This document shows positions 1 through 41,047 of a stretch of DNA of 41,047 nt, one piece after another. Source of the stretch: a virus; IMG/VR virus record IMGVR_UViG_3300045988_053841, one strand, 5' to 3'. The notes beneath the pieces were generated by a model. The model saw only the letters and a program-made list of their open reading frames with translations, did not search any database and was not told the origin of the DNA. Positions within the stretch are counted from its first letter, which is position 1. Each line of letters opens with the position of its first letter. Both the position numbers and the translations under genes were made by a program.

Positions 1-119
1 AAAGCCTTGTGGCACAAAGCTTGCGTGGAAAATTTGATAAAACGTGGAAAGACATAAAAAATCAAAAATGGCATGGGCAACAATCCTATGGTCGGCGCGA
101 CCGTGGCCGTGGCTGTTGC
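1..119. repeat. Terminal direct repeat, copy A. Most likely a circular-genome overlap, alternatively a physical DTR.
   Basis: Bases 1-119 read identical to 40929-41047. The window begins and ends exactly at the repeat boundaries, with no flanking host DNA. Confidence 0.9.
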
Positions 120-220
120 TGTGGCGGAGGCTGTAAAAGCTTGATGGCACAAGGGCTGCTGGATTTTCGGCAAAATTGTGACTTCCTAAATAACGGGCGA
201 CGAATAGGCCGAAAACCCGG

Positions 221-263
221 TTTTGTCCACATTTTGTCCACATTTTTTCTGAACGTGGACAAG
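221..263. repeat. Putative integrase arm-type binding sites of attP (TGTCCACATT x2 direct, plus one inverted GTGGACA)
   Basis: TGTCCACATT at 224-233 and 235-244, with inverted GTGGACA at 256-262. The same tandem pair recurs at 40844-40864, on the other side of the circular junction. Confidence 0.5.
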
Positions 264-271
264 AAATAGGC

Positions 272-304
272 GAGAAAAGAGCGCTGCCGCCAGCAGCGCT
301 CTTT
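272..304 (-). terminator. Rho-independent terminator downstream of the integrase
   Basis: Perfect stem AAAGAGCGCTGC / GCAGCGCTCTTT (276-287 / 293-304) with a 5-nt loop. On the minus strand it is followed by TTTTCTC. Confidence 0.7.
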
Positions 305-1619
305 AATTTGCGGCATACAGGCTTTCAAGCTTTTTGGCCGTGTCGGCCTCCATCTGCTGCGTAAGGTGCTGGTAGATGTTGAGGGTGGTTTTGATATCCT
401 TGTGACCGAGGCGCACCTGCACCGCCTTGGGAGGCACTCCGGCAAAGAGAAGCTCCGTGCAGTGCGTGTGCCGCAGCGAGTGATAGTCGAAGGAGGGACA
501 AATGGCATCCGGGGATCGAACGCGGGATACCTTGCCGTTCTTCTGCACATTCCGCCAGCCGTGGATCACACGGCAGCATTCCTGCATGGTACGCGGACGG
601 ATAAGGGAGCCGTCGTCATTGACGTTGATCATGTGGATCTCCGTGCCGATGCCATCGGTGTTGAGTGTAAATGGGGGGACATCGTCCGCGGAGCTGCGTG
701 CCGGGGTGACATATTGCCGTTGGAAATAGGGACCATAGGAGAGCTGCGCCTCCCGCTGGTGCTGCCGGGTACGTCGGAGCAGCGCCAGCGTTGCGCTGTC
801 CAGTTGGATGGTGCGGTAACTGTCGTACTTCGGGGGAGCGAAATACAGATCATCCGGAGAGCGCCTGCGTTCCTTCGGAGAGGTATCGCCGCCTCCGGGG
901 CGGTATTGGATCTGACGGTTGACAGACAAGGTGGCAGCGCCGAAGTCTACGTCCTCCCACTGCAGGGCGAAAGCTTCGCCGAGCCGGAGGCCGCAGCGGT
1001 AGCCGAGAACAAGCGGGATGTGCATGGGATGCCCCTCCGGGAAGCGCTCGAATATCCGGTGGATGGTATCGGCGTCCAGAACGTCCCGTTGCTTAGTGCG
1101 TGTCTTTAACATGGGCTGCGCTCCGCGCCGGGGGAGTTCGGCATCCGGCACGGGGCTATTCTGAATAAACTTCATCTTTTTGGCATACTTCATGGACTTG
1201 CTGAGGATGCCCTTTACACCCGCGATGGTGTTGCGGCTGTATCCGCGGTTGAACAGGTCGTCGATGAGCGCCTGCACAGAGGCGGTCTGGAGCGCAGATA
1301 TGGGGTATTTGCCGATGGCGGGGACGATATGGTTCTTTATCTTCTTGCGGTAGTTGGTGAGGGTGGTATCTTTGAAGTTGAAAACACCGTAATTATCCAG
1401 CCAGTAGTTGAGGAAATCGGCCACGCTCATTTGGGACGGAGTGAACTTTAGACCGGAGTTCCGGTATTCCTGCCAGGCTGTCATGCCGGCGGCGTATGCC
1501 TCGCCGGCGGTATCGAAGCCGCCGCGGGAGATCCACTGCCGCTTGCCGCCGACGGACGCGGACTCGAAGCGGTATTCGTATTTCTTGCCTCGCCGGCGGG
1601 TAAGCACTTTACTGCCCAT
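303..1619 (-). CDS. int: Tyrosine recombinase / phage integrase
   Basis: ATG at 1619 is preceded by GGGAGGTG. The C-terminus carries HSLRHTHCT (HxxR) and LGHKDIKTTLNIY (catalytic Tyr). The track ORF extension to 1787 has no RBS and overlaps the next gene. Confidence 0.93.
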   Translation of the reverse strand: MGSKVLTRRRGKKYEYRFESASVGGKRQWISRGGFDTAGEAYAAGMTAWQEYRNSGLKFTPSQMSVADFLNYWLDNYGVFNFKDTTLTNYRKKIKNHIVPAIGKYPISALQTASVQALIDDLFNRGYSRNTIAGVKGILSKSMKYAKKMKFIQNSPVPDAELPRRGAQPMLKTRTKQRDVLDADTIHRIFERFPEGHPMHIPLVLGYRCGLRLGEAFALQWEDVDFGAATLSVNRQIQYRPGGGDTSPKERRRSPDDLYFAPPKYDSYRTIQLDSATLALLRRTRQHQREAQLSYGPYFQRQYVTPARSSADDVPPFTLNTDGIGTEIHMINVNDDGSLIRPRTMQECCRVIHGWRNVQKNGKVSRVRSPDAICPSFDYHSLRHTHCTELLFAGVPPKAVQVRLGHKDIKTTLNIYQHLTQQMEADTAKKLESLYAAN

Positions 1620-2232
1620 CTTTGTCACCTCCCGGCTCGTGACCGATGAAAACGGTGTGGGATCGCTTCGTATACCGGGAGGACATACGAAGCAGACAGT
1701 GGCCCATGACGCAGGCGGCCGCGATGACCAGAAGCAGAATAAACCACGCGGCAAGCGAGATGTTGCCGCCGATGATAAGTCCCGCATTTGGGAGACGAAA
1801 GTCCCAAATTAGATACCAGACTACAGCAAAGAACATAAGCGAACAGACAGTGATAAGCGAATAGGTACGCCGCGTCAGTTCGGAGCGGAGAGCATCGTTG
1901 CTATCCCGCAGACTGCGGATCTCGCCATTGCGCTCCGCCAGTTCCAGCTCAAGGGCACGGATCCGCTGCTCCAGCTCCGCGCGCTGGCGCTCCGCCTCCG
2001 GCCTGACTGCGCCGAACATCTCATCGATGGACAGATCCAGCACGCGGGCCAACGCCGCCGCCTGCACGATGGTAACGCCGCCGTTGCCGCTTTGTGCGTT
2101 GCGGACGGTGGAGTATGGGACGCCGGAGCGCTCGGATAATTTTTCGTTGGTGAGGCCGAAGCGGGAACGTGCCATGCGGAATGCTTTGGGGTATGCACGG
2201 ATGTATGGGGATAACTCGTCAATAACGGACAT
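1609..2232 (-). CDS. Membrane-anchored XRE-family HTH protein (HTH, coiled coil, two TM helices)
   Basis: ATG at 2232 is preceded by AAGGAGG. N-terminal HTH (LTNEKLSERSGVPYSTVRNAQSG), a central E/R/A/L-rich heptad-like stretch, and hydrophobic helices LITVCSLMFFAVVWYLIW and ISLAAWFILLLVIAAACVMG. Confidence 0.75.
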   Translation of the reverse strand: MSVIDELSPYIRAYPKAFRMARSRFGLTNEKLSERSGVPYSTVRNAQSGNGGVTIVQAAALARVLDLSIDEMFGAVRPEAERQRAELEQRIRALELELAERNGEIRSLRDSNDALRSELTRRTYSLITVCSLMFFAVVWYLIWDFRLPNAGLIIGGNISLAAWFILLLVIAAACVMGHCLLRMSSRYTKRSHTVFIGHEPGGDKDGQ

Positions 2233-2251
2233 AGTGCTCCTCCTTACATAA

Positions 2252-2310
2252 ATTACCCATATTGGGTAGCAATTCCCCAAATTGGGCAAATTTTTACCCG
2301 AATATAGGTA
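2252..2310. promoter_or_regulatory. Three tandem 17-bp operator-like repeats upstream of the membrane-anchored HTH gene
   Basis: ATTACCCATATTGGGTA (2252-2268), ATTCCCCAAATTGGGCA (2272-2288) and TTTACCCGAATATAGGTA (2293-2310). Spacing is about 20-21 bp, and the first two are internally palindromic. Confidence 0.5.
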
Positions 2311-2371
2311 GGAAAAAATTGAGAAAAAACGCGAATTGTTAAAATAGGGCAGAAATTGTCAGGATAGCTCA

Positions 2372-2401
2372 TTGACTTTTCGTCTACGCCGGCAGCATAA
2401 T
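2372..2401 (+). promoter_or_regulatory. Candidate promoter reading into the 3' end of the repressor gene (antisense)
   Basis: TTGACT (2372-2377), 18-nt spacer, CATAAT (2396-2401). Confidence 0.35.
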
Positions 2402-2444
2402 GAATACAGAAGGAAGCAGGAAGCCGGACGTAAAGGGGAGAGAA

Positions 2445-2597
2445 ATGAGTTTAGATGACAGGATACTGGAAAGGTTCCAACTACTGACGGAGGACGAGAA
2501 GATCCTCATCCTCGTTGGCTTAATAGAGTCTCTATCTGGGCCAGCAGCAGACGCTTCTGATCCTCGGTCAGACAGCGCAGCAGCTCGATCAGCTTGA
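2445..2597 (+). CDS. Possible small ORF (50 aa), convergent with and overlapping the repressor 3' end
   Basis: ATG at 2445 is preceded by AAGGGGAG. It encodes MSLDDRILERFQLLTEDEKILILVGLIESL..., which resembles the repressor C-terminal LTEDQKRLLLAQIETLL. The last ~90 nt overlap the minus-strand CDS, so the call is uncertain. Confidence 0.3.
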   Translation: MSLDDRILERFQLLTEDEKILILVGLIESLSGPAADASDPRSDSAAARSA

Positions 2598-2844
2598 CAT
2601 CCAGAGGGGAAAGACCGTCGCCGGCCAGGGCGGCGGTTTTTTCATAGCCGGCGCCAAAGAGAAGTTCGCTTTTATCAAGGCCGAAGAAAGCGGCCAACTT
2701 CTCCACGGCGCCCATTCTGGGCTCACGCTTGCCGGACTCCCATGTGGATACGGCCTTGTCGGAGACTCCGACGGCGTCGCCTAACTGTGCCTGTGTGAGC
2801 CCGCGAGACTCGCGTAAACTCTTGATATTTTCACCGATGGACAT
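2506..2844 (-). CDS. CI-like XRE-family HTH repressor
   Basis: ATG at 2844 lies 8 nt after GGAGGTG. HTH is LTQAQLGDAVGVSDKAVSTWESGKREP. The gene is divergent from a Cro-like gene across a 140-bp switch region. Confidence 0.8.
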   Translation of the reverse strand: MSIGENIKSLRESRGLTQAQLGDAVGVSDKAVSTWESGKREPRMGAVEKLAAFFGLDKSELLFGAGYEKTAALAGDGLSPLDVKLIELLRCLTEDQKRLLLAQIETLLSQRG

Positions 2845-2871
2845 AAGCATCACCTCCGAGTTTATGGGTAC

Positions 2872-2900
2872 AGCATATACTAAATGTAGGAAAATTGCAA
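2872..2900 (-). promoter_or_regulatory. Candidate repressor promoter
   Basis: On the minus strand: TTGCAA (2895-2900), 17-nt spacer, TATGCT (2872-2877). Confidence 0.35.
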
Positions 2901-2931
2901 CATCAAAAAATAAAATTCCTACAAATAGTTC

Positions 2932-2960
2932 TTGACATCCTACTTATTGTAGAGTATAGT
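2932..2960 (+). promoter_or_regulatory. Near-consensus sigma-A promoter for the Cro-like gene, with an overlapping operator
   Basis: TTGACA (2932-2937), exact 17-nt spacer, TATAGT (2955-2960). The spacer contains TCCTAC-ttatt-GTAGAG. Related half-sites are TGTAGGAA (2885-2892) and TTCCTACA (2915-2922). Confidence 0.7.
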
Positions 2961-2984
2961 GTGAGGCAGAAGGAGGTGAACGAG

Positions 2985-3203
2985 ATGCAATTCTCACCCA
3001 AAATGGCACGGCAATTCGCCGGACTGACACAGGTGGAAATGGCTGAAAAACTGGGCATTTCTCGCGATACTTACAGGCGCATAGAGGCCCATCCGGAGAC
3101 AGCGACCATCTCGCAAGGCAAGATGATCGCTGCGGTCACCGGCGTAAGCTTTGATACTATTTTTTTTGGCGGCAACTCTACAAAAAGTAGAGTTTCGGCG
3201 TAA
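2985..3203 (+). CDS. Cro-like XRE HTH regulator (72 aa)
   Basis: ATG at 2985 is preceded by GAAGGAGGTG. HTH is LTQVEMAEKLGISRDTYRRIE. The gene is divergent from the CI-like gene. Confidence 0.75.
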   Translation: MQFSPKMARQFAGLTQVEMAEKLGISRDTYRRIEAHPETATISQGKMIAAVTGVSFDTIFFGGNSTKSRVSA

Positions 3204-3207
3204 ATAA

Positions 3208-3231
3208 GACCGCGCCCGGAGGGACGCGGTC
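3208..3231. terminator. Hairpin between the convergent cro-like and YHYH genes
   Basis: GACCGCG (3208-3214) pairs with CGCGGTC (3225-3231). On the minus strand it is followed by TTATTTA. There is no clean T-run on the plus strand. Confidence 0.35.
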
Positions 3232-3240
3232 GGCAGGGGA

Positions 3241-3666
3241 CTATTTCTTTTTCTTCCGGGAACGCATGGCCCACTCATAGATGGCGACCGGGATCGCAAA
3301 GGCGATGACAGTCTCCGCGATGCCAAGCCAAAACTTGGTGCTCGTAATGAGCGACACGAGGTCGTCCCATGTCGAGGTGGAAGCCTTGACCGGTTCGCCG
3401 GTATCAGCGTCATTCCGCAGCACGGGCATTTCAACGGAGCCGGAGCCGCCACCATCGGACGGCCGGCTATCAGCACCGGTGCGGTCATCGAAGTTGTATG
3501 GGCACTGCCCGTTGTAATGCTGGTGGGCCTTGTGGCCGTGGTGGTAATGGTATTCGCCGGTGGAACGGTCGTAATGGCCACCGGCGGCATCGGTGCCTCC
3601 GGGATGAGCGAGAGCCACCGTGCAGCAGAGAAGCAGCGCAAAGAGCGCTACGAGCAGTTTCTTCAA
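3241..3666 (-). CDS. Secreted, membrane-anchored YHYH-motif protein (moron)
   Basis: TTG start at 3666 lies 9 nt after GGAGGTG. Signal-peptide-like N-terminus (MKKLLVALFALLLCCTVALA), the motif GGHYDRSTGEYHYHHGHKAH, a C-terminal TM helix and a KKKK tail. The protein contains VEMPVLRN. Confidence 0.7.
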   Translation of the reverse strand: MKKLLVALFALLLCCTVALAHPGGTDAAGGHYDRSTGEYHYHHGHKAHQHYNGQCPYNFDDRTGADSRPSDGGGSGSVEMPVLRNDADTGEPVKASTSTWDDLVSLITSTKFWLGIAETVIAFAIPVAIYEWAMRSRKKKK

Positions 3667-3690
3667 GACACATCACCTCCCCTTTACGCC

Positions 3691-3719
3691 AGTATAGCAC
3701 GGCGGCGGGGCGGGCGCAA
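3691..3719 (-). promoter_or_regulatory. Candidate own promoter of the YHYH moron
   Basis: On the minus strand: TTGCGC (3714-3719), 17-nt spacer, TATACT (3691-3696). Confidence 0.4.
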
Positions 3720-3735
3720 GAGAGGAGGGCAGGAC

Positions 3736-3978
3736 ATGACGAACATAGAACAGCTGCCTCGGCTGCTGACGGTGCCGGAGGTGGCGGAGCTGCTGGGCGT
3801 CAACCAGGGGAAGGTACACGAACTGCGGAAAAGCGGTCTGCTGCCCTTCCTGAAGCTGGGCGCTTACAAGTGCCGCCCGGAGGCGCTGGAGGAATTTCTG
3901 GCGAAATGGGAGGGCTGGGACATTTCAAACCCCTACCAACCGTGCGAAATGAACCCGGCGGAGGCCGGGAGCAAATAA
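3736..3978 (+). CDS. xis: Excisionase-family / MerR-like HTH DNA-binding protein
   Basis: ATG at 3736 is preceded by AGAGGAGGG. The sequence LLTVPEVAELLGVNQGKVHELRKSGLLPFLKLG is typical of the excisionase-type HTH_17 fold. The gene sits in the lysogeny module. Confidence 0.6.
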   Translation: MTNIEQLPRLLTVPEVAELLGVNQGKVHELRKSGLLPFLKLGAYKCRPEALEEFLAKWEGWDISNPYQPCEMNPAEAGSK

Positions 3979-4001
3979 TCAACAACAGGAGGAAAAACAA
4001 C

Positions 4002-4658
4002 ATGAAACATGAGACTTTGACCATTTGGAGCGCGGAGGACTTTGCCCGCCCGGAGAAGCTGGCGGCGCTGCGCGTGGGCGACGAGGTCGCCTTCCAACTC
4101 AAGAACGGCAAAGATGCCGCCTTTGTGGTGGCGGACATCGCCGATGGCGTCCTTACCGGCTGCCTTTTTAAGGGCGTGCGGGACATGGCCATGTACGACG
4201 GCCGCCGCTGGTGGAACACCGACTATGTGAACTATCCGGAGAGCGACGCCAGAGAGCGCCTCAACGAGGAGCTCCTGCCCCTGCTGCCGGACGAGCTGGG
4301 GGCACTGTTGGTGGAGCGCACCATCGTCCAGACGGTGGACGGCGTGGCGTACAGCTGCACGGACAAGCTGTGGCCCCTGTCTGCGGTGGAGGTGTTCGGT
4401 GAGGACGCGCCGGACTGGATGCGGCGGGACGATACGCCGGACAAGCCCCTGCCGTCTTTTGCCGAGGACCAGGCCAACCGGAAAGCGTACCTGTGGTATG
4501 CCTGGCTGCGCTCGCCGTATGCCAGCAACAGCAGCTATTTCTGCAGTGTGTACACGTCGGGCGCCGCGGACTACTACATTGCCAGCCTTTCGCTTGGCGT
4601 CGCCCCCGGCTTTCGCATCGGCATCAAGGCCAAGACGGCGGAGCCGGCGCAGGACTGA
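4002..4658 (+). CDS. DGR variable protein 2 (remote target), DUF6273-like / C-type-lectin-fold-like C-terminus
   Basis: ATG at 4002 is preceded by AGGAGG. The C-terminus AWLRSPYASNSSYFCSVYTSGAADYYIASLSLGVAPGF is encoded by VR2, which matches the TR at 29064-29188 except at TR adenines. Confidence 0.85.
   Translation: MKHETLTIWSAEDFARPEKLAALRVGDEVAFQLKNGKDAAFVVADIADGVLTGCLFKGVRDMAMYDGRRWWNTDYVNYPESDARERLNEELLPLLPDELGALLVERTIVQTVDGVAYSCTDKLWPLSAVEVFGEDAPDWMRRDDTPDKPLPSFAEDQANRKAYLWYAWLRSPYASNSSYFCSVYTSGAADYYIASLSLGVAPGFRIGIKAKTAEPAQD
4498..4615 (+). repeat. DGR variable repeat VR2
   Basis: Codon-by-codon comparison with the TR. TR AAT/AAC codons appear here as TAT, AAC, AGC, TAT, AGT, TAC, GAC, TAC, TAC, ATT and CTT. 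Non-adenine positions are identical, including the GGCGTCGCCCCCGG tract. Confidence 0.85.
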
Positions 4659-4668
4659 TCGAAAAGGC

Positions 4669-4693
4669 TATCCCCCGGCGCAAGCCGGGGATA
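4669..4693 (+). other. GC-rich hairpin with a GCAA loop downstream of VR2 (DGR target-recognition-type element)
   Basis: CCCCGGC (4673-4679), loop GCAA, GCCGGGG (4684-4690). It lies inside a 45-nt block (4658-4702) that is 40/45 identical to 28454-28498 downstream of VR1. Confidence 0.6.
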
Positions 4694-4708
4694 CGAAAGG
4701 AGCAGAGC

Positions 4709-4927
4709 ATGAACAAGAGAAAGAGCCGCGGCGCCAAGTTCGCCGAAGGGGAGCAGGCGGTGTGCCTCACCCCGGCGGCTGCGGAGAGAAACGGCGGGCA
4801 CCCGCCCATAGGCACGGTACTCCGGGCCACGAAGCGGAACGGCGCGTGGGCCTACCAGGTGCAGGTACGGGACACGGACCGCATCGAGACCTGGTCGGAG
4901 GACACGATGGGGAGGCTGACGGTATGA
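4709..4927 (+). CDS. Hypothetical protein (72 aa)
   Basis: ATG at 4709 is preceded by GAAAGGAG. Codon usage is GC3-rich, like the neighbouring genes. Confidence 0.55.
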   Translation: MNKRKSRGAKFAEGEQAVCLTPAAAERNGGHPPIGTVLRATKRNGAWAYQVQVRDTDRIETWSEDTMGRLTV

Positions 4928-5013
4928 GCGCCTTCGGATGGATATGCGCCTATATCGGCGCGGCGTGGCTGGCCGGGGCGGCGCTGAAATGCGTGGAGGC
5001 GCTGGGCCGGTGA
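4924..5013 (+). CDS. Possible small hydrophobic peptide (29 aa)
   Basis: ATGA overlap with the previous stop codon. GGGGAGG lies 9 nt upstream. Sequence MSAFGWICAYIGAAWLAGAALKCVEALGR. Confidence 0.35.
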   Translation: MSAFGWICAYIGAAWLAGAALKCVEALGR

Positions 5014-5546
5014 CAGAGACACGGATGGAACGGAACCGGCGGGCGCGGGTCTACAGCCACGCCTGCCGCATCCGGCGGCTGCGGAACGCCCTGTGGGCGG
5101 TGGCCGCCGTGCTGACGGTGCTGCTGGCGGTGGAGCTGATCTGGCTGCTAAGCAGCAGACCGGCGCCGGAGGGCACCGCGCAGGAGCCGCGGGAGATGGC
5201 GGTCCTGCTGGAGCCGGAGATCACGGAAAGCACCGGCGTGTTCACGGTGACGGGCTACTGCGCCTGCTGCACGCCGTACAGCCACCTCAACCGCTGCGGC
5301 GACCTTGTGCTGACCGCCAGCGGAGAGTGGGTACACCCCGGCGAGGCGGTGGCGGTGGATCCGGACATCATTCCGCTGGGCAGCACCGTGACCATAGGCG
5401 AAAAGACCTACAGGGCGCTGGACACCGGCGTGCGCGGCTATGTGGTGGATGTGCTGATGAGCCACGAGGACGCCGCCGCGGCCGGCGCCAGAAGGGAGCT
5501 GGTAACATGGACAACCGACCAAAGACAGGGAGAAACGCCGAGCTGA
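5010..5546 (+). CDS. Membrane-anchored 3D-domain (MltA/RlpA-like) cell-wall protein
   Basis: GTG at 5010 (GTGA overlap, GGAGG 10 nt upstream); ATG at 5025 is an alternative start. TM helix ALWAVAAVLTVLLAVELIWLL. 3D-domain pattern TVTGYCACC...TASG...VAVDPDIIPLGSTV...ALDTG...VDV. Confidence 0.65.
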   Translation: MTETRMERNRRARVYSHACRIRRLRNALWAVAAVLTVLLAVELIWLLSSRPAPEGTAQEPREMAVLLEPEITESTGVFTVTGYCACCTPYSHLNRCGDLVLTASGEWVHPGEAVAVDPDIIPLGSTVTIGEKTYRALDTGVRGYVVDVLMSHEDAAAAGARRELVTWTTDQRQGETPS

Positions 5547-5773
5547 AGCCCTGCCTGCACTGCACGGAACGCTACGTCGGCTGCCACGGAAGGAACGAGG
5601 ACGGGAGCTACCGCTGCGGGAAGTACGCCGAGGTGGAGGCCGCCAGGGCCGAGGAACGGGTGAAGCTGACCGCCTACCGGCGGGAGAAGGAGATAGACCG
5701 CTACCAGCGGCACAAGATCAACGAGTACAGCGCAAAGGCCGAAAAGGCCCGGATGCGCGGAAGGGGACGGTGA
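5507..5773 (+). CDS. Hypothetical Cys-rich protein (88 aa)
   Basis: ATG at 5507 is preceded by GAAGGGAG. Contains CLHC...C...C, then a basic coiled tail. Confidence 0.55.
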   Translation: MDNRPKTGRNAELKPCLHCTERYVGCHGRNEDGSYRCGKYAEVEAARAEERVKLTAYRREKEIDRYQRHKINEYSAKAEKARMRGRGR

Positions 5774-5775
5774 AT

Positions 5776-6102
5776 ATGGCCGAGGGAAAGGGCAAAAAAG
5801 ACGACTTCCTGTGGTGGGTACAGTGCGATGGCCACTACGACGTGCCGGTGATCGCCCCCAACTGGGAGCTGGCCACGGTGGAGGCGGCGCACCTGTGGGG
5901 TGTGCCGTGGGCCAAGGTGGCCGCCCGGTGCGAGCTGCGGGAGAAGCTGCCTGTGGTGCGGAACGTGTGCCAGCGGTGCGGCAAGATCTTTCACGGCTCC
6001 GGCCCGCTGTGCGACGACTGCATCAGCATCATCCGCATAGAGGAGCAGCGGAGGGCCGCCGCCAGGAAGGACTACTTCCGGCGGCTGTATGCCGGACATT
6101 GA
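5776..6102 (+). CDS. Hypothetical zinc-ribbon protein
   Basis: ATG at 5776; GTG at 5770 is an alternative start. Contains CQRCGKIFHGSGPLCDDC. Confidence 0.55.
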   Translation: MAEGKGKKDDFLWWVQCDGHYDVPVIAPNWELATVEAAHLWGVPWAKVAARCELREKLPVVRNVCQRCGKIFHGSGPLCDDCISIIRIEEQRRAAARKDYFRRLYAGH

Positions 6103-6145
6103 GAGCCGGACAAGAGACAAACAGACAAACAGGAGGAACTGTGCG

Positions 6146-6508
6146 ATGAACGAGTATTTGGACAAGGCGCTGGAGAAGCTGCGTACCGCCAAGGCGCCCA
6201 CGGGCCAACGGGAGGCCGTGGTGTTCAAACCGGTGGTGGCGGCGCTGGAGGACTTCTGCCGACAGGATGCGGAGTTCGCCCAGGCGGTGGCACAGGGCGG
6301 CAGCGTGGAGGAGTGCGTCAAGACCGTGCTGAAGGGCGTGGGCGGCAGCCTGAGCGACCTTGAGGCCTACAAGCGGGCGGCGGCGTTCTTCTTCCCCGGC
6401 TGCGTGGTGACCATGAAGCTGTCCATTGCCATGTGCGAGCACGACGTAGTCCAGGCGGTACCGCAGGAGCGCAAGGCCGTGGTGCTGGATCTGGCGGACT
6501 TCTGGTGA
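6146..6508 (+). CDS. PcfK-like protein (tentative)
   Basis: ATG at 6146 is preceded by AGGAGG. The pattern ...SVEECVKTVLKGVGGSLSDLEAYKRAAAFFFPG resembles my recollection of the PcfK-like family. It lies immediately upstream of a PcfJ-like gene, the usual pairing. Confidence 0.4.
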   Translation: MNEYLDKALEKLRTAKAPTGQREAVVFKPVVAALEDFCRQDAEFAQAVAQGGSVEECVKTVLKGVGGSLSDLEAYKRAAAFFFPGCVVTMKLSIAMCEHDVVQAVPQERKAVVLDLADFW

Positions 6509-6513
6509 GCGCC

Positions 6514-8292
6514 ATGATGGACGAAAAGGAGAGGGCCTCCGCGCTGGAGCGACTGGCCCCGAAGCCCACAGCGCAGGAGATGGAGGAGGTCAACGGACTG
6601 TTCCGGCACTTCCTGTTCAAGCGCTGCGGCAAGGGCGAGATATGGACTACCTGCTGCCGGCGGCATACCTTCATCAAGCCGGACACGGACAACGCAGACG
6701 AGCTGAGAGCGCTGCACGCGCCCCACACGCCAGAGCCCCGGAACGGCTGGGACCACTCGCCCACGGTGAAAAGGCGCTGCAGGTGCCCTTACTGCGGCGC
6801 AGAGGTCACGGTGAAGGAGCTGCGGTACTCCGGCGGGCGGGCCAACCTGTGGAGCTTCCGGCGGGCGGTCATCCTGCGGCAGTGGCGGGGCGCCCTGTGG
6901 GCCACGGCGTGGGACTGTGACAAGAACTACAGCCGCGTCGGCATGAACGGTGAGCCGGTGCTGACGGAGCTGCCGGAGATGAAGCTGCTGGGCGTGTACC
7001 GCTTTACGCCGGGCGTGGCGGAGCAGGCCACGCGGCCATGGTGGTGCAGCGGCGGCACACCCATGAGCTACCGGCGCCAGACCGCGCCCGGCAAGAGCAA
7101 CGGACGCAAGGGCGGGATGTGGCAGATCCATTCGCCCTACACCTACTGCGCCGAACTGGGCAGCAGCTATGACGTGATCGGGCTGACGGAGCTGGACAAG
7201 GGCTTTATGCGCTGGTGCGGTATCGGAAAGATACACTTGCCATCGGACGATTTTATCGAACTGCTGACGGCGTGCTGCTTTTATCCCAGGCAGATCGAAA
7301 TGCTGGTGAAGCTGGGGCTGGAGGACGCGGTGAAGGACCTTGTTGGACGCGGCGTGAGGAACGCCGACATCATCACGTGGGACGCGGACAAGCCCAGGAA
7401 CTTTATGAAATGCACGCCCAAGGAGGCGATGGCGGCGTGTTCTTCGATGGAGCCGACGCGGGTGCTGCGGCTGTATATCCGGCACAGGGACACGCCGCTG
7501 AAAATGACCATAGAAACCGCGGCGTGGCTCGCTGAGGCCACCATCGGCCGCGGCGAGGAGAACTACGCCGTGCGCCTGCTGAAGCGGCTTGGCATCACGG
7601 CGGAGAAGCTGACGGCCTATCTGGAAAAGAACCGGGTAGCGCTGCAGGAAGGCGGCAGGCCCGGCTCCGGCACCCGGAGAGGGGTGCTGCAGCTATACAA
7701 GGACTATCTGGACGCGGCGGAGAACTGCGGGATGGACATGGAAAACCCCCTGATCCTCATGCCGCGGGACCTTGTGGAAAAGCATGACCGGGTGACAGCG
7801 GCGTGGAGCGCCATACAGCGCCAGTACCGGAAGGCGGAGGACACAGCGGCGCAGAAAGCCGCCGCGGAGGCCTACAGGAAGCGGCTGCGCGCCCTGTCTG
7901 AAAAGTATCTATTCTGGACGGATGATTTCCTTATCCGCGCACCGGTCAACGCCGATGAGATCGTGGACGAGGGCAAGGCGCTGAAGCACTGCGTAGGCGG
8001 CTACGCTGCCCGGCACATGACGGGGGCGACAACCATCCTGTTCCTGCGCCGGCGGGACAGGCCCCACACGCCGCTGGCGACCATCGAGATGAACGGCAAC
8101 ACAGTCGTGCAGGTACACGGCTACCGGAACGAGCTGGAGGGCTGCGCCGACAACCCGAACCGGGAGAGCGCCAGAAAGCTGTACGCCGGGGTGCTGGAGC
8201 CCTGGCTGAAATGGCTGAAGGCCGGAAGCAAACGAGATGAGGACGGCAGGCCGAAGCTGCCGAAAAAGAGAGCGAGGAGGAACGCGGCATGA
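6514..8292 (+). CDS. PcfJ-like protein
   Basis: C-terminal KALKHCVGGYAARHMTGATTILFLRRRDRPHTPLATIEMNGNTVVQVHGYRN matches the PcfJ-like domain signature. There is an N-terminal Cys cluster. The start is taken at ATG 6514. Confidence 0.65.
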   Translation: MMDEKERASALERLAPKPTAQEMEEVNGLFRHFLFKRCGKGEIWTTCCRRHTFIKPDTDNADELRALHAPHTPEPRNGWDHSPTVKRRCRCPYCGAEVTVKELRYSGGRANLWSFRRAVILRQWRGALWATAWDCDKNYSRVGMNGEPVLTELPEMKLLGVYRFTPGVAEQATRPWWCSGGTPMSYRRQTAPGKSNGRKGGMWQIHSPYTYCAELGSSYDVIGLTELDKGFMRWCGIGKIHLPSDDFIELLTACCFYPRQIEMLVKLGLEDAVKDLVGRGVRNADIITWDADKPRNFMKCTPKEAMAACSSMEPTRVLRLYIRHRDTPLKMTIETAAWLAEATIGRGEENYAVRLLKRLGITAEKLTAYLEKNRVALQEGGRPGSGTRRGVLQLYKDYLDAAENCGMDMENPLILMPRDLVEKHDRVTAAWSAIQRQYRKAEDTAAQKAAAEAYRKRLRALSEKYLFWTDDFLIRAPVNADEIVDEGKALKHCVGGYAARHMTGATTILFLRRRDRPHTPLATIEMNGNTVVQVHGYRNELEGCADNPNRESARKLYAGVLEPWLKWLKAGSKRDEDGRPKLPKKRARRNAA

Positions 8293-9314
8293 GTATGTAT
8301 GACATGGTAGACACCACGCCGGAGGGGTATTCTGAGGGCGAGGAACTGAGCAAGATGTTCAGCGAGGATGATATGAGCGAGGCCTTTGAGGAGCGCGACA
8401 TCGACGTCATCACGGAGGAGATCAACTTCTACAAGCAGCAGGCCGGCATGGCCATTCTGGAGATCGGCAAGCGGCTGGTGGAGGCCAAGGCTCAACTCTC
8501 CCACGGGGAGTGGCTGCCGTGGCTGGAGAAAAAGGTGGAGTTCTCCGAGCGCAGCGCGCAGCAGTATATCCGGCTGTGGAAAGAGTACGGCAAATCCGCA
8601 ACCGTTGCGGATTTGGGCGTGCGGAAAGCCTTGGTATTGCTGGCTTTGCCGGACACGGAGCGCGACAGCTTCGCCGGCGAAAAGCATGAGGTGAACGGCG
8701 AGGAGAAGACCGCGGCGGAGATGACGGTGAAGGAGCTGGAAAAGGCCGTAGCAGAGCGCAACACCGCCCGCCAGGAGGCGGAACAAGCCAAGGCGGACCT
8801 GTACGCCGCCCGCGAAGCCGCCAGGGAGGCGCGGGATCATGTGGAAGCCCTGCGGGAAGAGCTGGAGGCACTGAAGAACCGGCCCACGGAGGTGGCCATT
8901 GAGCAGAGGGACGCCACGGAGGAACAGCTGGCCGCCGCCCGGCAGGAGGCCGAGGCAGCAGCTGCCAGGCGGGTGGCGGAGCTGGAAAAGGCACTGGAGC
9001 AGGCCCGCGGCGCTGCCGCGGCGGCCGAGGACAGGAAGGAGACCGCCGAGGCAGCGCTTCAGGATGCCGAACGTGAACGCGACAGCGCGCTGGATGCCGC
9101 CAAGGGCTACAAAGCCGAGGCGGAGGCCGCCCACAAGCTGGCTGCTGCCGCCAGCAACGAGGGCATGACCAAGTTCAAGGTGGTGTTCGATCAGACGGTG
9201 GAAAACGTGAACACGCTGGCCGCGCTGCTGCAGGCGCTGCCGGACAGTCAGCAGGAGAAGCTGCGGCGGGCACTGCTGGCACTGGCTGACCAGGTGCGGA
9301 AGGTGGGCGCGTGA
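8289..9314 (+). CDS. DUF3102-like protein with a long coiled-coil
   Basis: ATGA start/stop overlap with the previous gene. GKRLVEAKAQLSHGEWLPWLEKKVEFSERSAQQYIRLW is the DUF3102 signature. It is followed by an A/E/R-rich coiled coil. Confidence 0.6.
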   Translation: MSMYDMVDTTPEGYSEGEELSKMFSEDDMSEAFEERDIDVITEEINFYKQQAGMAILEIGKRLVEAKAQLSHGEWLPWLEKKVEFSERSAQQYIRLWKEYGKSATVADLGVRKALVLLALPDTERDSFAGEKHEVNGEEKTAAEMTVKELEKAVAERNTARQEAEQAKADLYAAREAAREARDHVEALREELEALKNRPTEVAIEQRDATEEQLAAARQEAEAAAARRVAELEKALEQARGAAAAAEDRKETAEAALQDAERERDSALDAAKGYKAEAEAAHKLAAAASNEGMTKFKVVFDQTVENVNTLAALLQALPDSQQEKLRRALLALADQVRKVGA

Positions 9315-9315
9315 T

Positions 9316-9525
9316 ATGGCGGAACACTGCGGAAGCTGCGTGTGGCGCTCCGGCCGGGCCGGATACAAATGCGACTACGCCGGCAAGACGGACCATACGC
9401 GAAAGGCGGAGTCTCCGGACGGCTGTACCTACTACCTGCGGGGCGACATCGTAACGGACGACCGGACAGCCCAGCGGCTGTATCGCAAGGTCATGGCAAA
9501 GAGAAATGCGGCGGGGCTGGCTTGA
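9316..9525 (+). CDS. Hypothetical Cys-rich protein (69 aa)
   Basis: ATG at 9316, directly after the previous stop codon. CGSC...C...C pattern. Confidence 0.5.
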   Translation: MAEHCGSCVWRSGRAGYKCDYAGKTDHTRKAESPDGCTYYLRGDIVTDDRTAQRLYRKVMAKRNAAGLA

Positions 9526-9601
9526 GCCGCCCCGCACCGCCCTCTTTTGAAAGCGGCTGCCCGATGACCGGGCGGCGGCTTTGAGGAGAGGAGGCGAGGG
9601 T

Positions 9602-11293
9602 GTGAACCTGCGGAACCCGAAGGAATACTGCGAAAACCTCTTGTGGATACGCACAAAAAAACAGACGATGGCGCGCCTGCGCTTCAACGACGCGCAGAAC
9701 AACCTGTACGGCGTCATCCGCCGGCAGGCGGCACAGGGGAAGCCCGTCCGTCTAATCGTCCTCAAAGGACGGCAGGAGGGTATCTCCACGGTGACGGAGG
9801 GGCTAATGTTCCAGGACACGGTGACGCGCCCCAACGTAAAGACGCTGATCGTGGCCCACGAAAATACGGCCACGGCCAACCTGTTCAAGATGAACAAGCT
9901 GTTCTACGACAGCCTTCCGCCCGGCGCGCAGCCTATGCGGAAGAACTCCAACGCCAAGGAGCTGGTGTTCGAGAACCCCACCAAGGACGAGAAGGAGAAG
10001 CGCCGCCGGCCGGGCCTGCGGAGCTCTATCCGCTGCCAGACGGCGGGCAAGGGCGGCGTGGGCCGAAGCGACACGCTGACCAATGTACATATCTCCGAGT
10101 ACGCCTTCTGGCCCAAGAACAAGGACGAGCTGCTGCTGGGCATCATGCAGGCGGTGCCGGATGAGCCGGACACGATGGTGGTCATCGAGTCCACCGCCAA
10201 CGGCTACGACCACTTCAAAACCCTATGGGACGACGCGGTGGCAGGCGTCAACGCATGGACGCCGGTATTTCTGCCGTGGTATCTGGAGCCGGGGTACCGG
10301 AAAAGCGTGCCGGCGGGCACCGTGTGGAGCGACGAGGAGGAAAAGCTGCGGCAGGACTTCGGGTTGGACGACGAGCAGCTCATGTGGCGGCGCTGGTGCA
10401 TCAAGGCCAACTGCGGCAACGACGCGGCCATGTTCCGGCAGGAGTATCCCAACACGCCGGACGAGGCGTTCTTGCTGAGTGGCGAGGGCTACTTCGACAA
10501 CGCGGCGCTGGGCCGCCAGCGGATGCACGCACCGGCGCCTGTGTCCGTGGGCTGGTTCGTATTCGACGAGCCAGCGGAGCCAGGGGCAGCGCCCCGGAAC
10601 TGGCGGTACGAGCCCGGAGAGACCGGGGCGGTGCGTATCTGGCAGACGCCGGAGAAGGGCGCGCCCTATGTGCTGGGCGGCGACACGGCCGGAGAGGGCA
10701 GCGACCGCTTCACGGCCTTCGTGTTGGACAACCGCACCGGGGCGCAGGTAGCGGAGCTGCAGATGCCACTGTCCGAGATACAGTATGCCCGACAGATCTA
10801 CTGCCTGGGCCGATACTACAACGATGCGCTGGCGGCGGTGGAGGTCAACTTCTCCACCTACCCAGAGAACAAGCTGGAGGAATGGCACTACCCGAAGCTC
10901 TACCAGCGGGAGCGCTTCGACACCTTTAAGAATGTGATGGTCAAGTCTCAAGGATGGGTGACGTCCCCTAAGACGCGGCCTCAGATGCTGGCTACGCTGC
11001 ACACGGTGATGGACGAGGAGCCGGGGCTGGTGGTGTCGGCGTGGACACTGGGGGAGATGATCACCTTCGTGTACGACGAGAACCGCAAGCCGCAGGCGGC
11101 GGCGGGAGAACACGACGACCTGGTGATGGCGGCGGCCATCGCCCACACGGCCCGCACCCAGCAGAGGTACACCTCAGAGGCCGGCGGCGCGGACCGGCGG
11201 CACTGGACAAAGGATATGTGGGAGGACTGGCGCCGGGCGGATCCGGCGGCGCGGAAACGGTTGGAAGCGGAGTGGAAACTTTCCGAAAAATAA
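9602..11293 (+). CDS. terL: Terminase large subunit
   Basis: GTG at 9602 lies 8 nt after AGGAGG (TTG 9581 and ATG 9668 are alternative starts). Walker-A-like VLKGRQEGIST, Walker-B-like LTNVHISEYAF, ESTANG, and C-terminal nuclease-type GEHDDLVMAAAIA. Confidence 0.85.
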   Translation: MNLRNPKEYCENLLWIRTKKQTMARLRFNDAQNNLYGVIRRQAAQGKPVRLIVLKGRQEGISTVTEGLMFQDTVTRPNVKTLIVAHENTATANLFKMNKLFYDSLPPGAQPMRKNSNAKELVFENPTKDEKEKRRRPGLRSSIRCQTAGKGGVGRSDTLTNVHISEYAFWPKNKDELLLGIMQAVPDEPDTMVVIESTANGYDHFKTLWDDAVAGVNAWTPVFLPWYLEPGYRKSVPAGTVWSDEEEKLRQDFGLDDEQLMWRRWCIKANCGNDAAMFRQEYPNTPDEAFLLSGEGYFDNAALGRQRMHAPAPVSVGWFVFDEPAEPGAAPRNWRYEPGETGAVRIWQTPEKGAPYVLGGDTAGEGSDRFTAFVLDNRTGAQVAELQMPLSEIQYARQIYCLGRYYNDALAAVEVNFSTYPENKLEEWHYPKLYQRERFDTFKNVMVKSQGWVTSPKTRPQMLATLHTVMDEEPGLVVSAWTLGEMITFVYDENRKPQAAAGEHDDLVMAAAIAHTARTQQRYTSEAGGADRRHWTKDMWEDWRRADPAARKRLEAEWKLSEK

Positions 11294-11313
11294 AAACAGG
11301 AGGAATGTGCGAC

Positions 11314-11478
11314 ATGGATTTTTTCAGTATCGTATGCGGCGCGGCGTCGCTGCTGTGGCTGGCGGCCGGTGCGCTGGCGGTGGAGGACCGCTGGCGGCAG
11401 CGGCGTCTGACCCAAAAGAGCGAGGAGGCGCTGGACAGGCTGCTGGAGGAGGTGTTCGACGATGAGCAAGACGACTGA
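11314..11478 (+). CDS. Small membrane protein (54 aa)
   Basis: ATG at 11314 lies 10 nt after AGGAGG. Hydrophobic N-terminus FFSIVCGAASLLWLAAGALAV. Confidence 0.5.
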   Translation: MDFFSIVCGAASLLWLAAGALAVEDRWRQRRLTQKSEEALDRLLEEVFDDEQDD

Positions 11479-11851
11479 GCTGGTGGAAAGGCTGCGGGAG
11501 CTGCCGCGAGACACGCGAAAAGCCACCGTGGAGATCTACGACCTGTGCATCGAGGCGTCGTATGAGATCGAGGGGCTGACGGACCGGTGCGCCCGGTACG
11601 CCGAGGAGATCGCGGTGCTGCAGGAAAAGCAGAAGTGGGTGGACGCCGGGGCGCGTCAGCCGGAGTACGGCGCGTCGGTGCTGGCGGTGGCCAGCGGCAA
11701 GGCGGAAAACATCACCCTGTGCGACGCGGTTGTATTAGCCACGTTCTGGGATGGCTGGGAGCTGGACGACTACCCGCAGGCGGAGGACGTGGCCGTGAAG
11801 TGGTGGATGCCCACGGTGGAGAGCCCGGAGGGCACAGAGCATGACGGATAA
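11462..11851 (+). CDS. Hypothetical protein (129 aa)
   Basis: ATG at 11462 is preceded by GGAGGAGGTG. Codon usage is consistent with neighbours. Confidence 0.55.
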   Translation: MSKTTELVERLRELPRDTRKATVEIYDLCIEASYEIEGLTDRCARYAEEIAVLQEKQKWVDAGARQPEYGASVLAVASGKAENITLCDAVVLATFWDGWELDDYPQAEDVAVKWWMPTVESPEGTEHDG

Positions 11852-12038
11852 GGAATTGATCGCCAGCTTGAAGCGGCTGAAGGTGCAGACCGGGAGCCTC
11901 GCCTGCCTGGGCTGCGGGCGGGAGCATAACTGCGGGATCCATGGCTGCGCCATTCTGCGGGAGGCCGTCGCCTTTGTGGAAAAGAAGCTGGCGGAGGACA
12001 GGGGCCGCAGCGTGATGGCGTATCGGGATGGGAACTAA
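11841..12038 (+). CDS. Hypothetical protein (65 aa)
   Basis: ATG at 11841 is preceded by GGAGGG. Cys/His cluster CLGCGREHNCGIHGC. Confidence 0.5.
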   Translation: MTDKELIASLKRLKVQTGSLACLGCGREHNCGIHGCAILREAVAFVEKKLAEDRGRSVMAYRDGN

Positions 12039-12297
12039 GGTGAACCCGCGGCGGGTGCCGCGGACGCAGAAGGACGTGGATGCCGCCTATGACCGGGGCA
12101 TCACGGAGGGCCTGCACCGGGGCATTGAGCTGATGCTCTACGTCCTGATCGACAAGCACGCCGCGCCCATGGACGACGTGCAGCAGCTGGCCCGGGAGCT
12201 AAACCACGCCGCCGGGTGCGTGGCCGAGGGCTACGTCACCTGGGCGGACATCCGGCGGATGCTGAAGGAATACGAGGTGGAGGTGGTGCTGGAATGA
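12028..12297 (+). CDS. Hypothetical protein (89 aa)
   Basis: ORF in an operon context. The RBS is weak, and GTG at 12040 is an alternative start. Confidence 0.45.
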   Translation: MGTKVNPRRVPRTQKDVDAAYDRGITEGLHRGIELMLYVLIDKHAAPMDDVQQLARELNHAAGCVAEGYVTWADIRRMLKEYEVEVVLE

Positions 12298-12572
12298 AGA
12301 AGTACCGCGAGGAGCTGTACAGGAAGACGGTGTATTGTCCGACGTGCCGGGGCGTGACGCCACAGGGCTGCCCGCGCTGCGGCGGGGTGGGACTGGTGGT
12401 AGTGCCGGCCACAAGAGGCGACGTCCTCCGGCGGATGTCGGACAGGGAGCTGGCGGTGCAGCTGTTCGACTTCCGCTTTGACGGCTACGCCAAGGCGCAG
12501 GGCGCGGAGACCGTCCTGCCGGACACGATACATAGCATAGAAAACTGGCTGAAGGAGGAGATGGACGAATGA
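12294..12572 (+). CDS. Hypothetical zinc-ribbon protein (92 aa)
   Basis: ATGA overlap with the previous stop codon. Contains CPTCRG...CPRCGG. Confidence 0.5.
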   Translation: MKKYREELYRKTVYCPTCRGVTPQGCPRCGGVGLVVVPATRGDVLRRMSDRELAVQLFDFRFDGYAKAQGAETVLPDTIHSIENWLKEEMDE

Positions 12573-13249
12573 AAACCGAAGGAGGGGGGGCGGTGAGACA
12601 CCTGCAGATGTCGGAGAGCGAGATCGTGAGCAGCTACCGCACGGCCCGCGATCCTAAGCGGCAGATCGGCATACTGGCGGAGCTGAACGCGGTGACACCG
12701 CGGGAGATCCGGGAGGTGCTGGAGGAAGCCGGGGCACTGATGCTGAAGCCACGGAGCCACGGCGGCGGGCGGCCCCTCAGCTTCGACGCCGCGGCAGCGC
12801 GGCAGATGTTTGAGGCAGGCCTCACCGACGAGGAGATGGCCCGGAAGCTGGGCGTGCCGGAGAAGCGCCTCGCCGAATGGCGGCGCCGGCAGGGGCTCAT
12901 GCGGCCGAAGTACAACAGGGCCCGCGCAGCGGCGGAGACAGAAAAAACAACGGTTCCGGCGGCTGTGCCGGAGCAGAAGGAGGAAACTATGGCGGTGATG
13001 ACAAAGAGTGCCTCCGCACCAGCGGAGAAGGCCGAAAAGGTGGTGACGGTGGAGACACTGTTCGACCTGCTGCGGGGCGCGGTGGATGCCGGGTACGGCG
13101 AGGCCCCTGTGACGGTGGAGCGCTGCCGCTTCACGGAGATGCGCCTGCGTGTGGAGCTGCTGATGACCGGCGGACTGCGCGTAGGCGGCGAGCCGGTAGC
13201 GGTGGAGCTGGAAGGCGTGCCGGAAACCCCGGCGGGGAAGGAGGGCTAA
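12569..13249 (+). CDS. Hypothetical protein with two HTH-like segments
   Basis: ATGA overlap with the previous stop codon. Segments KRQIGILAELNAVTPREIREVLEEAG and LTDEEMARKLGVPEKRLAEWRRRQG look like DNA-binding HTH units. Confidence 0.5.
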   Translation: MKTEGGGAVRHLQMSESEIVSSYRTARDPKRQIGILAELNAVTPREIREVLEEAGALMLKPRSHGGGRPLSFDAAAARQMFEAGLTDEEMARKLGVPEKRLAEWRRRQGLMRPKYNRARAAAETEKTTVPAAVPEQKEETMAVMTKSASAPAEKAEKVVTVETLFDLLRGAVDAGYGEAPVTVERCRFTEMRLRVELLMTGGLRVGGEPVAVELEGVPETPAGKEG

Positions 13250-13252
13250 ACC

Positions 13253-13570
13253 ATGGCGGACGTGAATGTGGCGCTGCTGGTCAGCCAGACGGTGACCGAG
13301 GCCCAGAGCCAGAGCCGGATCAAGATGGGCCGGGACTATGCCAGCTTTTACGAGGCGTGGGCGGTCCTGCGGCAACGGATCGAGGAGACCAAGCGGGACG
13401 CCAAGGCGCTGGAGAAGCTGCACAGCGAGCTGTGGGACGCCATCAAGGACGGCAACGAGGACGAGGCCCTTATTGAGATGGGCGCCATCAACGCCAGCGC
13501 CGCGGCGCTGTGCGCGGCCTTCGCGGGCATGGCGGCAGAGGCCCAGCGGGCGGTGGAGGAACAGACGTAA
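13253..13570 (+). CDS. Hypothetical helical protein (105 aa)
   Basis: ATG at 13253 is preceded by GGAAGGAGGG. Confidence 0.5.
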   Translation: MADVNVALLVSQTVTEAQSQSRIKMGRDYASFYEAWAVLRQRIEETKRDAKALEKLHSELWDAIKDGNEDEALIEMGAINASAAALCAAFAGMAAEAQRAVEEQT

Positions 13571-13580
13571 ACGAGAAAAA

Positions 13581-13604
13581 GCCCAGCCCCGGAAGGGGCT
13601 GGGC
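13581..13604 (-). terminator. Rho-independent terminator of the minus-strand cassette
   Basis: Perfect 10-bp stem GCCCAGCCCC / GGGGCTGGGC with a GGAA loop. On the minus strand it is followed by TTTTTCTC. Confidence 0.7.
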
Positions 13605-13645
13605 AATGGCATACGATCGATGCGAGGCGGGGCGCGGAGCTGTGG

Positions 13646-14290
13646 CTAATCGCCAACCTTCGTAACTCGCCAGCCGTGCCATGCATAATGCCGATGTGCT
13701 GCGTCGTAAAGGGCCTTCGCGGCGCGCTTGATTTCGCGCTCGTCGTCCTCGATACCCAGCAGCTCCGGGTTGTCGCGGACGAATTTTGACAGATTGCGGA
13801 TCGTCCACGACCTGTCGCCGCGCTCCAGTACAAACTCCTTGGCGCGGATATTTGTCTCAAACGCCCCGGTCAGCGGAGACGTTTTGAGCGCGGCCACTCG
13901 CGCATCCGGCGACTGCTGTGCCTCCGCCTGGACGCACCCGCATGAGGTCGTGTGACCGCGTCTGAGATTGCCGGTCGTCGCGGCAGTCTCGTTCCCGCAG
14001 GCGCAGTGACATAACCACCGCGTTTGGTGGCTGCTGCCACCATAGGAAAGACGCCGCAGCACGGTCAACCTGCCGAATGTTTGGCCTATCAGCGATGACC
14101 GCCTTTTTTCTGCGCCGGGATGTCCGCAGGACGTGCTGACGCCTTGACGCAGGTTACTCGCCGACACGATCCTTTCTTTCCCACAGGAGCAGCGGCAGAG
14201 CCAACGGGAGCGACCGATCGTGTCACTCTCTGCTCGCTCCAGCACAGTCCAATGACCAAAGGTTTGGCCTGTCAAGTCGCAGCTTCTCAC
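13646..14290 (-). CDS. Protein with two LTGQxFGxLTV...SCG zinc-module repeats and a NUMOD-like C-terminus (homing-endonuclease-related, no nuclease motif seen)
   Basis: GTG at 14290 overlaps the upstream stop codon (GTGA). Repeats are DLTGQTFGHWTVL..WLCRCSCG..STSCGH and LIGQTFGRLTVL..WLCHCACG..TTSCGC. The C-terminus ends ...HYAWHGWRV. The track ORF extension to 14599 overlaps the upstream gene. Confidence 0.55.
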   Translation of the reverse strand: MRSCDLTGQTFGHWTVLERAESDTIGRSRWLCRCSCGKERIVSASNLRQGVSTSCGHPGAEKRRSSLIGQTFGRLTVLRRLSYGGSSHQTRWLCHCACGNETAATTGNLRRGHTTSCGCVQAEAQQSPDARVAALKTSPLTGAFETNIRAKEFVLERGDRSWTIRNLSKFVRDNPELLGIEDDEREIKRAAKALYDAAHRHYAWHGWRVTKVGD

Positions 14291-14625
14291 GGCCTCACGT
14301 ACACCCCCACCGCCTCCGCCAGCAGAAGACGGACATAGTCCGCGCACTGGCGGTCGCCGCTCTCCCAGTTCTCCACCGTCCGGCGGGGGATGCAGTATCG
14401 GACGGCAAAGGCGGCCTGAGACAAGCCGGTATGGGCGCGGATGTCGCGGATGGTCAGGTGGGCCGCGTCCCACAGATGGCCCAGCTCCTCGACGCGGTCC
14501 GCCGGGACGTCCGCCTCCGGGGCGTCGCCCCAGGCGGAAGAAAGTGCCCAGTCGGAAACGTAGGTGTCGCGGTCGGCGCAGTCCAAGGCGGCAGTCCACA
14601 GGGTGTTAAACAGTTTATCAGTCAT
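14287..14625 (-). CDS. HTH protein (C-terminal XRE/antitoxin-like HTH)
   Basis: ATG at 14625 is preceded by AGGAGG. Contains LTIRDIRAHTGLSQAAFAVRYCIPRRTVENWESGDR. Confidence 0.6.
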   Translation of the reverse strand: MTDKLFNTLWTAALDCADRDTYVSDWALSSAWGDAPEADVPADRVEELGHLWDAAHLTIRDIRAHTGLSQAAFAVRYCIPRRTVENWESGDRQCADYVRLLLAEAVGVYVRP

Positions 14626-14657
14626 GGGCGGTCTCCTCCTCTAAATACGTTCTTGGT

Positions 14658-14936
14658 TTAGATCAACGCCGCCAGCGCATCGCGCTGGGCTACGGCGATC
14701 TCTACGCGCTCGGCGATTTCGTTCATGGTGGCCGGCTCACAGAAGTTCCCGACGTTGACACATTCGGGGCGGTCGCTCAGGTCGATCCAACTATTGTGAC
14801 CGACAAACTCGTGGGTGGAGAGCTCCCCGGTAGCCGTGTCGTAAATCATCTGCACGGACATTTTGCCGCAGCGACCAGTCAGGCCCTTGGTCGCGGACGC
14901 TGCCTTCTTGAGGCCCTTGATGTTGATGGTAGTCAT
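14658..14936 (-). CDS. Hypothetical protein (92 aa), first gene of the minus-strand cassette
   Basis: ATG at 14936 is preceded by GGGAGGAAAAT. A consensus promoter lies about 50 nt upstream. Confidence 0.6.
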   Translation of the reverse strand: MTTINIKGLKKAASATKGLTGRCGKMSVQMIYDTATGELSTHEFVGHNSWIDLSDRPECVNVGNFCEPATMNEIAERVEIAVAQRDALAALI

Positions 14937-14986
14937 ATTTTCCTCCCTGCCGCGGTAGCGGCGATCTATATTTAACTCACAAGCAG

Positions 14987-15015
14987 ATTATACCACTCGT
15001 TGGGTGGTATGTCAA
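14987..15015 (-). promoter_or_regulatory. Perfect consensus sigma-A promoter for the minus-strand cassette
   Basis: On the minus strand: TTGACA (15010-15015), exactly 17 nt, TATAAT (14987-14992). Confidence 0.75.
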
Positions 15016-15151
15016 GCGAAAACCGAGAAAATGTGAATTATTTGGGCTTTGATATAGCCGCCCTGGCGGGCTGAAGGACTGCGCTCATGCGTGGTGTACT
15101 GACGTAGGCAGGTCGGGGCGGCGATATGAGTGTCTGACTACCTTATACATA

Positions 15152-15169
15152 ATACGCGCGGGCGCGTAT
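15152..15169. other. Palindrome ATACGCG-cggg-CGCGTAT in a 340-bp non-coding region (candidate origin or nick-site hairpin)
   Basis: 7-bp arms at 15152-15158 and 15163-15169. It lies upstream of the HUH Rep-like gene. Confidence 0.3.
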
Positions 15170-15357
15170 CTGTGGGCTCGTTAAAAGCCTATGTTTGGCG
15201 GGAAGGCCGCTTGCAGCGGAGGAACGGCACCGCGTGACGGCTCCTCCGTGGACGGCTGGCAGGCGGCTTTACCGGCGGGCGGAGAAATGAACAGGCGGCT
15301 CGTGCGGGCACGGGCACGACCTATGCTATTTTATCGCGGGAGAGGGAGGGCCATACC

Positions 15358-16191
15358 ATGACGACGGCGAAGGAGGGAATGTACATGATCACCAAGATCA
15401 CCAGCGGCTCCGTGGTGGAGCGCCGCAAGACCTATGTGGGGCGCAGGCCCTCCCGGCGGGGGGCACGGATCAAGGGCGCCAGCAGCGAGAAGAAGCAGGA
15501 GAACAACCGCCAGCAGGCGATCCTCGCCCTGGCGCGGACGCTGAACTGCAACTATGCCAACGGCGACGGGTATCTGACGCTGTCCTTCACCGACGAGGCG
15601 CTGACCGCCTGCGGCGGCACGCTGGCAGGGGCCAAGAAGGAGGCGCGGAAGTTCGCGGACCGTGTGGCCTACCGGATGAAGAAGCACGGCAAGGTGCTGA
15701 AATGGGTGATTGTGCCCAGCGAGCTGGACGGCGAGACCGGGGAAGTGGTGCGCGTCCATGTCCATGTGGTCATATCCGGCCACGGCCTGCGGCTGGAGGA
15801 CGGCGTGTTCTGGCTGTACGGCGAGAAGCTGGACGACGTGTGGGGCAACGGCACGGTGGACGTGCAGATCCTGCGGCGGCAGAAGGACTACTACCCGCTG
15901 GCCCGGTATCTCGTCCTGCAGGCGCGGGGCGTGGCGGACGAGAAGAAGTACAGCGTCAGCCGGAACATGGTCAAGCCCAAGGTGGAGCACCTGTACACCT
16001 GGTCACCGGCGCCGCTGCGGGTGCCGGCCGGGGCCTCGGCGCTGCCGGGGACGCGGTACGATCCGGAGGCGGGAGTGAACTTCGTGCGGTACATACCCGC
16101 CCAGCGGGATCCCGCCCGGAAGGTGGGCGGCAGCAAGGAGATGGCCGTGGCCTGTGCCGGGGAGCCGGTGGAGGAGGTGGCGGAGGAATGA
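15358..16191 (+). CDS. HUH-superfamily rolling-circle replication initiator-like protein
   Basis: Three motifs in the canonical order and spacing: YLTLSFTD (motif 1), RVHVHVVIS (HUH) and KDYYPLARYLVLQ (Tyr motif). The start may instead be ATG 15385. Confidence 0.5.
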   Translation: MTTAKEGMYMITKITSGSVVERRKTYVGRRPSRRGARIKGASSEKKQENNRQQAILALARTLNCNYANGDGYLTLSFTDEALTACGGTLAGAKKEARKFADRVAYRMKKHGKVLKWVIVPSELDGETGEVVRVHVHVVISGHGLRLEDGVFWLYGEKLDDVWGNGTVDVQILRRQKDYYPLARYLVLQARGVADEKKYSVSRNMVKPKVEHLYTWSPAPLRVPAGASALPGTRYDPEAGVNFVRYIPAQRDPARKVGGSKEMAVACAGEPVEEVAEE

Positions 16192-16460
16192 AAAAGCTCC
16201 GAGGGGTGCGCCTGAGCCGCAACCGGCAGGGCTTCATCCGCTACACCTGCCTGACCTATGACGAGCAGCCGCGGGGTATGCGGAACAAAATAGACAGGCT
16301 CCTGCGCGAATGCGGGGGGCCTTACAGTGCTGCCCTGCGGGAGGTGATGTGCGGCGAGGACAGCATCACGTCCATCGCCCTGCGGCACTATGTCAGTGAG
16401 AGCGCGCTGTATCGGCTGCGAAAGGATTTTTACGAGAGCTGGGACAAAAAGCGAAAATGA
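16188..16460 (+). CDS. Hypothetical protein, possibly a sigma region-4-like HTH late regulator
   Basis: ATGA overlap with the previous stop codon. The C-terminus ITSIALRHYVSESALYRLRKDFYESW is HTH-like. The functional call is weak. Confidence 0.45.
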   Translation: MKKLRGVRLSRNRQGFIRYTCLTYDEQPRGMRNKIDRLLRECGGPYSAALREVMCGEDSITSIALRHYVSESALYRLRKDFYESWDKKRK

Positions 16461-16463
16461 TGC

Positions 16464-16509
16464 TTGACATTTTGTGTTCCAAAATATATAATTGACTTAA
16501 CGGAACACA
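16464..16509 (+). promoter_or_regulatory. Perfect consensus promoter with a flanking 8-bp inverted repeat (operator) for the RHH gene
   Basis: TTGACA (16464-16469), 17 nt, TATAAT (16487-16492). TGTGTTCC (16473-16480) and GGAACACA (16502-16509) bracket the -10 element. Confidence 0.7.
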
Positions 16510-16526
16510 GAAAGTGAGGTGAATAT

Positions 16527-16700
16527 ATGTCTCCGAGGACAGGGCGTCCGAAAGCGGAGAACCCGAAAGACATCGACGTGAAGGTGCGCTTCGACAGGGT
16601 GACGCATGAAAAGCTGTTGGCGTACTGCCGAGAGCGTGGCATCACGAGAACAGAAGCCATCAGGAAAGCGGTTCAGACGCTTTTAGACGCAGAAAAATAG
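16527..16700 (+). CDS. Ribbon-helix-helix (CopG-family) DNA-binding protein (57 aa). It is missing from the ORF track because it is under 60 aa.
   Basis: ATG at 16527 is preceded by GTGAGGTG. MSPRTGRPKAENPKDIDVKVRFDRVTHEKLLAYCRERGITRTEAIRKAVQTLL is a typical RHH layout. Stop codon TAG at 16698-16700. Confidence 0.7.
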   Translation: MSPRTGRPKAENPKDIDVKVRFDRVTHEKLLAYCRERGITRTEAIRKAVQTLLDAEK

Positions 16701-16820
16701 AGTGCTGGCGGCCCTCGACAAGCTAACCAACACTCTATTCGCACCAAGAGGTTTCCCTCAAGGTAAATCCATTCTACCACAGGGGAGACCTCCAGACAAG
16801 AGAAAAATTTGGAGGTTTTT

Positions 16821-16955
16821 ATGAACTCATCAACGAAAACAGCGTCAGCAGAGCTGGAGAAAGTTATCCTTACGCGGTTCGCAGAGCTGACGGAGGAGGA
16901 AAAGATCACGGTGCTGGTCACAGCCATGGTGATGGCGGAAGGCGGTGCGGCATGA
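16821..16955 (+). CDS. Possible small ORF (44 aa) translationally coupled to the HNH gene
   Basis: GGAGG lies 5 nt upstream of ATG 16821. ATGA overlap with the HNH start. Contains RFAELTEEEKITVLV, similar to the 2445 ORF and the repressor C-terminus. Confidence 0.35.
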   Translation: MNSSTKTASAELEKVILTRFAELTEEEKITVLVTAMVMAEGGAA

Positions 16956-17446
16956 AGCGTCTTGACCTAACCGGACAGAGGTTCGGGATGTTGGTCGCAC
17001 AAGAGGTTGCGTTTCGAGAAAGCGGGAGAGTCCACTGGCGCTGCGTGTGCGACTGTGGCAACGTTTCGTTTCCGGCTACGGCGGACTTGGTCAGTGGGCA
17101 CTCAAGTAGCTGCGGTTGCGCTGCGAGAGAAAAGACGCGAAAACGGTCCTTGAAGCACGGAGGCGCGAACAACACTCGGCTATACAGGATATGGCTGAAT
17201 ATGAAACGGCGATGCGACTTAAAAAGCCACCCGGCGTATGGGAACTACGGCGGGCGAGGAATAACCGTATGCGATGAGTGGAAGTCAGATTTCGCTTCAT
17301 TTCGAGATTGGTCACTGTGTAATGGCTATGCGGAGAATTTGTCTATAGACCGCATCGACAATGATGGAAATTACTGTCCGGGAAACTGCCGGTGGGCAAC
17401 TGCAAAAGAGCAGTCAAACAATCGACGCCGGAGGAAAAGTACATAA
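16952..17446 (+). CDS. HNH-family endonuclease with an N-terminal LTGQRFG...SCGC zinc module
   Basis: DLTGQRFGMLVA..WRCVCDCG..SSSCGC, then YRIWLNMKRRC..YGGRGITVCDEW and IDRIDNDGNYCPGNCRWATAKEQSNN. It lies directly upstream of terS and looks lower in GC than its neighbours. Confidence 0.7.
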   Translation: MKRLDLTGQRFGMLVAQEVAFRESGRVHWRCVCDCGNVSFPATADLVSGHSSSCGCAAREKTRKRSLKHGGANNTRLYRIWLNMKRRCDLKSHPAYGNYGGRGITVCDEWKSDFASFRDWSLCNGYAENLSIDRIDNDGNYCPGNCRWATAKEQSNNRRRRKST

Positions 17447-17451
17447 GCGCA

Positions 17452-17491
17452 GAAATGCTGGAAGCGCAATGCTTCCGGCATTTCTTTTTTT
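17452..17491 (+). terminator. Strong rho-independent terminator
   Basis: 14-bp stem GAAATGCTGGAAGC / GCTTCCGGCATTTC (one G-T pair), loop GCAAT, followed by TTTTTTT. Confidence 0.8.
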
Positions 17492-17584
17492 GCGCTTTTT
17501 GCGGTGGGAATGTTGGCGATAACGAGCACTCCATCCGTGTTATGCTGTTAGCGTGAAGAAGTTTTCCACAGGGAGGGAATGGGC

Positions 17585-18025
17585 ATGGGAACGCTGACAG
17601 CAAAGCAAAAAAGGTTCGTTCAGGAGTGGATGGTAGATCTCTGCGGCACGAGGGCTGCGGTCCGGGCGGGGTACAGCGAAAAGAGCGCGGCCAACACGGC
17701 CAGCCGGTTGATGAAAGACCCGGACGTGCAGGCCTACCGGAACGAGCTCTTGAAGGCAAAGTTCGACGAGCTGGGCATCACGCGGCACTCGCTGGCGGTG
17801 GAGGTGTACGAGATGATGCAGAAATGCAAGGGCGGCACCCCACACATGGTGTGGAACAGCGACACCAAGACCTACGAGCCGGACGGTACCTGGGAGCAGA
17901 ACGAGAAGGGCCTGTACAAGGGCGCGGAGCTGCTGAGCCGGTTGCTGGACAAAATGGACGGCGCGGCCGAGGAAGAGGGCGCGGACTACGAAACGATGCT
18001 GACCGGCGGGGGCCGGGAATTTTGA
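17585..18025 (+). CDS. terS: Terminase small subunit (P27 / Terminase_2-like)
   Basis: ATG at 17585 lies 8 nt after GGAGG. LTAKQKRFVQEWMVDLCGTRAAVRAGYSEKSAANTASRLMKDPDV matches the family signature. Confidence 0.85.
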   Translation: MGTLTAKQKRFVQEWMVDLCGTRAAVRAGYSEKSAANTASRLMKDPDVQAYRNELLKAKFDELGITRHSLAVEVYEMMQKCKGGTPHMVWNSDTKTYEPDGTWEQNEKGLYKGAELLSRLLDKMDGAAEEEGADYETMLTGGGREF

Positions 18026-18037
18026 CAGGAGGAAGCC

Positions 18038-19993
18038 ATGAACAGGAAGGACCAGGAGAAGCTGCAGGTGTGGCAGGAGCGTCTGGCGCTGGCGGAGAAC
18101 GCCATCGCCGGGGAGCGCGAGAGGATGCTCCGGCGGGAGCAGCAGTATGAGGGCGGGCACACCATCTACGCCCCGGACGGCACCAAGGCCAGGGAGAGCC
18201 TTGCCAGCCATGTGCGGAACGTGAGCTTCGAGATCATCGAAACGCAGGTGGACAGCACCATCCCCTCGCCGAAGGTGACGGCGGTGCGGGAGGAGGACGA
18301 GTGGCTGGCGGACGTGATCGAGGCCATGCTGCGGGATGTGATGGACCGGCTGCCCTCGGAGCGCATGAACGACGAGGGCGAGAGACTGAGCCCGGTGCAG
18401 GGCGGCTACGGCTTGCTGGTGGACTGGCTGGACAGCGTCAGCGGGAAGGACTGGCTGGGTGATCTGAAGGTGAGCCTCGTCCACCCCTATGGCATCGTAC
18501 CGCAGGCCGGCATGACGCAGGTGGCGGACATGGATTTCTTTTTCCTCAAGACGCCGCAGACGAAGCGACAGATCCGAAAGTTCTACGGCGTAGACGTCAA
18601 CGACGAGAACGAGAGCGATCCGTCCGCCCGGCGGCTTGGCGCGTCGGCGGACACCACGGACCAGCTGGTGACGATGGTGACCGCCTACTACCACAACGGC
18701 AAGGGCGGCATCGGGCGGCTGCGCTGGGTGAACGACGTGGTGCTGGAGGACCTGGAGGACTATCAGCTCCGGCGGGTACACCGCTGCACCGCCTGCGGCG
18801 CCGTGGGCGACGGCAAGAAGTGCGCCTACTGCGGCTCCAAGAAATTCGAGGACGAGGTCATGGAGTACGAGGAGCTGACGGAGGACATCGTGCTGCGGAA
18901 TGGCGCGGTGATCCCGGCGGTCAGCACTGTGCGGGATGAGCTGGGCCAGCCGGTGGCACTGGAGGCGGGCGTGCTGTTGCCGCAGATGCAGCCGGGCGGC
19001 GGTCCGGCGGTGGCCATGACGGAGGCGGCCTACCGGCAGGAGCAGACGCGCATCCCCTACTACAAGCCGGACGTGTTCCCGCTGGTCATCCGGAAAAACG
19101 TGAGTATGCCGGGGCGGTTCTGGGGCAGCAGTGACCTGGACGCCATCTTTGACCAGCAGAACAGCCTCAACAAGCTCTGCACGAAGCTGAACACGAAGGT
19201 GCTGTCCGGCGGCAGCTTCACCACCGTGCCGCCCGGCGCGCAGTTCATCACCGACAAAGACGGCGTGCGGGTAGAGCTGCAGAACCCGGCGCAGCTGGAG
19301 ATGATCAAGACCTTTAACACGCAGGTGGACATCAACACAGATCTGGCCATGATGGCGCAGATCTACGAGCAGGCACGGCAGACCATCGGCATCACGGACA
19401 GTATGCAGGGGCGGAAGGATCCAACGGCCACCAGCGCCGTGGCCAAGGAGTTCAGCGCCCAGCAGGCGGCTGGGCGTCTGGAGAGCAAGCGGGTGATGAA
19501 GCGGGCCATGTACCAGGACCTGTTCGAGGCCATCTTCAAGTGGATGCTGGCCTACTGCGACGAGCCACGGACCATCCGGAGGACGGACGAACACGGCGAC
19601 GTAGAGTATGTGACCTTCGACCGCCACGACTTCCTGTACCAGGACGAGGCGGGAGACTGGCAGTACAACACGGATTTTCTGTTCTCCTGCGACAGCTCGG
19701 CGCCGCTGGCCTCGGACCGGCAGGCGCTTTGGAAGGAGACGCGGATGAACTTCCAGGAGGGCGCCATGGGCAGCCCCACGGAGATCACGACGCTGCTGCG
19801 GTTCTGGGAGCAGATGGAGAAGCTGCACTACCCCATGGCCGGGGATATGGTCAAGAGCCTGCGGGATCAGATGGAGAGCCAGCAGGCACGGCAGATGAAG
19901 CCCACAGCGGCGGACGGCTCCGGCGGGACGAAGCCTACGGCGGAGGAGCTGCTGACGATGGCGGCACAGCAGGGAGGGGGCGAGATGGCATGA
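18038..19993 (+). CDS. Portal protein (with an inserted CxxC...CxxC zinc ribbon)
   Basis: 651 aa, located between terS and the scaffold gene. The call rests on size and position. Contains the insertion RCTACGAVGDGKKCAYCGS. Confidence 0.7.
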   Translation: MNRKDQEKLQVWQERLALAENAIAGERERMLRREQQYEGGHTIYAPDGTKARESLASHVRNVSFEIIETQVDSTIPSPKVTAVREEDEWLADVIEAMLRDVMDRLPSERMNDEGERLSPVQGGYGLLVDWLDSVSGKDWLGDLKVSLVHPYGIVPQAGMTQVADMDFFFLKTPQTKRQIRKFYGVDVNDENESDPSARRLGASADTTDQLVTMVTAYYHNGKGGIGRLRWVNDVVLEDLEDYQLRRVHRCTACGAVGDGKKCAYCGSKKFEDEVMEYEELTEDIVLRNGAVIPAVSTVRDELGQPVALEAGVLLPQMQPGGGPAVAMTEAAYRQEQTRIPYYKPDVFPLVIRKNVSMPGRFWGSSDLDAIFDQQNSLNKLCTKLNTKVLSGGSFTTVPPGAQFITDKDGVRVELQNPAQLEMIKTFNTQVDINTDLAMMAQIYEQARQTIGITDSMQGRKDPTATSAVAKEFSAQQAAGRLESKRVMKRAMYQDLFEAIFKWMLAYCDEPRTIRRTDEHGDVEYVTFDRHDFLYQDEAGDWQYNTDFLFSCDSSAPLASDRQALWKETRMNFQEGAMGSPTEITTLLRFWEQMEKLHYPMAGDMVKSLRDQMESQQARQMKPTAADGSGGTKPTAEELLTMAAQQGGGEMA

Positions 19994-20160
19994 AGTGCCC
20001 GGAATGCGGACTGGAGATGATGATCTACAGCACCACGGTGAACGCGGACGGCGGCAGCGAGACTGCCTATGTGTGCCGGAACCCGCAATGTGCCCGGTAC
20101 GACCGGCGGCTCAGAAAAAAGAAGGACGCTCCGGCGGCGGACGGCGCGGCCGAAGCGTGA
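19990..20160 (+). CDS. Small zinc-ribbon protein (56 aa)
   Basis: ATGA overlap with the portal stop codon. Contains CPECG...CRNPQC. Confidence 0.55.
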   Translation: MKCPECGLEMMIYSTTVNADGGSETAYVCRNPQCARYDRRLRKKKDAPAADGAAEA

Positions 20161-20351
20161 GGCGGCCCTCCGGGGCCGCGGTGGGTGGTTTCGCACGCCG
20201 CCCGGAGCCAGACAGATTTTCCTCCTGTCTTACTACCGGACGCCCTGCCGAAGGGTGGGGCATCCACCGCAGCCCCGGAGCTGCACAGGACAACGTTTCG
20301 CCGGCGGGACGGCGGGAAAAACCCGAATACGGCGAAAGGAGGACATGAAGC

Positions 20352-20513
20352 ATGGAGAAAAAGAAGGGCTACATCGGCAGCATCGCCAACGTGGGCAGCC
20401 AGCGCGTGGAAGCGCCCGCCCAGAAGGCGGCGCCTGCCCAGAAGGGCACCGTGCGCTTCACCGGCACCGACCTTCGGACCGGGAATGGCGGCAGCAAGGA
20501 TAAGCGCAAGTAA
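20352..20513 (+). CDS. Small basic protein (53 aa)
   Basis: ATG at 20352 lies 9 nt after AAGGAGG. MEKKKGYIGSIANVGSQRVEAP...GSKDKRK. It is preferred over the overlapping frame from 20345 on RBS spacing and codon usage. Confidence 0.45.
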   Translation: MEKKKGYIGSIANVGSQRVEAPAQKAAPAQKGTVRFTGTDLRTGNGGSKDKRK

Positions 20514-20629
20514 GCACGATTTTGTTGCCATCAACAAAATCGCCGCCTGCGGGCGGGACATTTCGCTTGGCCCCGGCGGAAAAGGGGCGTATTCGCACCG
20601 AACGCGGAAAAATCGGAAAGGAGAACACC

Positions 20630-21577
20630 ATGAACGGATTGACGGAACAGGACTATGCGGAGGCCTTCGGCGTGGAGCTGCCCGATGAGGGCGGCGCAGC
20701 GGACGGCGGCACGCAGGAGCCTGTGGAAAACGGCACCGGCGGCGCCGGAGAAGAAAGCGCGGCACAGGAGCCGGGCACGGAGGCCCATGAGGACGGCGGA
20801 GATCCTGCAGAAGCGGGAGGCGGCGCAGCAGCGCCGGGCGCGGAAGCGGGACAGAGCGCCGCGGAGCGCAGCCGGCAGGCCTACGGACGCCGGGCACGGG
20901 AGCGCGAGGCGGAACGGCAGGCCCTGACAGCGGCGGCGCAGGCCCGCGTGGACGCGGTGTACGCCGACCTGTTCGCGGGCCAGACGAACCCCTACACCGG
21001 CCAGCCCATCCGCACGGAGGCGGACTTCCAGGCCTATCAGGAGGCCAAGGCCAAACAGGAGCGCGAGGAGCAGATGCTCTCCGCCGGCGTGGATCCGGCG
21101 GCGCTGCAGGGCATGGTGGACGACGCCGTGAAGCCCCTGCGGGAGCAGGTACAGCGCCAGCGCCTGGAGGGCATGAGCGCCGAAGCGCGGAACGTGACCG
21201 CCCAGGCACAGGCGGTCATCCGGCAGGGCCTTGAGGCTGTGCGGGTGAAGTACGACGGCAGCGTCCAGAGCCTTGAGGACATCGTGGCCATGCCTACCGG
21301 AGAAGCCTTCCGCGGCTATGTGGAAAAGGGCCTGTCCATCGAGGACGCCTTCTATATGGCCAACCGCGACGCCGTGGACAAGCGGCGCATGGAGGCAGCC
21401 AAGCAGGCGGGCATCAAGCAGGCCAGCGGCAAGCGCCACATGGCCCCGGTGCCCGGCGCTGCGGGTGAGGCGCCCTATGTGGCCACGCCGCGGCAGAAGG
21501 AGCTGTACCGCGAGATCAATCCCAATGCGACGGACGACGAGATCAACGCCGCATACGGAGAATTCTACAAACAGTGA
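20630..21577 (+). CDS. Scaffolding protein
   Basis: ATG at 20630 is preceded by GGAAAGGAG. Acidic, low-complexity N-terminus followed by long helical A/E/Q/R-rich segments. It lies between the portal and capsid genes. Confidence 0.6.
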   Translation: MNGLTEQDYAEAFGVELPDEGGAADGGTQEPVENGTGGAGEESAAQEPGTEAHEDGGDPAEAGGGAAAPGAEAGQSAAERSRQAYGRRAREREAERQALTAAAQARVDAVYADLFAGQTNPYTGQPIRTEADFQAYQEAKAKQEREEQMLSAGVDPAALQGMVDDAVKPLREQVQRQRLEGMSAEARNVTAQAQAVIRQGLEAVRVKYDGSVQSLEDIVAMPTGEAFRGYVEKGLSIEDAFYMANRDAVDKRRMEAAKQAGIKQASGKRHMAPVPGAAGEAPYVATPRQKELYREINPNATDDEINAAYGEFYKQ

Positions 21578-21613
21578 AGCCCCGACACGGGGCGGGAAAG
21601 GAGATAACAAACT

Positions 21614-22003
21614 ATGTTCATGCTTAGCAGAATGCTGGTGGGCAATACGCCCCCCATCGTGTATATGCAGCCCACTGACGGCGAGACCTACCAGGTGGGC
21701 GAGGCGCTGAAGCTGGCCAGCGGCAAGGTGACGCTGTGCAGCGGTGCCGCGGCACCCAGCCATGTGTGCGTGGGCCCCATCGACGACAACGGCGTGGTGC
21801 CGTGCGTGGAGGTGCAGAAGTACATGGAGTTCGAGACCACCCTCGGCGTGGCCCCCGCGGACTCCGCGACCGTCGGCGTGGGCGACAAGGTCACCCTGCA
21901 CACCGACGGTATGCAGGTCACCGCCACCAAGACCGGCGGTGTGGCAGAGGTCACCGGCATCGACGGCCAGACCGTCGGTTCCCGCGTGACGGTGAAGTTC
22001 TGA
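21614..22003 (+). CDS. Small head-associated protein (decoration / DUF2190-like, tentative)
   Basis: 129 aa, beta-rich, immediately upstream of the major capsid gene. Confidence 0.4.
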   Translation: MFMLSRMLVGNTPPIVYMQPTDGETYQVGEALKLASGKVTLCSGAAAPSHVCVGPIDDNGVVPCVEVQKYMEFETTLGVAPADSATVGVGDKVTLHTDGMQVTATKTGGVAEVTGIDGQTVGSRVTVKF

Positions 22004-22025
22004 GCGAAGAAAGGAGATACATAAC

Positions 22026-23042
22026 ATGAGTGGTTTTCTGACCGTTTCTATCGGTTCCGGGCTGAACGGGACCATCTACGGCGATTGCCAGGTGCCGCTG
22101 AAGGCATTTCTGGAGAGCCGGGGCGAGGCGTTCCAGCGGGAGAGCCTGCTGCCCTATCTGTACCGCATGGAAAAGAGCCGCCACTGGGCGGAGCGCTATT
22201 CCAGCGAGACCGCCATGGGCGACTTCGAGCCCGTGGGAGAAGGCGGCGATTATCCCAAGACCGGCTTTGAGGACGGCTACTTCCGGGACATCGTGAACAT
22301 GACCTTCAAGCAGTCCTTCTCTGTGACGCAGGAGCTGGTGGAGGACTGCCTGCTGGGCACCATGAAGCAGCGCGCCAACAAGCTGGTGACCGCCTACGGC
22401 CGCACCCGCGAGAAGTTCGGGCGTATCCTGTACGCCGGCGGCCTGTACGGCACCACCGTTTCCTACAAGGGCAAGACCTTCGCCTGCGGCAGCGCCGATG
22501 GGCAGGCCCTGTTCTCCAAGACACACCCCAACAAGGTCAACGGCGCTAAGCAGACCAACCTGTACAAGGGTACCTTCACCAACACCCTGCTGGGCAAGAT
22601 CGAGACCGAGATGCAGAACATCAAGGGCGACAACGGCGAGCTGCTGGGCGTGGCCCCGGACACCATCTGGATCCCCAACGATGCCGCGCTGAAGGACGCC
22701 GTGTTCTCCGCCGTGGGCGCCGACAAGGAGCCTACCTCCGGCAACAACGCCTTCAACTACCAGTTCGGCCGCTGGAACATCATCGTGGATCCCTATCTGA
22801 CCGCCGCGCTGACCGATCTGGGCAAGAGCAGCGAAAAGCCCTTCTTCCTGCTGGACAGCAAGTTCATTGAGCTGAACGACGGCCCCATCTTCCAGGACCG
22901 CGTGCCTCTGGACGTGAAGTCTGTCATCGACAACAACAACGACAACAATGTCTGGCAGGGCCGCGCCCGCTTCGGCGCAGGCTTCGCCGACTGGCGGTTC
23001 GTCGCTGTGGGCAATATGTCCACCGGCACCGACCTCACCTAA
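22026..23042 (+). CDS. Major capsid protein
   Basis: 338 aa, following scaffold and decoration-like genes. Size and synteny fit an HK97-fold MCP. I cannot confirm homology by eye. Confidence 0.7.
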   Translation: MSGFLTVSIGSGLNGTIYGDCQVPLKAFLESRGEAFQRESLLPYLYRMEKSRHWAERYSSETAMGDFEPVGEGGDYPKTGFEDGYFRDIVNMTFKQSFSVTQELVEDCLLGTMKQRANKLVTAYGRTREKFGRILYAGGLYGTTVSYKGKTFACGSADGQALFSKTHPNKVNGAKQTNLYKGTFTNTLLGKIETEMQNIKGDNGELLGVAPDTIWIPNDAALKDAVFSAVGADKEPTSGNNAFNYQFGRWNIIVDPYLTAALTDLGKSSEKPFFLLDSKFIELNDGPIFQDRVPLDVKSVIDNNNDNNVWQGRARFGAGFADWRFVAVGNMSTGTDLT

Positions 23043-23060
23043 GAGGAAGGCGGTGGCGGC

Positions 23061-23723
23061 ATGACATGGGGAGATGTGAAGCTGGCTGCACTGCAGACCA
23101 TGTACTCCAACGAGGGCGCTGTGCTGACGGAGGACGACATCAACCGTGAGTATATCAATGCCATGCCCGCCAAGGCCAACGAGGCGCTGCAGCAGATCGC
23201 GTCCGTTGGCCGCCCCATCCTCAAGTCGTGGCAGATCGAGATCGATGCCGACACCGACGAGCCGGTGGTAACGGCGGAGAAGCTGATCCTGCCCAAGACA
23301 AAGGACCTTTACAAGATACCCTTGCAGGACTACCTGCCGCGCTTCCGCTGCCTGAACAGCAGCGAGGTCATGTTCGCCGACGGCACCGCCTACGGTACCG
23401 CGGAGGACTGGAGCATGGAGGGCGACGACGTGTTCGTCATCCCCGGATGCGTGGTGGGCACCTATACGCTGTGGTACAAGGCGTACCCGCAGACCGTCAC
23501 GGCGGACACGCCGGACGAGGAGGAGATCGACCTGGCGGCGGAGGCCGCTGTACTGATCCCGCTGTACATCGCGGCGGAGCTGTACAAGGAGGACGATATC
23601 TCCATAGCGACCATACTGCGGAATGAATACGAGGACGGTCTTGTGAAGGTGCAGACGGCTTACGCATCCAGCGGATCGGGCATCCGGTCCGCTGGTGTTC
23701 GTAATACGACAGGGTGGTGGTAA
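23061..23723 (+). CDS. Virion structural protein (head-tail adaptor-like, tentative)
   Basis: 220 aa, directly after the capsid gene. Confidence 0.4.
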   Translation: MTWGDVKLAALQTMYSNEGAVLTEDDINREYINAMPAKANEALQQIASVGRPILKSWQIEIDADTDEPVVTAEKLILPKTKDLYKIPLQDYLPRFRCLNSSEVMFADGTAYGTAEDWSMEGDDVFVIPGCVVGTYTLWYKAYPQTVTADTPDEEEIDLAAEAAVLIPLYIAAELYKEDDISIATILRNEYEDGLVKVQTAYASSGSGIRSAGVRNTTGWW

Positions 23724-23726
23724 GGT

Positions 23727-25610
23727 ATGGCACAATTCACGGTACCGGCGGCAAGCAAGAAGTACAGCATAGTCATTGAGGCGTTCCGGGGCGTGGACCT
23801 GAACAACAGCCCCAGCAACGTGGACAAGTCCCGGTCCCCGGAGGCGCCCAACATGATACGCGACCAGGTGGGCAAGGTCCGGAAGCGGACCGGCTACACC
23901 ACGATGGTGACGGCCTACGGCAACGCGGCCATCAACGGCATCCACCGGCTGAACGGAGAGGTGCTGATCCACGCCGGCGGGAAGCTGTACCGGCGGAACA
24001 TCGGTACGGACGGCAAGTGGACGCTGGAGGCCATAGGGGACATGGCGGATGCCAGGAGCCGCAGCTTCGTCTTTGACGAGAAGCTGTATCTGCTGGATGG
24101 CAGCGTGTACCGCGTCTACGACGGCACGACGCTTTCGGCGGTGAGCGACAACGCCACGGTGCCGACGATCATCATCTCCCGCCGCCCCACCGGCGGCGGA
24201 ACGGCCTATCAGGGGCTGAACCTCATCGGAAAGAAGTGGACGGAGAGCTTCCTCGGCACGAAGGATGCCACGGTGTACCAGCTGACCACGGAGGGGCTGG
24301 ACAGTGATCCTGTGACGGCAGAGGTACTGAACAGCGACGGCGAATGGGTGGCCAAGGTGGAAAACACGGACTTCACCGTGGACAGGCAAGCGGGGAAGGT
24401 GACGTTCAACACCGCGCCAGGCGAGAGCCCGGTGACAGGACAGGACAACGTACACATCACCGCCTCCAAGACGCGGGAGGGGTACGCGGACACCATCAAC
24501 CACTGCACCATCCCGGCGGTGTACGGCGTGGGAGGTGCCACGGACCGGGCGTTCCTTAGCGGGAACAGCGATAAGAAAGGCACGGACTTCTACAGCGAGT
24601 TCGACGATCCGGCCTTTTTCCCGGACACCAACTACACCAAGATCGCCCGCGACGGCGGCGAGGTGGTGGGCTACACCGTACTCAGCAATACGCTGGCGGC
24701 GTTCCTCACCGGCAGCGCCGACGGCCGGAACGTGGTGGTGCGTACCGGCTCGCTGAATGAGGACGGCGAGGCGGTGTTCCGCATCACCAACACCATCATC
24801 GGACAGGACGCGGTGGCGCCGGACACCTTCTGCCGGACGGACAAGGAGCCGCTGTTCCTGACGGACCGCGGCGTGTTCGCCATCACGGCGGAGGAGTTGA
24901 CCGGCGAGAAGTACAGCCAGGAACGCAGCTACTACATCGGCAGCGCCATCCGCGAGGCGGAGAACCGCAGTGCGGCCAGCGCGTGCATCTACGGCGACTT
25001 CTACGCCATGGCGCTGGACGGCACGGTGTATCTGCTGGACCTGCAGCAGAAGACCTACGAGAAAAACAGCCCCTACAGCAGCTTTCAGTATGAGTGCTAC
25101 TACTTCCCGGACATCCCGGCCCGCGTCATGTTCACGGACAAGGACGGCGCGCTGTGCTTCGGCACGGCGGACGGGAAGCTGTGCCGGTTTGCTTCGGATC
25201 CGGACAGCCCGGCCAGCTACAACGATGACGGCGCGGCCATCACGGCGTACTGGGACACGGCGGACTTCGACGGCAATCTGTTCTTCCAGACAAAGTCCTT
25301 CACGGGAGTGGCCGCCCGACTGGCGGCGGCACCTGTTACCGGTGTGAAGATCTACGCGCTGGTGCGGGGTATCTGGAAGCAGGTGTACGACGCCAAGAGC
25401 AAGGCCCGGTATCTGAGCTTCGACTACATCGACTTCGGAAAGTTCACCTTCAGCGGAGATCAGACGCCGCGCACGCTGTACGGCAAGGTGAAGCTGAAAA
25501 AGGTGGATAAGGTGCGGTTCCGGCTGCGGAACGACGAGGTGAACGAGCCCTTCGGCCTGTACGCCTTCGGCGTGCAGTACAAGGAACCGGGCACCAACTA
25601 CAGGAGATAA
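23727..25610 (+). CDS. Large tail/adaptor structural protein (beta-propeller-like)
   Basis: 627 aa in the structural operon. No tail tube, sheath or tape-measure set follows it. Confidence 0.45.
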   Translation: MAQFTVPAASKKYSIVIEAFRGVDLNNSPSNVDKSRSPEAPNMIRDQVGKVRKRTGYTTMVTAYGNAAINGIHRLNGEVLIHAGGKLYRRNIGTDGKWTLEAIGDMADARSRSFVFDEKLYLLDGSVYRVYDGTTLSAVSDNATVPTIIISRRPTGGGTAYQGLNLIGKKWTESFLGTKDATVYQLTTEGLDSDPVTAEVLNSDGEWVAKVENTDFTVDRQAGKVTFNTAPGESPVTGQDNVHITASKTREGYADTINHCTIPAVYGVGGATDRAFLSGNSDKKGTDFYSEFDDPAFFPDTNYTKIARDGGEVVGYTVLSNTLAAFLTGSADGRNVVVRTGSLNEDGEAVFRITNTIIGQDAVAPDTFCRTDKEPLFLTDRGVFAITAEELTGEKYSQERSYYIGSAIREAENRSAASACIYGDFYAMALDGTVYLLDLQQKTYEKNSPYSSFQYECYYFPDIPARVMFTDKDGALCFGTADGKLCRFASDPDSPASYNDDGAAITAYWDTADFDGNLFFQTKSFTGVAARLAAAPVTGVKIYALVRGIWKQVYDAKSKARYLSFDYIDFGKFTFSGDQTPRTLYGKVKLKKVDKVRFRLRNDEVNEPFGLYAFGVQYKEPGTNYRR

Positions 25611-25622
25611 GGCGGTGAACAC

Positions 25623-27419
25623 ATGGGACTGAGCGATTTCAAGATCACGGATGCCGACATTACCAGTAAAGGCGTACAGGCATCCCCGGACCAACTCAGC
25701 GGCACGGCTGAGGACAACAAAAAGGTCTTTGACCGGCTCACCTCCGGGCCGGTGAGAGACGGGCACAACAAGCTCATCGACGCGCTGGTCGCGCTGGGCG
25801 TAGAGCAGCTGATCCAGTACGGCAGCGAGAACATCAAGTACATCCGGCTGAATGCGGACGAGCACATCGAGGTATCCTCGGACGGCGCGACATGGACGGA
25901 GGTGGCCTCGTCCGGGCACCTGATCTACGACGCGGCGGGGCAGCAGATGCCGCAGCGGAGCCGGCTGAAGTTCGGCGGGGCCAGTGTGGTGACGGACGAC
26001 GGCACCTACACCATCGTATCCGGCGTGAAGGGCGACAAGGGCGCTACCGGCGCGAAGGGCGACAAGGGCGAGAAGGGCGACACCGGCGACCAGGGACCGC
26101 AGGGCGCGGCATGGTATCCGGCGGTGGACGGCCTGGGCAACCTGACGTTCGTGCTGAGCGAGACGGCCACGCCGCCGCCCGCCTACAACATCCGCGGCCC
26201 CCAAGGCCCCCAGGGCGTACAGGGTTTGCAGGGCGCCACAGGCGCAACAGGCCCGCAGGGTATCCAGGGCCCCCGCGGTTTGCAGGGCGCCAAGGGCGAG
26301 AAGGGCGCCACCGGCGCCACAGGTGCCACCGGACCTGCCGGTCCCGCCGGCGCACAGGGCGCACAGGGCATACAGGGCCCCCAGGGCGAGACCGGCCCGC
26401 AGGGTGCGACCGGTGCCACCGGTCCTGCCGGTCCTACCGGGCCGCAGGGCCAGAAGGGCGATCCCGGCGAGGACGGCAAGTCCTTCACCGTTCAGGACAT
26501 TTACCCGACGCTGGCGGCGCTGAAGCAAGCGTTCCCCACCGGCAACGAGTACGCCTACCAGGTGACGGCGGAGGACGATGAGATCTTTATATGGTCTGAG
26601 CTGGCCACGGACTGGGTGAGCCTCGGCAAGCTGCAGGGCCCGCAGGGCCCACAGGGCCCCACCGGCGCCACCGGCGCACAGGGCCCCAAGGGAGACACCG
26701 GCCCACAGGGGCCGCAGGGCGTGCAGGGTATCCAGGGCGAAAAGGGCGAGCAGGGCGCTACCGGCGCGACGGGCCCCACCGGCCCTACCGGCCCGGAGGG
26801 ACCGGAAGGTCCCCAGGGCCCCCAGGGCGAGACAGGCCCGCAGGGCGAGCAGGGCATCCAGGGCCCGCAGGGCGAGGCGGGCGAGAGTGCCTACACCGCC
26901 GCCAGCAAGGGCGGCTACGCCGGCACGGAGACGCAGTTCAACAACGACCTGGCCAAGATCGGGAACAAGGCGGACAAGATGGTGCCCGCAGCGGCGGGCA
27001 ACCTGGCCGCGCTGGACGCGGCGGGCAATCTGTCCGACAGCGGCAAGAAGGTGGGCGACTTCCAGACCAAGGTGACGGCCAGCGGCCTGCTGAAGGGCGA
27101 CGGAAATGGCGGCGTGACCGCGGCGGCGGCAGGCACGGACTACTCCGGCCCCAAGGTCACGGTGACGGCCACGCTGCTGGCGTCCGGCTGGACGGGCAGC
27201 GAGGCGCCCTTTGTGTACACGCTGGCCATCGCCGGTGTGACGGCCACCAGCTACCAGGAGCTGCTGCCGGCGGTGAACATCACGGCGGAGCAGCTGAAGG
27301 CATTGCAGGCGGCCAACATCACGGACGGCGGACAGGCGGCGGGCAGCATGACGCTGAAGGCCTACGGCAAGGTGCCCACCGTGGACATTCCCATCCGTGT
27401 GATCAAGGAGGGAGAGTAA
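25623..27419 (+). CDS. Collagen-like triple-helix-repeat tail fibre protein
   Basis: Three uninterrupted Gly-X-Y runs of about 28, 93 and 84 aa. Confidence 0.8.
26022..26105 (+). repeat. Gly-X-Y collagen-like repeat segment 1
   Basis: [28 protein letters not shown]. Confidence 0.85.
26196..26474 (+). repeat. Gly-X-Y collagen-like repeat segment 2 (about 31 triplets)
   Basis: [28 protein letters not shown]...GQKGDPGED. Confidence 0.85.
26637..26888 (+). repeat. Gly-X-Y collagen-like repeat segment 3 (about 28 triplets)
   Basis: [22 protein letters not shown]...[12 protein letters not shown]. Confidence 0.85.
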
Positions 27420-27423
27420 AGAA

Positions 27424-28437
27424 ATGCCTACTATCATTCGATTTGGCGGCGGCGCCGGGGACGGCGCGCAGAAGCTGCTGGTGAACGTGGACAGCGGCGC
27501 CGTGGTGACAGCCAAGAAGGGCAGCTACGCAGTGAGTGCCGTAAGCGAGAACGGCCAGGCGGTGCTGGAGCTGGACGAGGCGGGCACCTACACGGTGAGC
27601 GCCAGCAAGGACGGCACCACCACGCCGGACGTGAAGACGGCCACGGTGCCGCAGGAGCTTACCCTCAGCTTCGTGGCGGCGGAGCTGAACACCAACAGCT
27701 GGGAGATGATCAAGGCGGTATCGGACGCCGGGCAGGGGGCCAACTACTGGTCCGTGGGAGACACGAAGGACGTGACGCTCTCCGGCACCTGGCAGAGCCT
27801 CAACGTGTCCAATGTGACCGTCAAGGCGTTCATCATAGGCTTTGACCACAACAGCGCCGTGGAGGGTGAGCACCGCATCCACTTCCTTATGGGCAAGATC
27901 GGCACCGCCATGGTGGCCTTCTGCGACAGCCAGTACGGCAACCAGACCAGCGGCGCGTACTTCACCATGAACACCGCGAACACCAACTCCGGCGGCTGGG
28001 AGGCCTCCCGAATGCGGAAGACGGTGCTGGGCAATAGCAACACACCGGACGTGCCCCTGGAGGGCAGCCTTATAGCGGTGCTGCCGGAGGAGCTGCGGGC
28101 GGTGATGAAGCCGGTGACGAAGTGGACGCAGAACAGCGCGATAGCAGCGACTGCCACCACGGACTACGCGTTCCTCATGGCGGAGTTTGAAATATTCGGC
28201 AAGCGGACGTATGCCTACACCACCGAGCAAGATAAGCAGGCGCAGTACAACTACTTCAAGGCAGGCAACCCCAGGGTGTTCTACAAGCACTCGGCGACCA
28301 CCACGGCGGTCATTGCCTGGCTGCGCTCGCCGTATGCCAGCTACAGCTACTATTTCTGCAGTGTGACCGCGTCGGGCGCCGCGTACTACTCCAATGCCAG
28401 CATTTCGCTTGGCGTCGCCCCCGGCTTTTGCGCGTGA
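27424..28437 (+). CDS. DGR variable protein 1 (receptor-binding candidate), DUF6273-like / C-type-lectin-fold-like C-terminus
   Basis: The C-terminus AWLRSPYASYSYYFCSVTASGAAYYSNASISLGVAPGFCA is encoded by VR1. It lies at the end of the fibre module and directly upstream of the Avd-like gene, TR and RT. Confidence 0.88.
   Translation: MPTIIRFGGGAGDGAQKLLVNVDSGAVVTAKKGSYAVSAVSENGQAVLELDEAGTYTVSASKDGTTTPDVKTATVPQELTLSFVAAELNTNSWEMIKAVSDAGQGANYWSVGDTKDVTLSGTWQSLNVSNVTVKAFIIGFDHNSAVEGEHRIHFLMGKIGTAMVAFCDSQYGNQTSGAYFTMNTANTNSGGWEASRMRKTVLGNSNTPDVPLEGSLIAVLPEELRAVMKPVTKWTQNSAIAATATTDYAFLMAEFEIFGKRTYAYTTEQDKQAQYNYFKAGNPRVFYKHSATTTAVIAWLRSPYASYSYYFCSVTASGAAYYSNASISLGVAPGFCA
28305..28428 (+). repeat. 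DGR variable repeat VR1
   Basis: Matches the TR except at TR adenines. TR AAT/AAC/ACG codons appear as TAT, TAC, TAC, TAT, AGT, ACC, GCG, TAC, TAC, TCC, AAT and ATT. Confidence 0.88.
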
Positions 28438-28466
28438 TCGGGCGAAGCCCGGCATCGGAAAGACTA

Positions 28467-28489
28467 TCCCCCGGCGGAAGCCGGGGGGA
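28467..28489 (+). other. GC-rich hairpin with a GGAA loop downstream of VR1
   Basis: CCCCCGGC (28468-28475), loop GGAA, GCCGGGGG (28480-28487). It lies within the conserved 45-nt block 28454-28498. Confidence 0.6.
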
Positions 28490-28509
28490 CGAAAGGAGAA
28501 GGATCCGAA

Positions 28510-29013
28510 ATGAGCGTACCGACCTATAAGAGGCAGAAGCCGGATCCGAACAACCCGCGGGATCCGGAGTTCGTGCTGCTGAGCAAGAAGCTGTATGTGG
28601 AGGTCATCGACCTGCTCTCGTGCATGAGCGCACGGTACGGCCGCCTGATCGCCGTACCGACGGCGGAGCTGGCCGGGGAGGTGCAGGACTACGCCGTGAA
28701 GGCCAACGACGTGTTCCCCAGCGACGGGCAGAAGCTGGCGCTGCGGCGGGAGTACCTGCTGCGCTGCCACGCTGCGGCCAAGGCGCTGGGCGAGCGGATG
28801 GACAAGGTACATGAGGTGCTGCGGTCCAACCCGGAGGGCGCCTTCCGCAACGGCAAGGGTGTGACACTGGGCGCGGAGGCGGCGCTGAAGAAGCTGCACC
28901 GGATGGAAACGGACGTAGGTGCCGACTGCGTGGCGCTGCGTAAGAAGCTGGAGGCGGTGGCCGACAGCGACAAGCGCCGGTATATGGCACAGGAAAAGAA
29001 AAGGAAGTCATAA
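28510..29013 (+). CDS. avd: Accessory variability determinant (Avd)-like protein
   Basis: 167-aa basic, predicted helical protein in the canonical slot between the VR and the TR. The call rests mainly on position. Confidence 0.6.
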   Translation: MSVPTYKRQKPDPNNPRDPEFVLLSKKLYVEVIDLLSCMSARYGRLIAVPTAELAGEVQDYAVKANDVFPSDGQKLALRREYLLRCHAAAKALGERMDKVHEVLRSNPEGAFRNGKGVTLGAEAALKKLHRMETDVGADCVALRKKLEAVADSDKRRYMAQEKKRKS

Positions 29014-29063
29014 GAGTATGGGTGTGTCTCTGAATAAGTGCCCGGTCGTGTTGAGGGCGGGAG

Positions 29064-29188
29064 GCGGTCAATGCCTGGCTGCGCTCGCCGAATGCCAGCA
29101 ACAGCAACAATTTCTGCAATGTGAACACGTCGGGCGCCGCGAACAACAACAATGCCAGCAATTCGCTTGGCGTCGCCCCCGGATTTCG
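29064..29188 (+). repeat. DGR template repeat (TR)
   Basis: About 125 bp, homologous to VR1 and VR2. It carries 11 AAY codons (reading NASNSNNFCNVNTSGAANNNNASNS) at exactly the positions where the VRs differ. It is non-coding (not part of any supported gene) and lies upstream of the RT. Confidence 0.88.
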
Positions 29189-29315
29189 TGCCCCCTCTAC
29201 GCTTGGAGGGTGAGCAGGTCGAACAGCAACAGGACCTTGCGCGAAAGGAGAGGCACTTCCCGCGACGGCGCACGCCGTCCAAAACCGTCTTCCGCACCGC
29301 TGCACGGACGCTTGC

Positions 29316-29340
29316 CGGAACGCCAAGGAACGGCGTTCCG
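29316..29340 (+). other. Perfect 9-bp hairpin in the TR-RT spacer (candidate DGR RNA structural element)
   Basis: CGGAACGCC (29316-29324), 7-nt loop, GGCGTTCCG (29332-29340). Confidence 0.4.
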
Positions 29341-29466
29341 ACACACCCGCCGGGGCTATGGCGGGCGCTTGCATGGCGGAGAATGTGCCTACCTCCGTTT
29401 CATGTGCCGCGGGAGAGCAGAGAACACGCCGGGCGGCACGGCCCGACGCTGCCGGGAGACTACCAC

Positions 29467-30588
29467 ATGACAAGCGCGGAGCGCCGGGAGGGGCGCTATC
29501 AACGACGGAAGGCACGGCGGCAGGAGCGCAGGCAGCGGCGCATGGCGGCGCTGGGCACGATAGAGGACATCGCCCGGTTCGACCGGATGTACCAATGCGG
29601 AAAGGACTGCTGCCGGGGCGTGCGGTGGAAAACCAGCATACAGGCCTTCGAGGCGGAGCTGTTTCTACGGACGGCGCAGAGCTGCCGCCTGGTGGAAAGC
29701 GGTGCGTGGCACCCGCAGCGGAAGCCGGTACACTTCACCGTGATGGAGCGTGGCAAGGTACGGCCTATCGACGCGCCCCACGTGGACGACAGGCAGGTGC
29801 AGAAGGTACACAGCCGGTTTGTCCTCGCGCCGTGCTACGGCCCCGCCATGATCTACGACAACGGGGCCAGCCAACAGGGCAGGGGCCTGGAGTTCGCCTA
29901 CCGGCGGCTGAAAAGGGCACTGATGCGGCACTACCGCCGCTATGGCCGGGAGGGCAGCGTGATCCTGTGCGACCTCAAGGAGTTCTTTCCCTCGGCGCCG
30001 CGAGAGGCACTGCTGGACCGCCACCGGCGGTATATGCCGGAGGGGCCCATCCGGGCACTGGCGGACGAGATGGTGCTGACGGCGCCGGAGACAGAGCCGG
30101 GCCGGGGTATGCCGCTGGGCATGGAGCAGAGCCAGCAGGAGATGGTGGCTCTGCCATCGGCGGTGGATAACTGGCTGCGGTGCCAGATGCACCTGGAGGC
30201 ACAGCACTACATGGACGACTATGTGATCCTGGTGCCGCCGGGCGTGGACGCGGCGGCGGTGCTGGAGGCGTTCATCGCACGGTGCGAGGCGCTGGGGCTG
30301 CGGGTAAACCGCAGGAAGTGCCGCTATGCACCGCTGCGGCGGCCCTTCCGCTACTGCAAGACGAAGTTCCATGTGACGGAGTCCGGGCGGGTGGTGACGC
30401 ACCGCACCGGGGACGCACAGAGGCGCTGCCGGCGGAAAATGCGCCTGCTGGCCGCCAGGGGCGACTGGGAGGGCGTAAGGGCGCAGATCGTGAGCGCCAA
30501 GGGCTACTACAAGAGACACAACGACAACGGACGTTTGACAGCGCTGCGGGCGCTGCACAGCGCACTGCGAAAGGAGAGGGCAGCATGA
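29467..30588 (+). CDS. DGR reverse transcriptase
   Basis: YMDDYVI catalytic box, LGMEQSQ (the DGR-type LGxxxSQ motif), and a basic N-terminus. It lies immediately downstream of the TR. ATG 29467 is taken as the start; the track ORF extension spans the TR. Confidence 0.88.
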   Translation: MTSAERREGRYQRRKARRQERRQRRMAALGTIEDIARFDRMYQCGKDCCRGVRWKTSIQAFEAELFLRTAQSCRLVESGAWHPQRKPVHFTVMERGKVRPIDAPHVDDRQVQKVHSRFVLAPCYGPAMIYDNGASQQGRGLEFAYRRLKRALMRHYRRYGREGSVILCDLKEFFPSAPREALLDRHRRYMPEGPIRALADEMVLTAPETEPGRGMPLGMEQSQQEMVALPSAVDNWLRCQMHLEAQHYMDDYVILVPPGVDAAAVLEAFIARCEALGLRVNRRKCRYAPLRRPFRYCKTKFHVTESGRVVTHRTGDAQRRCRRKMRLLAARGDWEGVRAQIVSAKGYYKRHNDNGRLTALRALHSALRKERAA

Positions 30589-30986
30589 GGTATGTATGTC
30601 ACAGACGTGCGCGGTTCGAGGGTATATCCGGCAGGGTGAACATCCCCTACGGCGCCGCGCTGGAGAGGCGGGGCGACTTCCTGTACTACCAGGGACGGCA
30701 GCTCTGCGCGGCCGGGAGCCAGCGGGCCCATGAGCATTTCAAGCGGGACGACGATGGGCAGGGCCTGCGGCGTGGGGCGCTGACGGAGGCCATCTGCAAA
30801 ACGCTGGAGCGCCGGGACGCCGGGCACCAGGACCGATGGGACCGGGTGTGGGCGGACAAGCTGTGCGGGAAGTACCGGCACCCGGACCACGAGGACCACT
30901 TCCTGTGGGGCAACGCCTTCTTCGCGGCGCCCATCGCAGATCTGAACTACATCGCCGCGCTGGTGGGCGCGGGAAAGGAGCGTTAG
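30585..30986 (+). CDS. Hypothetical protein (133 aa)
   Basis: ATGA overlap with the RT stop codon. Confidence 0.5.
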   Translation: MRYVCHRRARFEGISGRVNIPYGAALERRGDFLYYQGRQLCAAGSQRAHEHFKRDDDGQGLRRGALTEAICKTLERRDAGHQDRWDRVWADKLCGKYRHPDHEDHFLWGNAFFAAPIADLNYIAALVGAGKER

Positions 30987-30989
30987 ACC

Positions 30990-31637
30990 ATGTATGTATT
31001 CAAGAGGGGCGGCCAGGAGGTGGCCGCGCAGGAATGGCCGGTATGGGTGCGGCTGCTGGAAAACGGCTGCTACGGCCTCTGTAACGCCGCTGACGCGCAG
31101 GGCGTCGTGCTGGGAGGGACGGTATACTCCCTGAGCAACCGGACGCCCATGGAGGGCACAGAAGAGGTCGCGGCGGAGGTCGTGGAGAGCGTGCCGTACC
31201 TGCGGGAGAAGATGGACACGCTGGAGAGCCGACTGGCCGTGCAGACGTCGGCCACGGAAGTGGCCTTTGTGACGCTGGCGGAGGCGGGGACCATCGACCA
31301 GGCCACGGCGGGAGAACACCGGACAATGTTCGCCGCGTGGACCGCAGGCGCGGCCTATACGGTGGGCCAGCTCCGCAACTACGGCGAGAAGCTGTACCGC
31401 TGCGTACAGGCCCACACGTCCCAGACCGGCTGGGAGCCGGACAAGGCGGCATCCCTGTGGGCGGCGGCAGCGGATCCGGCGGAGGCGTGGCCGGCGTGGA
31501 GCCAGCCCACCGGCGCGCACGATGCCTACGGCGCCGGGGACAGGGTGAGCCACAACGGCAAGCACTGGACCAGCGACGCGGACGGCAACGTGTGGGAGCC
31601 GGGCGTGTACGGCTGGACGGAGAATGCCGATGGGTGA
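30990..31637 (+). CDS. Protein with two C-terminal CBM5/12-like carbohydrate-binding repeats
   Basis: WTAGAAYTVGQLRNYGEKLYRCVQAHTSQTGWEPDKAASLW and AYGAGDRVSHNGKHWTSDADGNVWEPGVYGW fit the CBM5/12 aromatic pattern. Confidence 0.6.
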   Translation: MYVFKRGGQEVAAQEWPVWVRLLENGCYGLCNAADAQGVVLGGTVYSLSNRTPMEGTEEVAAEVVESVPYLREKMDTLESRLAVQTSATEVAFVTLAEAGTIDQATAGEHRTMFAAWTAGAAYTVGQLRNYGEKLYRCVQAHTSQTGWEPDKAASLWAAAADPAEAWPAWSQPTGAHDAYGAGDRVSHNGKHWTSDADGNVWEPGVYGWTENADG

Positions 31638-31773
31638 GCTGGAGGTCATTGAGGCGCTGTGCTGCCTGGTGGAACGCGCCGTGGCCGTGATACGAGATGA
31701 ACAGACGAAGGAAGCGCTGCTGCGGGAGCTGGACGCTGCCACAGGGGCGGAGGACATGACGGAAGCGCCCTGA
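31630..31773 (+). CDS. Possible small protein (47 aa)
   Basis: ATG at 31630 overlaps the end of the previous gene. It lies upstream of the holin. Sequence MGELEVIEALCCLVERAV... Confidence 0.35.
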   Translation: MGELEVIEALCCLVERAVAVIRDEQTKEALLRELDAATGAEDMTEAP

Positions 31774-31796
31774 CCGGGCGCGGAAAGGAGCAAGAC

Positions 31797-32279
31797 ATGA
31801 AAGAGACTATGAACCCCATTTCTGCGGCGGCGGCCGCCGCGCTGGGCGTGCTGAGCGCCTACATGGTGCAGCTTGTCATCCCTCTTATTGTGCTGGTAGC
31901 GGCTATGCTGGTGGACTACGGCACGGGGATGGCCAAGGCGTGGTCTGCCGGTGAGCTGTGCAGCCGGACGGGCATCAAGGGCATCCTCAAGAAGGTGGGC
32001 TATCTTGTGATCGTGCTGGTAGCGATGGGTGCGGACTACCTGCTGCGCTACGGCATGGAGCAGGTGGGCATCCACATCAACGTGGATTTCCTCATCGCAG
32101 CTATTGTGATCGCGTGGCTGATCATTAACGAATTGATCTCCATTCTCGAGAACGTGGCGGCCATCGGCGCGCCGGTGCCAAAGTTCCTGGTGACGCTCAT
32201 TAAAAAGCTGAAGAACGTCACAGAGAGCCACGCGGAGACTGTGGCGGCGGACACGGAGGGCGCGAACGATGAAAATTAA
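31797..32279 (+). CDS. Holin (phage_holin_4 / TcdE-like)
   Basis: Three to four TM helices and the NELISILEN motif. It lies directly upstream of, and overlaps, the amidase gene. Confidence 0.8.
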   Translation: MKETMNPISAAAAAALGVLSAYMVQLVIPLIVLVAAMLVDYGTGMAKAWSAGELCSRTGIKGILKKVGYLVIVLVAMGADYLLRYGMEQVGIHINVDFLIAAIVIAWLIINELISILENVAAIGAPVPKFLVTLIKKLKNVTESHAETVAADTEGANDEN

Positions 32280-32970
32280 CGAGGTGGACTACAAGTGGAA
32301 CGGCTCGCTGACGAAGCGGGCCGCCACCACGCGGATCATCCTGCACCACGCAGCGGCTAAGACCTGCACGGCGCAGCAGATCCACAGCTGGCACCTGGCC
32401 AACGGCTGGGTGGGCATCGGGTACCACTTCTTTGTCCGCAAGGACGGCTCCGTCTACCGGGGCCGTCCGGAGGACACGGTGGGCGCCCACGCCGGCAACA
32501 ACAACTACGACAGCATCGGCGTGTGCTTCGAGGGCAACTACATGACGGAGACCACCATGCCGGAGGCCCAACGGGCCGCGGGTGCGGAGCTGGTGGCCTA
32601 TCTGAAGCAGAAGTACGGCATCACGAAGGTGCAGAAGCACCGGGACGTGAACGCCACCGGGTGCCCCGGCGACAACTTCCCCTTCGAGGCCATCGCCTAC
32701 GGTACGCCGGTGGAGCCGGAGAAGCCGGAGGAGCCCTGCGTGAATATCACGCTGGCGCTGTATATGCTGGCCAAGGGCAGCAAGAGCCAGCAGGTGAAGC
32801 TGCTGCAGCGGACGCTGATCGGCTGGGGCTACAGCGTGGGCGTATACGGCGCGGACGGTGATTTCGGCACGGCCACGGAGAAGGCGGTCAAGAAGTTCCA
32901 GACAGCCAACAAGCTGGCCGCCGACGGCATCGTGGGCAAGAACACATGGACGGCCCTGCTGAGGACGTAA
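32269..32970 (+). CDS. N-acetylmuramoyl-L-alanine amidase endolysin with a PG_binding_1 domain
   Basis: Amidase_2 pattern IILHHAA...GWVGIGYHFFVRKDGSVYRGRP...GAHAGNNNYDSIGVCFEGN. The C-terminus is LQRTLIGWGYSVGVYGADGDFGTATEKAVKKFQ...DGIVGKNTW. Confidence 0.88.
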   Translation: MKINEVDYKWNGSLTKRAATTRIILHHAAAKTCTAQQIHSWHLANGWVGIGYHFFVRKDGSVYRGRPEDTVGAHAGNNNYDSIGVCFEGNYMTETTMPEAQRAAGAELVAYLKQKYGITKVQKHRDVNATGCPGDNFPFEAIAYGTPVEPEKPEEPCVNITLALYMLAKGSKSQQVKLLQRTLIGWGYSVGVYGADGDFGTATEKAVKKFQTANKLAADGIVGKNTWTALLRT

Positions 32971-32983
32971 GGAGGTAAGGGAT

Positions 32984-34294
32984 ATGGCAAGGTACAACGG
33001 AAACATCACCCAGACCACCAACAAGAATAAGAACAAGACCACCGGCACCGGGAACAACCTGGGAGGCACCAAAGCCGGGGGCATCATCAACGGCGCGCTG
33101 GCCGGCGCTGTCTCCGGCAGCGGGGGCATCAGGATCAAGGGCGGATCCTCCGGTGGGAGCAAGGGAGCGGTCTCTGCGCCTCCGGGCTATAAGACTGTAC
33201 AGGTGGGGCGTCTTACCGGCGTAGCGAAGGATACGAGCTCCTCCGGCGGCACCACCAAAAGCAGCGGCAGCAGCGGTTCCGGCGGGAGCCTTGCCGGCGG
33301 CGTGGCCGGGGCCATCGCCGGTGCGGTGAAGGATGCTGCTAAGAACGTGGCGCAGGGTAGCTACTCCGTCGGGAGCTACGGTGGAAGCTCCGGCAGTTCC
33401 GGCGGCTACTCCGGCAGCGGCTACAACAACGGCGGCCTGAGCGCTGACCAGGTCCGGCAGATGCAGGAATACTACGGCACCACCGCGGACGGCCTGTGGG
33501 GCGCGAATTCCGCGGCGGCAGCGGGCGGCATGAGCGCCGCCGAGGCGTGGAACGCCTACCGGGAGGCACTGGCGCAGGACGAGCTGAACGGCGATATGTC
33601 GTGGGAGAACTTCCTGGACCGCATGGGCGGCGCCGACTATGAGCAGCGGCTCCGCGATGCCGTCAACGCGCAGGTGCAGCAGGCCGTAAACGACTACAAC
33701 CGCCAGATCGAGCAGGCGGGCACCAGCCATGAGGAAGCGGCGCGCCGGGCGTACATCAACAAAATGCTGTCCCAGCGGAACATGGAACAGGAGCTGGCGG
33801 CCAGCGGCGTGTACGGCGGCATGGCGGACAGCCAGCGGATCGCGGCGGAGGCCGACTATCAGAACGACCTCACCGACCTTGAGACACAGTACAACGACAC
33901 GATGGCACAGCTGCGGCAGGCCATCACGGCAGCCCGGCTGTCCGGCGACGCGCAGATCGCGGAGCAGATGGCAAACTATCTCAGCCAGGTACAGAGCGAG
34001 TACCGGAACTATCTGCAGGAGCGCATGGCCGCCCGCCAGCAGTCGGGCGGAGGCACCGCAAGCTATCAATCCTATGGCGGCAGCGGCGGTACGGCTACCA
34101 CGCAGGAGCAGAGCAGCGCCGCAGGCACCGGCCTCAGCAACTACAACGCCGTGAAGAACAATATCATGCTGTACGCCTCCCGCGGTATGACCGGCGTGGC
34201 CAACCGCCTTATCCAGCAGGCGTGGGGGCAGCTGAGCACGGCACAGCAGAACGACCTCGCGGCGACAATGAGGCAGAACGGCTGGACAAGCTGA
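32984..34294 (+). CDS. Gly/Ser-rich virion-associated protein (function unknown)
   Basis: ATG at 32984 is preceded by GGAGGTAAGGG. Low-complexity G/S N-terminal half and a helical C-terminal half. It is paired with the giant gene downstream. Confidence 0.5.
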   Translation: MARYNGNITQTTNKNKNKTTGTGNNLGGTKAGGIINGALAGAVSGSGGIRIKGGSSGGSKGAVSAPPGYKTVQVGRLTGVAKDTSSSGGTTKSSGSSGSGGSLAGGVAGAIAGAVKDAAKNVAQGSYSVGSYGGSSGSSGGYSGSGYNNGGLSADQVRQMQEYYGTTADGLWGANSAAAAGGMSAAEAWNAYREALAQDELNGDMSWENFLDRMGGADYEQRLRDAVNAQVQQAVNDYNRQIEQAGTSHEEAARRAYINKMLSQRNMEQELAASGVYGGMADSQRIAAEADYQNDLTDLETQYNDTMAQLRQAITAARLSGDAQIAEQMANYLSQVQSEYRNYLQERMAARQQSGGGTASYQSYGGSGGTATTQEQSSAAGTGLSNYNAVKNNIMLYASRGMTGVANRLIQQAWGQLSTAQQNDLAATMRQNGWTS

Positions 34295-34309
34295 CAGGAG
34301 GGCTCTATC

Positions 34310-37300
34310 ATGGCTAAGAAGTCTATGGCTATGACCATCACCGAAAATAAGACCAAGCAGAGCAAGGCAGGGGCGCGCAGTGCGTCCCTGCCATCTGCGC
34401 TTCCTGCGCTGCAGATGCCGAAGCTGAAGACTCCGGCAAAGACATCGGGGACGCAAATGCCCGTGCTGGGGAAAACCACGTCCAAGGGCATTGGCATCGC
34501 GCAGTCCGTGGCGAACGGATCCGGCACACAGAGTAGCGGGAGAACCACGGCACCGAAGGTGAAGACCGTGAAGCCGGCGCAGCAGTCGGCGACAGACCGG
34601 GCGGCGAACGTTCGCGCATTCGGAGCGGGCGACTACTCCGGCGGCGGGGAGCTGCTGGAAAAAGCGTACAAGACCGCACGCGCCGCAGTAAAGGGCATCG
34701 GCTCCTCCTACGCCAACATCGGCGGCAGCGCCGTGGAGGGCATGGGCAACCTGCAGGAGATCATGCAGCGGGGCGAGTACGACAAAAAGGTACAGCAGAT
34801 GAAGGACAACAAGGCCTTCTATGAGCAGGCCCTGAAAACCGGCGTCAACCCCCGCACCGGCAAGAGGCTGACGGTGGACCAGAAAAGCCGGTACTACAAG
34901 ATACTCAACACGCAGTACACCGACGGCAAGATCGCCCAGATGGAGAATGTCTACAAGGAGGCTACGGCGAACCAAAAGGCCCGGACGATGGAGGCCGCCA
35001 ACGCCGCCTTCGCCGCTTCGGACCGCCTGAAGGCCAGCGCCGACAAGGACGTGGCCGCCGCCAAGGAGGGCAGCGGCAAGGCGGGGCAATTCCTTGTGGA
35101 TCTGGGCTACACCGGCACGCAGCTCCTGGCCGACCTGGCGGCGAACGCCATCGCACCGGGCGCGGGCATGGTATCCATGGCCAGCCGTGTATACGGCGAC
35201 GCCTCCGCAGAGGCCCGGCGGGAGGGTAAGACAGCCGGGCAGCAGGCGCTTTCCGGCCTGAAGGGCGCCACAATCGAGGTGCTGACGGAAAAGCTGTTCG
35301 GCGGTCTCGCCAAGGCCTACGGCGCCGGTACGGCGGACGAACTTGTGGAAAAAGTGGCCGACAAGCTGACCAAGACAGAAGCAGGCCAGCGGGCCGCTGT
35401 GTGGCTCATCAACTCCGGCGGTGAAGGCCTTGAAGAAGTCGTTTCCGACGTGTTGAACCCGCTGGCGGACCGGGCGCTGGGGCTGGACGACGGCACCGGG
35501 GCCATCTTCACAACGGACGACGCGGCGCAGATGGCCTATGATTTCCTGCTGGGCGGCACTATGGGGCTTATCGGCAGCAGCGGTCAGCTGCGGAGAGGTC
35601 GGACGGTGCAGATGCCGACGCTGGAGCGCACGCAGGATACCAGCACGGCGGAAATGCCGCAGTTTGCCACGGAACCGGCGGCACAGGACGCGCAGACGGC
35701 ACCGGTCGTAAACTTTGACGCCGAAACGCAGAACGCCGCAGAGAGGCTTACAGAGCCGAATACGGCGGCGGGGAAAATCACCATGCCGCGGGTGACGGAC
35801 GCCGCGGGGAATACATACGCCCAGCGGCAGGCGGCGGCGACGTTCAACGACGGCTCCAAGAGCGACGCAGAGGGCGTTCTTGGCCTGCTGCGGTCCAATA
35901 TCCCTGCCCTTGAGGGCATAGAGCCGGTGGCCAATGTGACCGGCCAAGAGGTGGGGAAAACCGGCAGGGCCACAGACCGGGTGTATAACTTCTTCCAGAG
36001 CATCGGCGGGAAGGTGCGCCGCGAAGGCTTCGGTGACGTGCTGTTCTCCAAAAGCCGGGTGAGAAACAGCGTAGTCGGACACGGATCGGGAGAGGCAAAG
36101 ATCCAACTGGCGGCGGCCGTACCCGGCGTAATAGAAAACGGTGTGCAGATCAACTACACACCGAACTGGAAGGGGAGAGGGTACGACAGCTATGTGTTTG
36201 CCGCGCCTGTGACCTATGATGGGAAACAGACCTATGTGACAGCCATCGTGACAAAGGATGATGCGAACCGCTATTATCTGCATGAGGCGCTGGACGCGGA
36301 GGGGAATGTGCTTTATAAAAAAGCAGAGGGCTACGACGCCGCCTCCGATAGGCCCACGGCAACACCGCAGGACACTATAGCTGACATCGAGCCCTCTGTT
36401 GATAGTATAACACAGACGGAGGGAGCTGTCAACGAGGTGGAAATGCCGGTGATGCAGGAGGCGGAGACTGCCGCAGAAGAAGCGGACGCTGCACAGACTG
36501 CGCGGCAGACGGTGGAGCAGATGGACGCGGAGTTTGACGCCATGGCGGAGGAGGCCCGCGCCAAACAGCGGCAACGTGAGGCCGAAGGCTACGAGATGCC
36601 GGAAACACTCCGGCGGCTGGGCGTGGATCCCTTCGGTTCCGAGGCGGACTACGCCGGGGCAGAAACGCTGGCGCGGGAGGCGCGGAACAACAATTCCGCC
36701 CGGAAGCAGATGCAGAAGCAGATCAGCAAGATGGCGTTTACGGAGAAGGAGCGTACCTTTGCCCGACAGCTTGCCAATGACAAGATCACATGGCAGGACG
36801 TACCGCCCACGATGGACATGGACCGGCTGGCCACGCTGACCGACTTCTACCGCGCAATGGACAATGATCCGGCGGCGGGGCTGCTGAGCAGACGGCGCGA
36901 CACCATCCTGGAACGGGAAACGGCCAAGATGGAGCCTTTGCTGGGCATGGACGTCACCTATGACGAGGGCGGCATGACGGACAGCGGGAAGCGCAGCGGA
37001 AAGATCGCTAAGAAGTTCAGCACACTGCGCCGGAATTTGCAGACACCGGCTCGCGTATGCGAAACAGAGTGGGGCACGGAGCATGGCCGGAAGGTCTACG
37101 ATGAGCTTTTCTACCCGGTGACGGAGAACAATGGGCGGCAGATCACATGGGTGAATTCCATGCTGGACAGGGTGCGGACCTTCACGGACGGCACCGGCAA
37201 GAAACGGGCGCTGAACCGCAAGGAGCGTGAGCTGGTGCAGAAGCTGGTGGAGTACAGCGCCTCGCAGGACCGAGTAGCCAAGTTCTCCAAGCAGTACGCT

Positions 37301-40189
37301 CCGGCGGTGGAAAATGTGCGGAACGGCGCGGGCGTAGAGGACTCCGCCAAGGAGTTCGGCATCGACAAGTCCTCGCAGGAGTACGCGGACCTGCTGAACT
37401 ACAAGACCTATCTGACCGCCGTGGAGGAACTGACGGCCAGCACAGAGGCCGACGGCACAGCGGTACAGGCCGCCGTGAAGGCATACGGCGACATCTACAA
37501 GGAGCTGTACGAGGGCATCAACACGTTCCTCGTGGCCCACGGATACCAGCCCATCGGCTTTATCGAGGGGTACGCGCCTCATCTCCAACCGGAAAGCGAG
37601 AGGACGGCATTCTCCAAGGCCCTTAAAATGCTGGGGCTGGACGACGCTGCCATGGAGCTGCCTACGTCCATCTCCGGCCAGACAGCGGACCTGAAGCCGT
37701 ACAAGCAGTACAATCCCTTCTTCCAGGAACGCCGGGGAGACAAGACGGAATATGACATTGCCAAGGGCTTTGAAAACTACGTCTACTACCTTGGAAACAT
37801 TTTCTATCACACGGACGACATCATGCGTATCCGTGCAGCGGAGAGGTACATCCGAAAGACCTACAGCAGCGAAGAAGCCAATGAGATGATCACACAGGCC
37901 GAGGATGCACGGAATTTCTCGGACGCCGACATCGAGGAGTTCCTGCGGATGAACGGCCTTGTGGGAAAGAACACAACGCTGGACGAGGGCGATGCCCGCA
38001 TACTGCTCAACGACTACATCGACAAGCTGTATGATCAGATCGGCAACGTGACGCGCTACAGCGAGATGGCGAAGTACCTGGACAACTACGCCAACCGGCT
38101 GGCGGGCAAGCAGAACTATGTAGACCGCGGCGCGGAGGCCGCTACCGGGCGAGGATCGCTGAACTGGATCAATACACTGTCCGGGAAATACGGCGGAGCC
38201 AAGCTGGCGTTTAACGTTTCGTCGGCTATCAATCAGACATCGCAGCTCCCGATGGTGGCTGTGGAAAACGGCGAGAAGTACACGGCGGCAGCCATGCGCG
38301 ACTTCTTCAAGAAGGACAGGAGCAGCTTCGTGAATGAAAGCAACTTCTTGAAGGGCAAGAAGGGTGTAAACTGGCTGCTGGGCGCGGAAACCGGCTGGGA
38401 GAAGTTCAAGCAGGCCGGATTTTCCATGACGGAGGCCGTGGACAGCTTCACAGCCTACACGGCGGTACGCAGTAAGTACCTCAAAGAGACCGCGGCGGGC
38501 AAGAGCCATGCGGAGGCTATCAAGCTGGCGGACGACTACGGCCGCCGCGTGATGGGCTCAAGAGCGCGGGGCGAGAAGCCGGTACTGTTCGACACGAAAA
38601 ACCCCTTCTGGCAGATCGCGACACGGTTCCAGCTCGAAACGCTGAACAGCTGGGAGCACGTCAGCCGCGACCTGCCCAACGAGTTCCGGAAAATGGCGGG
38701 GGAGAAGGGCAAGACTTACGCCGCCCGCGTCATGGGCGGCAGAGCCGCGAAGTACGTCCTGTATGCGTTCCTGGCTAACCTCGCCGTGGGCGAACTGTCC
38801 GGCGGATCGCCGGTGCCCTTCGACCTGCTGGGCAATACCATGGAGGCACTGGGCAAGGCGTGGGGGCTGACCAAGAGCCAGACCGTGGCCACACTGCTGG
38901 ACAGTGTGCTGCAAGCCGTGTTCGATGAACGGCTGTTCGGCACGCCGGAGCCGGAGGACGACGATGACGCCGACTGGTGGGCCGCGCTTGAAAGCCTGTT
39001 CGGCAACGTGGCCAACGATGTGCCGGTAGTCAGCCGGGCCGCGGCGCTGGCCGGCGTGGGAGATCAGACGCTGGCGGTGGCAGACCTGTCCAAGATCGCA
39101 GACCTTGCGAAGTCTGTAAAGGACAAGGGGCTTACATCTGCTGACACGCTGGACAAGGCAGCCACGGCGGGCGGCGAGTTCCTGTACGGCGGCAACCAGC
39201 TCCGCAAGACGATACAGGGCACCATGGACGTGCTACGCGGCGGCAGGTACAATAACGGAAAGCTGCGCTACCAGGTAGATCAGACGCCGTGGAACTACTT
39301 TAAGGGGGCTGTCTTCGGCCGCAGTTCGCTGGACGAGGCGCAGGACTACTATGCGGAGAGGAGCAGCGACTTCTCCGCGAAGCAGACGGAGACCTTCGGA
39401 AACCTGCAGAGCGCCGGTGTGGCCGCCAAGGAGAGTTATGACCTCATCCAGGACCTGCGTGGCATCGAAAAGACCGATGACGAGAGCAAGGCCGAGATGC
39501 AGCGCGAGGCATTGATGTCTTCCGACATCAGCGGAGAGGGGAAGGCGGCGGCTTATTACGGCCTGCTGGCCACCGACAAGGAGAAGGCCGCCATGGACGC
39601 CATAGGCGATGCGGAACCGACGGCGGACATGGGAGAGGTGACGGGCCTGCTGGTGCGCTTTAAGTCGTGCAAGAACGACACAGAGAAGCTGGCGGCGCTG
39701 CAGGACAGCGGATTGACGCTTTCACAGAAAACATCCATCTATACCAACCTCATCGCCAGCGAGGAGGCGCTGAAAGAACAGAGCGACCTTGAGGCCTATG
39801 ACGGCATCACGGCGGAGAAATACTACCAGTACAAGACCGCCGTTACCGGATTGACGGGAAAAGCTGCGAAGATGGCCGCTATCAATGCCCTTGACCTGCT
39901 GAGCGAGGAGAAGGACGCACTCTATTTTGCCAACGGCTGGGCGGAAAGCAAGCTGAACGAAGCACCGTGGCGCTCCGGATACAGCTACGTTGAGATGCCA
40001 GTATTGGGGAGTAGCGGGGCAACGATGCCCATACTTGGCCGGAAACGTACCTCTGAACTGGAGATGCCAGTGCTCAGCAAGGCGGCGTATAGCAATGTGG
40101 AAATGCCGGTACTGGGAAGCCGTGGAAGCTCCGGCGTACAGATGCCTGTGCTGGGCGGCGGTACGGTGAAAATGCCGGTGCTGAAATGA
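34310..40189 (+). CDS. Giant (1959 aa) virion-associated protein: tape-measure-like, internal-ejection-like or polyvalent-protein-like
   Basis: A single uninterrupted ORF with a good RBS (CAGGAGGG). Long helical regions and MPVL-type motifs at both ends. It lies downstream of the lysis cassette. I did not recognise a catalytic domain by eye. Confidence 0.6.
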   Translation: MAKKSMAMTITENKTKQSKAGARSASLPSALPALQMPKLKTPAKTSGTQMPVLGKTTSKGIGIAQSVANGSGTQSSGRTTAPKVKTVKPAQQSATDRAANVRAFGAGDYSGGGELLEKAYKTARAAVKGIGSSYANIGGSAVEGMGNLQEIMQRGEYDKKVQQMKDNKAFYEQALKTGVNPRTGKRLTVDQKSRYYKILNTQYTDGKIAQMENVYKEATANQKARTMEAANAAFAASDRLKASADKDVAAAKEGSGKAGQFLVDLGYTGTQLLADLAANAIAPGAGMVSMASRVYGDASAEARREGKTAGQQALSGLKGATIEVLTEKLFGGLAKAYGAGTADELVEKVADKLTKTEAGQRAAVWLINSGGEGLEEVVSDVLNPLADRALGLDDGTGAIFTTDDAAQMAYDFLLGGTMGLIGSSGQLRRGRTVQMPTLERTQDTSTAEMPQFATEPAAQDAQTAPVVNFDAETQNAAERLTEPNTAAGKITMPRVTDAAGNTYAQRQAAATFNDGSKSDAEGVLGLLRSNIPALEGIEPVANVTGQEVGKTGRATDRVYNFFQSIGGKVRREGFGDVLFSKSRVRNSVVGHGSGEAKIQLAAAVPGVIENGVQINYTPNWKGRGYDSYVFAAPVTYDGKQTYVTAIVTKDDANRYYLHEALDAEGNVLYKKAEGYDAASDRPTATPQDTIADIEPSVDSITQTEGAVNEVEMPVMQEAETAAEEADAAQTARQTVEQMDAEFDAMAEEARAKQRQREAEGYEMPETLRRLGVDPFGSEADYAGAETLAREARNNNSARKQMQKQISKMAFTEKERTFARQLANDKITWQDVPPTMDMDRLATLTDFYRAMDNDPAAGLLSRRRDTILERETAKMEPLLGMDVTYDEGGMTDSGKRSGKIAKKFSTLRRNLQTPARVCETEWGTEHGRKVYDELFYPVTENNGRQITWVNSMLDRVRTFTDGTGKKRALNRKERELVQKLVEYSASQDRVAKFSKQYAPAVENVRNGAGVEDSAKEFGIDKSSQEYADLLNYKTYLTAVEELTASTEADGTAVQAAVKAYGDIYKELYEGINTFLVAHGYQPIGFIEGYAPHLQPESERTAFSKALKMLGLDDAAMELPTSISGQTADLKPYKQYNPFFQERRGDKTEYDIAKGFENYVYYLGNIFYHTDDIMRIRAAERYIRKTYSSEEANEMITQAEDARNFSDADIEEFLRMNGLVGKNTTLDEGDARILLNDYIDKLYDQIGNVTRYSEMAKYLDNYANRLAGKQNYVDRGAEAATGRGSLNWINTLSGKYGGAKLAFNVSSAINQTSQLPMVAVENGEKYTAAAMRDFFKKDRSSFVNESNFLKGKKGVNWLLGAETGWEKFKQAGFSMTEAVDSFTAYTAVRSKYLKETAAGKSHAEAIKLADDYGRRVMGSRARGEKPVLFDTKNPFWQIATRFQLETLNSWEHVSRDLPNEFRKMAGEKGKTYAARVMGGRAAKYVLYAFLANLAVGELSGGSPVPFDLLGNTMEALGKAWGLTKSQTVATLLDSVLQAVFDERLFGTPEPEDDDDADWWAALESLFGNVANDVPVVSRAAALAGVGDQTLAVADLSKIADLAKSVKDKGLTSADTLDKAATAGGEFLYGGNQLRKTIQGTMDVLRGGRYNNGKLRYQVDQTPWNYFKGAVFGRSSLDEAQDYYAERSSDFSAKQTETFGNLQSAGVAAKESYDLIQDLRGIEKTDDESKAEMQREALMSSDISGEGKAAAYYGLLATDKEKAAMDAIGDAEPTADMGEVTGLLVRFKSCKNDTEKLAALQDSGLTLSQKTSIYTNLIASEEALKEQSDLEAYDGITAEKYYQYKTAVTGLTGKAAKMAAINALDLLSEEKDALYFANGWAESKLNEAPWRSGYSYVEMPVLGSSGATMPILGRKRTSELEMPVLSKAAYSNVEMPVLGSRGSSGVQMPVLGGGTVKMPVLK
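39992..40186 (+). repeat. Six tandem peptide repeats ending in (E/T/Q/K)-M-P-(V/I)-L-(G/S/K) at the C-terminus of the giant protein
   Basis: ATG codons at 39995, 40025, 40064, 40103, 40142 and 40172. The Pro and Leu codons differ between copies (cca/ccc/cca/ccg/cct/ccg and ttg/ctt/ctc/ctg/ctg/ctg), so conservation is at the peptide level rather than the DNA level. Confidence 0.85.
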
Positions 40190-40191
40190 TT

Positions 40192-40221
40192 AAAGCCGGA
40201 GAGCTTAGGCTCTCCGGCTTT
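40192..40221. terminator. Bidirectional hairpin terminator between convergent genes
   Basis: AAAGCCGGAGAGC (40192-40204), loop TTAG, GCTCTCCGGCTTT (40209-40221). Confidence 0.7.
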
Positions 40222-40232
40222 GCACTTTAAGA

Positions 40233-40775
40233 CTAATTTCCCAGAACTGGCATTCGAACAACGGAACAGGAGGGACACGCTCTGTACCCGTTGCTTAGGG
40301 CAAGCTCTGTATTGAATATCCAGTATCCGGCCGACAGGTCACATTTCGAGCAGGTGGGATCCCGGTGATACATACGGCCACCGGTAGGAACTACACAGGC
40401 GTTGTCTGCGTAAAGGGAGAGGGCGTCAAGCTCATCCCGCAGGCCCTTGACGGTGGACGTGAGGTTCGATATGCTGGTGCGCGCGTTGGCGTTGTTCTCC
40501 TGGGCGTCAAGCAGGTCTGCGCGGCACTCTGAGTAGGAGATCTCCCTCGCTACGCCGATAGCCAAGGAAGCGAGCAGCGCGACGGAAAGGACGATGACTG
40601 CCACAGAAGGCCTGCGCTTGCGGCGCTTCTTAGGGGCTACGGCACGCCGGGGATCATAGCCGCAATCGCAAGGGGAGCCGGAATGGTTTAGACAACCGCA
40701 GGCCGGGCAGGTATACCATGTGTCCGTGATGGGTTCGTCCTGCACCTCGGTATATTCGACATCGACAAAATCCAT
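40233..40775 (-). CDS. Membrane protein: N-terminal cytoplasmic zinc ribbon, one TM helix, extracellular coiled coil and a Cys-rich C-terminal domain (moron)
   Basis: ATG at 40775 is preceded by AAGGAGG. Contains CPACGC..CDCG, the TM helix VAVIVLSVALLASLAIGV, and MYHRDPTCSKC...GYRACPSC. It ends in RMPVLGN. Confidence 0.7.
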   Translation of the reverse strand: MDFVDVEYTEVQDEPITDTWYTCPACGCLNHSGSPCDCGYDPRRAVAPKKRRKRRPSVAVIVLSVALLASLAIGVAREISYSECRADLLDAQENNANARTSISNLTSTVKGLRDELDALSLYADNACVVPTGGRMYHRDPTCSKCDLSAGYWIFNTELALSNGYRACPSCSVVRMPVLGN

Positions 40776-40798
40776 AGCGATACCTCCTTTATGGCATT

Positions 40799-40827
40799 AG
40801 AATAGACGAGGCATCGGGATTTGTCAA
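40799..40827 (-). promoter_or_regulatory. Own promoter of the attP-adjacent moron
   Basis: On the minus strand: TTGACA (40822-40827), 17 nt, TATTCT (40799-40804). Confidence 0.6.
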
Positions 40828-40843
40828 ATGCTATAGCAATTCT

Positions 40844-40864
40844 TGTCCACATTCTGTCCACATT
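40844..40864. repeat. Putative integrase arm-type sites (TGTCCACATT x2)
   Basis: TGTCCACATT at 40844-40853 and 40855-40864. The context TGTCCACATTYTGTCCACATTTTTTC is the same as at 224-250. Confidence 0.5.
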
Positions 40865-40928
40865 TTTTCAGAAAAGCACAGAAAAACGTAGCAAAAAGAG
40901 GAAACGGACAGAAAGCGACCATGTGGGA

Positions 40929-41047
40929 AAAGCCTTGTGGCACAAAGCTTGCGTGGAAAATTTGATAAAACGTGGAAAGACATAAAAAATCAAAAATGGC
41001 ATGGGCAACAATCCTATGGTCGGCGCGACCGTGGCCGTGGCTGTTGC
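40929..41047. repeat. Terminal direct repeat, copy B
   Basis: Identical to bases 1-119. Confidence 0.9.

Follow-up and report, generated by a model that had tools for sequence, protein, structure and literature searches.

The gene at positions 4002 to 4658 is, with a probability that we put at about 0.88, a true second target of the single DGR of its phage and one that is active at present, as judged by comparing its 3' end with the TR and with natural alleles. The window, by which we mean the whole stretch of 41,047 nucleotides that was analysed, is a circular-type assembly in which positions 1-119 are identical to positions 40929-41047, giving a circle of 40,928 bp. It contains one TR, one recipient site at the end of a tail-module gene (VR1) and another at the end of a small gene among the early genes (VR2) (Table 1). 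To our knowledge, DGRs are the sole natural system for targeted protein hypermutation in bacteria and phages. Phage DGRs are usually explained as a means of tail retargeting, and an active second target among the early genes, in a protein that has no virion-anchoring domain, fits this explanation poorly. The locus is a clean example, with TR, VR1 and VR2 on one 40.9-kb circular genome and with many natural alleles. A prophage copy is present in the cultured isolate Vescimonas sanitatis MH37-1, and the question is therefore open to experiment.

Table 1. Features of the window, with positions, strand and the basis of each assignment
Feature	Position	Strand	Basis or remark
Promoter-like site before cro-like gene	2932..2960	+	consensus match 11/12 only
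HTH_17 / excisionase-type DNA-binding protein, upstream neighbour	3736..3978	+	PF12728 E = 4e-12, phrog_66
Ribosome-binding site AGGAGG, 9 nt 5' of ATG at 4002	3987..3992	+	sequence
VR2 target gene	4002..4658	+	218-aa stand-alone DUF6273 protein, paralogous to C-terminal domain of VR1 target
VR2, codons 166-205 of 218	4498..4615	+	12/12 TR mismatches at TR adenines
IMH-like 3' end of VR2: GC-rich run GGCGTCGCCCCCGG, then CTTTCG (TR: ATTTCG)	4596..4615	+	repeat alignment
Conserved 13-codon C-terminal extension IGIKAKTAEPAQD and stop	4616..4658	+	alignments; absent from VR1 target
GC-rich inverted repeat CCCCGGC-GCAA-GCCGGGG, 57 nt past end of TR homology	4673..4690	+	sequence, folding
3D-domain protein (cell-wall-binding / lytic-transglycosylase-type), downstream neighbour	4938..5546	+	PF06725 E = 2e-4, phrog_22529
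Collagen-like tail-fibre gene, directly before VR1 target gene	25623-27419		fibre PHROG matches
VR1 target gene, 337 aa	27424..28437	+	PF19789 E = 4.6e-9, phrog_37900 E = 8e-101
VR1, 3' end of tail-module target gene	28305..28430	+	14 mismatches, all at TR adenines
Hairpin 3' of VR1, CCCCGGC-GGAA-GCCGGGG; an 8th pair extends it to 28468-28487	28469..28486	+	sequence
Accessory ORF, 167 aa, Avd position between target and TR	28510..29013	+	phrog_30516 E = 4.6e-31
TR, adenine-rich, 11 AAY codons in VR reading frame	29063..29188	+	repeat alignments
DGR reverse transcriptase (RT)	29467..30588	+	RVT_1 E = 4.5e-12, phrog_1423 E = 5.5e-55

The repeat copies, the cassette and the putative homing signals

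VR2 aligns with TR positions 29071-29188 over 118 nt without gaps, and its 12 mismatches are all found within the 28 adenines of the TR (p = 3.6e-9, hypergeometric). Between VR1 and VR2 there are 11 differences, each at a TR-adenine position, and the window holds only these three copies of the repeat. The 11 AAY codons of VR2 are in a frame shared with VR1, and the codons named in the preliminary description (TAT, AAC, AGC, TAT, AGT, TAC, GAC, TAC, TAC, ATT and CTT) are the VR2 versions of the 11 AAY codons of the TR. The same description held that VR2 differs from the TR at adenines only, a claim that non-adenine mismatches would speak against; careful alignment reveals none in the window. 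The claim stands for the position of all 12 mismatches, but an origin by mutagenesis applies to 11 of them only, the twelfth, at 29183, being fixed.

The two VRs in the window carry the same base at six of their seven co-mutated sites. Among unrelated VR1 x VR2 pairs, 51% of such sites are shared and at least six are shared in 18% of the pairs, while the other genomes share one to four of six to seven. The sharing in the window thus lies within the range for unrelated pairs, consistent with the earlier view that the copies have diversified independently, and shared ancestry of VR1 and VR2, or conversion between them, is therefore rejected as the source of the identical substitutions. Position-specific residue preferences, such as Tyr-rich sites, are common to VR1 and VR2 targets.

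In the VR1 target, a beta-sandwich-like region at the N-terminus precedes a DUF6273 domain at the C-terminus. Searches of Pfam, NCBIfam and PDB sequences gave no match for the product of the accessory ORF, which has no recognisable Avd signature. The reading frame of the RT is open from 29152, with a likely start (MTSAERREGRY) at 29467, and its translation contains the SQ-containing motif NGASQQ as well as YMDD. Homologous RTs are located next to TRs at about 19 other loci.

By analogy with the BPP-1 paradigm, from which the homing chemistry is taken, the TR would be transcribed, and the RT, probably aided by the product of the ORF at the Avd position, would copy the TR RNA into cDNA while misincorporating opposite adenines. 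The cDNA would then replace either recipient site, VR1 or VR2, each of which would be marked by the 3' GC-rich IMH GGCGTCGCCCCCGG followed by CTTT (ATTT in the TR) and by a GC hairpin downstream. With one cassette and two recipient sites that are marked alike, the DGR would therefore act in trans over 16-24 kb. The separation of TR and VR2, previously given as about 24 kb, is 24.5 kb in one direction, as stated, but shrinks to 16.2 kb when measured in the opposite direction along the circle of 40,928 bp. The VR2 product, which lacks the N-terminal approximately 95 residues of the VR1 target and has a conserved 13-residue C-terminal tail, is a stand-alone DUF6273 binding module in which the AAY-templated residues are re-randomised independently of VR1.

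The signals that may mark the recipients are present at both. The run GGCGTCGCCCCCGG is found at VR1, VR2 and the TR, and TCGCTTGGCGTCGCCCCCGG has exactly three occurrences in the window. The base that follows GGCGTCGCCCCCGG is invariably C in the VRs and A in the TRs of ten genomes, and the same is seen in Dulem virus 34. At 29183, every TR reads GGATTT, whereas every VR1 and VR2 of the relatives reads GGCTTT. Judged by this constancy, the A/C difference at 29183 is a fixed IMH/IMH* difference, and mutagenesis is excluded as its origin.

A hairpin with a 7-bp GC stem and a 4-nt loop is located 3' of both VRs, and the motif occurs twice in the window, once behind each. The VR2 hairpin has a folding energy of -9.9 kcal/mol and is invariant in all VR2 relatives; since the stem is invariant, it offers no covariation to examine. 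The VR1 hairpin has the loop GGAA (GAAA in some relatives) and is placed about 37 nt from VR1. DGR target hairpins have been described as having a GC stem of 7-10 bp, a 4-nt GRNA loop and a distance of 4-34 bp from the VR (Guo 2011, PMC3240598), and the VR2 hairpin, with its GCAA loop at 57 nt, lies outside the loop consensus and the distance range. We regard it as a putative target-recognition hairpin or cruciform of the DGR. Homing to VR2 would then tolerate a GCAA loop 57 nt away from the VR, which is of use for the engineering of DGR targets.

Variation of VR2 among relatives

The public homologues of the VR2 product (n=81) are all 218 aa long, which, together with the ribosome-binding site 9 nt from the ATG, upholds the earlier gene call. 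Hypervariability in these full-length homologues is confined to the AAY-derived codons: the entropy is 2.5-3.4 bits at residues 173, 176, 178, 179, 182, 184, 190-193 and 196, as compared to 0.29 bits elsewhere, and it is 0.19 bits in the C-terminal extension, which low model confidence suggests to be a disordered tail. When the VR2 product is clustered at 90% identity, single clusters contain hundreds to thousands of distinct members.

The evidence for activity comes from comparisons between genomes, that is, of homologues, alleles and relatives. Across 15 alleles of VR2, divergence is 52% at adenine sites and 2.6% at non-adenine sites. In the relatives L001 and L006, only 2 of 496 upstream positions differ, while differences are found at 15 of the 27 adenine sites and at none of the 90 non-adenine sites of the VR. 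In the five genomes that have both repeats (the window and four relatives), VR2 shows 11-16 adenine differences from the TR of the same genome and 0-1 differences elsewhere. The ratio pN/pS is 7.1 inside the VR, and internal stops are absent from the gene in all 15 alleles. With a dN/dS of 0.35, the scaffold is, by this measure, under purifying selection. An invariant VR2 had been named as the mark of a dead target; what the relatives display is strong variation, at adenine-templated sites only.

Polymorphisms of the TR itself can be followed into both recipients. At the non-adenine position 29174, which is C or G, the TR, VR1 and VR2 agree within each genome, and the same is true of a G/A polymorphism at 29136, bar one A-to-G change in a VR2. 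These common polymorphisms and the adenine-only mismatches bear out the proposal that a single TR serves two targets, one in the tail module and the other in a remote, non-structural neighbourhood. The position equivalent to 29167 counts against it, as a non-adenine difference that is G in both VRs of some relatives and T in every TR. The adenines are invariant in the TR copies of the relatives, except for one copy, in L026, that has VR-like substitutions.

It is very improbable that VR2 is a relic, in the sense of a decayed duplicate of the VR1 region that no longer serves as a homing substrate. About 40 nt 3' of VR2, including the hairpin and the ribosome-binding site of the next gene, resemble the sequence 3' of VR1, so that an origin by duplication is likely, and the loop and the spacing of the hairpin are non-canonical. 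However, the population data contradict a dead target: L001 and L006 are near-identical upstream and yet differ at most of their adenine sites, TR polymorphism is found copied in VR2, the clusters are rich in distinct members, and the scaffold is under purifying selection with a stop codon in no allele.

The synteny around VR2 is repeated in about 15 independent contigs and in the prophage of V. sanitatis MH37-1. A megablast search with positions 1-12000 of the window against GenBank phages returned no relative, and Dulem virus 34 was the sole match in a tblastn search with the VR2 product. Hardly credible is the explanation of 4498-4615 as an artefact of repeat-induced mis-joining, or as a site served by a TR outside the genome, for although the assembly has a terminal overlap and the aberrant L026 copy, which is flanked like a TR, may be a repeat-induced chimera, it is contradicted by the unique flanks that are kept on both sides in these contigs and the isolate genome, by the 13-codon extension that VR2 has of its own, by the lack of any further repeat copy in the window and by the in-genome TR, which explains every VR2 difference.

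The VR2 product, its setting and its possible roles

Residues 66-206 of the VR2 product match PF19789 (E = 1.8e-13, 51.1 bits; cut-off 23.5), and BLASTP aligns it to the VR1 target with 39% identity over 126 aa (E = 3e-18). A HMMER search of 1.84 billion cluster representatives identified 483 relatives, many of which are stand-alone proteins of 200-220 aa aligned over residues approximately 20-206. An AF2 model built with close homologues and VR1-type proteins only was unusable (pLDDT 45.8) and was replaced by a model based on 83 diverse cluster representatives (pLDDT 90.7), in which the 11 variable residues are predicted to sit on a beta-hairpin and loops (residues 173-196). Foldseek aligned this model with 9qa6, the IgA protease of T. 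ramosa, whose N-terminal domain is DUF6273 (E = 2.7e-4, TM 0.57), and, in BFVD, with 29 viral DUF6273, fibre or RBP models at E <= 1e-3, mostly with a TM of 0.55-0.70. In the PDB, no Mtd, TvpA or lectin structure was matched at a significant E-value, and this comparison therefore gives no confirmation of a CLec fold. The tentaclin architecture consists of an N-terminal CLec/DUF6273 domain with the VR, followed by Ig-like domains (Baykov 2023), and differs from that of the VR2 product, which is a single domain with the VR near its C-terminus and no Ig domain.

The excisionase-type gene upstream, the preliminary identification of which agrees with its Pfam match, has its likely start at 3736, and its stop codon is located 23 nt before the VR2 gene. 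Some relatives have a different allele of this gene, with homology back from 3941. The VR2 gene has the orientation of the early operon and lies inside it with tight spacing, and the site at 2932..2960 is a candidate for the early rightward promoter of this operon; the expression timing of the VR2 gene is thus read from gene order and one consensus promoter match. Directly downstream is the 3D-domain gene, and PcfJ and DUF3102 proteins are encoded further on. The PF06725 match of the 3D-domain protein, at 21.9 bits, is just under the gathering cut-off of 23.8, and the protein is 34% identical to the 3D-domain protein of FP_Toutatis, which is encoded in the same early region as the remote DUF6273 target of that phage. 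The VR2 gene is approximately 1 kb from the immunity region and adjoins a divergently transcribed, moron-like gene for a secreted YHYH protein. There is no methyltransferase among the scanned ORFs of the window, and the 40.9-kb genome has no recognisable sheath or tape-measure gene. The surroundings had been described as an early/lysogeny region, which is correct in that they are early and non-structural but not in the sense of a lysogeny module proper.

From these features we infer that the VR2 product would be a diversified ligand binder made from an early, rightward operon. There is a nearly even chance that it has a non-virion role in the infected cell, either in host takeover or in counter-defence. 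The known biology of the domain argues against such a role, as the characterised DUF6273 contexts, namely tail-fibre fusions, a cell-wall-anchored IgA protease and giant repeat proteins, are all extracellular or virion-associated.

It is possible, at clearly less than even odds, that the product is instead a second virion or extracellular ligand binder for receptor binding or adhesion, which is encoded outside the structural module but is incorporated into the tail, fibre or capsid during assembly. In that case, the phage would have two independently diversified ligand-binding specificities. The VR2 product is paralogous to the tail-module target across the whole DUF6273 domain, the two are diversified from the same TR with the same residue preferences, and among the structural neighbours of the VR2 product are models that bear the names tail-collar fibre, receptor-binding and tail endopeptidase. 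Single-domain DUF6273 targets of DGRs have also been interpreted as Mtd-like RBPs (Baykov 2023). The VR2 product has no obvious signal peptide, as was noted previously and is apparent from its sequence. Virion proteins normally lack a signal peptide, so that its absence would be normal for a virion protein, but the feature discriminates nothing because the tail-module target is also without one. Against a place in the virion, the product lacks the N-terminal approximately 95 residues that are a plausible anchor in the VR1 target, and the early, non-structural location, both here and in at least four other unrelated backbones, is unusual for a structural protein.

We consider it distinctly unlikely that the VR2 product is expressed from the prophage in the manner of a moron and acts in the lysogen, for superinfection control, which was among the candidate roles in the preliminary description, or to the benefit of the host. 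The short distance to the immunity region and the adjoining moron-like YHYH gene would fit such a role. However, a local scan around the VR2 gene found no promoter-like or intrinsic-terminator-like site of its own, and for this reason the moron reading was not adopted. Furthermore, the gene follows the orientation and the tight spacing of the early operon, its product, having neither a signal peptide nor a membrane segment, can have no action at the cell surface, and the counterparts in FP_Toutatis and Dulem virus 34 lie 7-9 kb from the immunity region.

Recurrence in early regions and comparison with known systems

At least five unrelated backbones encode a small DUF6273 protein with a VR or a VR-like end in a region that is early or rich in counter-defence genes. 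The DUF6273 gene adjoins methyltransferases in Dulem virus 34, whereas in the L073 lineage its neighbours are PNK/RNA ligase, three methyltransferase ORFs and PAPS reductase, and in L042 it is located upstream of a primase-helicase. In FP_Toutatis, methyltransferases and the 3D-domain protein are encoded in the early region of the DUF6273 target gp24. L071-75 and L090 represent a weaker parallel: their remote VR-like copy has 81% identity to the adjacent VR1 region together with its hairpin, but only 74% to the TR, with non-adenine differences too, and in our view it is not proven to be an active target. The recurrence in Dulem virus 34, L042, the L071-75 lineage and Toutatis argues that the placement in the early region is selected and not accidental. 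Whether small stand-alone DUF6273 remote targets of DGRs make up one conserved class of hypervariable binders with early expression and a non-virion role seems to us doubtful. If they do, a re-randomised repertoire of binders would act within the infected cell or on the envelope, where it may neutralise variable host defence proteins or assist host takeover, beyond tail retargeting.

Remote second targets of DGRs in prophages are already published, in Wu 2018, for Shimadzu, for Toutatis, Lelie and CP11, and in Nature 2025, and the published cases include small DUF6273 proteins in early regions, so that the novelty of the locus was overrated in the preliminary description. According to Wu et al. 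2018 (PMC5758913), many DGRs of phages combine an adjacent with a non-adjacent target in the same prophage, and distal second VRs near counter-defence genes were noted in four gut prophage species (Nature 2025, PMC12629997). These two surveys assign no function to the distal target, and the papers that noticed remote targets leave their role open.

The mechanistic prototype is Bordetella phage BPP-1 with its Mtd, Avd, TR and Brt (Guo 2011, PMC3240598), which, unlike the window, has a single, adjacent target in a tail-fibre gene; Pfam does not place Mtd in DUF6273. The TvpA paralogues of Treponema denticola resemble the window in that one TR serves several VRs, but these targets are cellular lipoproteins located hundreds of kb away. 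Closer to the present case is Roseburia phage Shimadzu, also a temperate phage of Clostridia, with one TR, an adjacent VR in a tail gene and a second VR elsewhere, in orf43/44 of unknown function, and read analysis has shown that both VRs are modified (10.1101/575076). DGR activity has experimental proof in Shimadzu, and comparative data speak for it in the window.

The Faecalibacterium phages FP_Toutatis and Lelie (Toutatisvirus) are, like the phage of the window, temperate phages of an Oscillospirales gut host, and their single TR stands beside Avd and RT where the tail module ends (Egorov et al., 10.1101/2024.10.15.618418; PMC11792537). On the circular map, the second VR of FP_Toutatis is some 16-17 kb distant and belongs to gp24, a DUF6273 protein of approximately 215 aa. 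The gene for gp24 is placed like the VR2 gene among the early genes, with the immunity genes on one side and the replication initiator on the other, in the same region as the homologous 3D-domain protein. The two proteins are distant, as BLASTP similarity is limited to 34 residues of the VR scaffold and the similar segment in gp24 stops approximately 38 residues short of the C-terminus. In contrast to the window, FP_Toutatis has its adjacent target, a Hoc-like or Ig-containing protein, on the downstream side of the RT. The backbones also differ, that of FP_Toutatis being a 54.7-kb myovirus and that of the window a 40.9-kb genome.

Dulem virus 34 (PP511788.1) contains a DGR that is unannotated in its record and was found here, with an RT homologous to that of the window. 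Its IMH, GGCGTGGCCCCCGG, is the G-type allele of some relatives of the window phage and is one base away from the GGCGTCGCCCCCGG of the window itself; it is likewise followed by C in the VRs and by A in the TR. Similar to the window, VR1 ends a tail gene and a remote VR2 ends a stand-alone DUF6273 protein in the early region, which is 221 aa long and 32% identical to the VR2 product. The gene for this small target directly follows an adenine methyltransferase and is close to a cytosine methyltransferase. The hairpin loops, unlike those of the window, are the canonical GAAA, and the backbone is that of an unrelated 45-kb myovirus from lemur faeces. What the present comparison adds to the published cases is the recurrence of small VR-bearing DUF6273 proteins in early regions across unrelated backbones.

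Adenine-specific diversification of a second target

The diversity-generating retroelement (DGR) of the window comprises exactly three repeat copies, the template repeat (TR), the variable repeat VR1 at the end of the target gene in the tail module, and VR2. The preliminary description identified VR2 as a second DGR target remote from the TR and departing from it at adenines only, and our analysis bears out both the finding and its interpretation. Of 118 positions aligned between the TR (29071-29188) and VR2 (4498-4615), 12 differ, each of them at one of the 28 TR adenines (p = 3.6e-9); the VR2 codons listed earlier are exact. Between VR1 and the TR, 14 positions differ, all of them TR adenines; between VR1 and VR2, 11 do, all adenine-templated. 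At position 29183, every TR has an A (GGATTT) and every VR1 and VR2 a C (GGCTTT) in each of the ten genomes examined as well as in Dulem virus 34, which is unrelated. This constancy implies a fixed distinction between the homing signals at the 3' ends of the VR (IMH) and the TR (IMH*) rather than a mutagenic event. The confinement of the VR2-TR differences to adenines noted earlier holds, but only 11 of the 12 result from mutagenesis.

The protein encoded by the VR2 gene has 94 homologues, 81 of which are exactly 218 aa long (79-93% identity), and several 90%-identity clusters contain hundreds to >1600 distinct sequences. Column entropy reaches 2.5-3.4 bits at the residues of the eleven AAY codons (173, 176, 178, 179, 182, 184, 190-193, and 196), while the mean for residues 1-165 is 0.29 bits. 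Among 15 distinct alleles, divergence is 52% at adenine-templated sites, 2.6% at non-adenine VR sites, and 6.2% in the upstream 496 nt, so that VR2 varies across related genomes. For example, the loci L001 and L006 differ at 2 upstream bases, at 15/27 adenine sites, and at 0/90 other VR sites. No allele contains a stop codon, and dN/dS is 0.35 in the scaffold against a pN/pS of 7.1 in the VR. A C/G polymorphism at 29174, inside the GC run, agrees between TR, VR1, and VR2 within each genome, as does a G/A polymorphism at 29136, except for one A-to-G change that is itself an adenine event. For all three repeats to agree, sequence must have passed from the TR into both VRs.

Taken together, these comparisons show that VR2 undergoes ongoing adenine-specific diversification independent of VR1, that TR polymorphisms are transferred to it, and that the scaffold of its protein is functional and under purifying selection. 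The hypervariability, the adenine-site divergence, the selection on the scaffold, and the concerted evolution with the TR rule out that VR2 is a relic. Linkage of VR1 and VR2 is also ruled out, since unrelated VR1 and VR2 pairs have 51% of their co-mutated bases in common; the many identical substitutions in the window reflect position-specific preferences, in agreement with the independent diversification proposed earlier.

Both VRs terminate in GGCGTCGCCCCCGG followed by CTTT, and a GC-rich inverted repeat lies 3' of each, but nowhere else in the window and not after the TR. The two targets thus appear to have the IMH and the hairpin in common. Guo et al. 2011 (PMC3240598) described GC stems of 7-10 bp with GRNA loops located 4-34 bp from the VR; the VR2 hairpin deviates in loop and spacing, although VR2 is clearly diversified. 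The two sites resemble each other over some 40 nt around the hairpin, the ribosome-binding site of the next gene included, which points to an origin of VR2 via duplication of the VR-IMH-hairpin module. Following the BPP-1 paradigm, cDNA-mediated homing into VR2 would act in trans.

A non-adenine TR/VR difference recurs in relatives (L016, L019, L031, L033, L021, L018, L032, and L023) at the equivalent of 29167 / 4594 / 28409, immediately 5' of the GC run of the IMH. Every TR has a T here (CTT), VR1 has a G in six genomes, and VR2, in genomes where the TR is also seen, has a G in two and an A in one. At the protein level, the T-to-G change in VR2 turns Leu198 into Arg; of 81 homologues, 49 have Leu and 31 have Arg. 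In IMG/VR contig 3300045988_000863 (L026), a reverse-strand repeat copy at about 2840-2965 has TR flanks on both sides, GGATTTCGTGCC at its 3' end, and VR-like substitutions in its 3' half, some in common with the VR1 of that contig. This copy represents either a corrupted TR or a chimera that the repeats induced during assembly.

Genome layout

The window, from a temperate phage, represents a genome of 40,928 bp in a circular or terminally redundant assembly, with bases 1-119 recurring at 40929-41047 as an exact 119-bp terminal direct repeat. The linear TR-VR2 distance of about 24 kb noted earlier is correct, but the circular alternative is shorter (16.2 kb). A prophage of Vescimonas sanitatis MH37-1 contains a close copy of the VR2 region, and Oscillospiraceae MAGs are the source of related contigs; no close relative was found among deposited phage genomes.

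Features of the window and of the Dulem virus 34 DGR
Feature	Coordinates	Strand	Remarks
Tyrosine integrase	303-1787	-	
Two HTH regulators, leftward	1609-2289 and 2506-2853	-	
Promoter-like site	2932-2960		
cro-like HTH gene, rightward	ORF 2895-3203, likely start 2982	+	
Secreted YHYH protein	3241-3666	-	141 aa; NF033223, E = 7e-12
HTH_17/excisionase-type gene	3736-3978		
VR2 target gene	4002-4658		
VR2 hairpin	4673-4690		CCCCGGC-GCAA-GCCGGGG; 57 nt from homology end
3D-domain protein	4938-5546		
PcfJ-like protein	6433-8292		
DUF3102 protein	8289-9314		
Terminase-large-subunit-like ORF	9581-11293	+	phrog_2, E = 9e-21
Replication initiator	15358-16191		
HNH endonuclease	16952-17446		
Portal	18038-19993		
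Major head protein	22026-23042		
Virion structural protein	23727-25610		
Collagen-like tail fibre	25623-27419	+	Gly-X-Y, 9-nt periodic
DGR cassette	27424-30588		
VR1 hairpin	28468-28487		CCCCCGGC-GGAA-GCCGGGGG; loop GAAA in some relatives; about 37 nt from homology end
Holin	31797-32279		
Endolysin	32269-32970		
LPD3-containing polyvalent-type protein	34310-40189	+	1959 aa
Dulem virus 34 DGR loci	PP511788.1 20678-22877 and 35648-36315		
Dulem virus 34 TR	21420-21535		

Homology with four relatives (L011, L037, L038, and L039) has a sharp start at 3941, which is 61 nt before the VR2 gene, and these carry other sequence in place of the HTH_17 gene; this position marks a mosaic junction. In L013, sequence resembling window 5233-5510 precedes the VR2 gene. 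The YHYH gene, between the cro-like and HTH_17 genes, opposes the early operon, encodes a signal-peptide-like N-terminus, lies beside a terminator-like hairpin (3231-3208), and has the appearance of a moron or a gene for lysogenic conversion. At 212-264 and 40832-40873, the 11-nt direct repeat TTTGTCCACAT / TTGTCCACA occurs in clusters on either side of the junction of the integrase 3' end with ORF 40233-40775; these clusters may represent operators or arm-type integrase sites around attP. About 7 kb separate the terminase-like ORF from the HNH endonuclease and portal genes downstream, with the replication initiator in between, an unusual module order, and no sheath, tube, or tape-measure genes were recognised among the ORFs scanned. 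The largest repeat families come from the collagen-like fibre gene directly upstream of the VR1 target. The LPD3 protein, encoded after the lysis cassette, has this domain (large polyvalent protein-associated domain 3) as its single Pfam match and none in PHROG or NCBIfam; it may belong to those polyvalent proteins that are linked to host-defence conflict.

The VR2 protein and its possible role

Residues 66-206 of the VR2 protein match PF19789 (DUF6273). It is 39% identical to the 337-aa tail-module target over 126 aa (BLASTP), and its residues 9-204 align approximately to residues 100-335 of that protein, and it thus corresponds to the binding domain without the N-terminal 95 or so residues. 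The C-terminal tail of 13 residues is conserved and probably disordered. In an AF2 model built from a diverse alignment (pLDDT 90.7), the variable residues are placed on strands 179-183 and 189-193 and in neighbouring loops. An exhaustive HMMER search yielded 483 cluster representatives, many of them stand-alone proteins of 200-220 aa aligned over residues 20-206 or thereabouts, and others giant multi-repeat proteins. Two more distant stand-alone homologues, P0127 and P0134 (217-218 aa, 36-49% identity), have an N-terminal zinc-ribbon-like motif (CxH...CPxCG) that the window protein lacks, and P0084 (336 aa) is a frameshifted allele running from inside the VR into the downstream frame.

A role outside the virion is favoured by the recurrent placement in the early region, by the lack of an anchoring domain, and by the counter-defence genes nearby in other lineages; we lean slightly towards it, at a probability of about 45%. 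A second ligand binder, virion-associated or extracellular, is a somewhat less probable alternative, favoured by the DUF6273 relatives, which are themselves extracellular or virion-associated. A lysogen-expressed role is improbable. The main interest lies in what early-region DGR targets do, and a cultured lysogen exists in which the role can be tested.

Remote targets in other phages

The arrangement with a remote DUF6273 target recurs on further unrelated backbones, which our analysis adds to those known. Dulem virus 34 (PP511788.1, L040/L041), a 45-kb myovirus, has a DGR with VR1, an ORF in the Avd position, TR, a reverse transcriptase (RT) homologous to that of the window, and a remote VR2. 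Its IMH is the G-type allele of some relatives of the window phage, one base off the window's own. VR1 ends a 900-aa Ig-like tail gene, while VR2 ends the gene of a 221-aa DUF6273 protein, annotated as hypothetical and 32% identical to the VR2 protein of the window, directly after an adenine methyltransferase gene. The complete DGR is not annotated in the GenBank record, where the RT is hypothetical. In L042, a 243-aa protein of the small-DUF6273 kind with IMH and GAAA hairpin is encoded upstream of a primase-helicase module; no RT was found in about 10.5 kb of contig downstream, and upstream the contig ends after about 0.6 kb. In L079, about 7 kb separate the RT from a second target downstream of it. 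A small VR-like gene in the L071-75 / L090 lineage adjoins genes for PNK/RNA ligase, three methyltransferase ORFs, and PAPS reductase, but its differences from the TR are not confined to adenines, which makes it a weaker case. Around this gene in L073 (5834-16152 of IMG/VR contig 3300006139_000013), putative counter-defence/toxin genes are dense and encode a MazF-like protein, a 728-aa PNK-phosphatase/RNA ligase, three DNA methyltransferase ORFs, and PAPS reductase.

Non-adjacent second targets inside prophages have already been explicitly described, and the window is a further example. Wu et al. 2018 (PMC5758913) reported "many examples" of prophage DGRs with one adjacent and one non-adjacent target. 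In the Roseburia phage Shimadzu, VR2 is part of an ORF of unknown function, and modification was shown for both VRs (10.1101/575076). In three Faecalibacterium prophages (Lelie, CP11, and Lagaffe_CP), the distance between the TR and the second VR is 16-23 kb or more, and the two targets in Lelie and CP11 are one large and one small DUF6273 protein. Four prophage species have a distal second VR near counter-defence genes (Nature 2025, PMC12629997). The remote DUF6273 target belongs to the core genes of Toutatisvirus, being encoded by 98.8% of genomes, as against 68% with the DGR (10.1101/2024.10.15.618418; PMC11792537). FP_Toutatis has its remote target, gp24 (215 aa), flanked by the immunity region on one side and the replication initiator on the other, a layout that matches the window, and its early region also encodes two methyltransferases and a 3D-domain protein homologous to that of the window, although gp24 itself is only distantly related to the VR2 protein.

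Follow-up and report, generated by a model that had tools for sequence, protein, structure and literature searches.

The window, i.e. the whole 41,047-nucleotide stretch of IMG/VR virus record IMGVR_UViG_3300045988_053841, carries a cassette with a target gene, an accessory gene, a non-coding template repeat (TR), a structured RNA and a reverse transcriptase (RT) gene, all on the same strand:

28305-28433, + strand: VR1 (variable repeat), the last ~43 codons of target gene 1; its adenine-only part is 28305-28428
27424-28437, + strand: target gene 1, 337 aa (Pfam DUF6273, E 4.6e-9; phrog_37900, E 8e-101)
28411-28424, + strand: GC-rich, IMH-like tract GGCGTCGCCCCCGG at the 3' end of VR1, identical in the TR (29169-29182) and in VR2 (4596-4609)
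28468-28487, + strand: hairpin after VR1 with an 8-bp all-GC stem and the loop GGAA, a candidate target-recognition element
28510-29013, + strand: accessory gene in the avd position, 167 aa, pI 9.5, encoding a four-helix bundle
29063-29191, + strand: TR, non-coding, matching VR1 without gaps
29214-29480, + strand: Rfam RT-2 RNA (RF03077), which forms the TR-RT spacer (55 bits; gathering score 40)
29467-30588, + strand: RT of a diversity-generating retroelement (DGR), 373 aa (RVT_1, E 2.5e-12; phrog_1423)

A repeat search of the window paired the TR with VR1 over 129 nt (88% identical, without gaps, offset 758). The repeat reported in the original prediction is therefore real, although its TR coordinates were 1-2 bases off: 28305 pairs with 29063 and 28428 with 29186. 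Base-by-base typing of the alignment, a check that the prediction had itself proposed, found VR1 mismatches within 28305-28428 at 14 of the 29 TR adenines and at 0 of the 95 other positions (Fisher p=7e-11), so the claim that all mismatches fall on TR adenines holds within this interval. Codon positions 1 or 2 account for 13 of the 14 mismatches and for 28 of the 29 TR adenines in the 124 nt aligned to VR1; read in the VR frame, the TR contains 12 AAY codons, from which no stop codon can be reached by changes at adenines. The first mismatches at other bases, 28429 and 28431, lie beyond the GGCGTCGCCCCCGG tract, as the homology decays. The tract is present exactly at three sites (0.14 expected by chance), and the base directly after it is A in the TR and C in the VR in every allele seen, a difference that recurs in 62 of the 64 TR/VR pairs of the clade. 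Clade-wide, over 64 TR/VR pairs, 845 of 871 mismatches (97%) are at A.

The third copy of the repeat is located 24.5 kb from the TR, in a second target gene whose neighbours, near the window's left end, are integrase and HTH-type genes:

4020-4658, + strand: target gene 2, 212 aa, pI 4.6 (Pfam DUF6273, E 1.7e-13)
4498-4615, + strand: VR2, the second variable repeat
4673-4690, + strand: hairpin after VR2 with a 7-bp all-GC stem and the loop GCAA

VR2 differs from the TR at 12 of 28 TR adenines and at 0 of 90 other positions (p=3.6e-9) and, unlike VR1, is followed by 14 further codons of its gene. Target 2 is essentially a DUF6273 domain alone (PF19789, 51.2 bits against a cut-off of 23.5), with homologs 82-92% identical in 14 IMG/VR contigs. 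DUF6273 had been proposed for target 1 as well, and the match there, over residues 188-336, scores above the Pfam gathering threshold (36.8 against 23.5 bits); this C-terminal domain is common to the targets of 69 related loci. AF2 modeled residues ~16-75 of target 1 as a beta-sandwich (pLDDT 73-83) and gave no usable model for the rest of the protein, DUF6273 included. Target 1 directly follows a collagen-repeat protein in the structural module; judging from its position the collagen-repeat protein is a candidate tail fibre. Target 1 would presumably be part of the virion, and both targets are presumed to have a binding function. VR2, the TR-RT spacer RNA and the hairpins after both VRs did not feature in the original prediction, and the element is larger than described there, comprising two targets, hairpins and a spacer RNA.

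The hairpins after both VRs fit the rules published for phage DGR targets, i.e. a 7-10 bp GC stem with a 4-nt GRNA loop (PMC3240598), apart from their distance and the VR2 loop, which is GNNA rather than GRNA. The VR1 hairpin starts 35 nt past the end of the VR/TR homology and the VR2 hairpin 57 nt from it, at or beyond the 4-34 bp from the VR given by Guo et al. 2011. The VR2 hairpin is contained in a block of ~35 nt that is also found downstream of VR1, and it is unchanged in 11/11 related contigs. Hairpins of this kind were present in 57 of 63 distinct VR-downstream regions of the clade, as against 13 of 355 random segments (3.7%).

The RT-2 match covers the full-length model (E 4.5e-10) and ends at the RT start codon. 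RT-2 occupies the same TR-RT position in 16/16 related loci scanned, scoring 52.8 bits in the near-identical locus L001 and 110-183 bits in the other 15; the copy in the window is a divergent variant whose first hairpin is shortened and which contains an insertion of 57 nt. Its location directly upstream of an RT gene is that by which the motif was defined (Weinberg et al. 2017, PMC5737381). [quoted passage not shown] The 3' end of the TR and the spacer are predicted to form an 8-bp duplex:

29184-29191, + strand: TR side of the predicted duplex, TTTCGTGC, IMH*-equivalent, immediately 3' of the GC tract
29241-29248, + strand: spacer side of the predicted duplex, GCGCGAAA, pairing with 29184-29191

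Across 37 distinct TR/spacer combinations 93.2% of the cells were paired, compared with 77.8% after shuffling; 0 of 500 shuffles reached the observed pairing, slid registers gave 27-54%, and compensatory changes were found in 6 of the 8 pairs. The duplex resembles the cis-priming duplex of Bordetella phage BPP-1. Because of the analogy with the priming pair Sp A56 / TR G117 of that phage (PMC7826257; bioRxiv 10.1101/2023.10.23.563531), the 3' adenosine at 29248, ~57 nt past the TR end, is the predicted cis-priming nucleotide.

Comparison with related genomes gave a measure of natural variation. Five near-identical prophages carry different VR1 alleles, which differ almost only at TR-A columns, and their TR is constant save for one C/G polymorphism at 29174. 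Prophages whose RTs are 95-97% identical have differing VR1 alleles and an unchanged TR, and in 11 related viral contigs VR2 varies at 24 of the 28 A columns as against 7 of the 90 non-A columns. VR alleles also show a few non-A differences, namely a T-to-G found in two alleles and a C-to-G at 29174. The A-restricted polymorphism that had been predicted is thus present between natural copies (related genomes and contigs). Since the VR1 and VR2 alleles of near-identical prophages and contigs differ almost only at TR-A columns, the DGR is evidently active in nature; for this particular copy, we infer activity from the differences between related copies.

The RT contains the originally reported YMDD and LGxxxSQ motifs, the latter as LGMEQSQ, and its start codon is backed by the family alignment, in which M1 and T2 are invariant. 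In DGR RTs, LGxxxSQ replaces the retroviral QGxxxSP. LGMEQSQ aligns with IGSLTSQ of the BPP-1 enzyme, bRT, which the RT matches at 98.2% in hhalign (E 3e-14, 24% identity). Searched against the PDB, the RT family profile found bRT (8ub7_A) at E 1.1e-14 and next the group II/retron-type RTs at 1e-4. Judged by these alignments the RT is a bRT homolog of the DGR type, and the check on RT type named in the original prediction comes out on the side of bRT as the closest solved relative, not group II intron or retron RTs. That the RT instead came from another retroelement (group II intron, retron or defence-associated), with the repeat being an ordinary gene-end duplication, is barely credible. The NCBIfam group II RT/maturase model TIGR04416 and the PADLOC generic RT and DRT models do give weak matches (42.9 bits and <=40 bits, respectively), but 42.9 bits is far under the 300-bit equivalog cut-off, the Rfam search of the window returned RT-2 only, with no intron or retron RNA, and bRT surpasses every other solved relative by ten orders of magnitude in E-value. 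A group II intron RT/maturase was accordingly rejected (42.9 against 300 bits; no intron RNA in the window by Rfam). Ordinary divergence is ruled out because the adenine-only pattern reaches p<1e-8 twice, at VR1 and at VR2. VR2 might be a passive leftover of a gene-end duplication without function as a second target. Its distance from the TR, its location outside the structural module, the 14 extra codons and the departure of the GCAA loop from the GRNA consensus would all be compatible with such an origin. However, 12/12 of its mismatches are at TR adenines, and its natural alleles vary at the A columns with flanks and hairpin conserved; non-adjacent targets within one prophage are common (PMC5758913), and pairs of a large and a small DUF6273 target are known from phages Lelie and CP11 (PMC11792537). 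We therefore regard a passive VR2 as very improbable.

It is also improbable, if slightly less so, that the cassette is a fossil, i.e. a former DGR of which this copy no longer diversifies and in which the VR/TR differences are old. The evidence for activity does come from alleles of related copies, and metagenomic protein clusters include in-frame fusions of the accessory protein and the RT. Such fusions may reflect loss of the TR together with the N-terminus of the RT in some relatives, or else chimeric assemblies; dead copies may therefore exist in the population. Against this, all parts are intact here (an open RT with the catalytic YMDD, a full-length RT-2 match, the TR and both hairpins), and the differing VR1 alleles found alongside an unchanged TR, with VR2 varying in the same way, require recent activity in this lineage. 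Considerably more room for doubt surrounds the accessory protein. The original description of a 167-aa basic helical protein agrees with its pI of 9.5 and with the four helices modeled by AF2 (pLDDT 93.9); its family has a mean pI of 8.8, and in 74 of 80 loci the TR is directly preceded by a gene for one of the family's members. Its designation as Avd-like stands for position and charge and, tentatively, for fold, and by sequence the protein is not assignable to the Avd family. We found no Pfam, NCBIfam or PDB sequence match for it; the Pfam bAvd family PF22296, carried by all bAvd homologs, was matched neither by the accessory protein nor by any of 47 family members, and hhalign against bAvd gave probabilities of 0.4% (profile-sequence) and 0.1% (profile-profile). 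It is ~40 residues longer than bAvd, its homologs are labelled 'hypothetical protein' in deposited phage records, and its fold matches in the PDB are generic helical bundles (E>=0.08), with bAvd (4dwl/8ub7_B) outside the top 50. [quoted passage not shown]

We are confident that the locus is an active DGR, carried by a temperate phage that has integrated into an Oscillospiraceae (Vescimonas-like) genome; the RT, the adenine-only TR/VR pair, the layout and the natural A-restricted variation on which the DGR reading of the original prediction turned were all found. In the mechanism that we propose, the late structural operon probably supplies one common transcript of the accessory gene, TR, RT-2 spacer and RT; no site resembling a promoter turned up within the cassette. 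The RNA of TR and RT-2 spacer would then fold so that GCGCGAAA in the spacer pairs with the TR 3' end, which would set the spacer adenosine (~29248) beside the template bases that are copied first, on the border of the GC tract. Acting with the basic four-helix-bundle accessory protein, the RT would prime cDNA synthesis from this adenosine and copy the TR toward its 5' end, misincorporating opposite adenines. The cDNA would replace VR1, and so the C-terminus of the DUF6273 protein encoded in the tail-gene region, and also VR2 in the gene of the small stand-alone DUF6273 protein 24.5 kb away. Both targets would be marked by the shared GC tract, the fixed A/C difference after it and the downstream GC-rich hairpin with its G..A tetraloop. 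The predicted outcome is a presumed ligand-binding surface that could exist in up to ~1e17 protein variants.

The gene order is that of BPP-1 (mtd-avd-TR-Sp-brt), i.e. target-accessory-TR-RT, as originally proposed. The two elements also share a homologous RT (hhalign 98%) and differences between TR and VR that are specific to adenines. In both, the VR and TR have a GC tract at their 3' end, beyond which the IMH/IMH*-like sequences diverge, and a GC-rich hairpin with a tetraloop follows the VR. Both also have a structured RNA as spacer, whose short duplex with the TR closes at an adenosine ~56-57 nt into the spacer. In contrast to BPP-1, the accessory protein here has no detectable sequence kinship to Avd, the DUF6273 target has no sequence similarity to Mtd, the spacer RNA is RT-2 rather than RT-10, the element has a second target, 24.5 kb off, the hairpins lie 35-57 nt rather than 4 nt from the VR, and the host is a Gram-positive-type gut anaerobe.

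The same cassette is present in ~70 Oscillospiraceae loci, and the DGR belongs to a well-characterised group already described in Faecalibacterium phages. No nucleotide-level match of the window to any deposited phage was found; the closest deposited relatives are the Faecalibacterium phages Pioen, Taranis and Roos (RT 47-48%, accessory protein 41% identical), whereas the host genus here is Vescimonas-like. DUF6273 targets with the VR at the C-terminus of the domain, and two-target cassettes, have already been published for Faecalibacterium phages (Cornuault et al. 2018; PMC11792537). PMC11792537 describes phages Lelie and CP11, which are like the present phage in having a large and a small DUF6273 target, and reports DGR activity from read variation after induction for two of its induced phages. 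The accessory gene, spacer RNA and target hairpins described here are not discussed in that paper, where the words 'Avd' and 'accessory' occur 0 times. Two targets per DGR, both with DUF6273, are also found in the tentaclin phages nd4 and nd12 (PMC10743442), and there too one target is small and nearly domain-only (234-294 aa there, 212 aa here); the DUF6273 model of that study was C-type-lectin-like and carried the VR on a hairpin at its surface. The tentaclins differ in that DUF6273 and the VR are N-terminal and are followed by Ig domains, whereas in the present phage the VRs of both targets are C-terminal, and the N-terminal part of target 1 forms a beta-sandwich.

A repeat search of the window found a direct repeat in two copies, 28305-28433 (the variable repeat VR1, at the 3' end of target 1, 27424-28437) and 29063-29191 (the template repeat, TR), which match over 129 nt with 88% identity, no gaps and an offset of 758. 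The claimed TR/VR1 repeat was therefore borne out, and the description given in the original prediction was accurate except for its TR coordinates, which were 1 or 2 bases off. The mismatches had been claimed to fall only on TR adenines, and per-position typing agreed with this: within 28305-28428, 14 of the 29 adenines were changed but none of the 95 other positions (Fisher p=7e-11). The earliest non-A differences between VR1 and TR were at 28429 and 28431, directly past a common GC tract (GGCGTCGCCCCCGG), and homology decays beyond. When read in the frame of VR1, 28 of the 29 TR adenines occupy codon position 1 or 2, 12 of the codons are AAY, and a stop codon cannot be reached by any substitution at the TR adenines. 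Searching the window with the conserved repeat ends identified a third copy at ~4490-4615, i.e. VR2 (4498-4615, offset 24573), whose 12 differences from the TR are all at TR adenines (12/28 A vs 0/90 non-A, p=3.6e-9).

Features accompanying the repeats (coordinates in the window)
4020-4658, + strand: target 2, which contains VR2; 212 aa, little more than a single DUF6273 domain (E 1.7e-13)
4673-4690, + strand: hairpin downstream of VR2; 7 bp, loop GCAA
28468-28487, + strand: hairpin downstream of VR1; 8 bp, loop GGAA
29214-29480, + strand: RT-2 RNA (RF03077), an Rfam match

Scanning a single genome from each species yielded 80 related loci, nearly all from Oscillospiraceae, with the best in Vescimonas sanitatis MH37-1 (RT 97% identical). 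A TR no more than 700 nt upstream of the RT, plus a VR farther upstream, was present in 71/80 loci, and a relative of the window's accessory protein (167 aa, 28510-29013, in the position of avd) was encoded directly upstream of the TR in 74/80. Four of the six loci without an accessory match have <350 nt upstream of the RT; the other two (L007 and L077) have sufficient flank, yet neither an accessory match nor a TR/VR pair. RT-2 RNA was found in the TR-RT spacer of all 16 loci scanned for it, at 52.8 bits in the near-identical L001 and at 110-183 bits in the other 15. The related loci form a large and coherent clade of ~70 members with the order target, accessory gene, TR, RT-2 RNA, RT. Across 64 distinct ungapped TR/VR pairs from this clade, 845 of 871 mismatches were at TR adenines, corresponding to a mismatch rate of 43.9% at A positions vs 0.3-0.9% at other bases.

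Variation between close relatives followed the same pattern. The TR is identical in five near-identical prophages (that of the window and those at loci L001-L003 and L081) save for one C/G polymorphism at 29174, and the VR1 copies of these prophages differ from one another at many positions, almost all in TR-adenine columns. Similarly, in 11 IMG/VR contigs with small targets 82-92% identical, 24/28 A columns of VR2 were variable vs 7/90 others, and the hairpin downstream of VR2 was invariant. The element is complete and, judged by these differences between related copies, evidently active. L001 and L081 have G at position 29174 of the TR, and several VR1 (28416) and VR2 (4601) alleles have it too, which is consistent with an apparent non-adenine marker having moved from TR to VRs, with transfer reaching into the GC tract. 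Position 29183, on the other hand, is A in the TR and C in every VR allele, as it is in 62/64 clade pairs; the transfer boundary would lie between 29174 and 29183. In L003 the marker is G in VR1 and C in the TR.

The RT (373 aa, 29467-30588) matches RVT_1 and phrog_1423. [quoted passage not shown] Both motifs on which a DGR-type RT had been proposed were present, i.e. YMDD and LGxxxSQ (LGMEQSQ, aligned to bRT IGSLTSQ), and hhalign matched the RT family to bRT with 98.2% probability. The alternative, an RT of the group II intron or retron type, was contradicted: the family profile matched bRT at E 1.1e-14 vs 1e-4 for group II/retron-type RTs, the group II equivalog model scored 43 bits, far under its 300-bit cut-off, and defence-system RT models gave just weak generic matches. 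A long ORF (29152-30588, + strand) extends from inside the TR across the RT-2 RNA into the RT; we rejected 29152 as the RT start, because its frame takes in the TR tail as well as the RT-2 RNA. The equivalent read-through in a metagenomic relative has given rise to a spurious 'RT+DUF6273' protein (P0133, 515 aa), in which the Asn-rich translated TR produces the DUF6273 match; such ORFs can mislead annotation in surveys of DGRs.

In BPP-1, the spacer RNA binds Avd and also pairs over a short stretch with the 3' end of the TR; this duplex positions Sp A56 for cDNA priming at TR G117 (PMC7826257; bioRxiv 10.1101/2023.10.23.563531). In the window, the conserved RT-2 segment GCGCGAAA (29241-29248) is complementary to TTTCGTGC (29184-29191), directly 3' of the GC tract, and its 3' adenosine is 57 nt past the TR end. 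Among 37 distinct TR/spacer combinations, 93.2% of cells were paired vs 77.8% with shuffled partners (0/500 shuffles as high), and compensatory changes were seen in 6/8 duplex pairs e.g. UUUUACG/CGUAAAA, UUUCACAA/UUGUGAAA and UUCUGAA/UUCAGAA. Extracting the duplex segments by sequence anchors biases them towards one register; this is addressed by the permutation and by slide controls, in which pairing fell to 27-54%. From the covarying duplex and the BPP-1 precedent we infer that cDNA synthesis would be cis-primed near A29248 and that the template bases copied first would be those at the GC tract's edge. By analogy, an RT-accessory complex would mutagenise adenines, and the GC tract and hairpin would direct homing to VR1 and VR2. 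No signal resembling a promoter or a terminator was found within the cassette, which is consistent with transcription within the structural operon.

A homologous block of ~35 nt lies downstream of both VRs, each with an all-GC hairpin. A target-recognition hairpin has been shown experimentally in BPP-1 and is present in other phage DGRs (Guo et al., PMC3240598). Minimum-free-energy folding of the two VR-downstream regions as wholes was uninformative (z-scores -1.6 and -0.4), whereas a direct stem search was informative: a GC-rich hairpin closed by a G..A tetraloop was present in 57/63 distinct VR-downstream regions of the clade vs 13/355 random segments, 26-40 nt past the end of homology and most often with the loop GGAA (20), GAAA (18) or GCAA (10). 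The clade hairpins match the BPP-1-type target-recognition element. Both window hairpins were also considered as intrinsic terminators, which was ruled out because no T-run follows them on the + strand.

The accessory protein had been called Avd-like, which held for its position, basic charge and helical fold but not for sequence similarity to Avd. Its pI is 9.5 (8.8 +/- 0.9 in its family), and AlphaFold2 produced a confident four-helix bundle (pLDDT 93.9). As a single sequence it had no Pfam, NCBIfam or PDB match; an exhaustive HMMER search expanded the family to 137 cluster representatives, and a 47-member profile still found nothing in PDB or Pfam. Homologs of the BPP-1 Avd (bAvd) all carry Pfam PF22296, which the accessory family never matches, and comparison with bAvd gave probabilities of 0.4% (profile-sequence) and 0.1% (profile-profile). 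By these sequence methods the protein therefore falls outside the Avd family. Against PDB folds the model matched generic bundles only (E>=0.08; best compact match 2gsc). Against predicted viral structures, rank 1 was one uncharacterised phage protein and ranks 2, 3, 5, 7, 8 and 37 carried Avd-like or bAvd-like annotations, with E-values from 3e-3 to 0.4 and TM scores reaching 0.68 by target length. The accessory family, 'hypothetical' in current annotation, is either an extension of the Avd superfamily or a replacement; we take the protein for an Avd analogue and, probably, a highly diverged homolog of Avd. Four metagenomic relatives of 28510-30588 (P0003, P0007, P0149 and P0202) are in-frame fusions of an accessory N-terminus to an RT C-terminus with differing junctions, and represent either recurrent ~1.1-1.4-kb deletions of the TR, RT-2 RNA and RT N-terminus (DGR-dead) or assembly chimeras.

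The C-terminal domain of the targets is common to the clade loci, and the N-terminal part ranges from almost nothing to >800 residues. A target-domain profile had no PDB match and hhalign against BPP-1 Mtd was negative; a single-sequence PDB search with target 1 gave nothing useful, and a structure predicted from a 2-sequence alignment was unusable (pLDDT 35). Target 2 is located at the left end of the prophage with genes for an integrase (303-1787, minus strand) and HTH-type regulators, and no recognisable N-terminal signal sequence was found in it by inspection. Just upstream of target 1, a gene for a 598-aa protein (25623-27419, + strand) contains extensive Gly-X-Y repeats of the collagen type (Pfam Collagen, E 1.7e-33), the source of most direct-repeat families in the region; its product is presumably a tail fibre carrying the variable protein or adjoining it.

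The element is a textbook DGR of an already described kind. The closest deposited phages are the Faecalibacterium phages Pioen, Taranis and Roos, with RTs 47-48% identical to that of the window and accessory proteins, annotated 'hypothetical protein', 41% identical; megablast of the cassette against deposited phages gave no match. PMC11792537 describes DGRs in these phages, DUF6273 targets with C-terminal VRs, pairs of large and small DUF6273 targets in Lelie and CP11, and DGR activity following induction. Gut-phage DGRs with two targets and a C-lec-like fold for DUF6273 have also been reported (PMC10743442), non-adjacent targets inside one prophage are common, and avd genes are poorly conserved (PMC5758913). 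Such elements have been published before from gut Faecalibacterium phages, and finding one here is not news. The analysis contributes target 2 and the two VR hairpins of this genome, identifies the clade's DGR spacer as RT-2 RNA with a covariation-supported predicted priming duplex, and recognises a conserved accessory family for which sequence methods show no link to Avd. Weinberg et al. (PMC5737381) tied only the RT-10 motif to a DGR and speculated that other RT motifs serve DGRs. The value of the element is as a well-annotated example of a clade in which usually assumed features can be taken directly from comparisons: the spacer RNA belongs to a curated Rfam family that previously had no assigned function, the putative priming duplex is backed by compensatory changes, and dozens of natural targets follow the hairpin rule of Guo et al. 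For gut-phage biology, a Vescimonas-type host joins those whose phages diversify two DUF6273 proteins at once.

A broader reading would combine a DGR ribonucleoprotein assembled from non-canonical parts with a target 2 that functions outside the virion; we regard this combination as unlikely. Here the accessory protein may have no relation to Avd or may have diverged from it past recognition, and RT-2 RNA may replace a BPP-1-type spacer, both parts having perhaps converged on the BPP-1 cis-priming geometry i.e. an 8-bp TR:spacer duplex with its terminal adenosine ~57 nt into the spacer. The small target 2, among integrase and regulator genes, might act outside the virion and, if so, would be a diversified phage protein whose role is not receptor binding.

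Several minor observations were made around the element. A basic 133-aa ORF (30585-30986, + strand; pI 9.2, phrog_29409, no Pfam match) overlaps the RT stop codon (ATGA), and its homologs are downstream of the RT in 76/80 loci, directly or past one small gene; it could be an extra DGR-associated gene or mere conserved phage synteny. The Rfam DUF3800-VIII RNA (RF03075), of a motif class with unknown function (PMC5737381), matched 15057-15122 (+ strand; 47.4 bits, gathering score 40.2) and also a Faecalibacterium prausnitzii locus (L050, 7548-7610; 68.4 bits), ~2.4 kb downstream of that locus's own DGR RT. A type II hammerhead ribozyme matched an Acutalibacter prophage (L018, 8564-8652, minus strand; 40.9 bits, gathering 37), ~3.4 kb downstream of the DGR RT. 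In the window, a 1,959-aa ORF (34310-40189, + strand) downstream of the lysis genes has a homolog in L081 with LPD3 and LPD38 domains (large polyvalent protein).

Follow-up and report, generated by a model that had tools for sequence, protein, structure and literature searches.

The polyvalent protein gene and its motif copies

The window, by which we mean the whole 41,047-nt stretch of DNA that was analyzed, is a circular, 40.9-kb, temperate, podovirus-like phage of a gut bacterium, with a host in the Oscillospiraceae (Vescimonas). It encodes a giant protein of 1959 aa (34310–40189, + strand) that is an LPD3 polyvalent protein, as indicated by a match to PF18798 (LPD3; residues 565–656, 36.7 bits against a cut-off of 27) and by its 753 homologues. 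The C-terminal module of about 730 aa had 2,678 cluster representatives, in proteins of 1,500–5,600 aa, and relatives differ by swaps of the central cargo domain, which is LPD3, PBECR3 or metallopeptidase-like. The giant gene lies beside virion and lysis genes, and its LPD3 segment matches Pseudomonas podophage proteins annotated as internal-virion or structural proteins. Iyer et al. 2017 (PMC5512222) predict that giant polyvalent proteins are injected, and phi24B gp47, which is present in virions, was put forward as an ejection protein (bioRxiv 10.64898/2026.04.10.717836). Based on this context and literature, the giant protein is probably packaged in the phage head and, on infection, ejected into the envelope of the cell.

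The window phage has a P22-like portal gene, a capsid protein matching the HK97-type family Phage_capsid_4 and a weak, below-threshold match to the SU10 adaptor. No tape measure was recognized among the structural genes scanned, and the podovirus structural genes of the window yielded no candidate ejection protein besides the giant protein. The 5′ neighbor of the giant gene encodes a 436-aa Gly/Ser-rich protein (32984–34294, + strand), possibly a second ejection protein, which was found ahead of the giant gene in every case with available upstream sequence (433–456 aa in relatives).

The last 66 residues of the giant protein read VEMPVLGSSGAT-MPILGRKRTSEL-EMPVLSKAAYSNV-EMPVLGSRGSSGV-QMPVLGGGTV-KMPVLK-stop. 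By direct reading, this C-terminal array (39989–40186, + strand) has six heptad copies with Gly/Ser-rich spacers, in the order VEMPVLG, TMPILG, LEMPVLS, VEMPVLG, VQMPVLG and VKMPVLK, with MPVL in five of them and MPIL in one (Met codons at 39995, 40025, 40064, 40103, 40142 and 40172). It is placed after a conserved GWAESKLxEAPW anchor, from which onwards the AF2 model, poor for the giant protein as a whole, is coil with a pLDDT of about 25.

Two copies lie near the N-terminus (34415–34468, + strand), QMPKLK (34415–34426, Met codon 34415) and QMPVLGK (34457–34468, Met codon 34457). Beyond the sites of the original prediction there are three MPx-hydrophobic copies in the linker that joins the N-terminal helical region to LPD3 (35612–35794, + strand), namely QMPTLE (35612–35623, residue 435), EMPQFA (35654–35665, residue 449) and TMPRVT (35783–35794, residue 492); equivalent sites (QMPRLY, RMPQLT, QMPTLV) are kept in homologues 59–81% identical in the best aligned segment. 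Another linker copy, VEMPVMQ (36443–36454, + strand, Met codon 36443), follows LPD3 directly at the start of an acidic linker, and relatives keep this site as QMPVVD/G, KMPRLT or RMPTLD. The dipeptide MP occurs 13 times in the giant protein against about 1.7 expected.

Conservation extends beyond four residues, with V at −2 in 76% of units, E, K or T at −1 and G, K, S or R at +4, and the motif is a heptad, V-[EKT]-[MK]-P-V-[LMV]-[GKSR]. The segments that bear it are apparently flexible and unstructured. The strings and positions originally reported for the six-copy tail, the N-terminal and internal copies and those of the two small proteins described below all agreed with the sequence. The motif had no family match in Pfam, NCBIfam, PHROGs or PADLOC, consistent with the original prediction having recognized no known signal in it.

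Two small membrane proteins carrying the peptide

The zinc-ribbon membrane protein gene (180 aa; 40233–40775, − strand) is convergent with the giant gene, and its product ends VVRMPVLGN-stop, the MPVL (40242–40253, − strand) being in an extreme C-terminal tail predicted to face outside. The protein consists, in order, of a cytoplasmic CPACGC...CDCG ribbon, KKRRKRR, one TM helix, a coiled coil, a Cys-rich outer domain (YHRDPTCSKC...CPSC) and VVRMPVLGN. It had no family matches in Pfam, NCBIfam, PHROGs or PADLOC, and its AF2 model, poor otherwise, reached confident values only in the ribbon and in the helix formed by the TM segment and the coiled coil. A promoter-like site (TTGACA-17-TATTCT; 40799–40827, − strand), a consensus match only at 10/12 positions, lies just 5′ of the gene. 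Between the convergent stop codons of the giant and zinc-ribbon genes there is a perfect 13-bp hairpin, AAAGCCGGAGAGC-TTAG-GCTCTCCGGCTTT (40192–40221), which is probably a two-way terminator and was missed by a consensus terminator scan because it has no long T run. Relatives that do not have the zinc-ribbon gene carry a Mokosh MkoA-like helicase (E = 9e-35) in this slot downstream of the giant gene.

The second small gene encodes a YHYH membrane protein of 141 aa (3241–3666, − strand, corrected ORF) with a signal peptide, a YHYH metal-site domain, a Gly/Ser linker containing S-VEMPVLR-N (MPVL at 3418–3429, − strand), a C-terminal TM helix and RSRKKKK. A terminator-like hairpin (3208–3231, − strand) lies just 3′ of it. 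The three motif carriers are unrelated, and the claim that the two small genes are transcribed separately was supported by one consensus sign for each, the promoter-like site for the zinc-ribbon gene and the hairpin for the YHYH gene. Both motifs were also expected outside the membrane, and this placement is favored for the YHYH protein by its signal peptide and for the zinc-ribbon protein by the positive-inside rule, as KKRRKRR precedes the TM helix.

Peptide conservation and allele turnover

MPVL was found eight times, in three proteins, in the 12,034-aa window proteome of 48 proteins used for the chance tests, against 0.063 expected, and 0 of 1,500 per-protein shuffles had MPVL in three proteins; the Poisson P was 4e-5 for at least three independent sites and 6e-7 for at least four. 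The motif is thus well above chance, as first claimed, and no further MPVL or MPIL occurred anywhere in the six-frame translation of the window. That the peptide, and not a DNA duplication, underlies the conservation was likewise upheld. The Pro, Val, Leu and flanking codons vary from copy to copy, and among 27 distinct DNA instances from 12 loci the variation was almost confined to third codon positions, which indicates selection on the peptide.

MPVL turned out not to be a fixed signal. It is one allele of a fast-evolving C-terminal array, the others being KPVM and MPVV, and remoter relatives have tails with FPRF, MPRL or unrelated motifs. Among 94 close giant homologues the tails were 65% identical, compared to 98% for the preceding 200 aa, and the arrays had 3–7 copies at a spacing of 9–13 residues, the motif core being kept while the spacers diverge. 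The array of one homologue, L001, holds DNA-identical tandem units, indicating that arrays grow by tandem duplication. The repeat feature is confined to one sub-lineage of polyvalent proteins, and MP was only 1.36-fold enriched across 150 polyvalent representatives. As a giant, multi-domain LPD3 protein with cargo-domain swaps and predicted injection, the window protein resembles phi24B gp47 and the polyvalent proteins of Iyer et al. 2017 (PMC5512222); in contrast, a keyword search of the latter paper gave no match for C-terminal repeats.

Whether homologues of the three carriers keep the motif, as had been asked of them, depended on the protein. All zinc-ribbon homologues retain a C-terminal x-P-V-hydrophobic, whereas distant giant homologues have other tails or none, and MPVL was absent from all the more distant YHYH proteins found. 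In the zinc-ribbon tail Pro was invariant and Val nearly so across 27 aligned homologues down to 51% identity, with flanks changing by class, and the class switches on both ectodomain backgrounds, ALSNGY and AAGKGY each occurring with MPVL and with KPVM. Close YHYH homologues (P0121–P0127, 85–96% identical to the window protein) keep MPVL, the only form known for the YHYH copy; the sole MPVV-class phage with a YHYH homologue, L015, has DDEPYVLPLLKDE in the linker and not MPVV. In one more distant phage that encodes a YHYH moron as well as a polyvalent protein, no motif was common to the two.

The allele class changes together in the giant N-terminus, the C-terminal array and, mostly, the zinc-ribbon tail. 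The second N-terminal copy of the giant protein becomes QKPIMGK only where the C-terminal array is KPVM, a K-type copy being present with 10/28 KPVM tails versus 0/66 MPVL tails (Fisher 1.5e-6, with proteins counted without phylogeny correction), and all 11 MPVV tails were accompanied by an N-terminal xP(T/A)V. Of the 531 columns that vary across 86 close homologues, the N-terminal motif columns (residues 43–53, 92% accuracy) were the only ones outside the tail to predict tail class, and no column in the ~1,850 residues between the terminal motifs reached 88%. The N-terminal copy is 5.7 kb from the C-terminal array. Without phylogeny correction, the zinc-ribbon tail class was that of the neighboring giant protein in 12/14 genome combinations (KPVM-KPVM 4/4, MPVV-(M/V)PVV 3/3, MPVL-MPVL 5/7), the other two being mismatched. 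The ends of the giant and zinc-ribbon genes are ~50 bp apart, so matched alleles could move as one recombination block, and the allele switches may be few events. No matching neighbor gene was found in 10 kb of flank for phages with MLANVRRL or FPRF tails. In the C-terminal part of the 436-aa protein, substitutions also track tail class, and 22 columns separate the classes; these columns are within ~300 nt of the N-terminal copy of the giant protein, and linkage may explain them.

A candidate docking peptide and the alternative readings

The changing together of the tags between related phages suggests one shared binding partner, and the co-variation favors a single recognition partner for all of them. 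The predicted outside location of the motif in the membrane proteins favors an envelope partner over the capsid interior. We tentatively propose, as a possibility still short of an even bet, that the motif is a multivalent docking site for a single cell-envelope partner, and that membrane proteins of the prophage copy it to hinder the entry of related phages. The partner would be a host membrane or wall-associated protein, possibly an envelope protease, that the ejected giant protein meets on entry, with the many motif copies adding binding strength. The zinc-ribbon and YHYH proteins of a prophage would show the same peptide on the cell surface, where it might compete for or occupy the partner, or act as a decoy for the incoming giant protein. 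Related phages would then fail to complete entry, a form of superinfection exclusion by peptide mimicry. If exclusion and escape were locked in an arms race, this might produce rapid allele turnover and matched alleles within a genome, and an occasional mismatched pair, such as a KPVM decoy in an MPVL phage, might be aimed at a rival allele. If this speculation is correct, a prophage may block rival phages via a peptide common to their entry protein.

The moron or defense context of the small genes, with the promoter-like site, the terminator-like hairpin and the slot shared with an MkoA-like helicase, counts for exclusion; no homology to known exclusion or defense proteins was found. In P22, the prophage inner-membrane protein SieA blocks injection, and mutations conferring escape map to C-terminal parts of the ejection proteins gp16 and gp20 (PMC10883804). 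In both cases the phage is temperate and short-tailed and the prophage expresses a membrane protein, although exclusion is only proposed here, and in both the specificity would lie at the C-terminal regions of ejected proteins of diverse types, ejection being predicted here. However, SieA is polytopic, sits in the inner membrane of a Gram-negative host and has no sequence similarity to the window proteins, and no peptide motif common to SieA and its targets is known to have been described. The window membrane proteins carry the peptide of their presumed target, which suggests competition or mimicry. Ltp/Sie2009-type proteins of Gram-positive phages are small, prophage-encoded, surface-exposed proteins, encoded near the integrase/repressor region, that keep related phages from injecting their DNA; Ltp itself, a lipoprotein, acts on the tape measure protein of long-tailed phages. 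The small proteins of the window, predicted to be surface-exposed, are similar in kind, but have no homology to Ltp, and we know of no motif in common between Ltp and its target.

It is rather unlikely that the motif is instead a processing site, at which a protease cuts the polyvalent protein into domains, trims its ends and cuts both membrane proteins, for example to free the YHYH domain. Either an enzyme of the host envelope or the YHYH domain itself could act as the protease, the domain being a predicted metal-dependent (zinc-dependent) hydrolase, possibly a peptidase (PMC7824862). Sites at the N-tail, on both sides of LPD3 and at the C-tail are as in a viral polyprotein, and the YHYH motif is exactly in the linker between domain and membrane anchor; yet short motifs are only possible in disordered linkers, so that motif position does not discriminate in favor of processing. 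Peptidase processing of polyvalent proteins is proposed in PMC5512222, and some giant homologues (L015) have HExxH metallopeptidase-like segments, but the giant protein of the window has no HExxH. Similarly, a C39-like peptidase gene adjoins the YHYH gene in many relatives, but the window is without it and the C39-like protein has no signal peptide. Cleavage at six sites in the 65 end residues, and at a zinc-ribbon site 2–4 residues from the C-terminus, would release tiny fragments only, and tandem arrays are typical of multivalent binding, not cleavage.

Encapsulin cargo-loading peptides and the T4 capsid-targeting sequence dock cargo to an HK97-fold shell or prohead core; they are short peptides at protein termini, carried on flexible linkers and in some cases repeated. 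By analogy, the terminal arrays might dock the giant protein to the procapsid interior, portal or scaffold for packaging, with the membrane-protein copies serving another purpose, such as binding the same virion component from outside. The copies are terminal, multiple and on flexible linkers, the giant protein is very likely encapsidated, and the capsid protein is of HK97 type. We nevertheless consider cargo loading unlikely. The same heptad is predicted to face outward in two membrane proteins of the prophage, which are unable to reach the procapsid interior, whereas the encapsulin and T4 signals occur, to our knowledge, on cargo only. In addition, the sequence turns over fast between close relatives, alleles switching between giant proteins otherwise ~95% identical, and a structural partner would have to tolerate or track that change.

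We also doubt strongly that the copies have no common function. The tail would then be a slippage-prone, weakly constrained sequence, and the zinc-ribbon and YHYH copies short DNA patches that arose by inverted duplication or gene conversion and were kept by linkage. The tandem units of L001 attest to active duplication, the giant and zinc-ribbon gene ends are close together, mismatched pairs exist and other tail classes have no matching neighbor. However, the copies differ at synonymous sites and are thus not recent, the Pro-Val of the zinc-ribbon tail persists over wide divergence, and the core is kept while spacers diverge. The distant N-terminal copy co-varies specifically with the tail, and the YHYH copy, about 4 kb off across the attachment region, matches six residues (VEMPVL).

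Very improbable, in our estimation, is an analogy with arbitrium and Phr signals, which derive by cleavage from precursor C-termini. The arrays would be the source of a short secreted or lysis-released peptide (e.g., MPVLG) that phage or host takes up and senses, in keeping with copies that are C-terminal, multiple and outside the cell or freed at lysis, with alleles resembling pherotypes and with a membrane-anchored HTH protein in the lysogeny module (1621–2232, − strand). Yet no RRNPP-type or TPR receptor was present among the proteins scanned, the giant protein carries no signal for secretion, a precursor as long as 1959 aa is implausible, and the N-terminal and linker copies would be left unexplained. 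Finally, the hairpin is flanked by the last giant copy and the zinc-ribbon copy as an imperfect inverted repeat, but a conserved DNA or RNA element (ATGCCNGTNCTG), such as a site for protein binding or an inverted repeat flanking the terminator, is effectively refuted by variation exactly at third codon positions, by allele switches that alter amino acids coherently (AAG CCN GTN ATG) and by every copy being in frame in a real gene, with none in non-coding DNA.

The MPVL motif and its three carrier proteins

Re-reading of the window reproduced every string and coordinate in the original prediction of a recurrent MPVL motif in three unrelated proteins. The giant protein (ORF 34310-40189(+), 1959 aa) has copies near its N-terminus (QMPKLK and QMPVLGK), at residue 712 (VEMPVMQ) and in an array at its C-terminal end, which reads VEMPVLGSSGAT-MPILGRKRTSEL-EMPVLSKAAYSNV-EMPVLGSRGSSGV-QMPVLGGGTV-KMPVLK-stop. 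The other carriers are small membrane morons with one copy each, the YHYH protein (ORF 3241-3666(-)) with S-VEMPVLR-N, and the zinc-ribbon protein (40233-40775(-)), whose C-terminal end is VVRMPVLGN-stop.

Gene calling with a codon-usage model and the addition of the two small carrier genes by hand gave 48 proteins with 12,034 aa. MPVL occurred eight times in this proteome, in three proteins, against 0.063 expected, which upheld the claim that it is present above chance. None of 1,500 shuffles placed MPVL in three proteins, and the Poisson probabilities were 4e-5 for at least three sites and 6e-7 for at least four. No further MPVL or MPIL was found in a six-frame translation of the window. Within the giant protein there were 13 MP dipeptides (~1.7 expected), 12 of them MPx-hydrophobic, all in the two tails or inter-domain linkers, and the linker sites were retained in relatives that are 59-81% identical (best aligned segment).

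The further claim, that conservation is on the peptide and does not reflect DNA duplication, was borne out as the codons for Pro, Val and Leu, and those flanking them, vary among the window copies. The 27 distinct DNA instances from 12 loci differed almost exclusively at third codon positions, indicating that conservation is on the peptide. Recent DNA duplication as the origin of all copies in the window was rejected because synonymous sites differ among them.

The giant protein contains an LPD3 domain (PF18798; 36.7 bits versus a cut-off of 27, E = 5.5e-9), and this match above the Pfam threshold places it among the polyvalent proteins of Iyer et al., whose signature domains, large size, disparate domain content and domain shuffling between relatives it shares. 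Its homologues have precomputed matches to PF18798, PF18812 (PBECR3) or PF18857 (LPD38); LPD3 and PBECR3 are swapped among homologues with 65-97% identical flanks, and the homologue in the related locus L015 has two HExxH segments. The C-terminal module of ~730 aa is present in 2,678 cluster representatives, in proteins of 1,500-5,600 aa. Iyer et al. (2017, PMC5512222) predicted that polyvalent proteins are packaged and injected along with the DNA. Among Pseudomonas podophages, the LPD3 segment has matches that bear internal-virion or structural annotations, and the similarly giant LPD protein phi24B gp47 was detected in virions, with an ejection role proposed for it (bioRxiv 10.64898/2026.04.10.717836). 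By analogy with this precedent, and based on the internal-virion matches and a podovirus-like structural module without another candidate, the giant protein would be carried in the virion and ejected at infection.

The zinc-ribbon protein comprises, in order, a cytoplasmic ribbon, KKRRKRR, a transmembrane (TM) helix, a coiled coil, a Cys-rich domain and the terminal motif. The YHYH protein has a cleavable signal peptide, a YHYH metal-site domain, a Gly/Ser linker with the motif, a C-terminal TM helix and RSRKKKK. Both genes lie in a moron hotspot, and the membrane topology predicted from sequence would put the motif of either protein on the outer side of the membrane. The zinc-ribbon gene is preceded by a promoter-like site of its own, and the YHYH gene is followed by its own terminator-like hairpin. 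Assignment of the YHYH domain in the 141-aa moron was based on HPGGTDAAGGHYDRSTGEYHYHHG (HxGxTDxxGGHxDxxTGxYHYH after the signal peptide); among its 86 homologues is one that NCBI calls YHYH domain-containing. No family match was obtained for the zinc-ribbon protein in PHROGs, Pfam, NCBIfam or PADLOC, or for the YHYH protein in PHROGs, Pfam or PADLOC. AF2 models of the giant C-terminal module (mean pLDDT 41.6) and the zinc-ribbon protein (mean pLDDT 59.5, outer domain <50) were too poor to interpret.

Motif alleles and their co-variation

The tail of the giant protein starts after a conserved GWAESKLxEAPW anchor, and among 120 homologues we saw the classes MPVL (3-6 copies), KPVM (one MPVL, then 3-6 KPVM, ending in EKPVMK or EKPAMK) and MPVV (3 copies with APVFVRV spacers). 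Remoter relatives have other tails, namely xP(V/I)(L/I)G, MP(K/R)L, FP(R/T/V)F or a single RMPRLD, or the unrelated repeats NPFLRAMQ, SYLxxLxxKNG and MLANVRRLN, and the most distant have no tail at all (e.g., fecal-phage homologue MT835607, which has no tail motif). The giant proteins of this clade seem generally to be built with a repeated terminal peptide array whose sequence is free to change. The giant C-termini of loci L043, L044, L075, L076 and L077, and of homologues P0248 and P0249, were seen to carry tandem NPFLRAMQ, SYLxxLxxKNG, MLAN(V/I)RRL or FP(R/T/V)F.

Turnover of the array is fast. Among 94 homologues at least 92% identical overall, pairwise identity was 65.1% in the tails versus 98.0% in the preceding 200 residues. 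These arrays have 3-7 copies spaced 9-13 residues apart, with the consensus unit V(76%)-[E/K/T]-[M/K]-P(100%)-V(93%)-[L/M]-[G/K/S/R]. In the related locus L001, three units are identical in DNA, indicating that arrays grow by tandem duplication.

Absence of the motif from homologues, or its occurrence at background frequency in relatives, had been named as grounds for doubting it, and on both points the outcome was divided. Zinc-ribbon homologues keep an x-P-V-hydrophobic C-terminus (27 of 27 aligned, among them multi-TM forms, with identities as low as 51%), in which Pro is invariant and Val nearly so, whereas distant YHYH proteins and the most distant giant proteins are without the motif. 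Over 150 superfamily representatives MP was enriched only 1.36-fold, with at least three MPx-hydrophobic sites in 10, and we rejected the motif as a feature of all polyvalent proteins. Linker-separated tandem MPVL arrays were found, among viral contigs, only in the giant-protein family. This restriction, together with the weak superfamily enrichment, marks the array as a feature of one Oscillospiraceae-phage sub-lineage.

The zinc-ribbon tail behaves as a separate cassette. Its ectodomain backgrounds, ALSNGY and AAGKGY, each occur with MPVL and with KPVM, and between the window and L001 the tail has changed at 7 of 18 nt while the rest of the protein is ~93% identical. Relatives without the zinc-ribbon gene have a Mokosh MkoA-like helicase in the same slot downstream of the giant gene (an 800-aa AAA_11/AAA_12 protein, E = 9e-35 to MkoA, in the MPVV-class loci L003, 15951-18353(-), and L005, 16013-18415(-)), which identifies the slot as a defence/moron hotspot.

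The YHYH copy matches the giant motif over six residues (VEMPVL). This string was found in the YHYH linker only in P0121-P0127, homologues 85-96% identical to the window protein, and a YHYH motif copy was seen only alongside MPVL-class giant proteins. The sole MPVV-class phage with a YHYH homologue (L015) has the linker DDEPYVLPLLKDE, and distant YHYH proteins have ordinary Pro/Thr-rich linkers. KPTV and KPAV in other YHYH linkers were rejected as motif copies, being generic Pro/Thr-rich spacers. We also dropped PTLPTVK, common to the YHYH homologue P0170 and the distant giant protein P0386, as the phage of P0170 has a polyvalent protein without such a tail; no viral-contig loci were found for P0251. 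Many related prophages have two extra genes just upstream of the YHYH gene (L082 8585-9970(+), L084-L087, L089 and L090, with a remnant in L010 at 5557-6207). The product of one is papain-like (216 aa), with an NCGAACLAM motif and a weak match to Peptidase_C39, and that of the other is Cys-rich (226 aa). The window has neither gene, and the C39-like peptidase was rejected as a partner of the motif for that reason.

Co-variation within the giant protein was studied in 86 aligned close homologues with 531 variable columns. The N-terminal copy (residues 43-53) supplied the only non-tail columns that predicted KPVM versus MPVL tail class (92% accuracy), and no other column in the ~1,850 intervening residues reached 88%, so that tail class does not simply mark a clade. 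K-type N-terminal copies (KPIM/KPTM) accompanied 10 of 28 KPVM tails and none of 66 MPVL tails (Fisher 1.5e-6, uncorrected), and xP(T/A)V was present at the N-terminus of all 11 MPVV-tail proteins. As judged from these alignments, with all co-variation statistics uncorrected for phylogeny, there is a specific coupling of the two termini of the giant protein, whose coding positions are separated by 5.7 kb.

Between proteins, we counted distinct same-genome combinations of giant and zinc-ribbon tails. There were five of MPVL with MPVL, two of giant MPVL with zinc-ribbon KPVM, four of KPVM with KPVM and three of giant MPVV with zinc-ribbon (M/V)PVV, counts to be read with the two stop codons lying only ~50 bp apart, so that joint exchange is possible, and with independent allele switches perhaps being few. 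In the MPVV class the likeness is longer (zinc-ribbon VPKVVRITEMPVVTTKS versus giant APVYVRV...VKMPVVK). In the available flanks of the MLANVRRL, NPFLR, xP(V/I)(L/I)G and FPRF phages (<1 kb downstream in L043 and L047/L060), neither a tail-matching ORF nor the zinc-ribbon gene was found, and matching neighbours are thus unsupported as a general rule.

The gene of a 436-aa Gly/Ser-rich protein (32984-34294(+)) precedes the giant gene in every locus with upstream sequence available. Twenty-two of its columns, mostly at 366-415, separate KPVM- from MPVL-class phages, and no such columns were found in the holin or endolysin. These columns could reflect linkage to the N-terminal motif block of the giant protein or be the sign of a partner. 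They adjoin that block and are partly low-complexity, and we treat the 436-aa protein as only a lead to the motif partner.

Possible functions of the motif

The motif had not been recognized as any known sorting, cleavage or wall-binding signal, and all comparisons agreed. In sortase (LPXTG-type) signals, a motif with a conserved Gly comes immediately before a hydrophobic segment, and the C-terminal tail is basic. Gly is present at +4 in only 47% of units, no hydrophobic segment follows the giant and zinc-ribbon copies, and the TM helix of the YHYH protein starts ~28 residues after its motif. Double-glycine leaders, the substrates of Peptidase C39, are cut at Gly-Gly, show a conserved pattern of hydrophobic residues ahead of that site and occur with a C39 peptidase of their own; GG follows only some of the copies, and the window has no C39-like gene. 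The last 129 residues of the giant protein had no Pfam match to a repeat or wall-binding family better than E = 0.18, the whole protein had no NCBIfam match, and the motif-bearing regions had none in PADLOC, PHROGs or Pfam, nor did that of the zinc-ribbon protein in NCBIfam.

The motif pattern is real, specific and testable, and what we offer on its function is a proposal. What the data support is a short linear motif at the level of the peptide, carried in several copies by segments that look disordered and perhaps read by one partner, and we think it quite probable that the motif is functional and has such a shared partner. We take it to be a putative short docking motif used in phage entry or conflict. 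A single partner would constrain the N-terminal copy of the giant protein, its array and the tail of its neighbor alike. That partner may sit in the cell envelope, a location favored because the motifs of the small proteins are predicted to face outside, the compartment that an ejected protein would cross.

P22 SieA is a prophage membrane protein that blocks injection and is specific for ejection-protein C-terminal regions (PMC10883804). Based on this precedent, and on the moron/defence positions of the two membrane proteins, we suggest that the zinc-ribbon and YHYH proteins could mimic the docking peptide of the giant protein and so make it harder for related phages to enter. The speed of allele turnover, the matching of alleles and the mismatched decoys seen now and then would be consistent with an arms race. 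SieA, Ltp-type exclusion proteins and cargo-loading peptides are the nearest analogies. In the libraries searched, neither membrane protein matched a described exclusion family (SieA, Ltp, Sie2009), and no peptide common to the injected protein and prophage surface proteins, as in the window, has been described for SieA. Nor is such a peptide known for Ltp-type proteins or cargo-loading peptides. The full docking and mimicry model, with its inferred steps of virion location, lysogen expression, binding and exclusion, is a tentative possibility. More speculative again is that prophage decoys jam entry through matched or deliberately mismatched alleles (MPVL, KPVM, MPVV and others), as an allele-specific exclusion code arising from a gut-phage arms race.

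Recognition by a protease would suit copies that flank domains in a polyprotein-like manner, in a protein class proposed to be processed, and the YHYH domain is itself a predicted zinc hydrolase (PMC7824862). Binding nevertheless explains six sites within the last 65 residues, and a zinc-ribbon site 2-4 residues from the C-terminus, better than cleavage does, and a protease site is unlikely. We consider a procapsid cargo-loading signal quite unlikely: the giant protein does have a terminal peptide on a flexible linker, as such signals do, but they are confined to encapsidated cargo and bind the interior of the shell, and the window heptad is also predicted on the outer face of two membrane proteins. 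That the repeats are a non-functional by-product of slippage and local copying is very unlikely, being contradicted by the synonymous divergence of the copies, the deep Pro-Val conservation and the specific long-range co-variation. A released signalling peptide is highly improbable, and a DNA-level motif or inverted repeat, which we rejected on the restriction of variation to third codon positions, is scarcely conceivable.

Little is known of how the giant polyvalent or ejection proteins of short-tailed phages are themselves recognized, be it in packaging, in envelope crossing or by host and prophage defences, and Oscillospiraceae have few experimental phage systems. A seven-residue terminal repeat with fast turnover and co-varying surface copies provides a concrete, mutable handle on this recognition. 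If mimicry is correct, superinfection exclusion would have a new mode, in which the docking peptide of the invader itself is displayed as a decoy, and a simple sequence code would predict which gut prophages exclude which phages in Oscillospiraceae. Should the motif turn out to serve cleavage or loading instead, this very large protein family would have its first defined short signal.

Other features of the phage genome

An exact direct repeat of 119 bp at the termini (1-119 and 40929-41047 of 41,047 bp) indicates that the window is a circular assembly of ~40.9 kb, and the integrase and giant-protein ends are therefore contiguous. The genome is that of a temperate phage, with a tyrosine integrase, CI- and Cro-like HTH proteins, a Rep-like initiator, a P22-like portal, an HK97-type capsid protein, a weak (below-threshold) SU10-adaptor match, collagen-like fibres, a holin, an amidase endolysin and a diversity-generating retroelement (DGR). 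The phage looks short-tailed, as no tape measure protein was recognized among the structural genes scanned. All seven genome matches were Oscillospiraceae, and among named host genomes that of Vescimonas sanitatis MH37-1 was nearest, with 94% identity across the giant protein.

The DGR is complete (27424-30588; reverse transcriptase about 29152/29542-30588). Its variable repeat (28305-28433, 129 nt) lies at the 3' end of a DUF6273 tail-fibre-like gene, its template repeat (29063-29191) lies between an Avd-like gene (28510-29013) and the reverse transcriptase, and 14 of 16 mismatches between the repeats are at template adenines. The motif arrays are outside the DGR, whose target is 28305-28433, and were rejected as its variable region.

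Between integrase and repressor, the lysogeny module encodes a membrane-anchored regulator of 204 aa (1621-2232(-); 89% identity in relatives), which has an XRE-type HTH at its N-terminus, then a coiled coil and, at its C-terminus, two TM helices. The integration module is swapped in the close relatives L081-L083 and L086-L090, where a serine recombinase (Resolvase/Recombinase) replaces the tyrosine integrase of the window (303-1787(-)) and integration is beside a Mn-catalase gene. Finally, another moron was probably acquired recently at 16400-17560, where third-position GC is ~0.55 versus 0.8-0.9 elsewhere and the small ORFs include one (16952-17446) for a 164-aa protein rich in Cys.
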